Shown here: positions 1 through 64,000 of the stretch, piece after piece
Position numbering within the stretch: the stretch's first letter is position 1
How the letters are laid out: each line of letters opens with the position of its first letter
Source: a virus
IMG/VR virus record: IMGVR_UViG_3300025684_000012
Reading direction: 5' to 3' (one strand)
Length of the DNA: 64,000 nt
Translations under genes and position numbers: made by a program
Notes under the pieces: model-generated
The model's database searches: none
Told to the model about the DNA's origin: nothing
Seen by the model: the letters and a program-made list of their open reading frames with translations, nothing else

Positions 1-1098
1 ATTCTCGCCAACTGCTTTAACCATTTGTAATGGAACGTATGGGCAATAGAAGATACCAGCGTCATATGCGTTAGAACCTTTGTAGCCTACAGTGATGTAG
101 TCAGAAGCAGCATATGGATCGATGTAAACTTTAGTGCGACCATTCAAAGTACCAGCAAAAGTGTTGCCAGTATCATCTACTTGCAGACCAGTGCTCATTG
201 CAGGAGTGTAGTCCAACATACCAGAAGCAGCAAGTGCAGTAGCAACGTCAGAAGAACAGATAACAACGTTACCTTTACCACGACGAGTTTCTTTAGCAAT
301 TACGTTTGCTTCGCGATCTAGTTGGATAACAAGACCTTTGAACTTCTCTGCAGACCAACGGCCATCAGCGTCAGATGACAAGTCGAATACGCCAGGAACA
401 GCGATGTTAGACGACTGAGCACCAACTTTAGCTTGGCTGTTGATTGTGTGAATTACTTCACGGTTGATTTCAGCAAGGATCTCTGTAGACAGAATGTTAG
501 CCAATTCTGTTTCAGCATCAAGACCGTGGATTGCTTTCAGGTCTTGCGCCAGCTCTAAGCTGTACTCAGCTTTAAGCGCACGGCTCTTAGCAGTTACAGT
601 TGCTTTCTCAATGGTGAAACCCATTTCTTGGAAAGCGCCACCGGTGTTGCCAAGTGCTTCAGCATCTGCTGTAGGCATACCTTTACCAACTGTGCTTGCA
701 TCAGCAACGCCAGAGAATGCAGAGTTAGCTTCGCCAAAGAATGCTTCAGCATTACCAGTTGATCCGCCGTCATAACGTGACTTCATAGCGAAGATCAGGC
801 CAGTAGGACCAGACATAGGCTGTACGCCAGCAACGTCGTATGCCATCAGGTTAGGCATAGCGCGACGTACCAATGAGATCAATACTGGATCCCAAGTAGA
901 CTGTGAGCCGGTGTTGTTGCCAGCAGTTTCAGTCAATTGACCAAAACCAGCATTTTGAGCGCGCTCTTCGTTGATTGCGCGTTCTTGGTTTTCTAGAATA
1001 GCCGCTGTAACAGCGCGACGGTGATGATCTTTGATCTCGCCACAAGAACTTTCGTTAAGAACTGGTGACCATTTTTCAACTAATTTATCGAATTGCAT
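1..1098 (-). CDS. gp23: Major capsid protein (T4 gp23-like), 3' end runs off the window
   Basis: Not in the ORF track; read by hand from ATG at 1098 with an AGGA RBS: MQFDKLVEKWSPVL...DPVLISLVRRAMPNLMAYDVAGVQPMSGPTGLIFAMKSRY, later AEYSLELAQDLKAIHGLDAETELANILSTEILAEINRE; follows gp22. Confidence 0.97.
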   Translation of the reverse strand, partial: MQFDKLVEKWSPVLNESSCGEIKDHHRRAVTAAILENQERAINEERAQNAGFGQLTETAGNNTGSQSTWDPVLISLVRRAMPNLMAYDVAGVQPMSGPTGLIFAMKSRYDGGSTGNAEAFFGEANSAFSGVADASTVGKGMPTADAEALGNTGGAFQEMGFTIEKATVTAKSRALKAEYSLELAQDLKAIHGLDAETELANILSTEILAEINREVIHTINSQAKVGAQSSNIAVPGVFDLSSDADGRWSAEKFKGLVIQLDREANVIAKETRRGKGNVVICSSDVATALAASGMLDYTPAMSTGLQVDDTGNTFAGTLNGRTKVYIDPYAASDYITVGYKGSNAYDAGIFYCPYVPLQMVKAVGEN

Positions 1099-1109
1099 GA
1101 TAGGTTTCC

Positions 1110-2177
1110 TTATTTGGATGTTTTCTTGATTGCAGCGAGGTAAGACTCCATTACTGAAGATACTTCAATTTCTTCTTCAGCTTCTTCGGTGAGTGCGTCT
1201 TCCGCTACAGGGATTTCTTTTGAGAAGTAGTTTTCTTTGATAGCAGCTACCTTTGATGCAAAGTTATCATCAAAGTCAACATTTTCTACCAATTCAGCTA
1301 GTTTCTCGGCTTGAGTTTGAGCTAGGTCACGTGAAGCTTCAGCGATAATTGATTTGCGCTTGTACGCTTCAAGTTCTTCAGCAAGTGCGATTGCATCGCC
1401 AGTAGTAGAGTTAAGTCGTTCTTCCAACTCTTGTACTTGCTCAGCCAGATCGTCAACTAGGTCCATCTTAGAAGCAGGGACTTCGATGTAAGATTCTACG
1501 AATAGATCTTTCATTTTGTCCATAAAGTTTTCAGCAATTTCAGTACGGAGACCGTTCTGAATAGCAACTTTATTGTCTTCCATCCAAGACTCAACCACGT
1601 AGTTTAGGTATGAATCAACTTTGCCAACCAAGTCTTGCTTAATAGCAGTAACTTCTTCAGCCAGTTCTTCTTTGTAAGATTCTTCGAGACGCTCTACTTC
1701 TTCAGCTAGCTTGCTTTTAACAGCTGCTTCGAAGATGATAGATGTTTTCTCTTTGAATTCTTCTGATAGAGTAGCTTCGCCTTCTACGATTGCTCGTAGT
1801 TCGGCATTAGTGTCAACACTTTCAGCAACAAATTCATCGTCAATGTCTAGCGCTTCACAAACTTTACCGTATGCGTCTTGTAGGTCAGCTTTCTTCATTT
1901 TAGAAGCAGCTTTATACATAGCATTTAACATACCAGCTTTAGTTTTAGGCAAGTTAGACTTTTCAGAGTTTTTCTTGTCACCTGGGCGCGCCGGTGCCTG
2001 TTTAGTAGCTTGAGCTGCTTTATCTACTGTAGAAATAGACTCAGGTTCTGAGACCTGTTGTCCATCAACAGAACCGCTCTTAGCCTTTGGCGCTTGCGCT
2101 TCTTCGAGAGTTTCCTCCACGATTTCGTTAATATCTGTATCGCGGATTTCACCTTCGACTTTGTTTAAATCAGTCAT
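1110..2177 (-). CDS. gp22: Prohead core scaffold protein
   Basis: Acidic coiled coil with LSEEFKEK..IFEAAV and KVDSYLNYVVESWMEDNKVAIQNGLRTEIAENF; lies between gp21 and gp23. Confidence 0.93.
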   Translation of the reverse strand: MTDLNKVEGEIRDTDINEIVEETLEEAQAPKAKSGSVDGQQVSEPESISTVDKAAQATKQAPARPGDKKNSEKSNLPKTKAGMLNAMYKAASKMKKADLQDAYGKVCEALDIDDEFVAESVDTNAELRAIVEGEATLSEEFKEKTSIIFEAAVKSKLAEEVERLEESYKEELAEEVTAIKQDLVGKVDSYLNYVVESWMEDNKVAIQNGLRTEIAENFMDKMKDLFVESYIEVPASKMDLVDDLAEQVQELEERLNSTTGDAIALAEELEAYKRKSIIAEASRDLAQTQAEKLAELVENVDFDDNFASKVAAIKENYFSKEIPVAEDALTEEAEEEIEVSSVMESYLAAIKKTSK

Positions 2178-2186
2178 AGTGACTCC

Positions 2187-2846
2187 TTATAGTTTAGATT
2201 TGATTAACGAGAGGAAATTCTTAAACTCGCGAATTTGCACTTCAGGTTGAATTGCTTTCGGTGCTTGTTTGATTTCAGTCTCCATCTCTTCAATTACCTG
2301 TGGCTCTAAAATGCCGTTGTTCCAAACCCAGTCTACACCTTCCATTATACCATTAACAAAAGCATCAGGTGCGCTAGGGTCTTGAACGATATCTACGGTG
2401 GATAGAATAAAATCATCCTTTACGTACATAACGCCATTTTTTTGCTCAAGGCTTCCCATACCACGAGTTGACACGCCTAATTGAACACCACCCTCAAGAA
2501 GTCCTTTAACTATCTTGCCCATTGGTGTATCTAATATTTGTGCCCTTCCAACCACATTATTTCCTTCGAATCGAAGATCAGTAATGAGGTGTGAAACTTT
2601 ATCCAAGTTAACTGTAGGCCCTTCGGGGTGGTTCAACTCACCGACAGCGCGCTTCTTGCTAACTTGGTCTTCAACGTACTTGTTTACCGCTCTCTCCATA
2701 ATGGCTTTGGGGTAAACACGTCCGTTTCTATTCTTTTGATCTGCTTGAGCGAATACACCTTCAATCGCATAGTTCTTCACGCCGTCTTCCTTGGCTTCAA
2801 CGATGCACTCAAGATTGGTTTCTGTAAATTCGCTAATTAGCTTCAT
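2187..2846 (-). CDS. gp21: Prohead core protease
   Basis: NRNGRVYP, GELNHP, LGVSTRGMGSL and DIVQDPSAPDAFV motifs. Confidence 0.96.
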   Translation of the reverse strand: MKLISEFTETNLECIVEAKEDGVKNYAIEGVFAQADQKNRNGRVYPKAIMERAVNKYVEDQVSKKRAVGELNHPEGPTVNLDKVSHLITDLRFEGNNVVGRAQILDTPMGKIVKGLLEGGVQLGVSTRGMGSLEQKNGVMYVKDDFILSTVDIVQDPSAPDAFVNGIMEGVDWVWNNGILEPQVIEEMETEIKQAPKAIQPEVQIREFKNFLSLIKSKL

Positions 2847-2847
2847 T

Positions 2848-3045
2848 TTATTTTCCTAGTGCCTTCAATACCGCAGCTGCAGTATCTTCAGCTTCTTTCC
2901 TACTAGTAAAGTTGTCGGCAACGAGATCTCCATCAACGCGGAGCTCTATACCTTTCTTGCCGGTCTTAATTTCTACAGGGATGCCCTTGATTTTCTTTTT
3001 CACGAGAAACATCTGAGCCTCTCTAAGTTGTTTAAAAGTTTTCAT
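2848..3045 (-). CDS. Small basic protein at the prohead core (gp68-like) position
   Basis: 65 aa starting MKTFKQLRE; AGGAG RBS and its own late promoter; directly upstream of gp21. Confidence 0.6.
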   Translation of the reverse strand: MKTFKQLREAQMFLVKKKIKGIPVEIKTGKKGIELRVDGDLVADNFTSRKEAEDTAAAVLKALGK

Positions 3046-3066
3046 TACATCTCCTTAGTTGCATAT

Positions 3067-3074
3067 TATTTATA
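3067..3074 (-). promoter_or_regulatory. T4-type late promoter TATAAATA
   Basis: Exact consensus 22 nt upstream of the ATG at 3045. Confidence 0.8.
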
Positions 3075-3107
3075 TAAAATAAGTTCCCAAGAATACAAAT
3101 TATTTAA

Positions 3108-3758
3108 TTATACTGATTTAGTATACTTTTTCTTAGTGCTGCCCCACATTTGCTCAGCATATATCTTTCCTTTACCAGTATAGCGTGTTGATCTAATGCT
3201 ATAATGTACTGGAATAGTATAGTGTGACGGCCATATAGTCAGCTTATGCTTCTCAGCGTCAGGTACAAACTGAGATAACCACCCGTTGCCCGTAGATACC
3301 CAAGGCTTGGGATCTAGCTGGTCCGGCGTTAATTTGTGTAACGTATCTATCAACAACTTAACAAAAGTATTTCCTGGGTTACACGCCTGAATAGGTGATA
3401 CCCAATTAGGAGCTACATGCTCGTCGCGGTCATTCTCGAAAATGGTGTACGCCCAGTCACTAGGACTAGTAAACACTTCGTCCATATTGTGGTAACATAC
3501 AGCGTCTGCAGGAGGGAGAAACCCTCCTTGCTCATAAAGCAACTCATATCGTATTAAGTCGGCAACGCCAGCATACACCCCCATAGAGTAGTACCTGTCG
3601 ATTAAATGCTGGTTATGCCAGGTTCTGTCATGGAACATCTGATCAGTGAAAACACTGTAATCCCAGTCTGGATGTTTATCTTTCCAGGTATTCATCCAAT
3701 GAAGCGGCATATCATATGGACCTATCCATATGTGTGTCATCTTCTTAACTATATTCAT
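3108..3758 (-). CDS. Glycosyltransferase, GT32/OCH1-like sugar-binding family
   Basis: KKMTHIWIG...W...HPDWDY...ADLIRYELLYEQGGFLPPADA pattern; the DxD is degenerate (PADA). Confidence 0.8.
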   Translation of the reverse strand: MNIVKKMTHIWIGPYDMPLHWMNTWKDKHPDWDYSVFTDQMFHDRTWHNQHLIDRYYSMGVYAGVADLIRYELLYEQGGFLPPADAVCYHNMDEVFTSPSDWAYTIFENDRDEHVAPNWVSPIQACNPGNTFVKLLIDTLHKLTPDQLDPKPWVSTGNGWLSQFVPDAEKHKLTIWPSHYTIPVHYSIRSTRYTGKGKIYAEQMWGSTKKKYTKSV

Positions 3759-3791
3759 AATACAACTTAATATTAGTAAATTGATTTAATA

Positions 3792-4055
3792 TTAATCTTC
3801 GTCGTCATCAAGAAGATCTTCATCTTCCTCATCAACGTCAACGTAAGGCTCAGCTCCATTAAAAACAGTGTCTGCGACAGCAATTTTTTCAGCTTCCAAT
3901 GAGCATTGAACCTTGTCGTCCAACAGGCTATTGAATAACTTTTCAGACTGATTGAAGTCGCCCGCAGCGATTGAGTCAATAAAGTCTCCGATGGGGTCAT
4001 GCTCTACTGGCGTATCTTCGATTTCTTGTTCTACTTGGCTTTGTGATTCACTCAT
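3792..4055 (-). CDS. gp67: Acidic prohead core protein (gp67-like)
   Basis: 87 aa, very acidic, immediately after the portal; FIDSIAAGDFNQSEKLF..L..K..A motif. Confidence 0.7.
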   Translation of the reverse strand: MSESQSQVEQEIEDTPVEHDPIGDFIDSIAAGDFNQSEKLFNSLLDDKVQCSLEAEKIAVADTVFNGAEPYVDVDEEDEDLLDDDED

Positions 4056-4056
4056 A

Positions 4057-5562
4057 TTATACTCCTAGGTCATCGTCATCAGCATCATCGCCATTGGCGT
4101 TCTCTGCTTCAACTTGTTTCTTCATTTCTTCGATGTCTTTATCATTCATCATCATTACGTTCTTCATTACCCACTCGCGAGAGAAGTACTCCCCAACGTA
4201 TTGTGTAACCTGATCCATAGTAGATAAGCGTTCACGCAATAACTCTGAGTCCTTCAATTCGGCAAAATGGTTATCGCGGACAAAGTCGACTTGGATATTA
4301 GCCTTCCAAGACTCCCAATCTTGCTCAGTACAAATCCCCTTGAGCAGTAATTGTTTTTTAAGTAATCCCAAAAATAGATGAGAGAACTTCCTGCGCAAGC
4401 GATCAATAAACTTTTGAAACTTAACTTCGTCGCGTCCAATTTCCGTTGTCCGCCCCAAAGAGAACTGAGATTCTTGTTCTAGTCTATTTAGAGGAACATT
4501 TAAAGAGCGATACAACTTCTTCTGAAAGTATAAAATGTCGTCAATTTGACCTAGATTCTCCCCGCCAGGAAGAGTACTAATCTCAGTACCTCTACCACCT
4601 TCACGGCGCGGAAGCCAAAAATCTTCGAGCATTGACATATGTTTACGGTCGTCTTTAATCTCGCCCGTATTAGCATCATATACTACCTTATTACGGTAGC
4701 GAGACATAATGTCTTTAATGTGCTGCTCAGCTTTACCTTTGGGCATATTGCCCACGTCAATATAAAATATGCGGCGTTCAGGCGCACGAGACATACGATA
4801 GATTACTAAAGAGTCTTCCATCATACGCAATTGATTGACTGGCTTAATAGCTTTATGTATGTAAGATATTACACGCTTTTTACTTGAATCTAGTAGGCCT
4901 GATGTAACATATGAGACTGAATCGGGGGTCAACTTAACGCCCTGACTCATCCCGGTCTTCTCTTGAAAGATAAAGAACTCGTTGGTCTTGTCTATAACTT
5001 TAGCGCCAGTCTTCTGGTCTTTCTTGTATTCAACTTCTTTGACTTTTCTAATCTTGCACCCATCAATCGTACGAATATCTTGAATACCAGCCTTGAGGTT
5101 GGACTCGTTCACTACGATGTGGTGATACATTCTACCGTCTACATACCAGCTGCGGAACATATCATGTCCGTGCTCTTCGAAGTTTAGTAGAGAATATATA
5201 TTTTCAAATTCTTCGATAATTATATCTTTAATGCGATCAGGCGCATCAACCTTGTCTAAGTTGACACTAACCGACGGCTCAAGCTCTGATGTTACTACCG
5301 CCTCATTAATAATATCTTCAATCGCCGCATCAACTTCCGGATGCTCAGCAACAGTACGATATTTACGAATGAGTTCGGCATTATCTCTGGCGGTAGTACC
5401 TTCAAGATCGACATATTGGGCAAAGTGCGAGCCTGATGCAGTAATATATCCTGCGCCATCCTCGTCAGCTTTAGGTACAATTGACGGAGTTTTTTTCTCG
5501 TCGGGTTTTTGTACTCGCTTGATTTCAAAACCGAACATTTGAAGTAAACTGTTATCTGCCAT
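4057..5562 (-). CDS. gp20: Portal vertex protein
   Basis: NQLRMMEDSLVIYRMSRAPERRIFYIDVGNMPKGKAEQ and EDFWLPRREGGRGTEISTLPGG. Confidence 0.98.
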   Translation of the reverse strand: MADNSLLQMFGFEIKRVQKPDEKKTPSIVPKADEDGAGYITASGSHFAQYVDLEGTTARDNAELIRKYRTVAEHPEVDAAIEDIINEAVVTSELEPSVSVNLDKVDAPDRIKDIIIEEFENIYSLLNFEEHGHDMFRSWYVDGRMYHHIVVNESNLKAGIQDIRTIDGCKIRKVKEVEYKKDQKTGAKVIDKTNEFFIFQEKTGMSQGVKLTPDSVSYVTSGLLDSSKKRVISYIHKAIKPVNQLRMMEDSLVIYRMSRAPERRIFYIDVGNMPKGKAEQHIKDIMSRYRNKVVYDANTGEIKDDRKHMSMLEDFWLPRREGGRGTEISTLPGGENLGQIDDILYFQKKLYRSLNVPLNRLEQESQFSLGRTTEIGRDEVKFQKFIDRLRRKFSHLFLGLLKKQLLLKGICTEQDWESWKANIQVDFVRDNHFAELKDSELLRERLSTMDQVTQYVGEYFSREWVMKNVMMMNDKDIEEMKKQVEAENANGDDADDDDLGV

Positions 5563-5578
5563 AAGATCCTCTAATAAT

Positions 5579-5609
5579 AAAACAGGGTGCTGAAGTCAAT
5601 CAGCACCCT
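5579..5609 (-). terminator. Stem-loop, probable terminator after the tail tube gene
   Basis: 10-bp perfect stem AGGGTGCTGA/TCAGCACCCT followed by a short T-rich tail on the minus strand; late-promoter variant TATAAGTA at 5612-5619 just upstream. Confidence 0.6.
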
Positions 5610-5625
5610 CTTACTTATACACCAA

Positions 5626-6150
5626 TTAACTAGTAGTTTCGGCTTCCCAATACTGAACCTGAAACTCAACAGTAAAGTCTTCCACCGTGTCTACGGTATC
5701 ATATAACAGATCAATCGCTGCCACGTTAGTTGGAAAGCATCCACGGAAATTGTATTTTTTCAATACAGAACCATCTTTGTCCAACTGCTCAACAATCAAG
5801 TCAGCTTGATAGTCATTTGGGTTGGTACGACCGACGTTCTCCGAGTGAGCATTCATACCGTTCATCCAACGTTCCATAGCATTGCGAACATTGAAATCTG
5901 TGTCGTTGATTACCGTCACCGTCCATGGTTCAAAAGTGCGATCACCCGCAACCTTCAACTGACGACCACGGAAAGGTACATCGATAAATCCAATAACCGA
6001 TGCTGGCAATTGAGCTCCCTTACACATGAATGATGTTAATTCAATATCACCACCCGCATACCCAGGAAAGTTGACAATGGCACGGAATAGATTCGGACGT
6101 GCACCGCCACCTTTCAATTTTGCTTTAAAGTCATCTACTCTTAAAGACAT
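5626..6150 (-). CDS. gp19: Tail tube protein
   Basis: GGARPNLF, FRGRQLKVAGDRTFEPWTVTVINDTDF and FPTNVAAIDL. Confidence 0.96.
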   Translation of the reverse strand: MSLRVDDFKAKLKGGGARPNLFRAIVNFPGYAGGDIELTSFMCKGAQLPASVIGFIDVPFRGRQLKVAGDRTFEPWTVTVINDTDFNVRNAMERWMNGMNAHSENVGRTNPNDYQADLIVEQLDKDGSVLKKYNFRGCFPTNVAAIDLLYDTVDTVEDFTVEFQVQYWEAETTS

Positions 6151-6161
6151 TTCTATTCTCC

Positions 6162-7862
6162 TTATACCAAGCCGACAATTTCGTCAAACTGGACACCGGT
6201 TCTAATAGCTACGAAGTTTAGAGTAACGTAGTTGATAGAGCGGGCTGGTTTGATGAACATTGAGGCAACGAATTCGTTACGATCAACAACTGCTGGTGTA
6301 TTATTAGTTTCGTCACATACGACGCGGAAGTCTGTGATACCACGACGACCTTGTACTTCACGTAACAGTGGCTCAACGATATTTACGAATTCTGCACGAG
6401 TAAACTCATCGTTCATTTCAAACATAACGTTTTTACCAGCTAGGGCAATCGCTCGCTCAAGAGTCAAGAACAAACGGCGTACGTTAATACGGTCGAATGC
6501 TGAAGGACGTCTTTGATACGTTTTGTCGCCATACAGTAGTACTCCAGAACCTGGAATATTTGCTACTGGGTTAAAACCAGCTTTGTATAGTTCGTCACGG
6601 TCTGACTTAGATGGGTTGTATGCTAAATCTGTTACACCCAAGTATCGTCCACGACGCTCACCAGCTGGTGAGAACCACGGTGCTGATGCTAAGTCGGCCG
6701 CTGCAATAATGCCAGCTGTGCTTGATGCTGAAGGAATGTAAATATATTGATCGTTGTACTTGTCATACACTTTAAAGAAGTTATTATCTAAAATAGTATA
6801 AGAAGAGCGCGTGCTTGGAGCAGTAGCAAGGATGGCGGCCGTTGGATCAGCATTACCTACTACGCTTATACGAGAAGGTGAAGCGATTGCTACACAGTCT
6901 TTACGTTGCTCAGCAATAGCAGTTACTGTATCTGGGTTAACATCTTGTGCTGCAATGATAAAGTCTACTGTAACAGAGTCTATATCATCAAACATACTAT
7001 ACGCAGAGCCCTTAGCTTCGTTCGATACAGCTACATCAGAACCACCTGATAAAACACCTGTCCAAATACCGTTAGAATTTGGGTCGAATCCTTCGCTGTA
7101 CTCGCCCATCCATACATACGATGATTGGTTGTTGAGTACATCTGTAATGTATATCGTTCCACCCTGTTGGTTTTTAGCTCCAGGAGTTGTTGATACGTAT
7201 GCGAACGTTTCCAACACCTCTCCTGCTACACCTGTTATACCACCACCGTTATCGCTAATGATAACGTGTAACTCGTCACCTTCCGGTGCGCTATCAAACA
7301 ATTGGTTTTCTACACCGGCAGGAATAACAGTAACCTTGAGGTTGTTACCTAGTGCACCTGGATACTTAGCATAGAAGGTATCTGGATGTGGGTTAACACG
7401 GGTTTCCCAGTAATCGGCGTTTTTGATAACGCGCGCTGCTGGTCCATATACTGCAGGAACCTCGGGCGTCAATACGACTGGGTTATTGTCTGAATCAAGT
7501 ACTGGATTCATATCAGAATCCATCATGTATTCTGCGGGGATCATAGGAGATATTTCTATGCCCTGTGAGTCGGCAGTTGCTGCTGCGTTCATGCCTTCGT
7601 TGACACGCACTACAAACATTGAGCTTGAGTATTTTAAGAAATAAGCAGCAGAGAAGAAATCTACCGCATTGTCTTTTGTTGGGGTTCCAAATAAAGAAAC
7701 GAGCTGAGTTTCATCAGAAACACGAGTACGCTTATCTACTGGTCCCCATTTAAAATCACCTACAAAAGCACCTGTAGTAGATTGAACATTTGGCACAACG
7801 CCAGTTAGGTCGATCTCTCGTACAGATACCGCAGGGGATTGTGATGGAGTTGTTAATGCCAT
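6162..7862 (-). CDS. gp18: Tail sheath protein
   Basis: SPAVSVREIDLT, WFSPAGERRG, SAFDRINVRRLF and FIKPARSINYVTLNFVA. Confidence 0.97.
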   Translation of the reverse strand: MALTTPSQSPAVSVREIDLTGVVPNVQSTTGAFVGDFKWGPVDKRTRVSDETQLVSLFGTPTKDNAVDFFSAAYFLKYSSSMFVVRVNEGMNAAATADSQGIEISPMIPAEYMMDSDMNPVLDSDNNPVVLTPEVPAVYGPAARVIKNADYWETRVNPHPDTFYAKYPGALGNNLKVTVIPAGVENQLFDSAPEGDELHVIISDNGGGITGVAGEVLETFAYVSTTPGAKNQQGGTIYITDVLNNQSSYVWMGEYSEGFDPNSNGIWTGVLSGGSDVAVSNEAKGSAYSMFDDIDSVTVDFIIAAQDVNPDTVTAIAEQRKDCVAIASPSRISVVGNADPTAAILATAPSTRSSYTILDNNFFKVYDKYNDQYIYIPSASSTAGIIAAADLASAPWFSPAGERRGRYLGVTDLAYNPSKSDRDELYKAGFNPVANIPGSGVLLYGDKTYQRRPSAFDRINVRRLFLTLERAIALAGKNVMFEMNDEFTRAEFVNIVEPLLREVQGRRGITDFRVVCDETNNTPAVVDRNEFVASMFIKPARSINYVTLNFVAIRTGVQFDEIVGLV

Positions 7863-7930
7863 GACCTTTCCTTTTTAATCGGTTGCGAATGATAAGTTAA
7901 CATGATACGGTGTAATTCCTTCAATAGTAC

Positions 7931-7938
7931 TATTTATA
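7931..7938 (-). promoter_or_regulatory. Late promoter TATAAATA
   Basis: Exact consensus upstream of gp18. Confidence 0.8.
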
Positions 7939-7941
7939 GAA

Positions 7942-9567
7942 TTACCAATCTTCAGATGTAACACGATCGGGCATATCAAAGTCGTGCCACCCAGTGGTAT
8001 ACCTATCATTTTGTTGTAATTCTTGTTGCCTATGCCACTCTTGTCCGTCGTCGATGATACCAAAGGGCGGAACATCATCATCAATTTCTTTCATTCTCTG
8101 TTCGAATAGCATTTGTTTAATGTTTACGTTGGACATATCCATAAATGCTTGCGTACTCACGAAGTACCCAAACATGACGAGATTCATCATTAGGTCATCG
8201 TGGTTGCCATCGGACGCCTCGTAAGACTGCCCCCGCGAGACAAATGTAGATATCTCCATAATGGTGTTTTCATCCACTATAGTGAGTTTACCACCCTCGA
8301 TTATATCCTTAATACCAGAGCACCCGATGCGCTTAACTTTACGATCCATACGAATACCGATAGCATCCGCTTTTACCGCAGACTCAAGATGAATATTTTC
8401 GTACTCTAGATCCTGGTAAAGTCCAACGCACACCATCATACCCTGGTCATTATTTTCTATAACACAGTATGCCTCATTATATAGTGTGGCATATTTGTAT
8501 ATGATATTCGGATAAAGTATAGGTGAGATTCTATTGTTGCGGTATACGCAAACCTGCCTAAATGGACGAACCGAAACATCGATGATATTAAACGTAGAGT
8601 AATCTTGTCCACGTCCTTGTGCTACGTCTACAAGCATTATATACTCATGATCCTTAAAAGGCCTTTGGTATATAAGTAGATCGCCACCCTCCATATACTC
8701 AATAGGTGGATGCGCTCGTAAATCTAGAAGTACATTCCCCTCAATGAGAGTGTTACCCGTCCCATAGAACGTATTGCCAAATTCTTGGTCGAACTGCATC
8801 TGGGAAGTATTCGCAATGGTTTGCTTTTTCCATTCTTCGTCACGTCCAGGTACATCCCACCAGTCAACTCGAAACGGTTTATATTCATTAATCCTCTGCA
8901 CCGCTCCTTCCCATATTTTATGATATGTATTACCAATACCATTTGCTGTAGATGTGATAATTACTTTAGTGTCTTTACCAGATGATACAACGGGATACGT
9001 AGAAGTATAGAACTCAGCAGCATTCTCTACGAAAGCAAATTCGTCCAAGAATAGTAAGTTAACAGACATACCACGAATAGAAGAACCAGACGTCGCAGCA
9101 GCAACAATTCTAGAATTGTTCGAAAACTCAATAGAGCCTTTGTTAAGTGCCTTACAGCCTGGCTGGAGAAAGAAAGGGAGATTCTCCAGCATAAGAGTAA
9201 TGCGTTGTAGCATTTCTCGAGCAGTAGCTCCTTTGTTAGCTAGAACCGCAACAGTCTTTTCTGGGTGAAATATAGCATACCATAAGATATACCCAACACT
9301 CGAAATACTTTTACCCGATTGGCGACAAGCAAGCACAATACTAAATCTGTTTGACTCAAAGTGCTCAAACATCTTTTCCTGATAGGGGTATAGATCGAAT
9401 GGTACCAATCCCCTATCAAGATGAATGACCTTTACATATTTTTTGCAAAAGTATGCAGGATCCTTCATGCACTTTTTGTATTCGGCTAGTTTTTTAGGAG
9501 TCCAATTCTCGTTAACCCCGTCCCGCTTAACGTTAATATTGCCTAGATATGTTTCGCTGTTGCTCAT
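7942..9567 (-). CDS. gp17: Terminase large subunit
   Basis: Walker A ACRQSGKS, Walker B LLFLDEFAF, TSTANG, and nuclease motifs DVAQGRGQDYS and HDDLMM. Confidence 0.98.
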   Translation of the reverse strand: MSNSETYLGNINVKRDGVNENWTPKKLAEYKKCMKDPAYFCKKYVKVIHLDRGLVPFDLYPYQEKMFEHFESNRFSIVLACRQSGKSISSVGYILWYAIFHPEKTVAVLANKGATAREMLQRITLMLENLPFFLQPGCKALNKGSIEFSNNSRIVAAATSGSSIRGMSVNLLFLDEFAFVENAAEFYTSTYPVVSSGKDTKVIITSTANGIGNTYHKIWEGAVQRINEYKPFRVDWWDVPGRDEEWKKQTIANTSQMQFDQEFGNTFYGTGNTLIEGNVLLDLRAHPPIEYMEGGDLLIYQRPFKDHEYIMLVDVAQGRGQDYSTFNIIDVSVRPFRQVCVYRNNRISPILYPNIIYKYATLYNEAYCVIENNDQGMMVCVGLYQDLEYENIHLESAVKADAIGIRMDRKVKRIGCSGIKDIIEGGKLTIVDENTIMEISTFVSRGQSYEASDGNHDDLMMNLVMFGYFVSTQAFMDMSNVNIKQMLFEQRMKEIDDDVPPFGIIDDGQEWHRQQELQQNDRYTTGWHDFDMPDRVTSEDW

Positions 9568-10103
9568 AGTATAAACACCTGTATAGACTCTCGCGAAGGA
9601 GCTGATGGCGCCACTGGCGTAGTACAGTGCAATACGCCCCCTTCCTGATACACAGCGACACCACGTTTTGGTTGAATGGCTGTCATAGTAGGCTGGTCGC
9701 TGAGTTGATGTATGAAAAAACCTCCGTCGGTTCTATTCCAGTCTTTATTTAAGTATATCGACGCAGCTCCCAAAAAACTACCGTCGTCGTGCCAGTTGAC
9801 ATTATACGGACCGACACTCTTATAATACTGCACACTGTATCGGGTAATGTCTTTCGGGCTATCGAAATTGTGTATCATTTTCTGGGCGATGAAGTCGATG
9901 AACTCTTCATCAGAGATTTGGGTAACCTCTAGATTTCCTTGAGTGTTATGGAACAGTCTTTTGTCCCAAACATCTCTATGGTTTTCTGTCCTGAATCTAT
10001 GCAGCTCGGTTTTTACAAATAAATCGACGTACGAGCACTCATCCTCAGTAAGGAAGTTAAAATCTATACATACTCGTTGGTGTTCATTTGTCTGAGTCAG
10101 CAT
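9564..10103 (-). CDS. 2OG-Fe(II) oxygenase (prolyl-4-hydroxylase-like)
   Basis: WHDD...IYLNKDW..DGG.F...HCTTPV.....RESIQ: HxD...H...R signature. Confidence 0.85.
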   Translation of the reverse strand: MLTQTNEHQRVCIDFNFLTEDECSYVDLFVKTELHRFRTENHRDVWDKRLFHNTQGNLEVTQISDEEFIDFIAQKMIHNFDSPKDITRYSVQYYKSVGPYNVNWHDDGSFLGAASIYLNKDWNRTDGGFFIHQLSDQPTMTAIQPKRGVAVYQEGGVLHCTTPVAPSAPSRESIQVFIL

Positions 10104-10479
10104 ATATCACCTTTTCATCATACGTACCCAGTAACATACGTTGCAGCTCTGTTGTAGAGCCAACGAATAAATTATTGTTGGTAGTGGTAGAGTCTTTAGG
10201 TGTATCTGATTTCTGCAGATCTTTATATTTCTTATTCAAATCAATTAAAGAGCCATTGACGTCCGCAATACCCTTGATCATATTAGATAAGACTTCAAAC
10301 GCTCTTGGGTGCTCACTTTCGCGGGCAACCTCAATCATTAGCTCTAGCGACTCACGACCCTTCTCTATAAGATCGTAATACGTTTCCCGCGAATACTCAT
10401 AATCCTGTTCGTGGACAAAGTTACGCTTTTCTTCTTCATTGAATTGAACTAATTGCTTATTACTCGAATCGCTCATCAT
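10084..10479 (-). CDS. gp16: Terminase small subunit
   Basis: DYEYSRETYYDLIEKG, ESEHPRAFEV and NNNLFVGSTTELQRML. Confidence 0.93.
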   Translation of the reverse strand: MMSDSSNKQLVQFNEEEKRNFVHEQDYEYSRETYYDLIEKGRESLELMIEVARESEHPRAFEVLSNMIKGIADVNGSLIDLNKKYKDLQKSDTPKDSTTTNNNLFVGSTTELQRMLLGTYDEKVIYADSDK

Positions 10480-11230
10480 TATACTCTATATTAAACCCAT
10501 AATCACTATCGGGGCTGACCTGTATTGGGTCAGGTGTAATATTTATGTTGTGTATAAAATCATCATTATTCAAATGATTAACAAACATATTCAGGTTAAC
10601 TTCACGAATTATAGATCCAGTTGCACGCTCAGGCCCATAGAACATCATCTTCATATCAAAGTTGAGAGTGTATATTATTGTACGTCTTTGGTCTAAAGGA
10701 CCCTCGTAGTCATCCTGAAAATCCAACCCATTAAGAGTAATTGGAACATCTTCGACGAATTCTGGACGATTGGCAAACGGTCTGACTGACAGTGTGTACT
10801 GTGGAGTAAAGTATGGAACAATCTGCTCTACTATCTGTAATGCGTCATCTTGGGTTTTGGCGTATACACTCAGCTGAAATGTCAGAACATAAGGAGTACC
10901 CACATAGGTGGTCGTTCCGCCATTATCCCCAGGTAATTTAAACTTGTTGGTTTTAGGAAGTTGGCGTTGAGGATCGTATACCACTGAGATGATCTCGAAA
11001 GACATTCTCGGTAGTTTAATAGCAACGCGACGTTCTGCCTCTTCACCTTTGGCCATCTCCTCCAAACGTTCGAGGAAGTTACGCTTCGGGGCATAAGATA
11101 AAGGAACTTTTACTTGATTAAGCGTTGACCCGTCCGCACGTTCTCGTATAATATGAAGGTCATCGAAGAGTGATCCGAATACAGACACACAAGTTCTAAC
11201 GTGCTTGTTATAAAAATGCCCACCCATCAT
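10460..11230 (-). CDS. gp15: Tail terminator / sheath stabilizer
   Basis: VPLSYAPK, LPRMSFEI, DDALQIVEQIVPYFTP and RRTIIYTLNF. Confidence 0.95.
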   Translation of the reverse strand: MMGGHFYNKHVRTCVSVFGSLFDDLHIIRERADGSTLNQVKVPLSYAPKRNFLERLEEMAKGEEAERRVAIKLPRMSFEIISVVYDPQRQLPKTNKFKLPGDNGGTTTYVGTPYVLTFQLSVYAKTQDDALQIVEQIVPYFTPQYTLSVRPFANRPEFVEDVPITLNGLDFQDDYEGPLDQRRTIIYTLNFDMKMMFYGPERATGSIIREVNLNMFVNHLNNDDFIHNINITPDPIQVSPDSDYGFNIEYNDERFE

Positions 11231-12114
11231 TATCGTATATCTCCGAATGGATTAGATTCACTGAAGTCCACAAAGTCGTTCGCGAAATCATCAAATATCT
11301 TATTCTGTGAAAGTGGTTGAATTTCATTCACGTTATCTTGTACGTCAGTTGGGGTAAATCTAGCCCCACTCTCTGATACAATTTCCCGATCGGTATTCCA
11401 TATATGATATTCACCATCATCTGTACCAGTATGTGCAATCGATAGGACACGAGTCTCACTATTCCAAGCCGTGACCTCACCCTCAATTTCAAAGTTGTCG
11501 AATGTCTGATATACGTACTCACCGGTTTTATAGAATCCGCCTTGAGCGGAGTCAGGTTCAGCCATCGTAATATGATACTGAAACGCGTGTTCGCGCTCGA
11601 CAACATCAATTGCGTCGATGCCAGTATCGAAGTCCTCATCAGAGAATTCGAACAATTCACATTGCATACGGAATAGAGGTAATTTGCTCAGTTGATAAAA
11701 TGGCGTTTCCGTATCGACAGACTTAACCTCGAAAAGAGACTGGGACAGTGGTAAGAATATTAGGTCACCCTCACGAGGTCTAAATTGCTTATCAGTTAAG
11801 CGGTCCCCGATCATTTGTTGCCATCTACGCCTCGCTATCATAAACGTTGCTTGATCTCGCAACTCGACGCCAAATTTTGTGAATAGATCGCCGTCACCGT
11901 CGAAGCTATCAGTATTTTCTAAATACATCTCAACTTTATATGCGTCTGAAAACTGGGACTCAATAGCATCTAAAAATATATCTTCACGCTCATGAACTTC
12001 GCGCGGCAAATAATAAACGTCCTGGCCATACATCTGTATAGCTTCTACTATTAGGTCTTCGTATAGAGTCTGTTCGCTTTTGACCTTTTGACTCATGTAT
12101 GGGTTAATAGCCAT
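11230..12114 (-). CDS. gp14: Neck protein
   Basis: YGQDVYYLPR, RPREGDLIFLP, PFYQL and C-terminal DFSESNPFG. Confidence 0.95.
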   Translation of the reverse strand: MAINPYMSQKVKSEQTLYEDLIVEAIQMYGQDVYYLPREVHEREDIFLDAIESQFSDAYKVEMYLENTDSFDGDGDLFTKFGVELRDQATFMIARRRWQQMIGDRLTDKQFRPREGDLIFLPLSQSLFEVKSVDTETPFYQLSKLPLFRMQCELFEFSDEDFDTGIDAIDVVEREHAFQYHITMAEPDSAQGGFYKTGEYVYQTFDNFEIEGEVTAWNSETRVLSIAHTGTDDGEYHIWNTDREIVSESGARFTPTDVQDNVNEIQPLSQNKIFDDFANDFVDFSESNPFGDIR

Positions 12115-12120
12115 TATACA

Positions 12121-12888
12121 TTACCCCATGAAGAAAGATGGACCTTCATCCTCTTCTTCTCTAAATTTTTCCATAATCTTTTCGATGTCCTGTAGAGCAT
12201 CTTCGTATATCTGGCGAGCATTAACCGTCACGCCACCTGGGAGGGTCATGCCATCAAATTTTATTAAGTTCAACCCCCATTGTCGTTTGACTAACGCTGT
12301 AGCATACGACTTAACGAATTTGTGATTATAAAGTGAATTGTACGCTAGCACAGCATCGTCAGGATAACGAATGCCATATACTTCAAACACCACATAATCT
12401 CCAGCAGTAAGTGATGATTTGGATATGTGCATGTTTATACGATTGTATTGGCGGTCGAATGTGATTTGGGGTTGTCCGACGAGCTTCATATCTAACAACT
12501 CTAGCTGCTGTTTCATTTGATCGTAATGAGCTAGATCGCCTATAATACCACCACCCCGAGTAAAGTCCATTACAGTATATTTCATATGCTGCCACGCATC
12601 TGAGAACCAACCAGCGTTAGACAAGCTAGCGGTAACCGGAAGCATACGCACAACAGAGGACAAATCTAGATCCGGAAATTCAATAAACTGGTTGTCAATA
12701 TCTTGCTGAGTAAGCTGGTGCTTTAGATAATACCGTCGTTGTCCATCTGGGTGATGTTCGCGAAACCATTGTAGGGCTTCATCCATACGATCATCCAGCT
12801 GTTCATCGTCGATGTTAATTTCAACTACAGGATAGCCTAATGCCCTCAGGCAGTAGTCCATCAAGTCTTCTCGGCTAGTTACATACAT
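12121..12888 (-). CDS. gp13: Neck protein
   Basis: YCLRALGYPVVEINIDDEQ and KRQWGLNLIKFDGMTLPGGVTVN. Confidence 0.95.
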   Translation of the reverse strand: MYVTSREDLMDYCLRALGYPVVEINIDDEQLDDRMDEALQWFREHHPDGQRRYYLKHQLTQQDIDNQFIEFPDLDLSSVVRMLPVTASLSNAGWFSDAWQHMKYTVMDFTRGGGIIGDLAHYDQMKQQLELLDMKLVGQPQITFDRQYNRINMHISKSSLTAGDYVVFEVYGIRYPDDAVLAYNSLYNHKFVKSYATALVKRQWGLNLIKFDGMTLPGGVTVNARQIYEDALQDIEKIMEKFREEEDEGPSFFMG

Positions 12889-12917
12889 TTTTAATATTCC
12901 CAGTTAAGCATATCTTG

Positions 12918-12925
12918 TATTTATA
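12918..12925 (-). promoter_or_regulatory. Late promoter TATAAATA
   Basis: Exact consensus upstream of gp13. Confidence 0.8.
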
Positions 12926-12945
12926 CATTTTATTACTAGTATAAT

Positions 12946-12968
12946 AAAAAAGGGGGCCGAAGCCCCCT
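12946..12968 (-). terminator. Intrinsic terminator with cUUCGg tetraloop
   Basis: Minus strand AGGGGGC-TTCG-GCCCCCT followed by a T tract. Confidence 0.9.
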
Positions 12969-12989
12969 CTCGTGTTACAACACTATGGT

Positions 12990-15275
12990 TTAGTTAACTA
13001 GAGTACCATCTACACGGTAGACGTTGATACGGTAATAAGCTGGGTCGTTTCCGCCCAAGTTATCAGCATCATGAGTGATCAACTGAGAGCGAACCTCAGT
13101 CTCATCAATCGCGATAACACCAGTTACTGGATCAAAAGTGATACACAAGCCACCAACTAAGTCGCCTTTAATCTGGCCTGGGAGATCAATGATATCTTGC
13201 TGAGCTTGAGTCATTGAAGATTCAAGTGTAGTGATGCGACCATTGTGAGATACCAAAGTACCTTCAGCAGTAGTCAATCTACCACCAGCATTAATAGCCT
13301 GTAGAGCAGTTACATCTGTTTCCAGAGTGCTAATGTCTGCTGCATTGCTATTAATCAGTCCAACCAAAGTGCCATCAACCGACTGGAATTCAGCAACGAT
13401 TTCTGACAATGAGTTGAGAGCAGTTTGATCTGTGTTAGACAAGATATTGGTTATTTGAGACTGTAAACCAGCTTCAACGCCAGTAGCGCGTGCAGTTTCA
13501 GAATCAATCTTAGCATCCAAACCAGTGTCGGCTGCAACCCACTCAAGGCGATCTGAATCCAAGCGGCCTTCGACAACATCCATCTCATTTTCGAGAGTCG
13601 ATACGCGACCACCCAATGCTGCGTCAGATCCGATCCACTCAAGGCGATCTGAATCTAAGCGACCAGACAACCCACTCAAGTCTGCATCGTGTCCGTCTAA
13701 GCGGCTATCTTGCTGTGCGTCTTTAGTATTGATATTGCCGATTTCACTAATGCGCGAAACCATACCAGACTCAAGTACACCAACTTTGCTCTCTGCTGTG
13801 GACAGACGTGAGCTGTTTGAAGTGATGACGTCAGAAAGATCTGAATCTACACCCTCAAAAGCTGCAACGATTTCTTGCAGGGTGTTCAGCGTCTCAGGCG
13901 AGGTGCCTAGGATAGCTTCTACCTTACCATCGACTACAGCGATAGCGGATTGTACAACAGCATCTCCAGCAATACGAGCAGCTTGTTCAGCATCGACCGC
14001 AGATTGTACAGCAGCATCTCCGGCAATACGACTAGCTTGTTCAGCATCGACCGCAGATTGTACAGCAGCATCTCCAGCAATACGAGCAGCTTGCTCAGCA
14101 GAATCAGCATCCTGTAGAGCACCTTCGATTGGACCAACGATAGCATTTACACGTTCGTCAGTGAAGTACTTGTTAGAACCTTCAGCCAGATCGCTAGTTG
14201 AGAGAGCTACTTTAGTCCAAACAGAACCATCATACACTTCCCAATAGTTGAGGGCTTCATTCCAACGCATTTGAGCAGCCGATTCATCGCCCCGCATAAC
14301 GCGGATACCAGCATTTTCTGTTGGAGTACCTGTAACTACGTCACTGTTCAAGTCGATAATATTATCTGCGATAGACAGCGTCTGAGAGTTAACAGTAGTT
14401 GTTGTGCCCTGAACTGTCAAGTCACCCTGTACAGTTACTGAGCCGCCAAACTCCTTATTCCCAACGTGCGTACCTGAGATTTTGTTATCAACGTAATCTC
14501 TGTTAACCGCATCTGTACCAGTAGTTGGTGCAGCGATGTCACATAGATTATTACCAGAGAGGTTTACATCACCACCAAATACAGTAGCAGCCCCGCCACT
14601 AGTAGTGATTGTCTTACCTGGAAGCATAACTACATCAGACTTAAAGTCGATAGTTGCTTCACCAGCATTGAAATCGATAGAACCACCAGCTGTTACGCCG
14701 AAAGCCAAGTTTTGGCCTGGATCAGCGTACATTGTGATTGTACCGGAGTTATCTTCTAGAATCTTGGTGCCGTTGATATACAACGAGCCTGGACCGATGT
14801 ATACATCGCGCCAAACTTTATCGGGGGAACCTAAGCTGTAAATGTTGTCCACTGCAGGTACTAAATCTTGACCGATAGATGAACCATCGATCGATACAGT
14901 ACCACCGGAAACAGAAACACCATCTCCGCCAGTCAAGTTAACTGAGAATTCACCCGTAACTCCATTGTAAGACATACCTTCGCCAGCCTGAACAGCATCA
15001 CGCGCACGTTGGGGCGTGAAGTACTGGTTAGAGCCTTCAGGGATATCGGTAGTGGAGAACGAAGAAATATCAGTAACAGTTTCAGCCGAGAGGGCCGAGA
15101 ACGCAGTAATATTCAACGCGTTGATGTATGGGGCATCAACTATCGATTGAACAGCAGGTTCTACCGAAGCAGCAGCAACAAGACCATCCGAGCCAATAAC
15201 GGTAACGTTACCGATGGATAATTCACCTTCGATATTCGCACCATTCTGGATTCTAAATTTTTTATTAGTTGCCAT
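12990..15275 (-). CDS. Fibre / whisker-like structural protein (beta-rich N-terminus, coiled-coil shaft)
   Basis: 761 aa with EGSN.YFT..R modules, an SPETLNTLQEI module and heptad repeats; occupies the fibritin position next to gp13. Confidence 0.65.
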   Translation of the reverse strand: MATNKKFRIQNGANIEGELSIGNVTVIGSDGLVAAASVEPAVQSIVDAPYINALNITAFSALSAETVTDISSFSTTDIPEGSNQYFTPQRARDAVQAGEGMSYNGVTGEFSVNLTGGDGVSVSGGTVSIDGSSIGQDLVPAVDNIYSLGSPDKVWRDVYIGPGSLYINGTKILEDNSGTITMYADPGQNLAFGVTAGGSIDFNAGEATIDFKSDVVMLPGKTITTSGGAATVFGGDVNLSGNNLCDIAAPTTGTDAVNRDYVDNKISGTHVGNKEFGGSVTVQGDLTVQGTTTTVNSQTLSIADNIIDLNSDVVTGTPTENAGIRVMRGDESAAQMRWNEALNYWEVYDGSVWTKVALSTSDLAEGSNKYFTDERVNAIVGPIEGALQDADSAEQAARIAGDAAVQSAVDAEQASRIAGDAAVQSAVDAEQAARIAGDAVVQSAIAVVDGKVEAILGTSPETLNTLQEIVAAFEGVDSDLSDVITSNSSRLSTAESKVGVLESGMVSRISEIGNINTKDAQQDSRLDGHDADLSGLSGRLDSDRLEWIGSDAALGGRVSTLENEMDVVEGRLDSDRLEWVAADTGLDAKIDSETARATGVEAGLQSQITNILSNTDQTALNSLSEIVAEFQSVDGTLVGLINSNAADISTLETDVTALQAINAGGRLTTAEGTLVSHNGRITTLESSMTQAQQDIIDLPGQIKGDLVGGLCITFDPVTGVIAIDETEVRSQLITHDADNLGGNDPAYYRINVYRVDGTLVN
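13946..14100 (-). repeat. About 3 tandem 54-bp coding repeats (RIAGDAAVQSAVDAEQAA)
   Basis: Near-identical at both DNA and protein level. Confidence 0.85.
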
Positions 15276-15326
15276 GTTTTCTTTACCTTTATTTTTTAAA
15301 GTTTATAATAGGATTATTTATTATAT

Positions 15327-15352
15327 AAAAGGTGGGGGTTTGACCCCCACCT
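15327..15352 (-). terminator. Intrinsic terminator
   Basis: Minus strand AGGTGGGGGT-CAA-ACCCCCACCT followed by T residues. Confidence 0.8.
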
Positions 15353-15365
15353 AGATTATAATCTA

Positions 15366-18300
15366 TTATACGTCAACGTATGTGGCTGAAGCAGTCACTA
15401 CCGCACCCGAAGATACAGCTGTGTACGTTAATTCTACAACCCCATTCACCACTCGAACATCAGTGTCACCAAGTACATCATTGCCTGTAAATATAATCGC
15501 GTATTCAGTGATAAACGCGTCAGTACCGTTATGTACAACTAAACATTCACGAGTTTCGAATTCACCGTTCAACTCAACCGATACGATGTATTTCGCGGAT
15601 CGGTATACGCTCATTGGGAATGATGAAACTGTAGTAGGTGAAGTCCCAACGATAGCGTCAGAACCTTGCTGGAACACTTTGACGTTTGAAGCTAGTGTTT
15701 CCAGTGTTACTGAGCCCGGATCAAGTACACCAACCGAAGTTGACGATGTTGCAACCAATACTGCTTGAGTACCGACTGGCATCGCTCCATTGAATGTAAT
15801 TGTACTGTTTTCCGTATCGATGAAGTAGTGTACTGATGGATCCTGAATAACACCACCAACGAATACCATAGCATTCTGTTCTGTAACTTCAAAGTTAACA
15901 GCAAACGTTGTTTGAGCACCGTCGCCACTAAATACTTGACGCTTAGAACGTGAGAATGATAGTAAGTCTGGTGATACTAACTCGAAGCCAGTTCCGTCTG
16001 TCTTAGCACGTAACACGAAGCCTTCTTTATCTGTGATCGCAGAATCAACTACGTCAGTCAACTCAAGAAGTGACTTAGCAGTATCTACAGAGATTACACC
16101 ACCAGTCTTAGATACTTTTCCTTCACCTGATACATCTGTGACTGAGATAGCATCTTGTGCACGAACATCTGTGAAGTACAGGTTTGTGCCAAGTGGATCT
16201 TCCGCAAGGTCGCTAGTATCGAACTGTGAGATATGCTGTGCAGCAAGACCCGCGTCCAATTGACCTTTGTTAACCGCATCTGCAGCATCTGTACCGTTAG
16301 CGACACCAGAAACTTTGTTTCCGCCCATCGCCAATTCGCCTGTCATGCTGTCGCCAGACTTGCTAACTTTACCGGCAAGAGCTGTATTAACAGAAGTGCT
16401 CAAGTTGTCGATATTAGTTTGCAGTGAAGCGTCGCCAGAAGCACGTGCAGTCAATTCTGCAGCAAGACCTGAAGCGTTAGTTGCAATATCAGTTTGGTTC
16501 TGAGATACTAGACCAGTAAGAGTACCGTCAGCAGCCTGGAAGGCAGCTACGATTTCTGTTAATGAATCCAGAGCAGCAGAATCCGTGTTGGCTTTAATAA
16601 AGTCGATCTGAACCTGCAACGCATCGTCAGCAGCTGAACGAGCAACCGCTTCAGCAACAATTGCGTCAGCATTACCTTGGATCAAGCCAGCTTGTGTAGC
16701 CTCGACGCCTGTTGCACGAGCAACTTCAGCAGCCAAAGAAGCATTCAATGCAGAATCGCCAGCAGCACGTGCCAATTCTTCAGCATCAATTTCAGATTGT
16801 AGACCAGACTCGATACCTTGAGCACGTGATACTTCAGCTGCAATTGCTGCGTCAAGTTTAGCGTCAGCATTTTTCAATGAAGTAGCTAGATCTAAGTAGT
16901 TAGATCCACTTGGAGCAACGTACGATCCATCAGTAGCAAGACCAGCACCCAACTGAGTAGCAGTCATTTCTGTTTCTAGAGCGGTAGCACGGTTAGACAA
17001 TGCAGCGTCAGCAGAAACACGAGCGCTTTCTTCGTTAGTGATTGCTGTTTGTAGTACTGTATCAGCGTTCTCACGAGCAACCGCTTCGTCAGCAACGATG
17101 TCGTCAGCGTATACTTTCGCACTCGCTTCAGCAGCGTTTGCTTTAGAAGTAGCATCTGCAGCAGCTTCTGACTTGACAACAGCATCCGCAGCAATATATG
17201 CGGCAGTGACTACATCATCAGCAGCAGCAAATTCAGAGCGGATAGCAGCTTCTTGGCCTTCGGCACGTGACGTCTCAGCTGTAATTGCTGAAGTGTTGCT
17301 AGAAATACTAGACTCGTTAGCAGTTACGCGAACTTCGATTGCGTCAACTTCGCCGTGTACTTCATTAACAGCACCGACAATGGTCTGAGCAGTTGTGTCG
17401 AATACACCAGTACCAACTTTTGACTCCAATGAATCAATGTCAGACTCAGCAGTAGTCAATCGGATATCAAGACCAGCGATGTCTGAATCGTGGCCGTCGG
17501 CACGTCCTTCAAGAGAAGTAGCACGACCTTCTACAGCATCCATTTCGGATTCTAATGTGGATACTTTACCAGCTTCTACATTTAGTTCACCGTGGATTTC
17601 GTTGATTGCAGCAGACAGATCAGTAGCAGTTGTTCCGAGAGTAGCAGAACCAACTTTAACTTGTAGAGCGTCAACGTTACCTTCTTCAACAGACATACGT
17701 CCTTCAAGAGAAGTAGCACGACCTTCTACGGCATCCATTTCTGATTCTAAAGTAGCGACCTTACCTTCAACGACAACCATTTCTGATTGTAGTGTATCAA
17801 CGTGGCCAGCTTCAACATCCAACTCACCGTGGATTTCGTTGATTGCGCCTGCAAGCGAAGTTGCAGTTGTATTTAATGTACCAGTACCAACTTTAGTCTC
17901 TAATGAGTCGATGTCAGCTTCGTTAACTGTCAGACGGCTGCCTTGAGCAGACTGTTCAGTTTCTAGAGAAGTAGCACGACCTTCTAGAGAAGTAGCACGA
18001 GTTTCTAGGTCAGTAGCGCGTAGTTCTACAGCGTCAATGTCCGCTTCGTTAACTGTCAGACGGCCAGAGTTAGCAGAGATGATTGCTTGGATGTCTGAGT
18101 CAGCATCTTCGAATGCAGAGACGATTTCTTGTAGTGTATCAAGAGTTTCTGGAGAAGTACCGATGATTGCATCAACGCGACCAGTTACCAAGTCAACGTC
18201 AGTACGCAAACCAGCTTCAACACCAGTAGCACGAGTTACTTCAGCAGAGATTGCCTGTGTATTAGCAAGTTCAGCTGCTTGTGCGCGAGCGATTTCAGAT

Positions 18301-20804
18301 GATAGATCAGAATCAAGACCTGCGATATCAGCAGCGTTTGCGTCAACATCAGTGCGTAATGCAGCATCGCCATCGATTCGTGATTGTACTTCACTTGCTA
18401 GGTTAGCAGTTAGGACACCTTCAGCAGCAGTGGCGCGTGTTACTTCGTCAGATAAATCTGATGCGATTTGACCTTCAGCAGCAGTGGCGCGTGTTACTTC
18501 AGCAGAGATTGCCGCAGCATTGTCGCCGATGTCTGAAGCGTTTTGATCAACGTCGGTGCGTAATGCAGCATCGCCGGCGATACGGGCAGCTTCTTCTGTA
18601 TCAATGTTACCCTGCAACACCACATCGGCAGCAGCACGTGTGCTGGCTTCTGTTGTGATAGCAGTAGCATTTGCAGCCTCGGCCGCTTTAGCGCGAGTTA
18701 CTTCGTTATTGATTGCAGTTGCGTTAGCAGCAGCTGATACTGTATTAGCATCAACATCTGTTCGCAAGCCAGCTTCAACACCAGTAGCACGAGTTACTTC
18801 GTTAGAGATTGCAGTTGCGTTAGCTGTGTCAGCTGCGATTCGAGCAGTTTCTTCAGCGTCGATTTGGTTTTGTAAATTAAGATCACCAGCAACACGAGAG
18901 TTGGTCTCGGTTACGATGTCAGCAGCTAATCCAGCATCACCAGCAAGACGAGCAGTTTGCTCTACTACGATGTCGGCAGCATTGGCTTCGATATCGGTCT
19001 CAGCTGTATCCATACGACCTTCAAGATTGGTCGCACGAAGTGATAATGCATCATCAGCAGCTAAACGAGTAGCGGCTTCAGCAGCAACTTGTTGATCTGT
19101 GTAAGTGTTTGCAGCTTGTTGGGCAGTCAGGATACGAGCGGAAACAGTGTTTCCAGCAGTACCGTTTACAGATGCGTCGCCAATAAGAGCAGTATCTTGT
19201 GCATCCGCATGGGCAATTGCATCAGCTTCTGCTTGATCAGCTTTAGCGGTTGCATCCGCAGCAGCGGCAGCCTGTACAACAACGTCACGTTCGATATAAT
19301 CGAGTTCGATTGCATCGATTTGATTTTGCAAGCTGGTGTCAGCAGCAGCACGAGTCCCAGCTTCTGTAGTAATCTTGCCATCCAATACTGTGTCAGCAGA
19401 AGCACGAGCGGATGCTTCGTTGCTAATAGCTACAGTGTTAGAGTTAACAAGTGCTTGGATTTCTCCATCAACTTTCTGGAATTCGGCAACGATTTCAGTT
19501 AACGAATCTAAAGCGGCAGAATCAGTGTTGGAGATAACGTTGTCCAACTTAGCTTCGATTCGTTGCTCTTCGCCAATAGCGCGAGCCGCTTCAGCTGAGA
19601 TATCGTTAGATAATAACGTATCTGCTGCAGCACGGGCACTTGCTTCTGTGGTGATGGCTGTAGCGTTAACACCTTCAGCAGCAGTCGCACGAGCAACTTC
19701 AGCAACGATTGCATCAGCGTTTGCTTGGATAGAAACGTCTTGATCGGAATCTTTAGCAATTCCAGCAGCCTCAATAACATCGGCGTATGCTTTAGCAGAA
19801 ACCAAAGTGGCAGCATCGCCAGCTTGGAAGGCTGCAGTCAAGTCCGTACGAACTGACGTATCTGCAGCTATGCGAGCACTGATTTCGTCTTGAAGGTTCG
19901 ATGCGTTAGCAGCTTCAGCGCCAGTAGCGCGTGTAATTTCATCAGCTAAGTCGCTTTGCAGTGCTGTAATCTCAGAACCAGTCTGTGAAATTTCAGCAGC
20001 AAGTCCAGCTTCTAGTGCGTCGATATCACCTTCAGCGGTCGTCAAGCGAGCGTCTAATGCATTATCACCAGCAATCCGTGCAGCCTGTTCAGCTGTCACA
20101 GCAGCAGTTAGCTGACCTTCGGCTGTTTGAGCACGTGAGGTTTCAGTTGCGATAGCAGTAGCATTAACACCTTCAGCAGCTGTTGCGCGAGCAACTTCAT
20201 TGCTGATTGCGTTAGAGTTAGCGATAACTGAGGCAGACAATATATCATCAGCATCTTGGAACGCTTCAACAATTTCTGCTAGTGAGTTAAGAGCGACTTC
20301 ATCTACGTTAGAGATGATGTTGTCGATGCGCACAGAAAGAGCGCTATCGGCAGCTTGGTATGCAGTTTCAATGCGAGATTCTTCGCCTTGAGCGCGCGAT
20401 ACTTCAGCGGTAATCGCCGTATCTTGTGAATTATCCTTTGCGATACGTGCAGCTTCTTCAGAGTCAATCGCTGCTTGTAGCAACGCCTCTGCGGCAACTG
20501 CGCGGTTAGTCTCAACTGTTACCGCGGCCGCGATATCAGAGGCAACTGCCGCTTGCGCACGCTCAGGTGTGAAGAACTGAGCATCGCCTTCCGCTAAGTC
20601 GTCGGTGTCGAACGATCCAAATAAATCAGCAGTACTGATTTTCTTTAGAGAGTCTGAACCTACGTCATATAATAGCGTAAAGCAATCTGCAGGATTAGCC
20701 ATTCCTGTAAGGGTACCCTGACCCTGTACAACGCTTTCATCAAGTTTTGTGCTGATGACTGCTTTGTTGGCTAGTGCAGGTGATTTAATCTGTCTAAATG
20801 ACAT
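15366..20804 (-). CDS. Very long Ala-rich coiled-coil fibre protein with C-terminal beta domains
   Basis: 1812 aa with recurring E..RA..AE / E..AR..AD 18-residue units, several LDSLTEIV/LDTLQEIV modules, and C-terminal FSGDGAQTTF and YRSAKYIVSV domains. Confidence 0.75.
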   Translation of the reverse strand: MSFRQIKSPALANKAVISTKLDESVVQGQGTLTGMANPADCFTLLYDVGSDSLKKISTADLFGSFDTDDLAEGDAQFFTPERAQAAVASDIAAAVTVETNRAVAAEALLQAAIDSEEAARIAKDNSQDTAITAEVSRAQGEESRIETAYQAADSALSVRIDNIISNVDEVALNSLAEIVEAFQDADDILSASVIANSNAISNEVARATAAEGVNATAIATETSRAQTAEGQLTAAVTAEQAARIAGDNALDARLTTAEGDIDALEAGLAAEISQTGSEITALQSDLADEITRATGAEAANASNLQDEISARIAADTSVRTDLTAAFQAGDAATLVSAKAYADVIEAAGIAKDSDQDVSIQANADAIVAEVARATAAEGVNATAITTEASARAAADTLLSNDISAEAARAIGEEQRIEAKLDNVISNTDSAALDSLTEIVAEFQKVDGEIQALVNSNTVAISNEASARASADTVLDGKITTEAGTRAAADTSLQNQIDAIELDYIERDVVVQAAAAADATAKADQAEADAIAHADAQDTALIGDASVNGTAGNTVSARILTAQQAANTYTDQQVAAEAATRLAADDALSLRATNLEGRMDTAETDIEANAADIVVEQTARLAGDAGLAADIVTETNSRVAGDLNLQNQIDAEETARIAADTANATAISNEVTRATGVEAGLRTDVDANTVSAAANATAINNEVTRAKAAEAANATAITTEASTRAAADVVLQGNIDTEEAARIAGDAALRTDVDQNASDIGDNAAAISAEVTRATAAEGQIASDLSDEVTRATAAEGVLTANLASEVQSRIDGDAALRTDVDANAADIAGLDSDLSSEIARAQAAELANTQAISAEVTRATGVEAGLRTDVDLVTGRVDAIIGTSPETLDTLQEIVSAFEDADSDIQAIISANSGRLTVNEADIDAVELRATDLETRATSLEGRATSLETEQSAQGSRLTVNEADIDSLETKVGTGTLNTTATSLAGAINEIHGELDVEAGHVDTLQSEMVVVEGKVATLESEMDAVEGRATSLEGRMSVEEGNVDALQVKVGSATLGTTATDLSAAINEIHGELNVEAGKVSTLESEMDAVEGRATSLEGRADGHDSDIAGLDIRLTTAESDIDSLESKVGTGVFDTTAQTIVGAVNEVHGEVDAIEVRVTANESSISSNTSAITAETSRAEGQEAAIRSEFAAADDVVTAAYIAADAVVKSEAAADATSKANAAEASAKVYADDIVADEAVARENADTVLQTAITNEESARVSADAALSNRATALETEMTATQLGAGLATDGSYVAPSGSNYLDLATSLKNADAKLDAAIAAEVSRAQGIESGLQSEIDAEELARAAGDSALNASLAAEVARATGVEATQAGLIQGNADAIVAEAVARSAADDALQVQIDFIKANTDSAALDSLTEIVAAFQAADGTLTGLVSQNQTDIATNASGLAAELTARASGDASLQTNIDNLSTSVNTALAGKVSKSGDSMTGELAMGGNKVSGVANGTDAADAVNKGQLDAGLAAQHISQFDTSDLAEDPLGTNLYFTDVRAQDAISVTDVSGEGKVSKTGGVISVDTAKSLLELTDVVDSAITDKEGFVLRAKTDGTGFELVSPDLLSFSRSKRQVFSGDGAQTTFAVNFEVTEQNAMVFVGGVIQDPSVHYFIDTENSTITFNGAMPVGTQAVLVATSSTSVGVLDPGSVTLETLASNVKVFQQGSDAIVGTSPTTVSSFPMSVYRSAKYIVSVELNGEFETRECLVVHNGTDAFITEYAIIFTGNDVLGDTDVRVVNGVVELTYTAVSSGAVVTASATYVDV

Positions 20805-20855
20805 TTAATGTCTCCTAGGTTAGTTTTGTTGGTAATAAACGTTTATAATAATATA

Positions 20856-21227
20856 CTAACGAAATTTAATGTATATCTCCCAGCCAGAAGCTGGGATTTC
20901 AAAGAACTGAATAGTATTGCCTATGGTTTCATAAGTTTCTTGGGGAAGTTGTAATACGTCATTGACCCAGACATCGATGAGATCATCGCGAACCGGTGTC
21001 CCGTTTAATGAGAACGTAGCAGTATCCCCTGGTGCAATAATATATTGCGCTTCAGGAATCACAGTACGATCATTAGTCGATGATGAGGTACCTTCAATCA
21101 GATCGAAGATTTGCGTCTCAGTGCCATCCCCTTGCTCAATAGTTGTTTGTTTGGACTTAGCCAAATTAAACAAGCTCTCTGCAAGGACACGGTTGAAGGA
21201 TTTGTTATTGATCATATACAGCAACAC
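20856..21227 (-). CDS. Small virion-associated protein
   Basis: GDTATFSL...DVWVNDVLQ beta module resembling those in neighbouring fibres; late promoter upstream. Confidence 0.6.
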   Translation of the reverse strand: MLLYMINNKSFNRVLAESLFNLAKSKQTTIEQGDGTETQIFDLIEGTSSSTNDRTVIPEAQYIIAPGDTATFSLNGTPVRDDLIDVWVNDVLQLPQETYETIGNTIQFFEIPASGWEIYIKFR

Positions 21228-21253
21228 TACCGAGGCTTAGTTATAGGTGTCTG

Positions 21254-21261
21254 TATTTATA
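21254..21261 (-). promoter_or_regulatory. Late promoter TATAAATA
   Basis: Exact consensus in an intergenic gap. Confidence 0.75.
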
Positions 21262-21298
21262 TGTTTATTAGACCGCAGGAAGTGTCAATAGGTCCACT

Positions 21299-23581
21299 CT
21301 AGTTCAATAAATTACCGGTTTGGTCGTAAATATTTATCCTATAATAGGATCCGTGCTGACCATCAAGTAAATCTGCTTCAGTTGCGCTAGTAGCATTACC
21401 ATTGAACTGAGACGCTGTAACAGTATTGAACACAGCATCGTACGATTCATCGAAAATGAATTCACCGGTATCAGAGTTATATAGTAAGCCATTGTCTCCG
21501 GTTACCGAGCTACGAGCGCGCTCTGTGGTAAAGTATTTATTTAATACTCCCTCGGCTAACTGATCCGTGGTGGCAGTTTTATCGAGCTTTTGGTTGATCC
21601 AATTCTGAACAGTACCAATGAAATCTGAGTCGTCGCCCAAAGCTGCCGCCAACTCATTTAATGTGTCTAATACTTCAGGAGCACCATCAATTATGTTAGT
21701 GATAGCTATATTGATTGCTGAGTCGGTGTATGTGACGGCAGCAGCTAGAGTACTCGAGTCGCCATTATCAGCATATAGGTTTGCAGCAGCTAGAGTACTT
21801 GAGTCGCCGGCATCCGTATATAGATTAGCAGAATCCAATAGATTGTATACATCGAGCAGGCTGGAATCAATTGCAGTTGATAGGTTAGATACGGACGTGT
21901 CGGTGTATAGATTTGCAACAGCTACCGCTGAATCATACATCAGTTGTGTGAGCGAATCAACGTAATTAATTGTTGGTATATTATTCAAGTCTACAGAAAC
22001 GGTACCGCTAGCCTGGTTATACTGAATGCCAGCACCTTGATTTATAGTACTTCTGGCCTTCTCTGTAGTGAAGTATTCGTTTGTCCCCTCTGGAACATTT
22101 GTGGTGGTTATAACGTCTAGTGTTTCTAGCGCTTTCTGTACGGTGTCATCGTTCCCAGACAAAATGCCGCCAAACAATGAGGTGCTTAAAACAACTTCTG
22201 ATGCTTGGCTTATTACTTTGGGAATAACGTTTACAGGAACAGGGAATGTTGAGCGGATCGGTTGTGAGCCACCGAACTTAAAGTCGAAAGAAGTTTGATT
22301 TGAGGATTCGGATATCCCAAAATACTTCATCGCAACTCTATCGCCAGACCCAAACAATGTACTTTGAATCAGAGCGTCTGCGTAGAACTCCTCGAAAACA
22401 TCCCCATCGTCGCCGACCAGCTTGGTTAGCGAGGAAGTACCTAAAAGGGTTTCGTTGTTATCAGAATCTATTTTATATACTTCAAAGTAGAACCGAGCTA
22501 ATCCAGTTCCGTCTTCCGCGTGTCGTCTTATATCACCGATAGTATGGATATTGATGGTGCCTGTAGATCCTTGTAATACCCCCTTGTCAGAAACAACTGT
22601 TGCTATGAAGGTGGAATCAGAATCTATAAGTCCGGTATTTACAATCGCCTCGACATCATTATAATCAGAATCGTCCAGCGAGGTAACGAGTTTATTGGCT
22701 CCTGGTAAATCTGAGAGTGCTGTGGTAGGATAAAAAACAACCGACGATGACAGGGAGTTAATATCCAGCTTATTGAGCTGCAATTCGTCTAATGCGGCCT
22801 GAACATTGGTGGCCAACAATCCATTACTGTCAGCATTATAGGAAATAGCACCAGCCGTTAGATCTAAGCTCTCTACATAAGCACGTGTAACTGTTCCATC
22901 GATTAGGACCAACACGTCAGAATCGGTTACTAGCTCATTACCGTTAATAGTTAAATTGCCAGTAATGTTGATTCCGTTCTCACCCATTTCTAAGCGATCG
23001 GAATCCCGCCACTGCATCTTAAACGTGTTATCACCATACGCCATATGACGTAATACGGTATTGACTCCATTATGGTATAACTTAGTCTCCTCGTCTGTAC
23101 CGACTGTAAGTGAGAACCCGTCATCTAGTATCAGGTCTGCATCGATCGATGCACCATCGGAGTTGTAGGCAGCAATCTGAACAACCTGACCTTCATCGAT
23201 AGGGTATGCGAACGTTATCGATGTTCCGTCTGGAGCAGTATAATCTATACCTTGATGTAATAAAACACCATTGAGGTATACTTGAATTCTTCGAGGGGAA
23301 GCTAGATCGTATGAGAGGAAGTTGCCAAAGTCATCCGCACCATTTACGGCTTGTAATGTTCCGTCAGACGTGTAGATATACGTATTAAATGTACTGACGA
23401 GACCTGAGCGAGTATCAGCACCAACCTCGACGACTTGTTCAACGTCATCTATTCTTTTCTTTAGGTATAGTTTACCATCGGCTGTGTTGATTGCCAACTC
23501 GCCGAGGTTTAATTGTTCTACCGTCGGTATATTTCCAGGAACCGCGGATCTACGGAGCCTGATATCTATATTGCGCGCCAA
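21299..23581 (-). CDS. Tail fibre-like protein
   Basis: N-terminal IRLRRS..PG..P....L..GELAINTADGKLY, a GAPEVLDTLNELAAALGDD module and ADLLDGQHGSYY. Confidence 0.75.
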   Translation of the reverse strand: MARNIDIRLRRSAVPGNIPTVEQLNLGELAINTADGKLYLKKRIDDVEQVVEVGADTRSGLVSTFNTYIYTSDGTLQAVNGADDFGNFLSYDLASPRRIQVYLNGVLLHQGIDYTAPDGTSITFAYPIDEGQVVQIAAYNSDGASIDADLILDDGFSLTVGTDEETKLYHNGVNTVLRHMAYGDNTFKMQWRDSDRLEMGENGINITGNLTINGNELVTDSDVLVLIDGTVTRAYVESLDLTAGAISYNADSNGLLATNVQAALDELQLNKLDINSLSSSVVFYPTTALSDLPGANKLVTSLDDSDYNDVEAIVNTGLIDSDSTFIATVVSDKGVLQGSTGTINIHTIGDIRRHAEDGTGLARFYFEVYKIDSDNNETLLGTSSLTKLVGDDGDVFEEFYADALIQSTLFGSGDRVAMKYFGISESSNQTSFDFKFGGSQPIRSTFPVPVNVIPKVISQASEVVLSTSLFGGILSGNDDTVQKALETLDVITTTNVPEGTNEYFTTEKARSTINQGAGIQYNQASGTVSVDLNNIPTINYVDSLTQLMYDSAVAVANLYTDTSVSNLSTAIDSSLLDVYNLLDSANLYTDAGDSSTLAAANLYADNGDSSTLAAAVTYTDSAINIAITNIIDGAPEVLDTLNELAAALGDDSDFIGTVQNWINQKLDKTATTDQLAEGVLNKYFTTERARSSVTGDNGLLYNSDTGEFIFDESYDAVFNTVTASQFNGNATSATEADLLDGQHGSYYRINIYDQTGNLLN

Positions 23582-23684
23582 GCTTGGCTACTCCCATTCA
23601 TTCATCCCTTATATAAAGGGCAAGTATACTATAATAAACTTCAATTCGTATATGACGATTTACTCAAAGTTTATCAATTATTAT

Positions 23685-25085
23685 TTAGTACGTACCACCA
23701 TCCAATTGGTATATCGTGGTTGCACCAGCGGCTGACACTAAAAACTGAGCCGAATCGAAAGACGCTATACCAGCACTTACGGTCGATGCATATTCAGCTG
23801 AGATAACTAATTCGTTATCAGAATCGAAATAAGCTAAGTCGATCCCTACACCAGCAGTTAGTAAATTTGCTACCTCAGAGTCGATTACCTGCTCAATCGC
23901 CGTTCCATTGATAGAGAACGGAGCAAGTATATTTAGACCCTTATTAATATCAATAACATCGTTAGCGGCATTGTATACTATAGACGCGTCAGCACCAGCG
24001 ATAAAGATACCAGCGCCATCAGCTTCTGCCGGTGTGGTTGCTTCATCCGCAAGAGTAAGTGTCAGGTCATTGACCGACATTACCGTGGAGTTGATTATCG
24101 TTTGAGTACCCTGAACAACTAGGTTACCGCGGACTACTAATGTACCACCGTCCGAATCTGTTGGAGCAGGATCAATGTATAAGGTATTTGAGCTATCGGT
24201 AGAATATAATGTGTTGCCAACAAGCCGTAAGTTACCAACCTCTAAACTGGTAAGGTTAGATACCTCAGCGTTTAATGCATAATTGATCGTATTCGTTAGC
24301 GAGTCGTATTCGACTAATAAATTGTCGGATGCATCAAATGTTACATCAGAGTCTAGTAACGATATTGAATCCCCATTGATTGTGAGTTGAGTAGCAACAT
24401 CAACTACACCAGCTTGAGTCAATCTACCATCTGAATCAACTGTGAATGTGGGGATTTGTGTCTGTGAACCATACGTGCCGCTAGTAACACCAGTAGGAAC
24501 GTAATTGACCGATATTGAATTAGTATCACTATCAACGGAGACTTGTAGTCCGTCCCCACCTAAGATCGATAGCGTTTCGGTTTTAAGGTAAACCGAAGCA
24601 GATCCTGTATCCCCAGCAATACGTAAATCTGGAGCAAGGTCAGTGATTCTACTATCAACGTAGAATTTTGTTGTGGCGTCAGCAGAATCAATCGGCTCGG
24701 CTAGATTGGTAATTCTCGATCCACTTAGAGATAAATCTCCACCCAGCGAGAGTGTTAAGTCACCAGCGGTAGTTAATTGAGAATTGAGAAACGTGACCCC
24801 ACCAGCCGATAAAGTGTCTACCTTACCATCTGAATCTAGGATCAGTGCTGTATTGGGAGTAGCTACACCAAACGGAGCGTCACCTTCACCACCCAACAGG
24901 CTGACGTAGTATGCACCACCGATTACCGTATGGTTGACGGCATCTCCGCCCGTCTCAACGCCAGTACCGATATATAACCGATCGCCACCATCGCCGTTAA
25001 AATATGAATAAGCTAATTCACCTTGAGCTAGGGTAGTGGGATTTCCCTGTACGCCAGATCGTTTGATTCTAATAATTGAGGCCAT
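23685..25085 (-). CDS. Tail fibre-like structural protein
   Basis: N-terminal IIRIKRSG..GNPTTLAQGELAYS, GTYGSQTQIPTFTVD..GR and C-terminal LDGGTY. Confidence 0.75.
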   Translation of the reverse strand: MASIIRIKRSGVQGNPTTLAQGELAYSYFNGDGGDRLYIGTGVETGGDAVNHTVIGGAYYVSLLGGEGDAPFGVATPNTALILDSDGKVDTLSAGGVTFLNSQLTTAGDLTLSLGGDLSLSGSRITNLAEPIDSADATTKFYVDSRITDLAPDLRIAGDTGSASVYLKTETLSILGGDGLQVSVDSDTNSISVNYVPTGVTSGTYGSQTQIPTFTVDSDGRLTQAGVVDVATQLTINGDSISLLDSDVTFDASDNLLVEYDSLTNTINYALNAEVSNLTSLEVGNLRLVGNTLYSTDSSNTLYIDPAPTDSDGGTLVVRGNLVVQGTQTIINSTVMSVNDLTLTLADEATTPAEADGAGIFIAGADASIVYNAANDVIDINKGLNILAPFSINGTAIEQVIDSEVANLLTAGVGIDLAYFDSDNELVISAEYASTVSAGIASFDSAQFLVSAAGATTIYQLDGGTY

Positions 25086-25354
25086 CAGTATTGTCCACCG
25101 TTAATTTCTTGTTTGTCTAATAGTTTCTGTGCATGCCACGAGTTATCACTTTCATGATACACGAGAACATCTCCATCTAATGCGTCACTAGCCTGTACAT
25201 CATTCAACCCGCCTAATGTGCCATTATCAGCGGTGACGCGACGCACAGGCTTACCAACGGTTACTCTTTTGACCTTGGTTGCAGTACCAGTACCTACCCC
25301 CGACACATAATGTGTACTGTCAGGATTAGATGGGGATATTTTCCTTATAGGCAT
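25085..25354 (-). CDS. Small structural protein
   Basis: LGGLNDV...DGDVLVY....W module and C-terminal INGGQY; coupled to its neighbours. Confidence 0.65.
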   Translation of the reverse strand: MPIRKISPSNPDSTHYVSGVGTGTATKVKRVTVGKPVRRVTADNGTLGGLNDVQASDALDGDVLVYHESDNSWHAQKLLDKQEINGGQY

Positions 25355-25358
25355 AATA

Positions 25359-25718
25359 CTACCTCGTTACAGACGGAGATACCTTTATCTTTCCCTCTAG
25401 GATACGTTCTACGATCGTGTAGCCATCACTATCTACATAGTTGAGCTCAACGTCATAGACGTATCTACCGCGGGTAGATAGTGTATCTGTTTGTTCGTTC
25501 GTGAGACTTAGTACTACGACACCATCTGTCGCAGGTTGTGCAACAATGGCCGTGAAGTCAATAGTTTTATCAGTATCGCTGTTATAAGACTTTTTCATCT
25601 TAGCTTGTACTGAATAACCAGTGAGGTTTTTGGTGGAACCGTCAAGTTCTACGAGCTCGAGTTGGAACGCAACATCGGATCCTTGAGCTATAGTGAAATC
25701 TTCGTAAGTGGTTGACAT
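25359..25718 (-). CDS. Virion structural protein (BppU N-terminal-like fibre adaptor)
   Basis: IAQGSD...NLTGYSVQAKMKK...G.V.LSLT..QT..L..GRYVYDVE....RILEGKI.VSPSVT. Confidence 0.75.
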   Translation of the reverse strand: MSTTYEDFTIAQGSDVAFQLELVELDGSTKNLTGYSVQAKMKKSYNSDTDKTIDFTAIVAQPATDGVVVLSLTNEQTDTLSTRGRYVYDVELNYVDSDGYTIVERILEGKIKVSPSVTR

Positions 25719-25720
25719 TT

Positions 25721-25787
25721 ATTTTCCTAGTTCTAAGCCTACACAAAACAATTAATTATATTTATAAGGACTAGAAACTAGGAAAAT
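25721..25787 (-). promoter_or_regulatory. RBS-sequestering inverted repeat enclosing a late promoter (TATAAATA at 25759-25766)
   Basis: Arms 25721-25740 and 25768-25787 are nearly complementary; the downstream arm contains the AGGA RBS of the ORF starting at 25718. Confidence 0.7.
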
Positions 25788-25801
25788 GAAATTATAGGCA
25801 A

Positions 25802-26509
25802 TTAAGCCCCAGCAGATATGTCCTCTAGGACCATTTCTCGGAATTCAGCTGAAGTATCTGTCGTATCGAACACATAAGAAACTGTAACACGCCAACATTC
25901 ACTTTCAGCAGCGTGGTACATCTGCTTTTCTTTCTCTTCATGTGAACCGAAGTATGTGGCTTTACAAGTCCACTTACCAGCGGTATCTTCACACTTGACA
26001 ACTTCCTTTGTCTCGGGGTGAACATAAGAGAAGTGACCATCGCCCGTTTCCGACCAGGTAAAAATTAGGTTATACCCTGGAGCATTGGCATTGTTGTGCC
26101 ATGAAATGAATCCACCTGGAGGGTAGATGGCACATAATGCGTTATGCTTAACAGACAAGAAGTTCATCATTCGGTCGTTAAGCTCACCCAACTTGTTAGT
26201 GAAGTCGCGCTTGAATACTGGATCAGCATCACTCTTAAAGAATGTGTGAGCGCGCTCCGAAAGTTTGAAGTTATAGGCTACTATCATATCGGGGAAGCCT
26301 TCATGAGCTTCGCCCTGATCCATAACCTGCTGGAGATACTCGTCAGACATCCAATGAGGACGTTGAAGAATATGCTCGGCCGCAGTTAGGTGGCAATGTT
26401 CCTCGAGCCCGTCCCACGTGTATAGTTGGGAGTATTCGTTTAAAATATCAAGCAGCTCTGGGTTATTGACATCCACGTGCTTTACATATGATTCGTTAAT
26501 CTGTGTCAT
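25802..26509 (-). CDS. Putative 2OG-Fe(II) oxygenase-like (double-stranded beta-helix) enzyme
   Basis: YPPGGFISWHNN...G.F...YHAA....WRVTVSY resembles the Hx(D/N)...H...R layout. Confidence 0.6.
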   Translation of the reverse strand: MTQINESYVKHVDVNNPELLDILNEYSQLYTWDGLEEHCHLTAAEHILQRPHWMSDEYLQQVMDQGEAHEGFPDMIVAYNFKLSERAHTFFKSDADPVFKRDFTNKLGELNDRMMNFLSVKHNALCAIYPPGGFISWHNNANAPGYNLIFTWSETGDGHFSYVHPETKEVVKCEDTAGKWTCKATYFGSHEEKEKQMYHAAESECWRVTVSYVFDTTDTSAEFREMVLEDISAGA

Positions 26510-27246
26510 AAGATCGGTTTATCCTTTTCTAAGCCAGCAGAGAAGTGACGTAAAATTACGGGTCCTTCTGGCTGAGTTCTCGCCCAATTTAGTGCGTTGT
26601 AATAGTTCCATCTTAAATCGTCATCGAAGATTCCAATGTTAAGATCTTTATATTTTTCTTCTTTATTGGTCAACCACCACAAGCTAAACTGATCCCAAGA
26701 TTTTAATGAGTCAGCATAACCATCAGGCCACCAAGTATCGTTCATCTGCTTATGAGTCAAATCCCACCAATCTTGCATGAACTCACGAACAATGGGCTTA
26801 GACATATCGTATAAACAAACACCACCGCAAAGTATGAATTTAGATTTACCCTCTGGGGTGTCAAAATCCCGCTCAGCGTAGATGTAGTCACGATCATCAG
26901 TAAGTTCAGAGAAAACCATATCATAGTCTTTCATCTCATCCCATACTTTAATAATATCTTCGTGCTCACATTCCATGTCAGCATCAATATACATTGTTAT
27001 GTCATATGGTGATTTCGCCATACCCCATAACTTAGCGCGATAGTGGTCGTCGCAGAAGATAACATCATCAGCAACATCGTAACCACGATCGTCAATAAAC
27101 CTTTCCTCTGTAACTAAGCAAATGTTACAGTCTTCATAATAATCTCTAATGGATTCAGCGAGATTAATAGCGTATAGATAAAAGTTGCGATTTCTGCTCG
27201 CAACTATAACAAATCCCTTACTCTTTTCCATCAGTCCCGGCCTCAA
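26506..27246 (-). CDS. Glycosyltransferase (GT-A fold, GT8-like)
   Basis: KGFVIVAS, AKLWGMAKSPYDITMYIDADM (DxD), GGVCLY, WDQFSL, RWN and ILRHF. Confidence 0.8.
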   Translation of the reverse strand: MRPGLMEKSKGFVIVASRNRNFYLYAINLAESIRDYYEDCNICLVTEERFIDDRGYDVADDVIFCDDHYRAKLWGMAKSPYDITMYIDADMECEHEDIIKVWDEMKDYDMVFSELTDDRDYIYAERDFDTPEGKSKFILCGGVCLYDMSKPIVREFMQDWWDLTHKQMNDTWWPDGYADSLKSWDQFSLWWLTNKEEKYKDLNIGIFDDDLRWNYYNALNWARTQPEGPVILRHFSAGLEKDKPIL

Positions 27247-27679
27247 GAGCTTCTTGTAAAATCATAATTGAATATAAATCAACTTCAATTCTCGATTTAG
27301 CGCGGCGCAGCTTACCCTTGAGCGCACGGTTTTTAGATGCTTTAATCTCATCAACTTCAAATGCTTCTAATTTATAGTTAAATAACTTCTCGAGCTTACG
27401 CGCTTTCTGATGTTCTAAGTCGCGCTGCTTATTCTCATCAGCTTCTGCTTTCTTCCGCGTAACTCGATCTGAAGTCTCTCGATCAATTGCTTCTTCGCCC
27501 AGCGCCTCAACTACCTCTTCGAACATCGCGTTAGGATTACCCTCACGGTCTGTACGATTCAGCTTCATAACCTGTCGAACTTCGCGCCCCTCATCGTCAA
27601 CGATTTCTAGAATACAATTAAGCTGTTGCTTTTCATCTGTTTCCCAGAACGCATTATCAAGCCATTTTTTAGTAGCCAT
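27218..27679 (-). CDS. Hypothetical protein in the fibre-modification cluster
   Basis: 153-aa ORF with a GGAG RBS, overlapping the glycosyltransferase. Confidence 0.7.
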   Translation of the reverse strand: MATKKWLDNAFWETDEKQQLNCILEIVDDEGREVRQVMKLNRTDREGNPNAMFEEVVEALGEEAIDRETSDRVTRKKAEADENKQRDLEHQKARKLEKLFNYKLEAFEVDEIKASKNRALKGKLRRAKSRIEVDLYSIMILQEALEAGTDGKE

Positions 27680-27741
27680 CTTATAAAAACTCCAAATAGA
27701 TTAAAAATTCATATCATTCATGTGTTATATATTAGTATAAT

Positions 27742-27765
27742 AAAGTGGGTCTTCCATGACCCACT
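27742..27765 (-). terminator. Stem-loop after the hairpin-repeat gene
   Basis: 8-bp stem AGTGGGTC/GACCCACT followed by a weak T-rich tail. Confidence 0.55.
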
Positions 27766-27796
27766 ATTACCTATATCATACCATACTTCTATGGGG

Positions 27797-30700
27797 TTAG
27801 GCAACCCTTACATACAACGTATACGTCTCAACAATGTTGAACGTTGGCTGGATAGTCATACCAACATAGTTACCAACAAACGCTCGTGAGTAGTTGCCCA
27901 CGAAGTCTCGCGAGTAGTTTCCAGCATAGCCTCTGGCGTATGCCCCAACGTATTCACCTACATATGTTGATACACGGTTACGGGCATAATCATCGGTATA
28001 CGATGATGTACGCGCACGAGAGTATGCGCTAACGCGGGTGCGTGAGAATACATTAGTGTAGTTGCCTGTATATTCACCAGCAAATGCACGACTGTAGTTG
28101 CCTACATAATCCCCAACGAATCCGCGCGAATAGTTTCCGATATACTCGCCAGCAAAGCCACGAGAATAGTTTCCAGCGAATCCGCGAGTATAGTTACCAG
28201 AGTACTCACCAACAAATGTTCTGTTGTATGTGCCGGAGTATTCACCAACAAATGTTCTGCTGTAGTTACCTGCGTATTCACCAGCAAATGCACGACTGTA
28301 GTTGCCAACGAAGTCGCCGGTGTAGTTGCCCACATAATTACCTGTGTATTCACCAGCAAACGATCTAGCATAATTTCCAGTAAATGCTCTCGCATAATTG
28401 CCAACATAGTTACCTACGTATTCACCAGCAAACGATCTAGCATAGTTACCTGCGAAGGTACGAGCATAGTTGCCAATGAAGTTACCAGCAAAGTTCGTTA
28501 CACGATCTCTAGCGTAAGCACTAGAACGAGTACGAGCATAAGCTGAAACGCGAGTACGAACGTACGCGGAGTATCGAGTGCGCGTACTTGTACGTGTAAA
28601 GTCGCCAACGTAGTCTGTAATACGAGTACGAGCATATGCGCTACTACGGGTACGAACGCTTGTACGAACCGAAGTTCTAGCATACTCTCCAACAAAGTCA
28701 CCGACGAAATCCCCGATGTACGAGCTAACGCGAGTATAATACCCAGTACGTGTATAGTCCGCAACATAAGCTCTAGCGTAGTTGCCTACGAAGTTTCCTG
28801 CATAAACCAACGTACGAGCATAGTTGCCAACGAAGTCGCCAGTATAAGTTAACGTACGAGCATAATTACCTACGAAGTCGCCAGTATAAATTAACGTACG
28901 AGCATAGTTGCCAGTGTATGTTACTGCCCTAGTATAGTTTCCTACATAGCTAGCTGCGCGAACTCGAGTATACGCTGGATAGTAAGCACGATCACGAGAA
29001 TACGCTGGATAGTAAGCACGATCACGAGAATACGCTGGATAGTAAGCACGATCGCGTGAGTAACCTAGGACGGTGGTATAGTTAGTAGCTCTCGTCCTAG
29101 TATAATCATATGTTACATTACGAGCATAGTTCCCAGCGTATGTTACTGTGCGCGTGTATATTACAGTTCGCGAATAATATGTAGTGGCGGTTCGTGTGTA
29201 TATCTGAGGATCACCAGGATCTGGCCCTATTGGTGGACTTGGAGGACCAACGTAGTATGATGTTCCAGTTCTAGAGTACGACAGATTTCGCGAATAATAC
29301 CCTATAGCAGCCCTATTACGGGTATAAGCTACTGCACCAGTTCTAGTATAGTTACCTACGAAGTCACCAGTGTAAGTCAATGAACGAGCGTAGTTACCGG
29401 TATAGTAATATACACGAGCATAGTTGCCAGTATAGTATGCTACACGAGCATAGTTGCCAGTATAGTATGCTGTACGGGCATAGTCACCAGTGTAGCTCGC
29501 AGCTCGGGTACGCGTATAATCTAGCGTAGCGGCACGAGCGCGCGTGTATGATGGCGATATTGCATAGTCTGTAATACGTGTACGTGAATACGATGGCGAT
29601 ATTACATAGTTTGTAATACGTGTACGTGAATACGATGGACTCGTGGTGAAGTTGGTTACACGGTCACGGGTATAGGCAGTTGAATAGTTACCAGTATACG
29701 CTAGTACTCGAGTAAAGGTTAATGTCGCAGCGTCATCGCGCGTATAGTTCGTTACCCTGGTACGAGCATAGTTGCCTACGAAGTCGCCAACATAATCGCC
29801 GACAAACCCACGTGCATAGTTACCTACGAAGTCGCCAGTATATGTTGTGGCGTAATTACCGACAAAGTTACCAGCATAGCCGCGCGCGTAGTTACCAGCA
29901 AACCCGCGAGAGTAATCTCCTACGAAGTTGCGGCTATAGTTACCAATAAAGTTACCAGCAAAGTCGGTTACACGGTCACGGGCATACGCCGATGTGCGCG
30001 CGCGAGAGTATGCAGAGACCCGAGCACGGGAATACGTGCCAGTGTAGTCAGCAGAGTAAGTTGAAACGCGAGCTCGTGTATAAACAGATGCGCGTGCACG
30101 CGTGTATACGCCTGTGTAGTCGGCAGAAAATGCCGTGAGACGAGTACGAGCATATGTACTTACGCGATTGCGTGAATACGTGCCTGCATAGGCTGAGACG
30201 CGGTTACGCGAATATGTGCCAGCATAAGACGACACCCTATTACGAGCATACGTACCAGCATAGGCTGAGACTCGGTTACGCGAATATGTACTTACACGAT
30301 TGCGTGAATATGTGCCAGCGTAAGTCGAAATACGATTACGGGCATAGTTATCAGAATAAGCTGAAGAGCGTAAACGAGAATATACTCCTACGAAATCGCC
30401 AGTATATTCCCCTACAAAACCTCGTGAATAATTGCCGGCGAAGTCGCGGCTATAGTTACCAGCGTAATTGCCGACAAATACTTGGCTTGTAGTGCGTGAA
30501 TATGTACCACTAAAGGTAGACACTCTGTTACGCGTGTAGGCTGAAACTCGGGTCTGTACGTAGCTCGAGTTGCGGCTGCGCGTATAATCGATTTGAGCTG
30601 TCGTTAGCTTGGTGTTTACGGCTGTACCAACAACCTTCCACGTACCACCACCGATGGGTGCGCCTTGAGCTGAAGAAAGTAATTGATAGCTACCAATACT

Positions 30701-31366
30701 ACCAACTGACGATCTCAATGTCTTGATACGCTGACCCAACACGTCTTGGATCTCAGCATCAGTCATCTCTTGGAAGCCACCAAAGTTCGAGCCGTCGTAT
30801 CGTACGCGAACGGGACGAACAGCTCCAACGGCCGTCATTGAGTTACGAATATAGATGTGATAGTTTGTAGATACCCCATCCCCACGCGTGTCAGTGAAGA
30901 CGTTCGCTATATGGATAGAGTAATCTGATCCAGGTGAAGATGCTGCCAATCGATAGGTACCGATATAGTCATTCTGGACCATGTTACCGAGTACACGATT
31001 AGCTAAGTTGGATAAGTCCGCGTCTACCATTTCGTAGAAACCGGGATTAGGATCTTGGGCGTAGTAACCTACAGGAATGTTTTGGCCGCTTTCAGTTGCT
31101 GGTCCCGCTACCTGACGAAGGGTCGTAGTAGTTGAACCAGAAGTGATTTGGCTGGCAGGGTGAGTTCCGGGGCTCTGGTTGAAGTATGTATCAACATAAG
31201 AACCGACAGCAACTCCCGTTGGGCTAAGCGTTAGTGAACCAACATCAGTTGGGTTTAGTAATGCTTGTCCTACTGCATACGCCAGATAATTTTCTTCTAA
31301 CGGCGTAAATTCCTTCAGGTCACCATCTGAATTCAGTATTTTTAATGGGATACTAGATGCTGACAC
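27797..31366 (-). CDS. Tyr/Arg/Gly-rich self-complementary repeat protein (predicted giant beta-hairpin filament)
   Basis: 1189 aa, GTG start; globular N-terminal ~255 aa, then 4-residue-periodic YxRx / xGNY / RxRVS units mirrored about the Pro-rich turn GPPSPPIGPDPGDP. Confidence 0.85.
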   Translation of the reverse strand: MSASSIPLKILNSDGDLKEFTPLEENYLAYAVGQALLNPTDVGSLTLSPTGVAVGSYVDTYFNQSPGTHPASQITSGSTTTTLRQVAGPATESGQNIPVGYYAQDPNPGFYEMVDADLSNLANRVLGNMVQNDYIGTYRLAASSPGSDYSIHIANVFTDTRGDGVSTNYHIYIRNSMTAVGAVRPVRVRYDGSNFGGFQEMTDAEIQDVLGQRIKTLRSSVGSIGSYQLLSSAQGAPIGGGTWKVVGTAVNTKLTTAQIDYTRSRNSSYVQTRVSAYTRNRVSTFSGTYSRTTSQVFVGNYAGNYSRDFAGNYSRGFVGEYTGDFVGVYSRLRSSAYSDNYARNRISTYAGTYSRNRVSTYSRNRVSAYAGTYARNRVSSYAGTYSRNRVSAYAGTYSRNRVSTYARTRLTAFSADYTGVYTRARASVYTRARVSTYSADYTGTYSRARVSAYSRARTSAYARDRVTDFAGNFIGNYSRNFVGDYSRGFAGNYARGYAGNFVGNYATTYTGDFVGNYARGFVGDYVGDFVGNYARTRVTNYTRDDAATLTFTRVLAYTGNYSTAYTRDRVTNFTTSPSYSRTRITNYVISPSYSRTRITDYAISPSYTRARAATLDYTRTRAASYTGDYARTAYYTGNYARVAYYTGNYARVYYYTGNYARSLTYTGDFVGNYTRTGAVAYTRNRAAIGYYSRNLSYSRTGTSYYVGPPSPPIGPDPGDPQIYTRTATTYYSRTVIYTRTVTYAGNYARNVTYDYTRTRATNYTTVLGYSRDRAYYPAYSRDRAYYPAYSRDRAYYPAYTRVRAASYVGNYTRAVTYTGNYARTLIYTGDFVGNYARTLTYTGDFVGNYARTLVYAGNFVGNYARAYVADYTRTGYYTRVSSYIGDFVGDFVGEYARTSVRTSVRTRSSAYARTRITDYVGDFTRTSTRTRYSAYVRTRVSAYARTRSSAYARDRVTNFAGNFIGNYARTFAGNYARSFAGEYVGNYVGNYARAFTGNYARSFAGEYTGNYVGNYTGDFVGNYSRAFAGEYAGNYSRTFVGEYSGTYNRTFVGEYSGNYTRGFAGNYSRGFAGEYIGNYSRGFVGDYVGNYSRAFAGEYTGNYTNVFSRTRVSAYSRARTSSYTDDYARNRVSTYVGEYVGAYARGYAGNYSRDFVGNYSRAFVGNYVGMTIQPTFNIVETYTLYVRVA
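27860..30586 (-). repeat. Degenerate coding repeat array (12/24-bp base period with 30-bp and 42-bp tandem blocks)
   Basis: Tandem blocks YSRDRAYYPA x3, YTGNYARxxY x3-4, SPSYSRTRITNYxx x3 and YTGDFVGNYARTLx x3. Confidence 0.9.
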
Positions 31367-31406
31367 TTTTAATCGCTCTCTTTTTTAAAAGTTAATAGGA
31401 TGCGTT

Positions 31407-31414
31407 TATTTATA
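31407..31414 (-). promoter_or_regulatory. Late promoter TATAAATA
   Basis: Exact consensus about 40 nt upstream of the 1189-aa gene. Confidence 0.8.
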
Positions 31415-31440
31415 TAAGTTTTATCCTTACAGATAATCAA

Positions 31441-31478
31441 AAGACTAGTGCATCTCTATTAGGACATCCACTAGTCTT
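31441..31478 (-). terminator. Inverted repeat, possible terminator
   Basis: 10-bp perfect arms AAGACTAGTG/CACTAGTCTT with an 18-nt loop. Confidence 0.5.
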
Positions 31479-31507
31479 AGTGTAAGCTATTTATCAGTCA
31501 AAGTCAA
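31479..31507 (-). promoter_or_regulatory. Sigma70-like promoter
   Basis: Minus strand TTGACT-17 nt-TACACT. Confidence 0.5.
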
Positions 31508-31520
31508 CACAAAAAATAAC

Positions 31521-31549
31521 TTGACTATAATAACTTTTCATAGTATAGT
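31521..31549 (+). promoter_or_regulatory. Sigma70-like promoter, antisense to the fibre genes
   Basis: TTGACT-17 nt-TATAGT. Confidence 0.55.
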
Positions 31550-31579
31550 ATTTCTACCAGAAAGGGGAGAGAATATATG

Positions 31580-32047
31580 TTATGGTTGCATGGGCCATAC
31601 CAATTCCTCTAAACTAGCAGGGTTGTCTAATGTTGACGGAAAGTCGCGTAGTTGTTGTCTATATACTGCCCACGCCTGCTTTTCCTCTTCTGTTAATGGT
31701 GCATCGGGAGATTGAGTCCAATCCGATTTGTATAGTTTATTGTTACGTATACCCTTGATGTCGTTCATGAATGCCACAGCATCCCACTCCCAATCAGTAC
31801 CATTATATATAGCGTGACGATTTGGAGGTTTTCCTACATATACGAACGATGATCCATCCCAAAAATGCAGTAAGGGGTTCCAACCAGGGCCCATGAAGCC
31901 TTCTGTCATTCTATCAGGCGTCACGTGAACTGTGGTAATCCCATTTTCAGTACCTTCTGGTGGTACTGATGCTTGAGGAAATTCTACACACATGATACGG
32001 CCAGTATCTTCCTCAATTTTAGCTACATATTTTACTACTGTTGTCAT
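31580..32047 (-). CDS. Tail fibre assembly chaperone-like protein
   Basis: C-terminal RNNKLYKSDWTQSPDAPL....KQAWAVYRQQLRDFP...WP motif. Confidence 0.85.
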   Translation of the reverse strand: MTTVVKYVAKIEEDTGRIMCVEFPQASVPPEGTENGITTVHVTPDRMTEGFMGPGWNPLLHFWDGSSFVYVGKPPNRHAIYNGTDWEWDAVAFMNDIKGIRNNKLYKSDWTQSPDAPLTEEEKQAWAVYRQQLRDFPSTLDNPASLEELVWPMQP

Positions 32048-32065
32048 TTCAATAATTTCCTCTTT

Positions 32066-32782
32066 TTAAATTTGCTCAGCAATCCATATAGGACCATAAT
32101 TATCATAATAATACGTTGGTTCGAACCCCTGACCACCCGCTGGATCAGGTTCATCCTTATCCATATCTAGGTGGTATGCATTTTGAGTACCAGGCTGTGG
32201 GATTATGCAGGCTTTACTTCCTAAGGAATCCCAGTAAGTCCAGTCAGCGCTGATATATTTTGAGGCGTCCGTACTAATTGGATCGGAGCCATATCCATTA
32301 AGAGCCCTAGCTGGAATAATAGAATTAACGCGTAATCCAGCATTGAATTTAATTTTTCTAGAATCGAAGGCAGACTCCCCACCAGCCGTCAACACTTGTA
32401 AACCATACTCGCCAACCGCGGTTACATTTGTTACATCTTCCATAATAATATACTGGACGGATCTTAGGGCATACGCTTGATTCCAAGCAAACCCATCACG
32501 GTTATATGCTGCGTAGTCGGATGATACAAATTTCATAACTGGGCCACCGAGGGTACCGGCTAAAATAGCTACCTCGTCGTCTACTCCCTGTACATAGTTT
32601 CCGTTAGCGTCGGTATGGGGTCTAATGAACACTAATCTGTTTTTACCGTAACCGGAAACAGGTACCGACCACCCAGACCCCATGGCGGTGATAACATAGT
32701 TGACAAGCCCTCGCTCGGTATCAAGTTGGATAATCTCGTTACCGCCACCATCAAATGATTTAACAACTAATCCGTAACTCAT
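32066..32782 (-). CDS. Fibre-tip accessory protein
   Basis: Two YGL.V...G motifs (MSYGLVVKS, EYGLQVLTAGGESAFDSR), typical of proteins encoded after gpJ-like fibres. Confidence 0.6.
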   Translation of the reverse strand: MSYGLVVKSFDGGGNEIIQLDTERGLVNYVITAMGSGWSVPVSGYGKNRLVFIRPHTDANGNYVQGVDDEVAILAGTLGGPVMKFVSSDYAAYNRDGFAWNQAYALRSVQYIIMEDVTNVTAVGEYGLQVLTAGGESAFDSRKIKFNAGLRVNSIIPARALNGYGSDPISTDASKYISADWTYWDSLGSKACIIPQPGTQNAYHLDMDKDEPDPAGGQGFEPTYYYDNYGPIWIAEQI

Positions 32783-33633
32783 TATGCTATCCTCGCTGCT
32801 ATTATAACTGGAGCTGATGCGGTAGAGCGATCGTTTATCACTGTCAGTGTGTTGCCTGATACAGAATAGCTTATAGAAGTATACCTGAAACCAAACGCTA
32901 CAATAACTTTGGTAGGATCCCCTACATCTTCTATTGTAATATTTGTCGTTGAGTATGGTCCAACCGAAACACTACCGTAAAATACTAGGTTTAATACTCT
33001 AGTTGTAGGGTTGATAATTTCAGTTACACCATCTGGTCCATATACCACCAGACCATATTCAGCATCCGATGCTGGCGCACCAGTATACGTAGGAGGAGCT
33101 CCAGTACCACCAGAAATTGTACTAACACGAGTCGTAGTTCTTGTATAGTCGCCTACAGAAGTTCTGGTGAATGTTCCACTAAATGTGTTCGTAGAGCTTC
33201 TAGTATATAATCCGCTGTACCCCCTGGAATACACTCCTAGGAATGATCGGGCATAGTTACCGGCAAATAACCGCGAATATCCCCCAGCTGATGATACTGT
33301 ATAAAACCCTTGGTACGCTCTTGTGTAATACCCAATATAGTTTCTCGAGTAATACCCAATTGACTCTACGGTTCTAGATCTACTAAACGATCTAACATAA
33401 TTACCGGTGAAGTTTCCAATGAAATCGCCGACGAATGACCTAGAATAAAACGCAGTACTTTCGTTACCATCCTCAAAATTCGCATATGATATTAGTCGAG
33501 TACTAGCAGTACCTGCTCTAGTCCTAGTATAATCTACGACTCTTGGAGTACCTGAAAAGTCAGCTGTAGTGCCTCCTGTTCGGGTGCTAATTCTAGTAAA
33601 TGTGGAGGTTCTTGTATAATAGGATTCAGGCAT
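32782..33633 (-). CDS. Y/R/G repeat strand (residues 1-175) fused to a YGL-type fibre-tip domain
   Basis: N-terminal YSR/GNY repeats and C-terminal EYGLVVYGPDG; TAATG-coupled on both sides. Confidence 0.75.
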   Translation of the reverse strand: MPESYYTRTSTFTRISTRTGGTTADFSGTPRVVDYTRTRAGTASTRLISYANFEDGNESTAFYSRSFVGDFIGNFTGNYVRSFSRSRTVESIGYYSRNYIGYYTRAYQGFYTVSSAGGYSRLFAGNYARSFLGVYSRGYSGLYTRSSTNTFSGTFTRTSVGDYTRTTTRVSTISGGTGAPPTYTGAPASDAEYGLVVYGPDGVTEIINPTTRVLNLVFYGSVSVGPYSTTNITIEDVGDPTKVIVAFGFRYTSISYSVSGNTLTVINDRSTASAPVIIAARIA

Positions 33634-34169
33634 TACGGCTCAATCCCCCCATTAGGAGCGGTGAATAATATAGATGTTATTGTACCAGTACGCGATATAG
33701 TCCTACTGTAGGTCCCACCATAATAAGCCGTATACACCGCAGCAAAATATCCTTGACTACCCACTCTAGTGTAAAATGGGGTAAAGTATTGATATCTGGA
33801 AAATGAACGAACGAAAAGTCGAGAGCTCGTTACCGACGTTCGTGTTCTAGTAAAATTTTGTGTTCTGTCTCTGGTGTATGCAGAGACTCTAGAAACGGTG
33901 AACGTTCTAGTATAAGTCCCAGCAAATGATTGGGAATAATTACCCGCAAACGCTCTACTATAATACCCAGAAAAAGTTCTAACAAATGTTCCGGAATAAG
34001 TGCTTTGTCTATTCCTGGTATAGGTTGACGGGCGCAGTCGCGTAAAGGTTGCAGAAAATGTATTTGTTGTATCGGAGCTATACGAAGATACACGATTTCG
34101 AGTGAACGACGTTACGTAGTTCCCTGCGAATGATAATGTCCTTGTATACGATACTGTAAAATCAGCCAT
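33633..34169 (-). CDS. Y/R/G repeat protein, complementary to the next gene product
   Basis: 178 aa made largely of YTRxRxS and FAGNY units; AGGA RBS. Confidence 0.75.
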   Translation of the reverse strand: MADFTVSYTRTLSFAGNYVTSFTRNRVSSYSSDTTNTFSATFTRLRPSTYTRNRQSTYSGTFVRTFSGYYSRAFAGNYSQSFAGTYTRTFTVSRVSAYTRDRTQNFTRTRTSVTSSRLFVRSFSRYQYFTPFYTRVGSQGYFAAVYTAYYGGTYSRTISRTGTITSILFTAPNGGIEP

Positions 34170-34180
34170 TTTTTAATCCT

Positions 34181-35776
34181 TTATGCTAGCCGGCCAAATC
34201 TAACGCGGGGGTTACCACCAGCATCAAATATCTGCATTAAGTCATTAGTCATTGTCATGGACCCGGCCGTAGTACTAGAGCTTATATTTAGGGATCCTGT
34301 AACAGTAGCGTTTGATAGTAGAATCTGGTCACCGTCGACGGTAAATGGCCGAATAGCACTGTCCGATGAGTTTACTATAGCAAACTTATCAGCAAAGATG
34401 GACATAGCGGCAGTTTCGCCATTATTGTTAAATTCAATACCAGCTACATGACCATTAGCATCTAAGTTTAGAGTATACCCAACTTCAACACTAAGATCGA
34501 TACCGTCTATTCTAGTGTTGAGGGTCTGCTCGGCGGTTGCTACCGTATTATTAATCGTTTGTGTTAGTGATGTGGTTGCGTTCTGTACAGCTGTAGTGAG
34601 CTCTCCATCCGTAACATATGTATTTGATAATGTTGTCAACGCAGTTTGGACATCACTATCGATTTTGTTGTTAAGAGTTACCTCTAACTGGGAAATAGCA
34701 TTTAAATTGCCACTGTCGCCTGCTACAACTTCGGCTCTGAGATCGGACACCGCATCTGCAATTACATCGGTTAATGCCCCAGCGCTATCGAGTAACGTTA
34801 GCTTAGAGTTTAGGCTTGTTATTGATGCAGATACAACTCCGATTTTATCAGAGTTTGCGTAAATTCTAGTATATAAATCATCAGTAATACCACCCACTGC
34901 TGCAGCAACATCATCTGGGTTGATCTCTAATCCACTATCAATGGCATTTTGTAGAGTTACTTGGAAGCTATCAAACCGGCCGGATAGTACTTCAAGCTCA
35001 TCCGAGTTAGCTGTGGCAGATGCCACAAGATTGGAAATTGCTGTTGAATTAGCTTGTATTAGGGGGGATAATGTACTATCAAGTAATGATAGGTCAGCTG
35101 ATAAGTTCGTAACGGCCTGAGAGACAACACTGATCTCATCTGAGTTAGCATTTATTCTAGTATCTAATGTGGTGAGTGCGCCACCAATCGCTTGCACAAT
35201 TACTGCGGAATCCAATTCGATACTGCCAGTAAATTGAGCTTCTAAACTCACCAGATCCTGTGATAATACCTCAATGCCACTATCGAGCACAGATATCTGG
35301 GAAGTTAACCCACTATAAGCAGTCGACAGTGCTGATACATCTGAATCTAGATTAGTGTAGTTGGTTGATAGATTGGTATAGTCTTGGGCTAATAATACTA
35401 AGCCCCCTTCAACATTATCTACTCTAGCTACTAAGCCAGTCTCAGCTAATATACTGTAAAATTGACTCGAGTCTATAGAACCATCAAGATTCAAATTAAG
35501 TATTATGGATTGTATGAAATCCGAATCTATAATATTAATTATAGTACTTTGATCGAGGTAGTTATTGATAGTGTCGCTGTTTATGAATTGATTAATTACG
35601 CTACTGTCAATATAATTATTGATAATATTGTTGATGACATCGCTATCAATATAATTATTGATGGTATTGTTGATGGCATCGCTATCCGCCGTCCAGCTGA
35701 TAAGGTCGAAGTTTTCATTCATCTTATCAACAGCGGCGTTGATGTGATCAGCTAGATTGATTATTTGAAAAGCCAT
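34181..35776 (-). CDS. Coiled-coil fibre with gpJ/DUF1983-like C-terminal domain
   Basis: C-terminal LDANGHVAGI...IFADKFAI....RPFTVDG...IFDAGGNPRVRFG; N-terminal NNYIDSDVINNI repeats. Confidence 0.75.
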   Translation of the reverse strand: MAFQIINLADHINAAVDKMNENFDLISWTADSDAINNTINNYIDSDVINNIINNYIDSSVINQFINSDTINNYLDQSTIINIIDSDFIQSIILNLNLDGSIDSSQFYSILAETGLVARVDNVEGGLVLLAQDYTNLSTNYTNLDSDVSALSTAYSGLTSQISVLDSGIEVLSQDLVSLEAQFTGSIELDSAVIVQAIGGALTTLDTRINANSDEISVVSQAVTNLSADLSLLDSTLSPLIQANSTAISNLVASATANSDELEVLSGRFDSFQVTLQNAIDSGLEINPDDVAAAVGGITDDLYTRIYANSDKIGVVSASITSLNSKLTLLDSAGALTDVIADAVSDLRAEVVAGDSGNLNAISQLEVTLNNKIDSDVQTALTTLSNTYVTDGELTTAVQNATTSLTQTINNTVATAEQTLNTRIDGIDLSVEVGYTLNLDANGHVAGIEFNNNGETAAMSIFADKFAIVNSSDSAIRPFTVDGDQILLSNATVTGSLNISSSTTAGSMTMTNDLMQIFDAGGNPRVRFGRLA

Positions 35777-35977
35777 TTACAATTTCTCCACTATTAGAGA
35801 AAGCAACGACTTTATTTCTGCTATCTCTTTCTCTAAGGTATTTATTCTATCCAGCTCTTGTTGATGAGCAGCTTTTCTAGCTTTGGCCTGAGAAATCCCA
35901 GAGCGATCCATATTGAGAATCGCTCCGGTTCTTTTATCTCTCATTAGATGAGTGTGACCCTTTACTTTTTGTAACAT
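35777..35977 (-). CDS. Small conserved T4-like hypothetical protein
   Basis: KVKGH..L.RD..TGAILN followed by a coiled coil, a pattern usually found after the DUF4815 gene. Confidence 0.7.
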   Translation of the reverse strand: MLQKVKGHTHLMRDKRTGAILNMDRSGISQAKARKAAHQQELDRINTLEKEIAEIKSLLSLIVEKL

Positions 35978-35978
35978 A

Positions 35979-38900
35979 TTAAACAGCCAACGCTATTGTT
36001 CTGAAGTCGCTGATGATAGGAATCTTCGAAGAGTTGGTTGATTGCATTACAACCCTAGCTTGGAATATATTGAATTGATCATCAGTGTCTATGGTGTATG
36101 AATATTCTCTAAACACGTTTCGACTCTCGTCACTCGGTATGTTATTATCAGCGTCAACCAACACCCACTCAGATACCTCTAGTGAAGATTCGTCTGCTGC
36201 TGTTTTAACATAAACCTCAAACTCGACTGTACTTGGCCGATGGGCCGAAAATAGTATTTTAAGCCCTACAGCTGACTCATCTAGGATTACAGGTGTAGTA
36301 ATATGCTGAGCAGCCGTTCCCATATCAATAACGTTCTCTAGTGTCATTACTGATACCCGTTGAAGATCAATCAAGGGAGATACTTTAGTATCAGTGGTTG
36401 ATAGAGTGATGTTGAAGGTCATGTCATCAGGCGATGCTATAATCGTCGGTCTATCGTTCAGGTTGAGATCGTTGATGAATACCTGCTTTGAGCCCACAGA
36501 TGAATATGCACCATTATACAGAGGGTTGTTACGGTTTCCTCCAAACGAGGCTCCAGATGTTTGAGTTACTGTTGCCGTTATACGTGTTCCGTTAGGAGTG
36601 ATGTTGGCAATGTTAGGAGTCATCTCGTCAATCATGATCTGCTCACTTGCTACAACTGAAGAGCCTCCTCCTAGTACAGAAGCGGTGGCTACTGTCCCCA
36701 CGTTAATCTGATATCCTTCCCAAGACACACTTGCTATTAGATGGGTACTATTTAAACTTGCTGCAGGGATTCCTCCAATAGTACCCTGGACGCCACTAAT
36801 CTCAACTTCGTCATTTGCGTTGAATCCATGACCCTGATGGGCAATGTTTACTAACGCACTATTCTTCTCAACTGAGATAGGATTTGGACCTAATGTAATC
36901 TTAGGTACTTCTGTGTTAGATAACACTACATTGGCAGTTGTATCAAACTCAGCGCGATATAACTCAAACATTAAGTCTCTCGTTTGATCGGGTGTCCAAG
37001 TAGAACCATTCTGTGATAAGAATAGTGAGCCAAGAGTTGGCTGCTTATCCACTCTACCTTCTCGCTGATTCGGCCCAAGGATAAACTCGTAGGTTTCAGC
37101 AACGTACGCGTTGTATTCAACCGATTCGGCTAACAGTACTATGGCATACTCTTCGCCTGGGGTTAAATACACAGGTTCATCGAAATCAATATCTGTACCA
37201 CCAAACAATCGAACATCTGCTATATCAGTATCGGGCGTTAATGGCACCACGTTGATATTCGAAGGGGATACAAACTTATTTGATCCAGGGACGATTCGTG
37301 TAGTTGGTATGCCATTTTCTACGGGTCGGATTTGTACTTGTAACGGAATCGCGCTATCTTTACTCTCCATGAATACTTTAACATGGGTTAGGAACAACCC
37401 ATTAGGATTCTCGACTTGATCGATGAAGAACGTTTGAGCGAGAGGATCTATGCGCTCAGAGATAGTTTCTACGATTCGTGTACTGCGAATGGTGCGTTGT
37501 ACCGCATCAATACGACCGACCGATTCATAGTTAGCTCTCGATGATGAAATAGCCATATCGTCATCGTTGATGCTAACGTCAAGTAATTTAAATTCTTGTT
37601 GACCAGTACGGAATGACATACTGGGGGTGTTTGGTACAAAGAATGACCCAATCAATACACCGTTGTCGTCTGTTACTAGCTCTGTAGACCCATTCGGGTG
37701 TCCGCTAGCGCTAGCAAACTCACTTCCGGACTCTCTTGGGTTATCGGAGAAAAGTCTAAATACATTTTCTTGACGCACCCATGGCTGCACAGATTGGTTA
37801 CCGAAGAAGGCAAACATTCTAGTTTTTGGTCTCAGTCCTTCGACCCGGAAATAAACTTCACGAGATCTCATGAACGGCACTACTTCAACGTCAACAACCT
37901 GCTCTCCTAAAAACTCTTGGATAGTGGTTTCTACGATTCGCGATGTAACCCTACCACCGCGTCCGCCACCAGTTCTATCGGTGCTGGTTCGACGTACGTT
38001 GGATTGCATAATCTCGGGCAGCTGACGTACTTCTACCCACTCATCCGTAGCTGGAGATAATGTCATGTGACCGGTTTGCGTAATTACAGCGAACGGATTG
38101 ATATTCATTCTGCCAGTGGCCAGTAGCTGACTAGCTAGTAACGTGTTAACATGAGGCAGTACTGCAACATCCCCTTTCTTAACAGCCGAGCTTTGCCTCA
38201 TAGCGAGACGCACAGAGTTCTCTCTAAACGACGGCATCAACTCTCCACTTGTTGGTTCAACTGAAGCGCGATAATCGGGGTTATTCAAATCACAGAAGTT
38301 TAGTGATCTGAAGTTGTCAGCTATGAATCCTGATTTGGTACGGTTATTACCGAGCTCGTCCAATACCGCCAGTGTTGCTGTATCTGCTTCGAGTAAGCTA
38401 AGTGTGGTAAGCTCAAACAAGGTATCGATTCGGTCTTCCAACTTTGCAATGTCTTGCATAGTGAACCGTTTGTGCGGAATCCTAGTAGTAGATAAATCAT
38501 TCTTATCTGCTGTATAAGCATTCAGATCTATCTGGAATAATGATAGCGAACCAACCGGCACTTGAGGTGGACGGGGATCTAGCGCCGCCTCACCTTCAAT
38601 TATTTGTAGGCGTCCAGTACCAAGTCTACCCCTCGAATCTAGAGTATTAGCTACCAGAAGGTCTATACGCGGTAAGTAGTAAGTAGCGTCGACGCTGATA
38701 ATACTTTTGTTTCTTGGTAGTGTGTTGATGCTACTCGACTGAATACCATCCGCTAAAATTACCGGACGGAAGTCTAATACATCAGTCAGTTGTATTGTAT
38801 CACCAGAAGATGTTTTATATGACGGTACGTTACTGTAAATTGTAGGGTACGACTCGACACTGAAATAGTCCCCGTCCCCATGGAAGTAGTGCTGAAAAAT

Positions 38901-41315
38901 AACAGTATACTGAGAACCTGCTTCTGCAGTTAATCCAGATTTCAGTCTAAGTTTAATTGGTCCGTAATAATTATCACGCTGACCGCCATCAAACTCAAAT
39001 GACCCAGTAACGTCGTTACCTGAAGCATCAACGATCTGAACTAATTTGGTGCCATCAGCATAATCTAACGTGATAGCGGAGAGATCTAGGCTACTGGCCA
39101 ACGCTTGACGAGATACGGCATAATAGGTATAATTCTCGCCCGTAGTGCTTCCCTCTCCTTGAGTATAGTAACCGGTGTAGGTACTTGCTCTAGATCGGGT
39201 ATATGAGGAGCTACGCGTATAGTTTCCGACGAATGTACTTGCCCGGCCTGGACCAGAATAAGTGTTAGTTGCCATTCGGGTGAAAGGTAGCTCTAGAAAG
39301 TCAGGCTCACCTGGTCTAAGTTCAATCTCTAAAAATCTAGAGTATGATTCTTCTTCCACACGCGTAAAACCCGGCGCAGCGTAAATGCTGGCTCTGACCC
39401 TAGTAAAGTCTAGTGGTCGGACATAGTTACCTACGAAGTCTACATAATTTAGATTGGTAGATGTTGGAGCCGTAAAGGTAGTTGTAAACGTGGGCGTTTG
39501 AGTGCTTCCGCGAGTATACTGGAATCCTTCAGCATTAAGGGTAGTGATATCTGATGCACCACTAGCTGTAGTAATCAGCTCACCGTTCCACACAATACTT
39601 GCGGCTCCAGTTCTGTTTTCCACTCGCCACATTGTAGTACCCTGTATAAATGTTGGGCCTTGTACAGGGGCTACGCCGTCACCAATAGTAACATTTTCTG
39701 TTATAGTGACTGGGATTTTAGATCTAACCCTGGGGTTAGATGATTCAAAGTAATATGTGACTATGTATGGAGTCGAAGGCGTGAGCCCAGTAATTTTATT
39801 TGATGTTGTACTCCACCCAGTGGCAAGACCTACTCCAGTCTGGAATATTACGGGAAGATATGACCCATTAATAGTATCGGAAATTAGTATTTCACCAGAG
39901 CTGTTTGCCACAGCTTCGATTGTACGCTGTGAGGTAAAATTAGTATCAACAATACCTTGAGGACGTGAGTGAGGAAGTGGAAACAGTAACGTGTTGTCGA
40001 TTCCGCCAAGTAGGCCAGGAACTTTTAATGTGCACGAACCGCTCACTCCAGTGATAGTTGTTACGTCTCTGAAGTTAGACCCTACAGGCATTTGTATATT
40101 GAAAAGATAAAGCCTATATTCACCGCCTACGTTTTCAATAGCACGAACGTTTGCAGTCCCCCCATTACCCAAGCTAACTTGATCGAATGAGGTTAACTCG
40201 CTCAATCCGGTACTTTGGGTAGGGTCGATGATCACGTAATTACCGTATTGGGCTATTACGCTATCATTGTTTACGGTACCGGTCGCACGAGCGCGCCCGA
40301 CATCTAAATTAGTAGTACCGAAGTCTAATCGGTAGCCATCGACATAAGCAGTTCCTGGGGTGACCTCTAGATTTAGAGTTAGATCATCCTTGTCCTGCAT
40401 TATTGTTTTGAATTCGCGGGCTACATAATCCCCCGATTCTTCTTTGGTACGAGTAGCGAGTAAGTCGTTAATGATATTATAATCATCTTTAGCGTCAACT
40501 TCACGCGTGATTACCCCATTGACAATCCGAGCTACAAACACAAAGTTTTCTTCCTCTGTGAGAGCGTCGCGGGTAGTGGGAGTCAATTCAATCTTGTATC
40601 GGTGAGCACCTGGGGCTGCGGTGTTTGGAAAAGCACCCTGATTATCGTATAGAGTAACGTCTTCTCCTTCCGTAATAACACTTTCCACTACTTGGAATCC
40701 AAAGTCCACGGTTGGCTTGGAATTATACTTGTCGATGTAAGTTGATTGCTGAGGAGAGTGAACGAAATGGCCAGCAACGAAGAAAACTCCTTCGTTGACG
40801 GATATACTAGTTCCAGTACCCACAGCAGGAACGTCTCCATCTAAAGCTACGGTAAGAGGAAAGGTTGTAGCTCCTACGGGCGTTAATATCTCGCTTGGGT
40901 TGACGCGTGCAGGAACACTCGTGTCAACTACTGCAGAGGTGTCGACGTATCTAACATATAATGTTTGAGGATCTACATCAGTAGCTTCATGGTACTCTTC
41001 TACCATGAACTTGATTCCCTGCGCATTTTGGTACTGTTGTCCTACAATATTCTCGGGCACCAGAGTACCAGCTTGCAGCCGGATATACTCTTTAGAGTTG
41101 TCGATTATTGAGCCACCAGCTTTAACTGTGGCTCCTTCACGAAAGATGTTACGTCCAAACCGCGCTATCTCTTCATGGAGTATAGTCTGCAGCTCATTTA
41201 GTTCGCGAGCTTGTAGTGCTTTACCTGAATTGAATAAAACACGATGATAACCGCTTTCTTTATCATAAAAGTCACGATATGTTTCTTTAAATGTCTTACT
41301 GGTGAAATTGCTCAT
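35979..41315 (-). CDS. Large baseplate-associated virion protein (DUF4815/VrlC-like)
   Basis: YHRVLFNSGKALQARELNELQ, APGAHRYKI, RT.EESGDY, LDFRP, RFTMQDIAKLEDRI, PFMRSR and DPLAQTF. Confidence 0.88.
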   Translation of the reverse strand: MSNFTSKTFKETYRDFYDKESGYHRVLFNSGKALQARELNELQTILHEEIARFGRNIFREGATVKAGGSIIDNSKEYIRLQAGTLVPENIVGQQYQNAQGIKFMVEEYHEATDVDPQTLYVRYVDTSAVVDTSVPARVNPSEILTPVGATTFPLTVALDGDVPAVGTGTSISVNEGVFFVAGHFVHSPQQSTYIDKYNSKPTVDFGFQVVESVITEGEDVTLYDNQGAFPNTAAPGAHRYKIELTPTTRDALTEEENFVFVARIVNGVITREVDAKDDYNIINDLLATRTKEESGDYVAREFKTIMQDKDDLTLNLEVTPGTAYVDGYRLDFGTTNLDVGRARATGTVNNDSVIAQYGNYVIIDPTQSTGLSELTSFDQVSLGNGGTANVRAIENVGGEYRLYLFNIQMPVGSNFRDVTTITGVSGSCTLKVPGLLGGIDNTLLFPLPHSRPQGIVDTNFTSQRTIEAVANSSGEILISDTINGSYLPVIFQTGVGLATGWSTTSNKITGLTPSTPYIVTYYFESSNPRVRSKIPVTITENVTIGDGVAPVQGPTFIQGTTMWRVENRTGAASIVWNGELITTASGASDITTLNAEGFQYTRGSTQTPTFTTTFTAPTSTNLNYVDFVGNYVRPLDFTRVRASIYAAPGFTRVEEESYSRFLEIELRPGEPDFLELPFTRMATNTYSGPGRASTFVGNYTRSSSYTRSRASTYTGYYTQGEGSTTGENYTYYAVSRQALASSLDLSAITLDYADGTKLVQIVDASGNDVTGSFEFDGGQRDNYYGPIKLRLKSGLTAEAGSQYTVIFQHYFHGDGDYFSVESYPTIYSNVPSYKTSSGDTIQLTDVLDFRPVILADGIQSSSINTLPRNKSIISVDATYYLPRIDLLVANTLDSRGRLGTGRLQIIEGEAALDPRPPQVPVGSLSLFQIDLNAYTADKNDLSTTRIPHKRFTMQDIAKLEDRIDTLFELTTLSLLEADTATLAVLDELGNNRTKSGFIADNFRSLNFCDLNNPDYRASVEPTSGELMPSFRENSVRLAMRQSSAVKKGDVAVLPHVNTLLASQLLATGRMNINPFAVITQTGHMTLSPATDEWVEVRQLPEIMQSNVRRTSTDRTGGGRGGRVTSRIVETTIQEFLGEQVVDVEVVPFMRSREVYFRVEGLRPKTRMFAFFGNQSVQPWVRQENVFRLFSDNPRESGSEFASASGHPNGSTELVTDDNGVLIGSFFVPNTPSMSFRTGQQEFKLLDVSINDDDMAISSSRANYESVGRIDAVQRTIRSTRIVETISERIDPLAQTFFIDQVENPNGLFLTHVKVFMESKDSAIPLQVQIRPVENGIPTTRIVPGSNKFVSPSNINVVPLTPDTDIADVRLFGGTDIDFDEPVYLTPGEEYAIVLLAESVEYNAYVAETYEFILGPNQREGRVDKQPTLGSLFLSQNGSTWTPDQTRDLMFELYRAEFDTTANVVLSNTEVPKITLGPNPISVEKNSALVNIAHQGHGFNANDEVEISGVQGTIGGIPAASLNSTHLIASVSWEGYQINVGTVATASVLGGGSSVVASEQIMIDEMTPNIANITPNGTRITATVTQTSGASFGGNRNNPLYNGAYSSVGSKQVFINDLNLNDRPTIIASPDDMTFNITLSTTDTKVSPLIDLQRVSVMTLENVIDMGTAAQHITTPVILDESAVGLKILFSAHRPSTVEFEVYVKTAADESSLEVSEWVLVDADNNIPSDESRNVFREYSYTIDTDDQFNIFQARVVMQSTNSSKIPIISDFRTIALAV

Positions 41316-41323
41316 CGGTTATC

Positions 41324-42649
41324 CTAAATTGTAATCACTATTTTAATGTCTTCTTGCTGTTCAGCATCACGTCTAATACGGTATCTATTCTCAATATAAA
41401 GTACATCTCCAGAGGTTCGATCGATACCATTTTTAACCTGCTGATCGCTGATCACTCCAGTGACAACTATACCTTCTTGCGAAACACTTTCGCCAGTATT
41501 GAAGCTAACAAATCCGGTTGATTCATTTTGATGATAGTGAACCATGTTATCCTGGGATTCATTTACATATGCCACAGCACCCGTTTGCATTCCTGTAATC
41601 TTTTTACCGGGCACAAAGGGTGAGGTATCAGCTAGCTGTAATGAAGGCAACACTTTAGAAGCGGTACCCGCGAATGGTATACCTGATGGAGTAAGAGGAT
41701 TTTTTATCAATCCCATCTGACGGAATGTATTTTCTACAATAAAGGATCCACCCTCTTCGCCATTAGGTTTAATATTGAACATTATAGAGCTGGTCTTCAT
41801 ATCATTGATAGGATCAAAGCCAAGTCCATTAATGTCCGTAATCACAGCACGTAATTTACCATCAACCCCATCGCCAGTAATCACGAGAGTTGCGTGCGTA
41901 TAGCTGTGACCATAACTAGTCATTTCAACTTTAGTGATTGTGCCGTTATTAATGTAAGCTGTAGCTGTCGCTCCAGTCCCATCACCAAGAACCTCTATAG
42001 AAGGGGCATTAGTGAAGCCGGATCCAGCATCAACAATCTCTGCGCGAATAATTTGTCCTGCGACCGCCGCTTCCTTAACCTGGAACTGTAAGTCTTCGAT
42101 TGAGTCGCCGCCAGCCAGTGACTCTTCTGGAAGATCTACAGGGATCCAATTTGAAGATAGATGTTGATAGATATTTTCAGGTGTTAGCGAGAATAGGAAC
42201 TTCCACACATAACCATCACCTGTTTTAAAGTGTTGGGTATGATCGACACCAAGAGCACCGTAGTTAGGCTCTATTGTTGAAACGTTGATCTCGCCAGTTT
42301 CAGTCATGCCTGTTTCTAGACAGAGGTATACTTCCTTAGCGTCGTTTAAAACGTAAGATGGGTATGGGCTATTTCCTGAATCACTCCAACCTGAGTAGAC
42401 CATTCCCGACGACCAGTTATACCGTGCGGCCGCAAAAGATGCTCCCTCAACCTTCTTGATAGATTGTAGGTTATTGCGAAACTCTTTTTCCTCCAATATA
42501 CTATCTACAGGGTTGATCACCGTATCTGTATCGTTAAAGACGTCAGACTTACCAATACCAATATAGTATTCGTTAGTTGAAGCGATAACATCATTGAGCA
42601 GGTCTCTTGCGAGATTCCTGCTCATGGTTTGTCGAATTATAGCTGGCAT
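41324..42649 (-). CDS. gp8: Baseplate wedge subunit
   Basis: RYNWSSG..Y, VYLCL, GDGYVWKFLF and SGDVLYIENR..I.R...QQEDIKIVI. Confidence 0.9.
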   Translation of the reverse strand: MPAIIRQTMSRNLARDLLNDVIASTNEYYIGIGKSDVFNDTDTVINPVDSILEEKEFRNNLQSIKKVEGASFAAARYNWSSGMVYSGWSDSGNSPYPSYVLNDAKEVYLCLETGMTETGEINVSTIEPNYGALGVDHTQHFKTGDGYVWKFLFSLTPENIYQHLSSNWIPVDLPEESLAGGDSIEDLQFQVKEAAVAGQIIRAEIVDAGSGFTNAPSIEVLGDGTGATATAYINNGTITKVEMTSYGHSYTHATLVITGDGVDGKLRAVITDINGLGFDPINDMKTSSIMFNIKPNGEEGGSFIVENTFRQMGLIKNPLTPSGIPFAGTASKVLPSLQLADTSPFVPGKKITGMQTGAVAYVNESQDNMVHYHQNESTGFVSFNTGESVSQEGIVVTGVISDQQVKNGIDRTSGDVLYIENRYRIRRDAEQQEDIKIVITI

Positions 42650-42678
42650 TGTAATATCCTGTTGAAAATCATATGAAC

Positions 42679-42686
42679 TATTTATA
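42679..42686 (-). promoter_or_regulatory. Late promoter TATAAATA
   Basis: Exact consensus upstream of gp8. Confidence 0.8.
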
Positions 42687-42695
42687 TGATTTTAA

Positions 42696-45600
42696 TTAGA
42701 TATCTCCAAGTTTTACTCGGACGTTTCCTGACGCGTCAAAAATGGTGATAGTCGTGTTGTTAATCTCCATGCGTTGACCGCTAGTAGATGACTTAACGTC
42801 AATCTGACCGGTCACTGTGGCATTGGATAGTTTAACTACACCTCCTGCTACAGTGAATGGGGAAACATCCGAAGTCCCGTTGAAGATTTGGAATTTATCA
42901 GCAACAACCTTAAATGCTGAACCGCCTGTACCATTATATAGCTCTACACCAGCAACGCGACCGTTGTTATCCAAATCCACAAAGTATCGCTGTTCGACTT
43001 CCGTTGCAGTTCCTTCAACAGCCGTCACCCTATTGGTCAATCCTGTCACAGCTGTGGCAGACGCCTTACCGTCAACGGCTGAGGATAAAGTTGTAATAGA
43101 GCTCTGAACAGTATCAATTTCACCTTCAGCAGTACTCACTCTGTTGGTGAGTGCATTCAAAGCAGTCGTTGAAGCCTTTCCGCTTACTGTACTCGTCAGC
43201 GAAGTTACGCTAGTTTGTAATGTGTCTAGCAACCCTGCTTCTGAGTTAACTTGGTTCTGTAGACTATCCAAAGCAGTCGTTGATGCTTTGGTTCCTACAT
43301 TAGTTGTCAACGAGGTAATATCACTTTGAACTGCGGTGATATCACCTTCAACTTCCGTTACTCTGTTGGTTAATGTGTTAACTGACGCCGTTGACGCTTT
43401 GGTTCCTATGGTGGTCGTTAAAGAGGTAATGTCACTCTGAACTGCGGTGATATCGCCCTCGACTTCTGTTACTCTATTGGTTAGCGTGTTGACTGATGCT
43501 GTTGATGCTTTGGTTCCTACCGTAGTGGTCAAGGATGTAATATCTGATTGAGCGGTATCGATTTCACCTTCAGCAGTACTTACTCGAGTAGTCAACGCAT
43601 TTAACGCGGTGGTCGAAGCCTTTCCGTCAACGGTGCTAGTTAGGTTTGTAATACTCTCTTGTGTAGCATCCAACCGATCACTGTCAGCATCAACACGATC
43701 TGATAGCGTAGTAACCGATGCTGTCGATGCTTTACCATCGACTGTTGTACCTAAAGCAGTTACGTTTGTATTGATAGTAGAGATGCTACCTTCAGTAGAA
43801 GTAACCCGGGTTGTTAAGTTATTGAGAGCGGTTGTAGACGCCTTACCATTGACCGTAGTGGTCAAGGAGGTCAGGTTATCTTGTACCGTATCAATCTCAC
43901 CTTCGGTAGCAGTAACACGCGTCGTTAAACCGTTCAGAGCACTCGTAGAAGCCTTGCCATCAACGGTTGTGCTAAGTGTGGTGACGTCCGATTGAACTGC
44001 TGTGATGTCCGTTTCTGTAGCTGTCACGCGCGTCGTCAATGCGTTCACGGCCGTAGTACTTGCTTTACTGTTATTCAGTCCAGTAACGCTTGTTTCGAGC
44101 GAAGTGATGTCCGATTGAGCTGCTGAGATATCCGTCTCAGTTGCATCCACTCGTGTCTCTAATGCTGACACAGCAGTTGTTGTAGCCTTGCTGCCATCGA
44201 GACCCGTAACACTAGTCTGTAATGTTGTTATATCAGACTGGGCCGCTGAGATATCAGCTTCATTAGCGGTTACACGTGTACTTAATCCAGAGATTGCTGT
44301 TGCTTGTGTTGAAAGTGTTCCCTGGGCATTGGATACGTCAGTTTCAAGTGTAGTGATATCCGACTGAGCTGTTGTAATAGATCCTTCAGCTGCCGTCACT
44401 CGAGTTGTTAAGTTATTGACCGATGTTGTTGACGCTTTACCTGAGTTGAGAGTATTGACGCTTGATTGCAGCGAAGTGACATCCGACTGAACCGATACCA
44501 ACCCATCGCTATCCAAATCCACACGAGATGTTAATGATGCAAGGGCTGTTTGAGTTGTTGTCAGAGATCCATCAATACTAGCTAGCTCAGTCTCTAGCTC
44601 GGTTACATCGGATGATATTGAGGTGATGCTACCTTCGGTAGAAGTAACGCGCGAGGTTAAATCGGACAATGATGAAGCGTTCGCCGTAATAGCAGTCCAA
44701 TTCGAATCTATACCCGACAAGTCAACCGCATTAATAGCCGCTTCCAATTGAGTGAGTTTGGACGCTTGGGTAGTAACGGTACCTTCGGTAGAAGTAACGC
44801 GTGTATCTAAACTTGTTAACGCGTCAGCGTTAGCCGCTATACCCGAAAGATCTAATCCAGCAAGATCTGCTGAGATTTGAGTTACATCTGACGCAACAGC
44901 ACTGATGTCAGTTCCTTGTTGAGTAACTGTGGTCTGTAAAGTGCTAATAGCGTCCGCATTGGCCGTAATACCGCTGAGGTCAATATTGCCCAAGTCTGCA
45001 GACAATTGAGTGACTTCACTGGCAACACTTGTCAGACGATCAGAGTCTTGGTTAACCTTAGTGGTTAGTGAAGAAATAGCATTAGCGTTTGATGTTATAC
45101 CCGATAAGTCGATATTATCCAGCTCGGCTGATAGTGTAGTAACTTCTTGCGAAAGGGATGTGATACCGCTATCATTAGATGTTACACTAGTCTCTAGGGT
45201 AGTGATGGCGTCAGCTAAAGCAACTAATGAAGCTCCTGTACTACTGTCGAGTTGTTGCAATCCAGATGTAAGTGTAACCACGTCTGACGACAGTGCCACA
45301 AGAGAATCACTATCTTGGTCTACTCTTGACGTTAATTCAGCTAGAGTTGTAGCATTCGCCTGAATACCTGAAACGTCTAATGCATCAAACTCAGCTTCCA
45401 GTTGAGTAACTGATTGCGATATGGTGCTAATTGAGTTTATATTGCTTTGTACAGTAGTCGACAGTCCTTGGATAGCGGTAGCGTTTGCTGCTATACCGCT
45501 GAGATCGATTGACCCCAAATCAGCCTCAAGTCGCGTGACGTCTGATGCAACGGCTACTAAATCACTATCGGTTGCAGTGATTCGATTGCTCAATATATTC

Positions 45601-48068
45601 TGAGCGCTGGTATTGGCATTAACGTTTGCTTGGGTGTCAATAAGCGATGCAGAGAGAGCTGTCACATCTTGAGATAGTATTACCAATGAATCGCTATCTT
45701 GATCTACACGAGTTTCTAAAGTGGATAATGCCCCACCAACAGCTTGCAATATAGCATCAGAATCAATACCGTCGCTTAACGCCGCTTCTAGAGAAGTAAC
45801 TCTTGTAGCTACAGTAGATAACGATTCGCTATCCTGATCTACGCGAGTTGTTAGAGAATCTATGGCCGAAGCGTTTGCTGCAATGCCGGATAGATCCAAA
45901 GATCCTAGATCGGCAGACAGCTGGGTAACCTCTGACGAGACTACACTGAGGGTATCACTATCAGCATCTACCCGAGCAACGAGTGATGAAATAGCGTCAG
46001 CATTTGCTGTAATGCCCGACAGGTCGATCCCTTGAAGATCGGCAGATAGCTGGGTAACCTCTGAGGCTATAATAGACACGTCGCTATCTGTAGCCGTGAT
46101 CTGAGTTTGTAAATTATTTATTGCTGCAGCAGTAGCATTGACCGCTTCACCAGCAACGTCGATATTGTTTAATTGGGTCTGAAGTGACGTTATGTCAGCA
46201 GCATTAGATACGATACTAGATTCTGTTGAGGTCACTCGCGTTGTTAAAGAGTTAACAGCCGTTACGCTTGCTGCGCGACCATCCAGGTCATTTAAATCAA
46301 TAGCTAGCTGGGTAACATCTTGCGATAATGCTGTTAATCCATCGCTAGTTTGGACTACAGACGCCTCCAATAGATTGATAGCATTAGCATTCAATGCAAT
46401 TCCGGATACGTCTATGTCGGCTAGACTGGCTTCTAGAGAAGTGATATCCGATGCTAGCGATATAACACTAGAATCGTTTGCGTCAATACGGGCAGACAGC
46501 GATTGTTCCGCAGTTGCGATTAAGTCTGTTACATATCCTGAATCCAATCCCGCATTTGCTAGTGCTGCTTCAAGCGTGGTGATATCCTGAGCTAGTATAG
46601 CAATCGCGCTATCACCCTGCTCTATCAGTGTGCGTAGTTCGTCACGAGCAGTAGCAGTACCGGATATCAAAAAGTCTGAATCAATAGCATTGACTACAGT
46701 CTCAAGTTGTGTTAAGCGAGAAGCTTCTGACGTGAGACGATCGCTGTCTAGGTTGACGCGTGCTTGCAGTGACTGCAAAGCATCAGCTGTGGATGTTAGC
46801 GTGCTGTCTGCATTAGCTAATCCTACCGTCAGCTCACTCAGGTCAATTGCCAATACTTCAACGTTACTATCGGTAGCAGTTATCTGTGTTTGTAGGTTAT
46901 TGATTGCTGATGATGTAGCGGCGATAGCTTGGCCAGAAATATCTAATGAAGATAAGTCCGTTTGAAGCTCAGTTACTTGTTGCGATAACGCTTGCAGGGC
47001 TGCGCTATCGTCATCGATACGCGTCGTAAGCTCTTGTGTAGCGGTAGCTACAGCTGAGGTAATATCTCCAGCTAAACTAACTTCAAGATCCGTGATTTCT
47101 TGCGCTAGTACTTGTACGGCACTATCAGTAAGTGTTATTTGACTAGTTAATGTGTTCTCCACATTGGAAGTCGCACTAACGATATCATTGCTAACCTGCG
47201 TCTGTAGCAGAGTAACTTGTTCAGCTAATGCTTGCAACGAATCGCTATCTAGATCAACACGAGCCTCCAGACCAGCGTATAATTGTGAGCTGGCTTGTAG
47301 TACATCACTGTCTATGTTAAGCGATTGAAGATCAGCTGATAGCTGCGTCACTTGAGAGGCTAGACTAGCCAACGAGTCACTGTCGAGATTAATGCGCGAA
47401 GTTAATGCAGTAATTGCTGTATTACTAGCTGATAGGATATAATCCGAATCTATTAGATCTAATGCTGCGCCAAGAGCCACTATATCTTGCGATAAAGTGT
47501 TTACAGCGGAGTCTGATGCAACAACCTGAGATGATAGAATACTGAAATTGTTAGTAAGCGCTTGGAGTAAATCGCTGTCGGCTGATAAACGAGCGTTGAG
47601 CTCAATAACCGCAAGAGCCACTGCCGCTTGAACGTCCGAGTCACTGACGCTCGTTTCAGCATTCTCTAAAGTCGTAACGGCAGCTGCTATGGCGTCCAGT
47701 TCTTGTTGGTTCAATTGTAGAGTAGACGCTAACTGAGCTACTTGAAGAGCAGTGACCGCGATATCGCTATCAGTGCTGCTAGCAGCTCCCTGTAGTTGCA
47801 CTAGAATAGAGTCGTGTTGGGTTATTCGATCACCCAATTGAACAACGCTGGGATCCCCAGCTATATTGACTGTCCCCGGAGTGGCCAGTTGATTATTAAC
47901 TGTGCTGAGTATTAGAGAAGATAGCGCTTCAGGGGTCAGACCATCGCCCAGCGAGACTAAACTATATAATTCAGCAAAATTATCGTTGATTTTAACAGTA
48001 GCCTGACGTAGAGTATCACCACTTCCGTCGTTAGCTCCTTGCCCGGCATTTAGAATGAGTCTAGCCAT
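42696..48068 (-). CDS. Long fibre: gp9/gp10-type baseplate anchor, ~1600-aa coiled coil, gpJ/DUF1983-like tip
   Basis: N-terminal GQGANDGSGDTLRQA..KINDNFAELY; heptad repeats; C-terminal LDNNGRVAGV...ADKFQI...PFTV...IFDASGNVRVKLG. Confidence 0.8.
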   Translation of the reverse strand: MARLILNAGQGANDGSGDTLRQATVKINDNFAELYSLVSLGDGLTPEALSSLILSTVNNQLATPGTVNIAGDPSVVQLGDRITQHDSILVQLQGAASSTDSDIAVTALQVAQLASTLQLNQQELDAIAAAVTTLENAETSVSDSDVQAAVALAVIELNARLSADSDLLQALTNNFSILSSQVVASDSAVNTLSQDIVALGAALDLIDSDYILSASNTAITALTSRINLDSDSLASLASQVTQLSADLQSLNIDSDVLQASSQLYAGLEARVDLDSDSLQALAEQVTLLQTQVSNDIVSATSNVENTLTSQITLTDSAVQVLAQEITDLEVSLAGDITSAVATATQELTTRIDDDSAALQALSQQVTELQTDLSSLDISGQAIAATSSAINNLQTQITATDSNVEVLAIDLSELTVGLANADSTLTSTADALQSLQARVNLDSDRLTSEASRLTQLETVVNAIDSDFLISGTATARDELRTLIEQGDSAIAILAQDITTLEAALANAGLDSGYVTDLIATAEQSLSARIDANDSSVISLASDITSLEASLADIDVSGIALNANAINLLEASVVQTSDGLTALSQDVTQLAIDLNDLDGRAASVTAVNSLTTRVTSTESSIVSNAADITSLQTQLNNIDVAGEAVNATAAAINNLQTQITATDSDVSIIASEVTQLSADLQGIDLSGITANADAISSLVARVDADSDTLSVVSSEVTQLSADLGSLDLSGIAANASAIDSLTTRVDQDSESLSTVATRVTSLEAALSDGIDSDAILQAVGGALSTLETRVDQDSDSLVILSQDVTALSASLIDTQANVNANTSAQNILSNRITATDSDLVAVASDVTRLEADLGSIDLSGIAANATAIQGLSTTVQSNINSISTISQSVTQLEAEFDALDVSGIQANATTLAELTSRVDQDSDSLVALSSDVVTLTSGLQQLDSSTGASLVALADAITTLETSVTSNDSGITSLSQEVTTLSAELDNIDLSGITSNANAISSLTTKVNQDSDRLTSVASEVTQLSADLGNIDLSGITANADAISTLQTTVTQQGTDISAVASDVTQISADLAGLDLSGIAANADALTSLDTRVTSTEGTVTTQASKLTQLEAAINAVDLSGIDSNWTAITANASSLSDLTSRVTSTEGSITSISSDVTELETELASIDGSLTTTQTALASLTSRVDLDSDGLVSVQSDVTSLQSSVNTLNSGKASTTSVNNLTTRVTAAEGSITTAQSDITTLETDVSNAQGTLSTQATAISGLSTRVTANEADISAAQSDITTLQTSVTGLDGSKATTTAVSALETRVDATETDISAAQSDITSLETSVTGLNNSKASTTAVNALTTRVTATETDITAVQSDVTTLSTTVDGKASTSALNGLTTRVTATEGEIDTVQDNLTSLTTTVNGKASTTALNNLTTRVTSTEGSISTINTNVTALGTTVDGKASTASVTTLSDRVDADSDRLDATQESITNLTSTVDGKASTTALNALTTRVSTAEGEIDTAQSDITSLTTTVGTKASTASVNTLTNRVTEVEGDITAVQSDITSLTTTIGTKASTASVNTLTNRVTEVEGDITAVQSDITSLTTNVGTKASTTALDSLQNQVNSEAGLLDTLQTSVTSLTSTVSGKASTTALNALTNRVSTAEGEIDTVQSSITTLSSAVDGKASATAVTGLTNRVTAVEGTATEVEQRYFVDLDNNGRVAGVELYNGTGGSAFKVVADKFQIFNGTSDVSPFTVAGGVVKLSNATVTGQIDVKSSTSGQRMEINNTTITIFDASGNVRVKLGDI
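43010..44470 (-). repeat. About 37-aa (111-bp) tandem coding repeat KAST.A...LT.RV...EG.I...QS.ITSL
   Basis: About ten imperfect copies visible in the translation. Confidence 0.8.
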
Positions 48069-48091
48069 TTTAATTCTCTTTCTCTTTATCT

Positions 48092-49012
48092 TTAGTTGTG
48101 AGTATCTTCGTCGAGGGTAGTTAAATCATGAGACGCGTTTAAAAACGCATCAAGTGTAGCTGGGGTAGTCAAGTCAACCAAATCCCCTAGTGTATTGAAC
48201 CCCTGATCCTGTAAGGACTGGAACGATTCTTGCTGATACGTTGACATCAAAGGTACTGAGCTAATAATAATATCAGCATCATTAACGTCTGTTTCTCTCA
48301 TAGTAAGTAAAGCATATTCTGGGTCAACGTCAATTTCAACCACGTTACCCATAACAATTGGATAATTTGGTATCTCCAATGGATCGACGGGAGCTCCGGG
48401 AACAATGGTTACATTTGCCGTTGATTGAGTTACCACCTCTGCCGACAAATACCATCCAGCTGGGTGTATGAACTTCTTATATAACGCCTCATAGTCAGAC
48501 AGAGACAATCCTGTTTTGATAAGAATAGAAAATATTTGATATTTCTTATCATCCTGAATAAAATCTAGATGCTGTGGGCCAATCAGACTGGGGCTGTTAA
48601 GTATGAAAATGTTTCTCTTTGGATATTCAATCCCCACATTTTCTTTGTAGAATGACTTAAAAAACTGTTCGGCAGATATCTGAGTTCCTTTCGCTCTATA
48701 TAAGGCAGATATCAATTTTGTCATTAACCGAGGGTTAGCTCCAAACTGAGTGTTATCTAACCCATCACCGATCTCGAATAATATATAATCCAAATACTCT
48801 AAAGAAGTGGATGATATATCACGAATATCAAACAATCCACGAATGGTATCATCGAATGATACTGATTCCTCACCGGTATACCGATAATAAGTCTCGAGGA
48901 ATGAAATTAGAGCTGGATACTCCTGAGCATAAAATTCCGGCAATATGTGAGAAACGATACTACGATGAAACTTAGTCGAAAGTCGTCTAGTATTATTTCT
49001 GAACACAGACAT
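48092..49012 (-). CDS. gp7: Baseplate wedge subunit (short gp7-like)
   Basis: LPEF...EYP..ISFLETYY, LYRAKGT, QDDKKYQIFS and FIHPAGW; follows gp6. Confidence 0.7.
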   Translation of the reverse strand: MSVFRNNTRRLSTKFHRSIVSHILPEFYAQEYPALISFLETYYRYTGEESVSFDDTIRGLFDIRDISSTSLEYLDYILFEIGDGLDNTQFGANPRLMTKLISALYRAKGTQISAEQFFKSFYKENVGIEYPKRNIFILNSPSLIGPQHLDFIQDDKKYQIFSILIKTGLSLSDYEALYKKFIHPAGWYLSAEVVTQSTANVTIVPGAPVDPLEIPNYPIVMGNVVEIDVDPEYALLTMRETDVNDADIIISSVPLMSTYQQESFQSLQDQGFNTLGDLVDLTTPATLDAFLNASHDLTTLDEDTHN

Positions 49013-50781
49013 TATATATCCTCTCTTCTACCAGTAACGCTAAGAGCGGCCGTGTCTAACGAAAGAATGAAATTCCTTGGTGGCGAAATGGTACTCGGGT
49101 TTGCTGGTACAGCGCTGACCTTTATTGTAGAGTTTTGATCTATAGTTAGAGCGTTAATATTCACCGTACCTGTTGCACTATTGTAATACCCTACGTTTAA
49201 CAGTATAGGGACATTCGACGTATTGAACAATTGCAATCTGTTGGAGCCAAGCTCGTTCTTAATTAAGACAGATTGACCATTACTTGTGAATACAGATGAT
49301 GTAATAACGTGAGTGTCCTTATCTGGAGACGCTAGCACTACTGGGTATGTTAGCGTATAGTCATGTGGTATGCCAGCGACTGTATTTGAAATACGCTGCT
49401 GCATCTTAACATCAACTCTAGAATTGAGGATAGCCTGAGAGAAGTCATCGATACGGGACAGTAATCTGGACCGTCTAAATGATGTGTTGAATGTCTCTAA
49501 ATTCTCGGAGAAATAATCTTGGACCAATTGGCTGACTTTTACTTCTAGCGATTGAGCTGTAGTGCTAGTCTTTGACGCGTCAATATTAAATTGTACGGTC
49601 AACTCAAGAAAGGCTATGTTAGGATCCACGAATTCTGTATCTATGGACATTATCGATATATTAGATGTTAATTGATCCTTAATAATCTGCTTGACTTCTT
49701 GCTGGGCCAGATTGCTCAAACCATCTTTGAATTTCAAAGAGGCAAAAACTGCTCCATATTTTGGTGGGTCGTTATCCTCACCGCCCCAAGCAACAACGTC
49801 TGATATATATTGAGAGAACGTCGATTTGATGAGAGTTTGATAGTCCTGTGCGGTAACCAATCTCTTTTGGGTAGTGTGAAGTGCTGGGGCATTTTTCTTG
49901 ATTGACGCGGTAGATTCCTTGCTGGATCCACCAGCCGCTTCTACTGCAGAGTTGACAATAATGGGATATTCAACGCCATTAACCAACAACAAGCTGCCCT
50001 CAAACTGTGAAGCTGTGTTAGCAGCAGCCCCTTTAGTCGATATATACTCGACCCTGATTTTATTTCCCGCTACAGGAGCTCTACCTAACACGTTACCGTC
50101 ACCGAAGAATAACTCATAGTGACCATTAGCAACTTCTCGCAGCATATATACCGTCGATTCCTCATTAACGGTTAGCGCGCGATCGATATTAACGTATGGT
50201 GTATAGTTTACAGTATTAAAATTGTCAAATACCTTAACCACTACAGTCGAGCTGTCTAGATTCTCATCTGGGATAACAAATACCTGATCGTCATCTTCAG
50301 CACCAACCACAAAGGTTCTTGCTTTCGGCTCGCCTTGCTTAACTTCAACGTCGAACGTATACGTACCCTCAACCTTCGGGGCTGATACATTATTAACGGT
50401 TCGAAATATATACGACACCTCATCAACGTCCGCTCGGAATTGGGTATATTCGGGCATTACAATTCTGCTCGGTCCACTTGGAGCTTCCACTGTGACGTTT
50501 AGGTATGCTGTCGCTGCCGTAGACGACTTCGGATAATACCCAAGCGCTTCAGCGTGTTGTAGTACAGAAGAACGCAGCTGTGCAGTTGACAGGAAAGACT
50601 CGTTGATTGCCATGTTGGCAGTCAATCCATTGATGTGTGTATTATATGCCAGCACATCTAGAATATTGGATAAGCCACTTGCCTCAAAATCATAGTCAGC
50701 AAACTCGTCGCTTTGTTTAAAGTAAGTCTTTAGTTTAGTTTTGATCTTCTCAAAATCTAAGTCGGATGTTGATATCGACAT
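49012..50781 (-). CDS. gp6: Baseplate wedge subunit
   Basis: LDFEKIK, DYDFEASGL..ILDVLAYNTH, ESFLSTAQLRSSV, RLVTAQDY and AWGGEDNDPPKYG. Confidence 0.96.
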   Translation of the reverse strand: MSISTSDLDFEKIKTKLKTYFKQSDEFADYDFEASGLSNILDVLAYNTHINGLTANMAINESFLSTAQLRSSVLQHAEALGYYPKSSTAATAYLNVTVEAPSGPSRIVMPEYTQFRADVDEVSYIFRTVNNVSAPKVEGTYTFDVEVKQGEPKARTFVVGAEDDDQVFVIPDENLDSSTVVVKVFDNFNTVNYTPYVNIDRALTVNEESTVYMLREVANGHYELFFGDGNVLGRAPVAGNKIRVEYISTKGAAANTASQFEGSLLLVNGVEYPIIVNSAVEAAGGSSKESTASIKKNAPALHTTQKRLVTAQDYQTLIKSTFSQYISDVVAWGGEDNDPPKYGAVFASLKFKDGLSNLAQQEVKQIIKDQLTSNISIMSIDTEFVDPNIAFLELTVQFNIDASKTSTTAQSLEVKVSQLVQDYFSENLETFNTSFRRSRLLSRIDDFSQAILNSRVDVKMQQRISNTVAGIPHDYTLTYPVVLASPDKDTHVITSSVFTSNGQSVLIKNELGSNRLQLFNTSNVPILLNVGYYNSATGTVNINALTIDQNSTIKVSAVPANPSTISPPRNFILSLDTAALSVTGRREDI

Positions 50782-51222
50782 TTATCGTAGCCTCGCAACA
50801 GTTACTGTCACTGTAACATCTTGGAGCGTATTAACGACTCTAAACTCGACAGTAACATTAGCAGAATTATAATCTGGTGAAAATTTAGCACTTACTTTTG
50901 ACACTCTTGCCCTCGGCTCATAGTTATCGATTGCTTCTCGTATTACTTGCTCAACATCACTCTCATCGGTTTCGGTGTCCAGAGAGAATATCAGTCGCTG
51001 CAGCCGAGAACCAAAGTATGGCTGAAACGGCTTTTCTCCTCTATTGGTAAGCAACAGGTTACGCACAGACTGTTTAACAGCAGCTGCGTCAGTCTTTTTG
51101 TAAACGTCACCCGAAGGTCTTTTCTCGAATGAGCAATCGACGTCTTTGTAGGTTCTAGATCTACTAGCGACGATCGGCTTATTCAACAAGTTACCATCTT
51201 CGATAGAAAATGCTTTTGCCAT
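50782..51222 (-). CDS. gp25: Baseplate wedge subunit / sheath initiator
   Basis: AVKQSVRNLLLTNRGEKPFQPYFGS and YEPRARV. Confidence 0.95.
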   Translation of the reverse strand: MAKAFSIEDGNLLNKPIVASRSRTYKDVDCSFEKRPSGDVYKKTDAAAVKQSVRNLLLTNRGEKPFQPYFGSRLQRLIFSLDTETDESDVEQVIREAIDNYEPRARVSKVSAKFSPDYNSANVTVEFRVVNTLQDVTVTVTVARLR

Positions 51223-51246
51223 AATCGTGTTAAACTCTTTTTTCTT

Positions 51247-51254
51247 TATTTATA
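51247..51254 (-). promoter_or_regulatory. Late promoter TATAAATA
   Basis: Exact consensus upstream of gp25. Confidence 0.75.
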
Positions 51255-52566
51255 CCGTTAAAGTGAAGGTGGTTGGTATACCAATCAGTTTTAATACGTC
51301 GCAAAAGTTGAGATCTAACAACGCAAGCAGCTTATCCAAACCTATAGCTTCCAAAAACTCCTTAACCTTCCTGATCCACTGAGCTATCAACTCTTTTTGC
51401 CATTGAGCGAACCATTCTTTAGCCTGTCTCATGAGATCTGCAATAAGCTCTTCTCCAGACTTGACATTCTCGTTAATAGGTCCACCTATAATGTCTATAA
51501 GTTTCTTGCCGAAGATCTCTACCTGCTCAAGCTCACTGATAATATACCCAGTTACGCTGAAGTTTTTCAGGTCTTCCTCCAGCTGCTTTAATTTGTCCGT
51601 TACTTTGTCTTCAATATCCTGGGCAGCATTTTCTACTTTGTTTTCAATATTCTGCACAGCATTTTCTACGTCCGCTGCAGCATTTTCTATGTCACCTACC
51701 ACTGCTTCAATTTGGTCTTCGATCTCCTTGAGCTTCTCAAGCGCTTTCTGCTCGAGTAATTCTATCTGCTCCTGAATGAAGGTTTCGAGGTCAAAGTCTA
51801 GCAACGCTGGTAGATCGGGTAAGCCTAATTCGTCCCATATTTCTTTAAACTCTTTAATCAGCTCTGCGAACGCTTTCCATAGAGCATTATTGAGCCAATC
51901 CATTATCTCACTCTTGATATACTGCCAAGTATACTTGGCTCTCCACTCATCGCATTTCGTTTGCCATCTTCCGTTAAACAAATCAGTAAAGGGCTCAGGT
52001 AGCTCTGGGATCTTTTCAAGAATCTGTGCTTTGATTCGGTCTTGTTCTTCCTGCGTAAATATTTTAAGTAAATCTATTTCAATACCAAGTATGTTGATAT
52101 TGAAGTCTATAGGAATAAGCTCACTAATTAACTCCAGTATTTTTACTGGGATATAAATGTGGTACTCTTGTATCAACTCATCCCAACAGTCTTTAGCTTC
52201 TTTCTGCCAATTGCGGATCTTACCTTTTTCCCAATAGGGAGATAACACGTCGGCAAACATATCCATCAACTCTTCGATATCTTTTATCAGAGCGTTTATT
52301 TGTTCGACGACTTCTGCTTGAAGCTCAGCTGCCCGCTCTATCAGTTGCTGTTTAAGTTTTGCAGGTATCTGTGCTATCTGGTTGAACGCATTGGTTAGAT
52401 CAGCTTTAGTTGGTAAACTATCACAGGGCACTTGGATTTCAATCGTAAGCGCCGCAGTATCGAATCCCAGCTCGCCAAGCGTAGCTAAACCTTCAGGTGT
52501 AGTGAACTTAAACTCCGTTTGGGGGGGTTCGGGTACGATCTTCTCCACCAGATTATCACTATCCAC
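51250..52566 (-). CDS. Hypothetical alpha-helical protein between gp5 and gp25
   Basis: 438-aa ORF rich in Glu, Leu, Ile and Trp with amphipathic helices. Confidence 0.7.
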   Translation of the reverse strand: MDSDNLVEKIVPEPPQTEFKFTTPEGLATLGELGFDTAALTIEIQVPCDSLPTKADLTNAFNQIAQIPAKLKQQLIERAAELQAEVVEQINALIKDIEELMDMFADVLSPYWEKGKIRNWQKEAKDCWDELIQEYHIYIPVKILELISELIPIDFNINILGIEIDLLKIFTQEEQDRIKAQILEKIPELPEPFTDLFNGRWQTKCDEWRAKYTWQYIKSEIMDWLNNALWKAFAELIKEFKEIWDELGLPDLPALLDFDLETFIQEQIELLEQKALEKLKEIEDQIEAVVGDIENAAADVENAVQNIENKVENAAQDIEDKVTDKLKQLEEDLKNFSVTGYIISELEQVEIFGKKLIDIIGGPINENVKSGEELIADLMRQAKEWFAQWQKELIAQWIRKVKEFLEAIGLDKLLALLDLNFCDVLKLIGIPTTFTLTV

Positions 52567-52573
52567 AATTCAC

Positions 52574-53194
52574 CTATGAGTTTAATTTTATATTTTCGCT
52601 AGCGTTGATATCAACATTCTTAGCGGTTAGTGTCACATCATTAACGCAACTGATAGATGCGTTACCTTGTACTATTATAGTAACATCTCCACTAACTAAT
52701 AGAATATCATCTTTTTTTACCACCGTCACGCGTGAGCCATCAGCTCGTAATTCGTAGTAGGTTCCACTTTTATGTTGCTCACGTATACGCTCTTTATCCT
52801 TAGTATCATCATATTCCTTATAATGTCCAGATTCAGTTTCGTATACTTTATTGAGTGGATAATTATCCAACGCCTTAGAATTAGTGTCTTCCTTTTTAGG
52901 AATACAACCGAGCACAAGAGGTAACTGTGAGTTTTGACCATCTAGGAATATTCCAAATACCTGTGTACCTTTTACTATACCTAGATTCTGTCCTACGCCT
53001 TTGTGTATACCAGCCGTCACAGGAACTGTTATTTGGGCCCACGGTAAGTGTTCATCGTCAATATTATCGTATACGCCGAGCGCTTTAACCTTAACGCGAC
53101 CAATTTTCAGCGGATCCTTTTCAACATCTACAACATGACCCACAAACCAACGTACAGAGTCACCATAAAAATCAACATAAGTCTTGGGTATCAT
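52574..53194 (-). CDS. gp5: Baseplate central spike, short form without lysozyme domain
   Basis: OB-fold WFVG.V....DPL..GRVKV...LPWA, YPLNKVYETESGH..EYDDT..ERI...H.SGT, then a short beta-helix. Confidence 0.88.
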   Translation of the reverse strand: MIPKTYVDFYGDSVRWFVGHVVDVEKDPLKIGRVKVKALGVYDNIDDEHLPWAQITVPVTAGIHKGVGQNLGIVKGTQVFGIFLDGQNSQLPLVLGCIPKKEDTNSKALDNYPLNKVYETESGHYKEYDDTKDKERIREQHKSGTYYELRADGSRVTVVKKDDILLVSGDVTIIVQGNASISCVNDVTLTAKNVDINASENIKLNS

Positions 53195-54507
53195 ACATCA
53201 CCATTTGATATTTTAACGCACGTCAAAGCTATAGTATATGCATCTCTAGAAATAGAATGCTTAGCTGAGTATATTAAGTAGTTCCCTGATTTCTTTTTGT
53301 CAAAGCGGTCAGAGCTCTTACCTTCATCATTTAAATTGGCTGGAAACATAACTTCCAGCTTATTACCTATAGTACTGTTACCCTCTATCTGTAAAAAATC
53401 GATACCGTTAACAATAATACTAAGTGGTTGTTTTCTGATTAATCCAACCATTGCTTGTTGAGTAGAATTCAATTTATATTGACCTACAGTTTCACTCTGG
53501 TTATATGAATCAAATCCCTCGAATGCTTGAGTGCTCGCTATTTGAGATATATGCCGACTCTGAATCTCGCCATACGGCGTACCGTTATCCTCGAAGTATA
53601 AACTAAACAGCGGATTCTTTTTGATTAAATCATCCTCAACCAATGTATCGGTAACATCGATCATGTTGTGTTTATGGTTAACAACTTCGTTATTGGTTAC
53701 GTCAATGAATTGATGGGTAGCACCAATAAGACCGCGGTCTATCAAACTATACAGGTTGTCGGTGTCTTTAACTTGGTAATCCATGATTATCCGTCTACGA
53801 GAAGTGTCATCGAAATTCTCGTCAGGGGAAGGTATAGCGGATTCGGTAAAGGTATACGGAGCGCCCTCGTTGATTGCTGGCTTTTCCAGCATTGTTTTAA
53901 GATCTACTAGGAATAGCTCTTCACCACCCAAATACGAATACAAGTAGAACGGGTAACCCTTCTCAGTGCTTATCTTGTTCTTAATCCAAGACATAGCGTT
54001 AAGTGGAGTAAGATTAGGAACAATCAGCTTCATTTTCTGAGGAGGTTCTGTACTAGCCTTTATAGTAGTATCTAGGAACTCAGACGCTATCTTAGCCATA
54101 ATCGTTGTTGGCTTACCGCTGTATGCCTTGTTGACGTTTTGTAGGTTAGAGCGGTAATTAACGGTCTGAGTCAAGTGCAGTGCTACTAGCTCATTAGTCT
54201 CGTTACCTTTAGCTGCCGTGATCACCTTATCGATATAGAATTGAATTTCTACAGGAACCGCTACAACAGTATTAGCCTTCAATACGATGTCTACTGTTTC
54301 AGCTCCACTGATATTGAGAGCCGATACTATATTGTCACCATCAGTGAACGAAAGAACTGCTGAGACATACGGCTTATCAATATGCTCGAAAATGTCTATA
54401 TCCGAAACAACGTTCTTTATATCTACCTGAATTGGGTTAGATGGACTCTGCAGTACTACACTCTCTATCAATATAGCGGTAGCTTTCTCAATAGCAAAAT
54501 TACCCAT
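53191..54507 (-). CDS. Putative baseplate hub protein (gp27-like)
   Basis: Between gp53 and gp5; IFEHI.KPY near the start and KKSGNYLI...H at the C-terminus. Confidence 0.6.
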   Translation of the reverse strand: MGNFAIEKATAILIESVVLQSPSNPIQVDIKNVVSDIDIFEHIDKPYVSAVLSFTDGDNIVSALNISGAETVDIVLKANTVVAVPVEIQFYIDKVITAAKGNETNELVALHLTQTVNYRSNLQNVNKAYSGKPTTIMAKIASEFLDTTIKASTEPPQKMKLIVPNLTPLNAMSWIKNKISTEKGYPFYLYSYLGGEELFLVDLKTMLEKPAINEGAPYTFTESAIPSPDENFDDTSRRRIIMDYQVKDTDNLYSLIDRGLIGATHQFIDVTNNEVVNHKHNMIDVTDTLVEDDLIKKNPLFSLYFEDNGTPYGEIQSRHISQIASTQAFEGFDSYNQSETVGQYKLNSTQQAMVGLIRKQPLSIIVNGIDFLQIEGNSTIGNKLEVMFPANLNDEGKSSDRFDKKKSGNYLIYSAKHSISRDAYTIALTCVKISNGDV

Positions 54508-55262
54508 TATGAACTCACAGCTTGGTTAAACATGGATACCACTCTATTAACCACAGCGGGTTTCAAGACGTTTATCTCCTTGAGTTTATCGTTTTCTTGT
54601 ACGTAGTATTCTAGGTTGGTTACTCTAACCTGGTTTTGACCTTCTCCGGTAAACGGTAGATAGTCAATTAACTCTCCATCTATACTATGGTAGCGTGCAG
54701 CTAGATGTTCCGGCGTAAAGTATTCCGCAGTGATAGATTCGTTTGTTTCAACGGAGGTAATTAGGTCTCCGTCTACTATATCATTCGGAGAAAAGGCAAC
54801 AGGAACATATTGCCCGTCCTGCAGCTTTCTGAGATTAGTCACCGTGATATCCCCTAACTTGAGGTTACGGTAAATTATATCCGCGCGAAGACCTGATCTA
54901 TTGCAGTGGATAGTCTCTCCTACAAGTAGCTTATCGTGAATTACATCATGAGTGTGGATAGTGTAGTCGGGAAAGTCTTTCTTTGCCTTCTGGAGAACCT
55001 CCTGTTGATTCAATGGCCATCCCTTTTCCCGCAAATTATCGTTGATCATAAACAAAACCCAATATAGGTGTGGGTCTTTATATAACTTAAAAGCCACCTG
55101 GTCTGGGCGCTCGCCCGTTATGATGTGGTACTGCTGATAAAACGCTCCATTGTTCTTAATGTCATCCATAATCTGAGCATAAGCAGCAAGATTTTGAGCG
55201 CGAGCAACCTTACCATCGCCAAATGAGTATAGAGTCTTCGGAAAGAAGCTGAAGTATGGCAT
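54507..55262 (-). CDS. gp53: Baseplate wedge component
   Basis: MPYFSFFP, GERPDQVAFKLY.DP.LYWVLFMIN...WPL and END.L..I.VLKP; likely start is the ATG at 55262. Confidence 0.88.
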   Translation of the reverse strand: MPYFSFFPKTLYSFGDGKVARAQNLAAYAQIMDDIKNNGAFYQQYHIITGERPDQVAFKLYKDPHLYWVLFMINDNLREKGWPLNQQEVLQKAKKDFPDYTIHTHDVIHDKLLVGETIHCNRSGLRADIIYRNLKLGDITVTNLRKLQDGQYVPVAFSPNDIVDGDLITSVETNESITAEYFTPEHLAARYHSIDGELIDYLPFTGEGQNQVRVTNLEYYVQENDKLKEINVLKPAVVNRVVSMFNQAVSS

Positions 55263-55263
55263 A

Positions 55264-56454
55264 TTAGTATCCTTGTGAAATAGAACGACGGTCCAGCGTT
55301 TTCTCTTCAATGAAGTTTAACGTTAGATCGATTTCTACCGGCTTACCATCTTTATGGAACGCCATCGAACCCGGGTTGTAGTTGGTAGCAATGTTTTTCA
55401 AGAAGCATTTGAGGAATTTGTGCCCCACCTGAACTTCCCCCGTTTTAGTTTTATACTTAATTTGGATATCAAACAGATCTGGGAACTTGTATCCTAGTGC
55501 AACAGAAGCGCCTACGGATTCGCCACCAACGTCCACAGAGCCACTAGCATCCAGAGTCTCGGGATATGCAGCAAAGCGAAATCTCCGTATGATATCTTCT
55601 ACCACCTTGGACTCTTCTTTAGACTTAGGGATGAACTTAAACTGGAAACTAAACTCTCGTAAATTTACGCCTTTGAACGAAGAACGTTGGTTTGGATTGA
55701 TAGTTACTCCGGCAGCAATAGAAGCCCCTTCTTGGACATTACCAGCTCCAGGGACCTTACTTAGCCCTCTTATCAATGCTAGTCTCGCCAAATCTCCAGT
55801 CTTAGCGCTACCAGAGAAAGTGTCTGACACCGATTTAAACCCTTGCGTTACAGCTGTGTCAAGTGCGCTCAATAGACCTCCACCTTGACTAACCATGGTT
55901 TCACCCATAGCTGCTCCTACCACTCCCAAGCTAGGGTTGTCATACTGCAAGTTATCGTTGAACGTTAACGCTACTGGGGTATACAGAGTAATGGGATCCC
56001 CCTTGCCTATCATGCGCCGTGACGTAATAGCCTGATCTTGGCTGGGATCTTGTCCACTGATGTTAGTGTCAACATTATCGTCATCTTTCCCAGTGAACAC
56101 GTCAACTAGAGCTTCAAAGGCGTCGCCTATAGCGTCGAAGAAACCACCAGAGCTTTCCTCAGCTGCGGATGATGCCGCTGAAACGGCTTCAGTCGACGAA
56201 CTTACCCCATCTTTTAACGCCTGCGCGGTAGCCTCACCAAATGTAGGTGCCTCAATTTCATATTGACTAAACTTAATAAACCCCTGATACCTATCAACGT
56301 TTTCGATAGGGTATCTCAGTGGACCACTTAGGATATCGTCGTCACTAAGAGATCCCGTCGCCGTTTTATCCAGAATTTCTTGTTCTTGTGCAGCTGTTTC
56401 ATCAGCAACTTCTGTTGGCGGCGTGCTTGTGTTAGTTTCAGCTTCTAATGCCAT
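55264..56454 (-). CDS. gp48: Baseplate tail tube cap
   Basis: INPN....FKGVNLREFSFQFKFIPKS..ES, C.L..I.TNY.P and G.PVEIDLTLNF.E. Confidence 0.85.
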   Translation of the reverse strand: MALEAETNTSTPPTEVADETAAQEQEILDKTATGSLSDDDILSGPLRYPIENVDRYQGFIKFSQYEIEAPTFGEATAQALKDGVSSSTEAVSAASSAAEESSGGFFDAIGDAFEALVDVFTGKDDDNVDTNISGQDPSQDQAITSRRMIGKGDPITLYTPVALTFNDNLQYDNPSLGVVGAAMGETMVSQGGGLLSALDTAVTQGFKSVSDTFSGSAKTGDLARLALIRGLSKVPGAGNVQEGASIAAGVTINPNQRSSFKGVNLREFSFQFKFIPKSKEESKVVEDIIRRFRFAAYPETLDASGSVDVGGESVGASVALGYKFPDLFDIQIKYKTKTGEVQVGHKFLKCFLKNIATNYNPGSMAFHKDGKPVEIDLTLNFIEEKTLDRRSISQGY

Positions 56455-56466
56455 GATAGACCTCGC

Positions 56467-56491
56467 TATAAATACTTGTTAACTATTTATA
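56467..56491. promoter_or_regulatory. Overlapping divergent late promoters
   Basis: TATAAATA on + at 56467-56474 and on - at 56484-56491, between gp48 and gp4. Confidence 0.85.
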
Positions 56492-56505
56492 ATCAAAAAT
56501 AAACA

Positions 56506-57024
56506 ATGAAGACATATAAAGGTAGGTACAAGCCTAAGAACCCAGCCAAGTATGCTGGGGATGCTGATAACGTTATATATCGTTCAATGTGGGAAAGGCA
56601 TGTGTGTAAGTGGTGCGATGATAACTCCAACGTAGTCGCTTGGGCTTCCGAGGAAGTTGTTATCCCATACATTTGCCAGACAGACAAGAGACCTCATCGA
56701 TACTTTATGGACTTTGCTATAGAGTTCAGTGATGGCAAGAAGATTCTGGTAGAAGTTAAGCCATTCAAAGAAACCGTCAAGCCAGAGAATAAACAGGGCA
56801 AACGTCGCCAAACGTTACTGAGCGAGGGGTTGACTTATATTAAGAACCAGTCGAAATGGCACGCAGCGAAAGAGTATGCTCTCAATCGAGGATGGCATTT
56901 TGAGATATGGACCGAGAAAGAATTGACGGCTTTTGGTATTATGCCAAAATCCACTCAGAAGCCTAAAGGCAGAGTTGCGTTGAAGCCGATGAGAAAGTTC
57001 TCGAGAAAGAAACCTAAAAAATAG
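56506..57024 (+). CDS. gp4: Head completion nuclease
   Basis: YKGRYKPKNPAKYAGD..N.IYRS.WE, WASEE..IPY, HRYFMDF, EVKP and NQSKW.AA. Confidence 0.95.
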   Translation: MKTYKGRYKPKNPAKYAGDADNVIYRSMWERHVCKWCDDNSNVVAWASEEVVIPYICQTDKRPHRYFMDFAIEFSDGKKILVEVKPFKETVKPENKQGKRRQTLLSEGLTYIKNQSKWHAAKEYALNRGWHFEIWTEKELTAFGIMPKSTQKPKGRVALKPMRKFSRKKPKK

Positions 57025-57025
57025 T

Positions 57026-57033
57026 TATAAATA
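57026..57033 (+). promoter_or_regulatory. Late promoter TATAAATA
   Basis: Exact consensus upstream of gp2. Confidence 0.8.
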
Positions 57034-57062
57034 CAATTACAATTTTCAACGCGGAGACACTA

Positions 57063-57653
57063 GTGTCTAATCTTTTTAACAAGCTGGAGATAGAAGCATT
57101 CCGTGCTGGTATTACGCCGCGAACACAAGAGTCGCGTAAGTGGTTCATGAATAAAATCAAGAACATGCGTAGTATCAATCGCGAGCAGCTGATGAAGACC
57201 GATCCACTACAGCCTAAGGGCAGTGAAGTGATCGGCTCGATGTATATGTTCTTTTATGATCCTAAGCACAAAGACACTTTGCCTTATTATGATGCGTTTC
57301 CACTAGTGGTGGTTATTGGTCCAGCTGAGGGTGGGTTCCTGGGACTGAATTTGCATTATCTTCCCCCAGCGCTGAGAGCTAAGCTACTTGACGGATTAAT
57401 GGATATTACAACAGATAAGAAGTTTACTAACTCAACAAGATTCAAAGCATCTTATAAGTTGCTAGCAGCATCAGCGAAGTTAAAGTATTTCAAGCCGTGT
57501 GTTAAACATTATTTAAACACTCATGTACGAGGTCAATTTGCGCTAGTTCCTGCTCCTGAGTGGGAGATTGCTACTTTTCTGCCAACAGCAGATTTCCGCA
57601 AAGCAAATAACTTTAAAGTATACAGCGACAGCAAGAGAATGATCAATGGCTAG
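57063..57653 (+). CDS. gp2: DNA end protector protein
   Basis: G.MYMFFYDPKHKDTLPYYD.FPL, GLNLHYLPP..RA.LL and KPCVKHYL. Confidence 0.95.
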   Translation: MSNLFNKLEIEAFRAGITPRTQESRKWFMNKIKNMRSINREQLMKTDPLQPKGSEVIGSMYMFFYDPKHKDTLPYYDAFPLVVVIGPAEGGFLGLNLHYLPPALRAKLLDGLMDITTDKKFTNSTRFKASYKLLAASAKLKYFKPCVKHYLNTHVRGQFALVPAPEWEIATFLPTADFRKANNFKVYSDSKRMING

Positions 57654-58278
57654 TATAGAACAACTAAAAACGCAGGTCAGTAGAGCAAACGGCCTAGCGA
57701 TGACTAATCAGTTTGCTGTTGAGCTACCCAACATCGGTAGATTCACTGGGCGGACACTCAACCTAATGTGTAAGAGTGTAACGCTACCAGGTAAACAGAT
57801 TACTACCAAAGATCTAACGATTGGCCTGTTCAACGAGAAGGTCGTTGATGGGTTCTTGGTAGAAGACGTCACAATGACGTTCTACGTCTTGAATGATTAT
57901 AATACCAAGTTATACTTTGATGAGTGGCGTAAGTTGATGGTGGATGAAAAGCGTGGCGAGGTTGGATACAAGAAAGATTACGCTAAAAGAGTTACCATCC
58001 ACCAGTTACGTAAGCCCGACGGGTCGGGTATCCTCGGTCAAGAGTACAGTAAGGAAATAAGCATTGGTGGTATTTTTAACATTGGATTCGACTTCTTCGC
58101 CAATGCTATATACACGGTTCAGTTGAATCAAGCGTTTCCAACATCTTTATCTTCAATTCAACTATCGAACGAACCTGATGGATTGGTTGAAATGTCAGTG
58201 CAGTTCTCATATACAAACTGGACTGTCAAGAAAGATTTATTATCAACGTTGAACCGTGGTTTGAAATTCGACATTTAA
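57646..58278 (+). CDS. gp54: Baseplate tail tube initiator (tube-fold protein)
   Basis: C.SVTLPG, .TFY....Y...FDEW, AFPT....I.L and V.FSY..W. Confidence 0.75.
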   Translation: MASIEQLKTQVSRANGLAMTNQFAVELPNIGRFTGRTLNLMCKSVTLPGKQITTKDLTIGLFNEKVVDGFLVEDVTMTFYVLNDYNTKLYFDEWRKLMVDEKRGEVGYKKDYAKRVTIHQLRKPDGSGILGQEYSKEISIGGIFNIGFDFFANAIYTVQLNQAFPTSLSSIQLSNEPDGLVEMSVQFSYTNWTVKKDLLSTLNRGLKFDI

Positions 58279-58293
58279 CAATAGGGTTATACA

Positions 58294-59001
58294 ATGGCAT
58301 TACCGATATTAAACTCGACACCGAGTTATGAAGTGACTATCCCTTCAACTGGACAGGCGGTAACATACCGTCCGTTTTTAGTGAAGGAACAAAAGAACTT
58401 ATTAATTGCGCTCGAGACGCAGGATCGTAAAGACTTGCTTAGAGCAATCACGCGGACTATTAGAGCGTGCGTTGAAGTTGATCTAGACGCTCACCTAACT
58501 ACATTTGACGTGGATTACTTGTTTACTATGATACGTTCCAAGTCTGTGGGCGAGACAATTGAGATTCAGTTACCGTGCTCTGAATGCAACGCGGACAACG
58601 TAACAAAGGTAGATCTTGAGGGAATAACTATTGCTAACCCAGTAGTAGATCCTACTGTACAACTGAGTCCAAGTATTACTATTAAAATGCGTTACCCAAC
58701 ATATGAAGAATTTTTGGATAATGATGCGTTGTCACAAGCAAAAACTCAAGCGGAAATTATTTTTGAGTTGATCTTGATCTGTATGGATTCTGTGCTTACT
58801 GACGAAGAGCGGATTGATTTGAAGGTTGAACCGAGAGAGGATGTTGTAGCGTTCATCGAGTCGATGACTACATCTCAATACGAGAAGATAGCATCATTCA
58901 TTAACGGTATACCATTTGTATACAAAGATATTGAATATACTTGTAGTAGCTGTGGCCATGAGAATGTGAGAACTTTAAAGGGGATGGATGATTTTTTTTA
59001 A
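58294..59001 (+). CDS. gp26: Baseplate hub assembly chaperone
   Basis: MALP....P.Y...IPSTG....YRPFLVKEQK.LL, RSKSVGE, two CxxC motifs, ends GMDDFF. Confidence 0.92.
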   Translation: MALPILNSTPSYEVTIPSTGQAVTYRPFLVKEQKNLLIALETQDRKDLLRAITRTIRACVEVDLDAHLTTFDVDYLFTMIRSKSVGETIEIQLPCSECNADNVTKVDLEGITIANPVVDPTVQLSPSITIKMRYPTYEEFLDNDALSQAKTQAEIIFELILICMDSVLTDEERIDLKVEPREDVVAFIESMTTSQYEKIASFINGIPFVYKDIEYTCSSCGHENVRTLKGMDDFF

Positions 59002-59183
59002 TCAACCTCTCCCATGATAACTTGGCCAATTATTATCAAGTTAATTTCCAGCTTATGAATAATTACAATTATTCGCTCGAGGAAGTTGAAATGATGATGC
59101 CTTGGGAGAGGGAGATCTATCTCACAATGTTGATAGAAGATATAAAAGAGCGAACCGAAAGGTCTAAACGAAAGGGTCAATGA
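59001..59183 (+). CDS. gp51: gp51-like hub assembly protein, probably made as a -1 frameshift extension of gp26
   Basis: Not in the ORF track; the -1 frame reads INLSHDNLANYYQVNFQLMNNYNYSLEEVEMMMPWEREIYLTMLIEDIKERTERSKRKGQ*. Confidence 0.8.
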   Translation: MNLSHDNLANYYQVNFQLMNNYNYSLEEVEMMMPWEREIYLTMLIEDIKERTERSKRKGQ

Positions 59184-59186
59184 TAA

Positions 59187-60737
59187 ATGACAATCGCAAC
59201 ACTAGTCGAGGAGATGAGGGAGTCTAATTATATTGCTGCTGAGAATAATCACATTATCGGCAATATACACGAACACCTTCAAAGTGAGTCCTTAAAGCAG
59301 GAGCAAAACAGACTCGACGACTTAGAAGCACGGCGCGACAGCACGGAGGGCTCCGCTTACGGAGGTAGTGCTGGCTCTGCGCCTGTAGCAGGTGCTAAGC
59401 CAGAAGGAAGTATGAAGAAAGCTCTGGCTGCTGGGGTTGCGGTTGGCGCCAAAGGCGTTGGAATGGGCGTTGGACTCGCTGCGCTCGGCTTTGGCATAGG
59501 TGGTTTCTTCACCGGTCTTGCAATGGGCGATAAGCTGCAGGCAATGATCGGTACCGACATGACAGCTACTAAACAAAATATGATCACCTTAGGGGAAGCG
59601 TTTGCTGAAACCCCAGATAAAGGTCTTTTGATCATGGCCGGTATTATGACTGGCGGTGGTGCTTTAGGTGCTCTGTTTGGTGTTAAAAGCGCGGCCAAAG
59701 CAGCAATCGGCATGACTGCAATGGGTGCTGGTCTAGGAGGTTTCTTCGCTGGTCTCGCTCTTGGCGATAAAGGTATGGGTCTCCTGAAGGTAGACGGGGA
59801 ACAAATCAAGAATATGATGATCGCGATGGGCACTGGCCTAAACGCGTTTGACGATAGCGCTCTGATAGCTCTGGGTGGCTTAGCTGCTATAGGTGCTGTA
59901 CTACCCCCCTCATCAGCTGTTAAGCTACCAGCATTCGGTATTGGCCTTGCTGGATTCTTCACCGCACTTGCTGGTATAGGGGACGCTGCAGCGTTGGTGG
60001 GTATCGACGGTGAGGGTATGACTACCATGATGGTCAACCTCGCCAAAGGATTAAACCCATTATCTGCTTTAGATGGTACCAATCTACTGAAAGTCGGTGG
60101 GTCGTTGATAGCTATCGGTGCTGGTATGGCGGCGGTGTTTGGAGTAGATTGGATCAAAGGTATCGGCGATTGGGTTGGGTCATTTTTTGGCAGAAGCGAC
60201 GATGATGATATCTTCAGTAAAACCGCACGTTCCCTGGCAAAGCTCAATGGAATTGATCTAGACTACAAAAACGTTGATGCTATGAATGTAGCTGGTGACG
60301 CGTTTAATAATCTAGCTACAGGAGTAATGAATTTAAACTCCGTTAACTTCGATGACTATGAAGATCAAATGCTTAGCTTTGCTAAGAGTACAGCAAAGAC
60401 CATATATCTAATGAATGCTATGTGGGAAGGGTCTAAGATAGGGTCGGGTTGGTTTGATGGGTTACCTGAGATGGACTTTGCTCCAGGGTTAAAGGTCGGC
60501 CATATAGAAGACGTTACATCTCAGCTTAAAGGTATTAGCCAGATTGCTGGAGTTCCTCAGAACACTGTTGGACAAACTATCACTAATCAAACAAGCCAAC
60601 TCAATAACATTTCTAGCATGGTGTCCCCCATAGTAATTAGCTCACCCAGCACAACAAACGTTAGTAACGGAACGATGGCAGTGTCTTGGGGTGGTGGCAT
60701 TTCAACTATGGACTCGTTCGATCAGGGTACTAGGTAA
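59187..60737 (+). CDS. Putative tape measure protein (gp29-like position)
   Basis: 516 aa of Gly/Ala-rich hydrophobic helical repeats (G.G.GGFF.GLA) directly after gp26/51. Confidence 0.65.
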   Translation: MTIATLVEEMRESNYIAAENNHIIGNIHEHLQSESLKQEQNRLDDLEARRDSTEGSAYGGSAGSAPVAGAKPEGSMKKALAAGVAVGAKGVGMGVGLAALGFGIGGFFTGLAMGDKLQAMIGTDMTATKQNMITLGEAFAETPDKGLLIMAGIMTGGGALGALFGVKSAAKAAIGMTAMGAGLGGFFAGLALGDKGMGLLKVDGEQIKNMMIAMGTGLNAFDDSALIALGGLAAIGAVLPPSSAVKLPAFGIGLAGFFTALAGIGDAAALVGIDGEGMTTMMVNLAKGLNPLSALDGTNLLKVGGSLIAIGAGMAAVFGVDWIKGIGDWVGSFFGRSDDDDIFSKTARSLAKLNGIDLDYKNVDAMNVAGDAFNNLATGVMNLNSVNFDDYEDQMLSFAKSTAKTIYLMNAMWEGSKIGSGWFDGLPEMDFAPGLKVGHIEDVTSQLKGISQIAGVPQNTVGQTITNQTSQLNNISSMVSPIVISSPSTTNVSNGTMAVSWGGGISTMDSFDQGTR

Positions 60738-60760
60738 AAAAAAGCCACCCGAAGGTGGCT
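60736..60760 (-). terminator. Intrinsic terminator with cUUCGg loop for gp32
   Basis: Minus strand AGCCACC-TTCG-GGTGGCT followed by a T tract, between convergent genes. Confidence 0.9.
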
Positions 60761-60787
60761 AAGGACATCTGTGGTGGACAGATCTGT

Positions 60788-61735
60788 TTAGTCTTGCTGG
60801 GCCATCTGAGCAAAGTATGACAGGGTGTCATCTTCATCAGCGACTGCCGCTACTGAAGCGGGTTCAGCAGATACGATGGTTGGTTCACTAGCTTCTTTAA
60901 TACTAGCTGTTCCGGCCGATTGAGCAAGTGCTTCATTTCTCAACGTAGCTCCAGTACCAGTAGCCATACCTAGAACAGTTTCTAGTCGCGACTTCAGCTC
61001 ATCATAGCTCTTAAACCATTTAGGATCATGTGCTCCTGGGAAATCTGGGGTAACGAATTCGTTTAGATCGTACATCGAATTGTAGGTAGATTCCAACCGC
61101 GCATCGTCACCATCGAACAATGCAGCTGGCGCTTTGAACCCTGACTTATCGTAATTGCGATAACCTTCAACCTTACGGATCTTCAATTCAAAGTCAGCGC
61201 CTTTCCAGAAGTCGAAAGGATTGACAGGAGTCTCTCCAGGGAATTCAGGCTGCATCATATCCATGATTTTATCAAAGATCTTCTTACCAAACTCATACAA
61301 CATAACTTTGCCGTTATTTGATGGGTTAGCTGGATCATTGACAACCAGAACGTTAGCGATATAGTGTAGTCTACGCTTCTGTCGACGTACCGTCTCTTTA
61401 TCTTCTTCGTTACCACTGTTCCACAACCGCGAGTTCATTTCGCCCAATGGGTCAGCTTGACCGATGGTGGTGAGTGAACGCTCAATGTACCATTGACCGG
61501 TTGGACCTTTGAAAGCGTGATCCCAGTAACGTACCCATGGTAGGTCTTGACCTTCACCTGCAGGCAAGAAACGTAACACAGCATAACCATTACCACTATC
61601 ATCGACAGTAGGCTTCCACTTTCGGTCATCTTGGTATTTGTTAGTATTTGTTTGAACGGCGCCTGACGCTTCCTGAGCAGCTGACACTAAAGAGTTGATG
61701 TCCATAGACTTGGACTTCAGATTTGCAAAAGACAT
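60788..61735 (-). CDS. gp32: Single-stranded DNA-binding protein
   Basis: DDRKWKP..D..GNGYAVLRFLP, H.FKGPTGQWYIE, FGKKIFDKI, NPFDFW.GADF.LK and acidic tail. Confidence 0.97.
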   Translation of the reverse strand: MSFANLKSKSMDINSLVSAAQEASGAVQTNTNKYQDDRKWKPTVDDSGNGYAVLRFLPAGEGQDLPWVRYWDHAFKGPTGQWYIERSLTTIGQADPLGEMNSRLWNSGNEEDKETVRRQKRRLHYIANVLVVNDPANPSNNGKVMLYEFGKKIFDKIMDMMQPEFPGETPVNPFDFWKGADFELKIRKVEGYRNYDKSGFKAPAALFDGDDARLESTYNSMYDLNEFVTPDFPGAHDPKWFKSYDELKSRLETVLGMATGTGATLRNEALAQSAGTASIKEASEPTIVSAEPASVAAVADEDDTLSYFAQMAQQD

Positions 61736-61809
61736 ATTGTAATAACCTCGTATTGTATGTACTTAAATATTTTTTGTATAACAGTTTTATTATAACGTAT
61801 ATTGACTTA

Positions 61810-62334
61810 TTAGTCAACTATATTTATATCATTGAACTTATGGAGTCCTAGCCAAGCAACCAAGACTTTTCTGGTGCCACATATAACCTGCTGTGCCTCA
61901 TGAACCAAGTCAGATTTAAATATGACCGTCTCACCTATATCTAGATTAATTGGATCACATCCATCAATGTGTAACGCACCACCTTCAAGATCATCCGATT
62001 TATCCAGCATAGTGACTGTAGACCAGATTCGATAGTCCTCTAAACGAGACTCGCGGAAAGTATCCTTATGAGGCTTAAAGTAGTCACCGGGCTGGTAGAT
62101 CAGGAAGTCAAACTGATTCACCGACGTACCGTCGTTTATATGGGTCTCAATAATATCCACAACCTCTGGGAACAGCCTAGGATCAATACGTACAGCCATA
62201 GTTTTACGCATTGAAGGATCATATAAGTCTTTACCCTTAGCCGTTACCCCAGTGCGATACAGTCGGGCCGTATCGCCATATTCAACAACCTCTTGAATAA
62301 GGTCTGGGGGTATTATTTTGACTACATCATACAT
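61810..62334 (-). CDS. 2OG-Fe(II) oxygenase (PKHD-type)
   Basis: Y.PGDYFKPHKD, LEGGAL, IF.S...HEA..V..GTRKVLVAW. Confidence 0.88.
   Translation of the reverse strand: MYDVVKIIPPDLIQEVVEYGDTARLYRTGVTAKGKDLYDPSMRKTMAVRIDPRLFPEVVDIIETHINDGTSVNQFDFLIYQPGDYFKPHKDTFRESRLEDYRIWSTVTMLDKSDDLEGGALHIDGCDPINLDIGETVIFKSDLVHEAQQVICGTRKVLVAWLGLHKFNDINIVD
61821..61828 (-). promoter_or_regulatory. Late promoter TATAAATA upstream of gp32
   Basis: Exact consensus inside the 3' end of the upstream gene. Confidence 0.6.
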
Positions 62335-62566
62335 CCAACGTATTCACTCTCGGTAGATAGTTTAAATGCCTTGCCTCTGCTTCTAGTTGACCGACTATTG
62401 AAGGAGTAAGAAACTTCTTAACATCCTCAATCTCCATACCATTTTTATCACATATGTGTACTATGGCATCCATATACGAAACGTGACGACTTTCTCTAAC
62501 TAAATTTTCAACCATTTTTGAAAAGGTTTTTTTAGTGAGAAAAACTTCTGCCTCATCCACAGCCAT
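62327..62566 (-). CDS. gp33: Late transcription coactivator
   Basis: FS..VE..V......SYMDAIVHIC..NG.EIE...K......LEAEA..LNYL; probable start is the ATG at 62566 (TGATG overlap). Confidence 0.9.
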   Translation of the reverse strand: MAVDEAEVFLTKKTFSKMVENLVRESRHVSYMDAIVHICDKNGMEIEDVKKFLTPSIVGQLEAEARHLNYLPRVNTLDV

Positions 62567-62829
62567 CAGTCTACCAGACTCATCGAAATTACATTGTCCA
62601 CTCTGAACGAACGCCATGCCTGCTTATCGATAGCAAATGCTCTGACTACAGCCTGATTAACCTTGACTTCACCATCAGTGCGAGCTCGTGCCACTTCAGA
62701 TTCTGGCAAGTACTCTGGTGACAGCGTACAAGGCATCACACGCGTTTCTCCGTCAACCTTGGTGAAGGTTACTTCATACACAGCAGACTTCAATTGTTCA
62801 ACTAGGGCATCAAAGGTGTATTTACTCAT
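62566..62829 (-). CDS. SH3/Sm-like (WYL_2-type) conserved phage protein
   Basis: VTFTKVDGETRVMPCTL...DKQAWRSFRVDNV. Confidence 0.75.
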   Translation of the reverse strand: MSKYTFDALVEQLKSAVYEVTFTKVDGETRVMPCTLSPEYLPESEVARARTDGEVKVNQAVVRAFAIDKQAWRSFRVDNVISMSLVD

Positions 62830-62844
62830 AGCATAATCTCCTAT

Positions 62845-63165
62845 TTAGAAACGGTCGAATTCGTCGTCGGTGGACGGGGAAGTATCAGCGTCGGCATGCA
62901 CATACTCTAAGAAAGAAGGACCGCCATCTAGAACGATGATAGTGGTTTCTAGCCCCTTGAGAATATCTTCCATATTACCGATAACTGTTGTATCTTTAGT
63001 CTCTTTCTGCTGCTCTTGAACGAACGCGTCTAGAGTTTCTAAATACACGATTCGAAGGAATTCGCGCGCAATCAATTCTACATCATTGCGTGGATATTTA
63101 CCCAAGTCAATCAGGTTTTCCATTTGTTGTTCAGCCATTATAAGTTTCCTCTTGATTGTTGGCAT
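62845..63165 (-). CDS. Hypothetical protein (true start may be 63138)
   Basis: ORF track; AGGA RBS before MAEQQ. Confidence 0.6.
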   Translation of the reverse strand: MPTIKRKLIMAEQQMENLIDLGKYPRNDVELIAREFLRIVYLETLDAFVQEQQKETKDTTVIGNMEDILKGLETTIIVLDGGPSFLEYVHADADTSPSTDDEFDRF

Positions 63166-63361
63166 TAATTACTTCAGAAAAGTAAGCGTTGATATAAGCA
63201 TCATTAGTCTCGTAGCTAACGGTGTTATTTCTAGTGTCTCTGTCCAGCTGTTCAACCTGCTTGGCGAGACGTTTGTTGGACTTCAGAACCTTACTGCGCT
63301 TTTGAATCTTGAGCGCAGCACGTCGAATCATAGCATACCGTTCAGCTTTACTAACATTCAT
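63131..63361 (-). CDS. Hypothetical basic protein
   Basis: ORF with a GGAG RBS, co-directional with its neighbours. Confidence 0.6.
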   Translation of the reverse strand: MNVSKAERYAMIRRAALKIQKRSKVLKSNKRLAKQVEQLDRDTRNNTVSYETNDAYINAYFSEVINANNQEETYNG

Positions 63362-63395
63362 ATATTATACTCCAAGGATTAGTTAAGGTAAAGAG

Positions 63396-63638
63396 TTATT
63401 TGATAAAATCGATGATCAAATCTAAAACGAATATGAAACCGGCAAATGCAACCGTACCAACCAAACTGACCATATGAGTTCTACGGAATATGTTGAAGTA
63501 CGACATACGACTAGTATCTTCTAAGTGGTTGTGCAAATACTCAGCTCTTGTTTTGTAGGATACAAACAAATCAATAGCAAGAAATGTAACATAGCAACTG
63601 AGAAGCAACACTACCACATTAAACATAGTACTCTCCAT
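63396..63638 (-). CDS. Hypothetical membrane protein with two hydrophobic segments
   Basis: Two ~20-aa hydrophobic stretches. Confidence 0.55.
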   Translation of the reverse strand: MESTMFNVVVLLLSCYVTFLAIDLFVSYKTRAEYLHNHLEDTSRMSYFNIFRRTHMVSLVGTVAFAGFIFVLDLIIDFIK

Positions 63639-63768
63639 TCTTCTTCGCCTCTTTTTTTCTATCTATGTGGGTCGCTGGACGGGTGAGCTTATCCATATTC
63701 TTCTTAACTGGATCGGTCGCCCCAACACGGTTAACACGGCGCAGGTACTTCAAATTCCTTATTCGCAT
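63619..63768 (-). CDS. Small basic hypothetical protein (49 aa)
   Basis: Read by hand: MRIRNLKYLRRVNRVGATDPVKKNMDKLTRPATHIDRKKEAKKNGEYYV; AAGGAG RBS and a promoter upstream. Confidence 0.6.
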   Translation of the reverse strand: MRIRNLKYLRRVNRVGATDPVKKNMDKLTRPATHIDRKKEAKKNGEYYV

Positions 63769-63798
63769 GTGATAACATCTCCTTCACAATTAACGACC

Positions 63799-63827
63799 AT
63801 TATACTACACTCTGCAACACAAGACAA
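63799..63827 (-). promoter_or_regulatory. Sigma70-like early promoter
   Basis: Minus strand TTGTCT-17 nt-TATAAT. Confidence 0.7.
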
Positions 63828-63831
63828 CAGA

Positions 63832-64000
63832 TCAACCCAATATATCTGAAAAAACCTTGAGCTTCTCGCGCTTCTGCTGACCGTACTCCTCAATGTCAGT
63901 GAACGATATTAGGTCATACTCTTGACAAATATCTATCATGCATTGCAAATCACCGATCTCTTCCGCTAGTCGTCTCATGAGACGTGGTTCGTGACCAAAA
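63832..64000 (-). CDS. MazG-like nucleotide pyrophosphohydrolase, C-terminal part only
   Basis: Read by hand: FG......RRLAEEIGDLQCMIDI...KREKLK.FS. Confidence 0.65.
   Translation of the reverse strand, partial: FGHEPRLMRRLAEEIGDLQCMIDICQEYDLISFTDIEEYGQQKREKLKVFSDILG

Follow-up and report, generated by a model that had tools for sequence, protein, structure and literature searches.

Genes A and B lie in a tail and baseplate module on the minus strand of a 64-kb stretch of viral DNA, referred to here as the window. Along that strand a VrlC/DUF4815 baseplate protein of 1778 aa is followed by a 66-aa protein, the 531-aa tail tip fiber, A, and B, and then by a 238-aa protein beginning MSYGL, a tail-fiber assembly chaperone (PF16778), and a 1189-aa repeat protein (Table 1). 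The coordinates and strands of A and B, and the TAATG at which the stop of A overlaps the start of B, were as given in the original prediction, which read the two genes as a hairpin cut in two at its turn. The nearest GenBank record is that of phage C48C1 (Kyanoviridae), with 46% identity over VrlC. This phage was the sole match when the region was searched by tblastn, and blastn against GenBank phages gave no match to the A/B region. The best explanation of the locus is that A and B are structural proteins from the tail-fiber module of an uncultured marine cyanophage of T4-like (Kyanoviridae-like) type.

Table 1. Genes and features of the tail-fiber module in the window, with the basis on which each was assigned
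Feature	Coordinates	Strand	Basis
Insertion of 184 aa (aa 543-726) with period-4 repeat, within the VrlC/DUF4815 baseplate protein	39138..39689	-	
Tail tip fiber protein, 531 aa	34181..35776	-	PF09327, E=2e-6; phrog_2589 'tail protein'; upstream of A; synteny conserved
A, repeat protein of 178 aa	33633..34169	-	ORF
A arm, aa 14-110, strict period-4 [FY/R]-x-[R/G/S]-x	33840..34130	-	Phase run and position profile
Conserved aperiodic C-terminal region of A, aa 111-178 (68 aa)	33636..33839	-	Alignment; off the pair code
TAATG stop/start overlap of A and B	33631..33635	-	
B, 283 aa, repeat arm and C-terminal beta-sandwich ('YGL') domain	32782..33633	-	ORF; 16 orthologs
Conserved aperiodic N-terminal region of B, aa 1-62	33448..33633	-	Alignments; phase analysis
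B arm, aa 63-166, strict period-4 [YF]-x-[G/R]-x	33136..33447	-	Phase, profile
B hinge, ...TRxST(I/L)SGG(S/T)G..PTYT, aa 167-190, conserved	33064..33135	-	Invariant alignment columns
B C-terminal domain, small beta-sandwich	32785..33063	-	AF2 model, confident from about aa 205
Protein of 238 aa, start MSYGLVV	32066..32782	-	Downstream of B; synteny conserved
Tail fiber assembly chaperone, 155 aa	31580..32047	-	PF16778, E=6e-18
Protein of 1189 aa, two mirror-symmetric repeat arms, Pro-rich turn at aa ~706-722	27797..31366	-	Register and unit order

A and B, their repeat arms included, matched no family in Pfam (E≤0.1) or PHROGs (E≤0.01), and phmmer and hmmsearch comparisons of A and B with PDB sequences returned nothing relevant at E≤10, the solved gp37 chains included. 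A word-based homolog search with A recovered one protein. The ESM Atlas model of A has a pLDDT of 0.21, and the clusters closest to it consist of unnamed viral proteins. No description of the period-4 repeat was found in the literature searched, including that on C48C1. The repeat itself is not confined to A and B, as it recurs in three other places of the module, and at least 373 stretches of viral contigs contain it. One of these places is the VrlC insertion, which is missing from the C48C1 homolog.

In both A and B an aromatic slot, filled by Tyr or Phe and sometimes by Arg, alternates with a slot filled by Gly, Arg, or Ser, and small or polar residues stand between the two. The aromatic residues of A keep a single phase (mod 4 = 2) across residues 14-106, and those of B a single phase (mod 4 = 3) across residues 63-163, with no slip in either. 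An 8-residue sub-period with Gly is present within the repeat, and the glycines of A and B are spaced by 4 or 8 residues, not by the three that are characteristic of collagen.

The original prediction placed A against B end to end at i+j=179 and treated the facing residues as specific, sequence-programmable recognition comparable to base pairing. All of the pairs on which it relied were found as listed, with 12 glycines of B, five glycines of A, and five aromatic-Arg pairs facing their partners at this register. However, because the phase is constant in A and in B, any register c (c=i+j) equal to 3 mod 4 will appear complementary, with aromatics opposite Gly or Arg. The A×B pair score was 38 at c=179 and also 38 at c=187, and it was 36 at c=163, 171, and 183. 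Shuffling the tetrads of B with the phase kept gave 36.5±1.8 at c=179, against the 38 observed. Alternative pairings in the window scored 46 (B×B antiparallel), 45 (B×B parallel), and 33 (A×B parallel). The A/B register in the window is degenerate modulo 8, and the residue code of this pair is informative about neither register nor partner. The listed pairs do exist and are mostly a by-product of periodicity. Since the shared period-4 phase explains them, they do not serve as evidence of recognition, and the likening to base pairing was overstated for a pair whose register is degenerate in this way.

Two other properties of c=179 do not reduce to counting pairs. The periodic segment of A (residues 14-110) falls exactly on the periodic segment of B (residues 165-69), and the aperiodic tail of A is set opposite an aperiodic head of B, each being 68 aa long. 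In addition, each of the five Arg residues in the aromatic slot of A is set opposite a Gly of B, which happens at no other register within ±40; with five sites, the match is only suggestive. At the DNA level A and B share no repeat by which the two genes could be made to change in concert. A DNA palindrome was considered as the source of the mirror pattern and was rejected, as no notable inverted repeats occur in the A/B region or in the gene for the 1189-aa protein.

The 1189-aa protein carries the same kind of repeat in a single chain, in arms of about 445 aa on either side of the turn. Its best register, c=1430, scored 153 against at most 131 otherwise. The irregular inner part of the protein contains 14-aa and 10-aa units, three of each on either side, and each set faces its counterpart in mirrored order. 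Every Arg in the aromatic slot of the N-arm (17/17) faces Gly at c=1430, compared with 16 at c=1422 and 3-11 elsewhere. The facing residues are also selective, with R-Y pairs outnumbering R-F pairs by 23 to 1 and S-F pairs outnumbering S-Y pairs by 13 to 1. From this protein we took a set of five pair rules (Y:R, Y:G, R:G, F:S, and F:T), which were used in place of full log-odds pair matrices, since the latter were noisy and favored short overlaps. Under the five rules c=1430 scored 170 versus 123 for the next best register. The register, the mirrored units, the 17/17 Arg-Gly match, and the lack of a DNA palindrome together establish that the repeat of the 1189-aa protein forms two mirrored arms in cis. 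The clarity of this mirror symmetry is unlike what is seen with the A/B pair of the window. In other respects A and B resemble both the 1189-aa protein and its 3347-aa homolog in C48C1, having the period-4 aromatic and Gly/Arg/Ser slots at constant phase, the same pair rules, and the same asymmetry between N-arm and C-arm. The arm of A is of the N-arm type, with many RxR and few Gly, and that of B is of the Gly-rich C-arm type, an asymmetry shared by 10/11 orthologs.

Sixteen orthologs of B were collected, and the genomic context was taken for 12. An A-like gene, with a product of 151-196 aa, lies directly upstream of every two-gene B ortholog, that is, in 10 loci as well as in the window. The junctions between the two genes consist of either a TAATG overlap or a spacer of 2-10 nt, and the frame of B relative to A varies among the orthologs. 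The split between A and B is therefore genuine. The varying frames exclude a conserved frameshift or readthrough that would fuse A to B, and an assembly error at the junction, a concern raised with the original prediction, is excluded by recurrence of the split in independent assemblies with different junction sequences. Single-gene variants were found on two contigs. P0008 (contig L013, 220 aa) is an apparent single gene in place of A and B in which about the first 26 residues of A are joined to the B arm, leaving one short arm. P0016 (384 aa) is likewise a single gene, with an A-like start, a globular insert, a B-like end, and arms of unequal length. These two single-gene forms argue against the obligate two-chain design that had been proposed.

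The lengths of the two proteins proved to be closely linked. Across 11 syntenic loci the length of A correlated with the position of SGGSG in B with r=0.987 and a slope of 1.02. With phylogenetically independent contrasts, based on a tree of three concatenated flanking conserved segments, the length of A and the pre-hinge length of B gave r=0.989 (n=10, p≈9e-9, slope 1.05). The lengths of the tip fiber and downstream genes did not track those of A and B, and no other gene of the module covaried with them. Individual events are matched as well. Relative to L003, L005 has insertions of 41 aa in A and 40 aa in B; relative to L002, L008 has losses of 23 aa in A and 24 aa in B; and in L004 both genes show a tandem duplication of 24 aa, at A 43-90 and at B 73-120. 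Three A/B length classes were seen again in independent samples, and a scan of metagenomes gave replicates of known lineages only. C48C1 lacks an A gene, and its counterpart of B consists of nothing but a YGL domain of 112 aa, indicating that the arm and A are gained or lost together.

The covariation, the paired indels, the L004 duplication, and the arm compositions support the reading that A and B each supply half of a single structure and are matched in length. The part of the original prediction that described separate genes for two halves of one structure, probably antiparallel, is supported by comparative evidence that is independent of the residue pairs in the window, and the part that ascribed recognition to those pairs is not supported.

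We then applied the five pair rules from the cis protein to the orientation of A and B. The end-to-end antiparallel register was the clear winner in L004 (44 vs 34), L007 (40 vs 33), L010 (40 vs 34), and L012 (40 vs 35), with tetrad-shuffle z values of 4.4, 4.0, 4.5, and 2.4, respectively. For these same four loci, antiparallel A×B pairing exceeded both parallel and homotypic pairing, and the best parallel A×B score was below the antiparallel score in 11/11 pairs. By these rules and tetrad shuffles, an order-specific signal was absent in 5-6 orthologs, and B×B and A×A pairing scored equal to A×B in most. In the concatenated tree L004 pairs with L002, and so L004, L007, and L010 are not a single clade. 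Their A arms nonetheless have RxR at identical positions, so that the three register signals may not be independent tests. The positions of indels offered a further test of orientation, comprising two events in repetitive sequence, in which the deletions of L008 lay nearer to the antiparallel prediction (B 132-160) than to the parallel prediction (B 70-98), being about 40 residues from the latter. In both L005 and L008 the phase of A slips by one residue with no counterpart in B, and strict residue-by-residue pairing would therefore need a bulge at these points. The end-to-end antiparallel arrangement first proposed for A and B is the best-fitting geometry. In the window it was only weakly picked, with offsets of +8, -8, and 0 in a near tie at 35, 33, and 32 (z 1.7).

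These considerations can be assembled into a model for the A/B pair. Each protein would contribute an arm of some 100 residues, for which a rod length of about 33 nm would be expected. The arm would be built from a period-4 beta-strand repeat not described before, with the aromatic and Gly/Arg/Ser slots alternating along one face and the opposite face lined by small or polar residues. The two arms would lie side by side, most probably antiparallel, such that the conserved N-terminus of A is brought beside the SGGSG hinge and C-terminal beta-sandwich of B. At the far end, the last 68 residues of A and the first 68 of B might together form a two-chain cap, residues 111-178 of A being a candidate for one half of this distal cap and the N-terminal aperiodic region of B a candidate for the other. 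The A/B pair would then correspond to the cis hairpin of the 1189-aa protein, cut at the turn into two genes. The rules for the aromatic face would be loose, with Tyr opposite Arg or Gly, Phe opposite Ser or Thr, and slot-Arg opposite Gly. Such rules may set the phase of the strands, and register and choice of partner may come mainly from the matched arm lengths and the end domains. On balance we think it probable that A and B co-assemble laterally, most likely antiparallel, in one fiber shaft. A trimer of A/B pairs would be as likely as a lone dimer. More tentatively, the repeat could represent a new type of shaft, in which two antiparallel strands form a very long beta ribbon, single or in bundles, held by a simple facing code (Tyr:Arg, Tyr:Gly, Arg:Gly, and Phe:Ser/Thr), and built either from one chain of 1189-3347 aa or from the split genes A and B changing in lock-step. 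If this ribbon reading were true, each duplication or deletion of a repeat unit in one gene would be matched in the other.

Other arrangements could also relate A to B. Phage fibers are normally homotrimers, and A and B might each form a separate homo-oligomeric, probably trimeric, rod, the two being joined end to end through the C-terminal region of A and the N-terminal region of B in the manner of T4 gp34-gp37. Equal lengths could then arise if the half-fibers fold back at a knee or span the same distance. Near the junction, the ends of both A and B are conserved and lack the repeat, as such a serial fiber would have them, P0008 and P0016 run as single chains from an A-like N-terminus to a B-like C-terminus, and the homotypic scores are level with A×B in most orthologs. 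We nevertheless regard a serial fiber as unlikely, since nothing known would force 1:1 residue covariation with matched indels of 40 aa and 24 aa, and since it would leave unexplained both the RxR-rich versus Gly-rich asymmetry and the fact that in L004, L007, and L010 the A×B complementarity is specific to one register. To our knowledge, residue-for-residue length covariation between the serial segments of T4 gp34-gp37 has not been described.

The covariation and the co-extensive periodic segments would equally fit a parallel hetero-oligomer, in which A 14-110 runs alongside B 63-165 in the same direction within a mixed beta-helix or sheet, for example as A2B or AB2, and the octapeptide period with one Gly recalls the triple beta-helices of T4 gp5C. 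This seems improbable in view of the parallel scores, which were lower in every pair under the stricter rules, the displacement of the L008 deletions from the parallel prediction, and the unit order of the cis protein, which is mirrored and not repeated; moreover, the equality of A length with B pre-hinge length and the 68/68 aperiodic ends would have to be coincidence. We give a similarly low probability to the proposal that A and B make no direct contact, being independent fibers or decorations, or having arms that dock on the 1189-aa protein or the VrlC insertion, with a shared external ruler responsible for the length match. The wide occurrence of the repeat in the module and in viral contigs is in keeping with this, and arms with so degenerate a code could be promiscuous, but an external ruler does not sit well with the finding that no other module gene covaries in length with A or B, nor with the joint gain and loss of A and the B arm. 

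Several known structures bear comparison with the proposed A/B pair. The distal needle of T4 gp37 is reportedly a trimer. Its chain extends to a domain at the tip and then returns, giving antiparallel N-side and C-side strands in one thin rod as is proposed for A and B, for which the length matching, the arm asymmetry, and the register scans are consistent with such a course, and it likewise belongs to a T4-like phage with a fiber chaperone gene nearby. The needle domain has iron sites (PMC6957217). The gp37 needle has no sequence similarity to A or B and is a single chain with His-x-His iron sites, whereas A and B have aromatic, Arg, and Gly slots, and their outward and return strands would be the products of two genes. 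His is absent from A and from residues 1-180 of B, and no His-x-His site is found there. The C-terminal needle of T4 gp5 is a triple-stranded beta-helix, a parallel homotrimer built of VxGxxxxx octapeptides. It shares with the present repeat the eight-residue period, the one conserved Gly, and a place in a phage tail structure, but lacks the aromatic/Arg alternation, the mirrored arm order, and the two-gene form. The mirrored order of units in the cis protein and the better antiparallel scores argue against a triple beta-helix like that of gp5C. With T4 gp34-gp35-gp36-gp37 the locus has in common adjacent fiber genes, products that would be joined by their ends, and a dedicated chaperone. As to the facing residues, antiparallel beta-sheets and beta-hairpin peptides have cross-strand Tyr-Arg cation-pi pairs and aromatic-glycine pairs (the 'aromatic rescue of glycine'), and Tyr:Gly and Tyr:Arg are both known to stabilize adjacent antiparallel strands. 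The known pairs are isolated ones in globular proteins or short peptides, whereas here they would recur about 25 times per ribbon in A/B and about 110 times in the cis protein.

If the arms do pair, A and B would show that in nature two genes can be bound to an equal number of repeats, and their fiber architecture would be one that Pfam, PHROGs, and the PDB lack and that lies beyond current structure predictors. The pairing rules, if true, could serve protein design as a minimal code for building long beta ribbons, and would offer a handle on large unannotated repeat proteins in hundreds of marine viral contigs. The length covariation stands whatever the exact geometry.

Structure prediction gave no verdict for or against pairing, as A with B(1-190), modeled as a complex with alignments, had an ipSAE of 0.02-0.03. 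AF2 modeling of B from 22 sequences left residues 1-193 below a pLDDT of 50, and P0016 modeled without an alignment had a pLDDT of 33. The C-terminal domain of B was predicted far more confidently, with pLDDT >90 from about residue 205 to residue 283. A Foldseek search with this domain gave the Sf6 tailspike as a weak match (E=0.07), and VIA-align of B 213-283 gave the receptor-binding domain of the Pam1 tailspike with Z 6.3 and an rmsd of 2.8 over 64 aligned residues, level with unrelated beta-sandwiches. The modeled domain therefore appears weakly like the C-terminal domains of tailspikes and pyocin fibers, at a Z of about 6 that is tied with unrelated sandwiches. By BLASTP its resemblance to the adjacent 238-aa protein is short, weak, and limited to the N-terminus of the latter. 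P0019 and P0021 carry several copies of the domain in tandem, and in P0022 the domain stands alone as a protein.

Among the facing pairs of the 1189-aa protein, whose two mirror-symmetric arms carry the repeat type of the 178-aa protein A and the 283-aa protein B and were read antiparallel at register 1430, Tyr and Phe were told apart by their partners. Arg was partnered with Tyr 23 times versus once with Phe, while Ser was partnered with Phe 13 times versus once with Tyr. Gly stood opposite all 17 of the Arg residues found in aromatic slots. A scan of the IMG/VR viral contigs with repeat words, for example [YF][VT]G[DN][FY][IV]G[ND][FY], returned at least 373 confirmed stretches, mainly within very large repeat proteins. 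Among GenBank phages, the words were found in a single record, that of the Kyanoviridae phage C48C1.

Two related proteins, P0016 and P0008, were encoded as single genes at loci where the separate A gene was absent. The shorter, P0008, looks like the product of recombination between the SFSRTR words in A and those in B; one short contig represented each variant, and both single-gene forms may instead be chimeric assemblies. In P0016, a globular insert occupied the place expected for the tail of A and the head of B. At two other related loci, L004 and L007, A and B lay in one frame, separated by only a TAG and two codons, such that readthrough of the TAG would yield an A-B fusion; this in-frame arrangement was not kept in other lineages.

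Locations of the features described
Feature	Locus	Coordinates	Strand	Remark
1189-aa protein	window	27797-31366	-	
Single-gene variant P0016	L009	4092-5246		384 aa
Single-gene variant P0008	L013	2426-3088		220 aa
In-frame A-TAG-B	L004	4476-5831		
In-frame A-TAG-B	L007	4476-5831		
Small module, context 1	window	39138-39689	-	184-aa VrlC insertion; by eye
Small module, context 2	P0016	residues about 119-190		centre of protein; by eye
Small module, context 3	L001 (C48C1)	11012-21055		coordinates of the whole giant protein; by eye
MSYG protein counterpart	L001 (C48C1)	9362-10405		
Stand-alone YGL protein	L001 (C48C1)	9043-9381		

Judged by eye, a small module, W-R/E-V...I-x-W/V-N-G...S-G-x-S...Y-T/x-R, travels with the repeat in each of the three contexts listed. 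The 238-aa MSYG protein, encoded directly downstream of B in the window, had a C48C1 counterpart that ended with an extended (Pro-Glu/Pro-Gln/Pro-Ala)n tract and then poly-Gly; the window's protein was without the (Pro-Glu/Pro-Gln/Pro-Ala)n tract. The C-terminal YGL beta-sandwich of B was found in tandem in two large metagenomic proteins, P0019 (2447 aa, 14 stretches) and P0021 (826 aa, nine stretches), and also as stand-alone proteins of 96-112 aa, represented by P0022 and a C48C1 protein.

Follow-up and report, generated by a model that had tools for sequence, protein, structure and literature searches.

A probable copy of a giant fibre apex inserted in the tripod baseplate protein of uncultured marine T4-like cyanophages

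There is consistent evidence that a loop of the tripod baseplate protein encoded in the window (the 64,000-nucleotide stretch of the viral record IMGVR_UViG_3300025684_000012) harbors a transplanted module. Judging from the sequence comparisons, a segment of 87 residues (aa 627–713) reproduces, as a homologous and collinear copy, the apex of a giant Arg/Tyr-repeat (R/Y) fibre protein. The most probable explanation, to which we assign a probability of roughly 60%, is that this apex copy folds back on itself as a two-stranded ribbon zipped by contacts between arginine and aromatic residues. What the sequences themselves show is the insertion, the homology to the apex, a turn motif at the center, two arms of roughly equal length, and a tip that varies.

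The insertion is hosted by a protein of 1778 aa encoded on the minus strand (35979..41315), which was identified as a baseplate "tripod" protein of the DUF4815/VrlC type. It matches Pfam family PF16075 (DUF4815) with an E-value of 3.2e-55 (188 bits; cutoff 30) and PHROG 358 over aa 12–1493. A phmmer search recovered the DUF4815 protein of phage 812 (PDB 9euf; E = 3.5e-35) in three collinear stretches, with aa 171–360 corresponding to chain residues 74–258 and aa 865–1464 to chain residues 388–950; a wide structural search with VIA-align added a weak match of aa 441–880 to residues 256–403 of the same chain (Z 4.3, rmsd 4.5, 125 aligned residues). The gene comes immediately after a gp8-like wedge gene, which places it in a baseplate/tail-fibre gene block; in relatives, the tripod gene is preceded by gp25, gp6, and wedge genes and followed by genes for tail-fibre assembly. 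Its features are those of a tripod (VrlC/DUF4815) protein of an uncultured marine T4-like cyanophage; a megablast search of the region against cultured phages gave no match.

The family also comprises gp119 of Staphylococcus phage 812 (PDB 9euf), gp106 of Listeria phage A511, and "VrlC" of Vi01-like phages and cyanophages. In phage 812, gp119 forms a trimeric tripod, with 12 tripods per baseplate, and the trimeric state has been established for the homologs of both phage 812 and phage A511 (PMC13433997). The VrlC homolog of A511 has been localised to the baseplate (PMC4621102). The protein from the window is considerably longer than that of phage 812 (1778 vs. 1152 aa) and has about 505 residues where the latter has about 130. 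The additional residues include a beta module of 66 residues and an R/Y-rich excursion of 122 residues.

The hairpin is carried by a small beta module. The N-terminal part of this module (aa 541–606; 39498..39695, minus strand) is itself inserted and occurs in 9 of the 69 homologs; it was modelled by AlphaFold2 (AF2) with six strands and a pLDDT of 72–88. The C-terminal strand of the module (aa 729–749; 39069..39131, minus strand; AF2 strand 729–739, pLDDT about 85) leads into the conserved LDYADG / GGQRDN core and is partly present in all homologs. Taken together, aa 541–606 and the region from aa 729 onwards align with the small Ig-like beta sandwiches of tail and neck proteins from phages (Z 6–7.5). 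The wide VIA-align search yielded only generic small beta-sandwich matches for this carrier and nothing informative for the hairpin, and a Foldseek search with the model of aa 380–880 against the PDB found no match at E ≤ 0.001.

Between the two parts of the carrier lies the excursion (aa 607–728; 39132..39497, minus strand), which consists of Thr/Pro-rich stems and the R/Y hairpin. Its limits are set by the alignment of homologs and by confident AF2 strands on either side (598–606 and 729–739), which are symmetric about aa 668. The excursion comprises 115–191 residues in eight homologs, five residues in the nearest hairpin-less relative (P0010), and at most two residues (0–2) in the other 60. 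Likewise, the columns of the hairpin proper are filled in only 8 of the 69 aligned family members (81–156 residues), with 0–2 residues in the other 61, and further hairpin-less relatives have 146–148 codons matching 260 residues of the query. Because P0010 connects the flanking strands with five residues, where the protein of the window has 122, the excursion must come together at its two ends. The alignment with DUF4815 homologs thus bears out the preliminary description in that the segment is a variable insertion rather than part of the conserved core, and the sequence evidence supports a clade-specific insertion in an otherwise ordinary virion protein. The excursion of 115–191 residues would have taken the place of a tight turn in the small beta module, a replacement seen in a small clade of uncultured marine T4-like cyanophages. 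The insertion has the same composition as the rest of the gene, which suggests that it is old; a recent foreign acquisition was rejected, as there is no GC anomaly. A word-based search restricted to aa 605–750 retrieved no homologs beyond those of the first search, and scans of IMG/VR and JGI metagenomes added one new variant of the hairpin (L009) and no new arm lengths. The evidence on the hairpin comes from nine sequence variants in all.

Translation of positions 39177–39437 (minus strand) yields exactly the 87 residues that had been described as mirror-complementary about the glycine of an RPGEP motif. The outgoing arm (aa 627–666; 39318..39437, minus strand) starts with FVGNYVR and was modelled by AF2 as two strands (632–645 and 650–663), separated by a kink at AAPG (aa 646–649; 39369..39380, minus strand), where the strand is broken in both models. 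It is followed by the apex turn RPGEP (aa 667–671; 39303..39317, minus strand), whose Pro-Gly is central in eight homologs. The returning arm (aa 672–713; 39177..39302, minus strand), which ends in ...FVGNYTRSSSYTRSRASTY, was likewise modelled as two strands (673–686 and 691–704), with a break at SGPG (aa 687–690; 39246..39257, minus strand). In mirror register, AAPG faces SGPG, and the Arg-aromatic ladder shifts from odd to even positions at AAPG.

All ten pairs listed in the preliminary description (i + j = 86, centered on Gly43, i.e., Gly669 of RPGEP) are present. Glycine is involved in three of them, which makes for a looser rule. When all possible fold centers in aa 600–740 were scanned, Gly669 scored best, with seven Arg-aromatic and two Arg-Gly pairs and neither Arg-Arg nor aromatic-aromatic pairs in the 87-residue segment; the next-best centers scored 6 and 5. 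In 2000 shuffles, each evaluated at its best center, a value as high as that of the real sequence arose in 0.2% of the full shuffles and in 0.35% of those that kept odd and even positions separate (p ~0.003), and the claimed mirror can be considered real in this sense. Part of it has a simple origin. The two ends of the segment form a direct repeat, FVGNYxRxxx[FY]TRxRASxY, with 12 of 19 residues identical, and because this motif is self-complementary about its own ninth residue, the repeat accounts for five outer Arg-aromatic and two outer Arg-Gly pairs. The two arms are only 54% identical in DNA, which excludes a recent duplication; since 12 of 19 residues nevertheless match, the likeness of the arms appears to have been maintained.

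Conservation among the homologs follows the faces of the putative strands. The Arg/aromatic face is conserved at 0.91 in the outgoing arm and 0.82 in the returning arm, as opposed to 0.62 and 0.65 for the other face, and this period of two suggests the signature of a beta strand. In all eight homologs, whatever their length (81–156 residues), the Pro-Gly turn is no more than 2.5 residues away from the midpoint. Six homologs have arms of 36–42 and 38–42 residues, and two long ones have arms of 73/69 and 76/75 residues, which represents one or two lengthening events and is explained equally well by a small domain inserted at the turn. In these long versions (P0008 and P0009), pair 13 is T-S instead of R-Y, both of its members having changed, and the enlargement may represent either a globular domain with an Asp-box-like motif or a symmetric lengthening around a DHPGP turn; Pfam searches with the enlarged tips and with the R/Y proteins found nothing. 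Most of the inner Arg-aromatic pairs have disappeared from P0006 and P0007, the register of P0008 is shifted by one residue, and the pairing is weaker in P0006–P0008. The tip is the fastest-changing part of the segment and tolerates an enlargement by 60–70 residues; the appendage can therefore be called length-tunable, as had been claimed, with the variation in length (81–156 residues) located at the tip. The tip of the window's own copy has also diverged and is hydrophobic and acidic (FLEIEL-RPGEP-DFLELP).

The origin of the module is indicated by its kinship with the giant R/Y-repeat fibre protein (1189 aa; 27797–31366), which belongs to an uncharacterised family. In blastp searches, the mini-hairpins of P0004 and P0005 match the apex of the giant protein (aa 671–761; 29084..29356, minus strand), the source-type module, with 63–67 bits, whereas other parts of that protein score 38–43 bits. 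The giant apex is also the top match of the window's own copy, by a small margin (39.7 vs. 33.9 bits). Collinear homology to the apex is clear for P0004, P0005, and L009, which share the tip motif. These relatives have kept PPxGPDPGxP, followed by YSRxVTxYY, and the tips of P0005 and L009 (...TRF[GS]PPAGPDPGEP..YSRTVTQYY) match the giant apex of L005 (...TRFSPPMGPDPGMP..YSRNVTLYY). An alignment of three mini-hairpins with three giant apexes has thirteen invariant columns and aligns the RPGEP turn with GPDPG[DE]P at the apex of the giant protein, whose mirror center (aa 715) falls in GPDPG, with 81 Arg-aromatic and no Arg-Arg pairs (z ~7). The motifs [FY]xRxR and GN[YF]xR occur seven times in the tripod ORF, with all of the listed occurrences in aa 627–713, and 99 times in the giant protein. 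The tripod insert shares its repeat motifs, Pro/Gly apex, and Arg-aromatic mirror with the giant fibres of the window, L002, L005, and C48C1, but its arms comprise about 40 instead of about 445 residues, and it sits in a loop of a globular protein, whereas the giant fibre is free-standing.

The segment had been taken as an independent confirmation of the pairing rule, but as a homologous copy of the giant apex it must have inherited the rule and did not rediscover it. The notion of a portable appendage grafted onto several virion proteins holds as far as portability is concerned, given the homology to the apex, but extends to only two families, the giant fibre and the tripod. A giant R/Y protein with a GPDPG apex is encoded by each of the three graft-bearing phages for which downstream sequence was read. 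Cultured relatives that have R/Y proteins include C48C1 and S-RIM2. A strict co-occurrence of graft and fibre was rejected because phage C48C1 has the fibre without the graft. Concerted evolution within a genome, between the tip of the mini-hairpin and the giant apex, was also rejected: these two tips differ from each other in the window and in L002, whereas the giant apexes are conserved. A profile search with the alignment of mini-hairpins and apexes against 1.84 billion representatives returned four matches, all of them spurious (zinc-finger-like EPDPNDP repeats or Thr/Ser-rich proteins almost devoid of arginine). The R/Y protein had no match among PDB sequences, and searches of the literature for an Arg/Tyr fold-back fibre repeat or the giant R/Y family found nothing relevant.

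A hairpin with its turn at RPGEP was weakly indicated by structure prediction. Two AF2 runs produced four long strands, arranged symmetrically around aa 668 and interrupted at AAPG and SGPG, but with a pLDDT of 36–46 (block means) with a deep alignment and of 51–53 at best in the other model. Values below 50 are also the look of disorder. Strand pairing can be read from these models only through the symmetry of the strand boundaries, whose center (aa 668) is one residue from Gly669, and the models thus weakly support a hairpin fold of aa 627–713. In such a fold, the chain would run out for about 40 residues (about 60 with the Thr-rich stems), turn at Pro-Gly-Glu-Pro, and return antiparallel, forming a beta ribbon of two strands and roughly 12–19 nm. 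Cross-strand pairs of arginine with tyrosine or phenylalanine would zip one face of the ribbon, with a matched Pro/Gly kink (AAPG opposite SGPG) halfway, where the ladder switches face. If the protein is trimeric like its homolog in phage 812, each tripod would bear three spikes, and, most speculatively, the spike may be a spacer or a probe, its tip held out towards the cell surface or an adjacent component of the baseplate or fibre. On its own, without partners, a ribbon of two strands and this length may be unstable.

The same strand list would fit a compact four-stranded beta meander or small sandwich equally well, with turns at AAPG, RPGEP, and SGPG and strands paired 1-2, 2-3, and 3-4, which would form a knob on the tripod. 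AF2 splits the segment into four strands of about 14 residues at exactly these three Gly/Pro sites, and on physical grounds a compact domain of 87 residues is the more plausible. However, the top three fold centers of P0002–P0005 exclude the vicinity of AAPG and SGPG; among the short versions, only P0006 has a center near these sites, tied with two others. Moreover, Arg-aromatic complementarity joins strands 1 and 4 (five pairs) and strands 2 and 3, and the composition (R, Y, T, S) provides no hydrophobic core. A meander also cannot explain why the homologous giant protein has mirrored arms of hundreds of residues each around the same apex motif, and we consider this fold unlikely.

The arms may instead pair with R/Y strands of other chains, which would turn the graft into a docking strand that anchors fibres to the baseplate; its partners could be neighboring tripod subunits (in a six-stranded needle), the giant fibre, or the R/Y proteins of 178 aa or 283 aa. 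Such pairing would agree with the presence of the same motif family in neighboring ORFs (27797–31366, 32782–33633, and 33633–34169), with the giant R/Y protein in the three graft-bearing phages mentioned above, and with the very low pLDDT of the monomer, which is typical of segments that require a partner. Tripod homologs are trimeric, and the "fiber domain" of the phage 812 tripods makes contacts between tripods and with RBP2 (PMC13433997). Nevertheless, the giant R/Y protein of C48C1 shows that the fibre does not need the graft, and the central turn and near-equal arms are what intramolecular pairing predicts. Pairing with other chains therefore has a low probability in our view.

A further possibility, which we regard as doubtful, is that the mirrored ribbon is a transferable folding cassette, whose Pro-rich apex nucleates a zipper of any length, and that the tripod copy serves as a heterotypic socket. 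If so, the exposed R/Y face of the socket would zip alongside arms belonging to the giant fibre or to the R/Y proteins of 178 aa or 283 aa, and a new class of fold-back fibres would be anchored to the baseplate through beta-sheet augmentation, in a protein counterpart of docking by complementary strands. That the mirror is structurally meaningless, a low-complexity flexible linker from a recombination accident whose pairs are a by-product of the repeat, is very improbable: pLDDT values below 50 in both models, the outer pairs yielded by the direct repeat, and the decay of inner pairs in P0006 and P0007 would fit, but the strong conservation by face (0.91 vs. 0.62), the maintained likeness of the arms, the gene-like composition of an old insertion, the shuffle statistics, and the retention of the segment in nine diverged variants all argue against it.

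The tripod copy shows that the fibre apex behaves as a module, able to be excised from its gene and long maintained inside another protein. A fragment of 90–120 residues is also far easier to study than fibres of 1189 aa to 3300 aa and could serve to test the fold-back ribbon, and the fast-evolving, enlargeable tip on the tripod of a marine cyanophage is a candidate determinant of host contact.

Loop insertions that decorate baseplate and receptor-binding proteins are common among phages, and the tripod insertion is most likely an appendage of this known kind, built from an apparently undescribed fold-back repeat. A likeness in shape is offered by the tip needle of T4 gp37, reportedly an intertwined trimer in which each chain reaches the tip and folds back, with long antiparallel strands, little hydrophobic core, and iron ions bound by His-x-His motifs. 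The tripod insert is likewise a phage element proposed to run to a tip and fold back, but aa 627–713 contain no histidine and have arginine and tyrosine or phenylalanine instead. Designed beta-hairpins, such as the tryptophan zippers, comprise 12–20 residues and are stabilised by cross-strand cation-pi and aromatic pairs. The principle proposed here is the same, with arginine packing on tyrosine or phenylalanine at opposite positions of antiparallel strands; to our knowledge, no natural Arg-aromatic ladder with at least 40 residues per arm has been described.

The 87-residue segment (39177-39437, minus strand; aa 627-713) lies within a 1778-aa ORF (35979..41315, minus strand) encoding a DUF4815 tripod-type protein. 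The protein matches Pfam DUF4815 (E=3e-55), PHROG 358 (covering aa 12-1493), and the structurally solved DUF4815 protein from Staphylococcus phage 812 (PDB 9euf; chain residues 74-258 and 388-950 correspond to aa 171-360 and 865-1464, respectively), which has been described as a “tripod protein”, a trimer with 12 per baseplate (PMC13433997). Baseplate localization has been established also for the A511 homolog VrlC (PMC4621102, PMC11406892). The upstream neighbor encodes a gp8-like wedge protein (41324..42649, minus strand; Pfam and PHROG search), and the nearest cultured phage is C48C1 (Kyanoviridae; 46% identity across the 1778-aa protein). The window thus derives from an uncultured T4-like marine cyanophage. 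About 70 internal residues of the gp8-like protein (aa 190-270) match repeat domains in several “virion structural protein” PHROGs of very large size (phrog_701, 2885, 4406), which suggests an inserted Ig-like decoration domain. A 1790-aa ORF adjoining the gp8-like gene (42696..48068, minus strand) contains a 111-bp tandem repeat (43278-43544; 2.4 copies, 81% match), and a 54-bp repeat (13948-14100; 2.8 copies) is located within a 761-aa ORF.

By its distribution in the family alignment, the segment is an insertion nested within a second one. Among 69 family members, eight have 81-156 residues in the columns that correspond to aa 627-713, and the remaining 61 have 0-2; the nearest hairpin-less relative (P0010) has five residues in place of the entire excursion (aa 607-728). 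The excursion is borne by a 66-residue beta module (aa 541-606), which is seen in only nine of the 69 sequences. This carrier module (39498-39695 and 39069-39131; aa 541-606 and 729-749) shows the motif WRxxNxTG...VW...YTRG and is a separate insertion, earlier than the hairpin, which implies that the site was elaborated at least twice. Additional relatives from IMG/VR and JGI metagenomes also lack the hairpin, because only 146-148 codons align with 260 query residues. Scans of these metagenomes yielded one new hairpin variant (L009), and the graft was not found in cultured phages of the searched collection. The preliminary description of a portable module inserted into an ordinary virion protein is supported, and is sharpened by the finding that the segment is a graft of a fiber apex.

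Translation reproduces exactly the 87 residues and all ten mirror pairs reported previously, three of which involve glycine. In a scan of all fold centers in aa 600-740, the best was the one originally proposed (Gly669 of RPGEP), with seven Arg–aromatic and no like-with-like pairs within the segment; the next-best centers gave six and five Arg–aromatic pairs. The observed pairing value was attained by 0.2-0.35% of shuffles, each scored at its own best center. The inner pairs are mostly lost in two homologs (P0006 and P0007), and the pairing of one long form (P0008) is off register by one residue. The ends of the segment also form a direct repeat, FVGNYxRxxx[FY]TRxRASxY (12 of 19 residues identical), which is self-complementary around its ninth residue and therefore sufficient by itself to produce the five outer Arg–aromatic pairs. 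The two arms share only 54% DNA identity, and base composition is even along the entire gene, so that the repeat is old and maintained rather than a fresh duplication. In the eight homologs, the Arg/aromatic face is more conserved (0.91 and 0.82 in the two arms) than the opposite face (0.62 and 0.65), the period-2 pattern typical of beta strands that are constrained on one face.

The main new result concerns the origin of the segment, whose best blastp match among the other ORFs of the window is the apex of the giant 1189-aa Arg/Tyr (R/Y)-repeat fiber protein (27797..31366), which is collinear over the Pro-rich tip. The homologs P0004 and P0005 score 63-67 bits against the giant apex and 38-43 bits elsewhere in the same protein. 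At the tip, these two homologs and L009 carry the sequence TRF[GS]PPAGPDPGEP..YSRTVTQYY, the giant apex of the relative L005 reads TRFSPPMGPDPGMP..YSRNVTLYY, and 13 columns are invariant when three mini-hairpins are aligned with three giant apexes. The mirror center of the giant protein is aa 715 in GPDPG (81 Arg–aromatic, no Arg–Arg, and six aromatic–aromatic pairs), about 7 SD over other centers. These similarities identify the segment as a graft of the fiber apex; the claim that the pairing rule was confirmed at an independent locus finds no support, since this locus and the first are homologous. The R/Y family is wider than the graft, being present in C48C1, which lacks the graft, and in part in S-RIM2, so that the simplest history is that a fiber apex was transferred once into a turn of the tripod gene, with subsequent divergence. 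The mini tip of the window has drifted to FLEIEL-RPGEP-DFLELP while the giant apexes stay conserved, so that the mini tip is the faster-evolving one. The R/Y protein of C48C1, annotated as hypothetical, is encoded by a gene of about 10 kb (L001:20497-28983; record 141011-151054), comprises roughly 3300 aa with at least 196 R/Y motif matches, and is 43% identical to the 1189-aa protein across 98% of its length; this cultured phage may provide a laboratory model of the R/Y fiber family. In L005, the giant gene (L005:19981-25367) reads as two overlapping ORFs (19981-23340 and 23151-25367) rather than one; possible causes are a frameshift, a misassembly, or a true splitting of the gene. No description of an R/Y fold-back repeat architecture was found in the literature searched.

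The tripod complexes of phage 812 make contact with the cell wall by reorienting, and their “fiber domain” contacts other tripods and RBP2 (PMC13433997). By analogy, we favor a function of the segment as a rigid spike, about 12-19 nm long, whose variable tip would be presented to the cell surface or a neighboring virion part; a docking of the segment to the other R/Y proteins of the phage is a live alternative.

Because it is inserted into a five-residue turn, the excursion must end where it began. In all eight homologs (total lengths, 81-156), the midpoint is no more than 2.5 residues from a Pro–Gly turn motif, and the arms comprise 36-42 and 38-42 residues, or 73/69 and 76/75 in the two long forms. 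The segment is known in only nine sequence variants, and its length has changed in only one or two events. Two Gly/Pro kinks, AAPG and SGPG, oppose each other in mirror register, and there the Arg–aromatic ladder of each arm switches from odd positions to even ones; in P0008 and P0009, pair 13 changes from R-Y to T-S on both sides together. AlphaFold2 predicted strands at about 632-645, 650-663, 673-686, and 691-704 (aa 520-780, nine sequences) and at 635-641, 652-658, 678-684, and 695-701 (aa 380-880, 69 sequences). Both sets are symmetric around aa 668, as are the flanking strands 598-606 and 729-739 in the larger run, in which pLDDT was 85-97 for the core, 72-88 for the carrier module, and only 36-46 for the hairpin (at best 51-53 in the smaller run). 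The proposed turn at RPGEP agrees with this symmetry, at low confidence (36-53), and a hairpin fold of aa 627-713 is plausible, with indirect support. A compact four-strand meander would account for the predicted strands as well as a fold-back does, but its fold registers score poorly, and a meander is excluded for the giant homolog. In the two long forms (P0008 aa 625-771, encoded at L005:10001-15520; P0009 aa 633-788), the tip is enlarged by 60-69 residues rich in Gly, Ser, and aromatics, with an Asp-box-like TNDGGFNWT and a DHPGP motif again exactly at the midpoint. The enlargement is either a small domain at the tip or a symmetric extension of the ribbon by a different sequence type.

Sequence matches bracket the insertion site at approximately residues 258-388 of the phage 812 tripod, and a weak structural alignment (Z 4.3) puts it at 256-403. 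A Foldseek search of the aa 380-880 model against PDB returned no match at E <= 0.001. The carrier module resembles small Ig-like sandwich domains found in tail and neck proteins of phages (Z 6-7.5).
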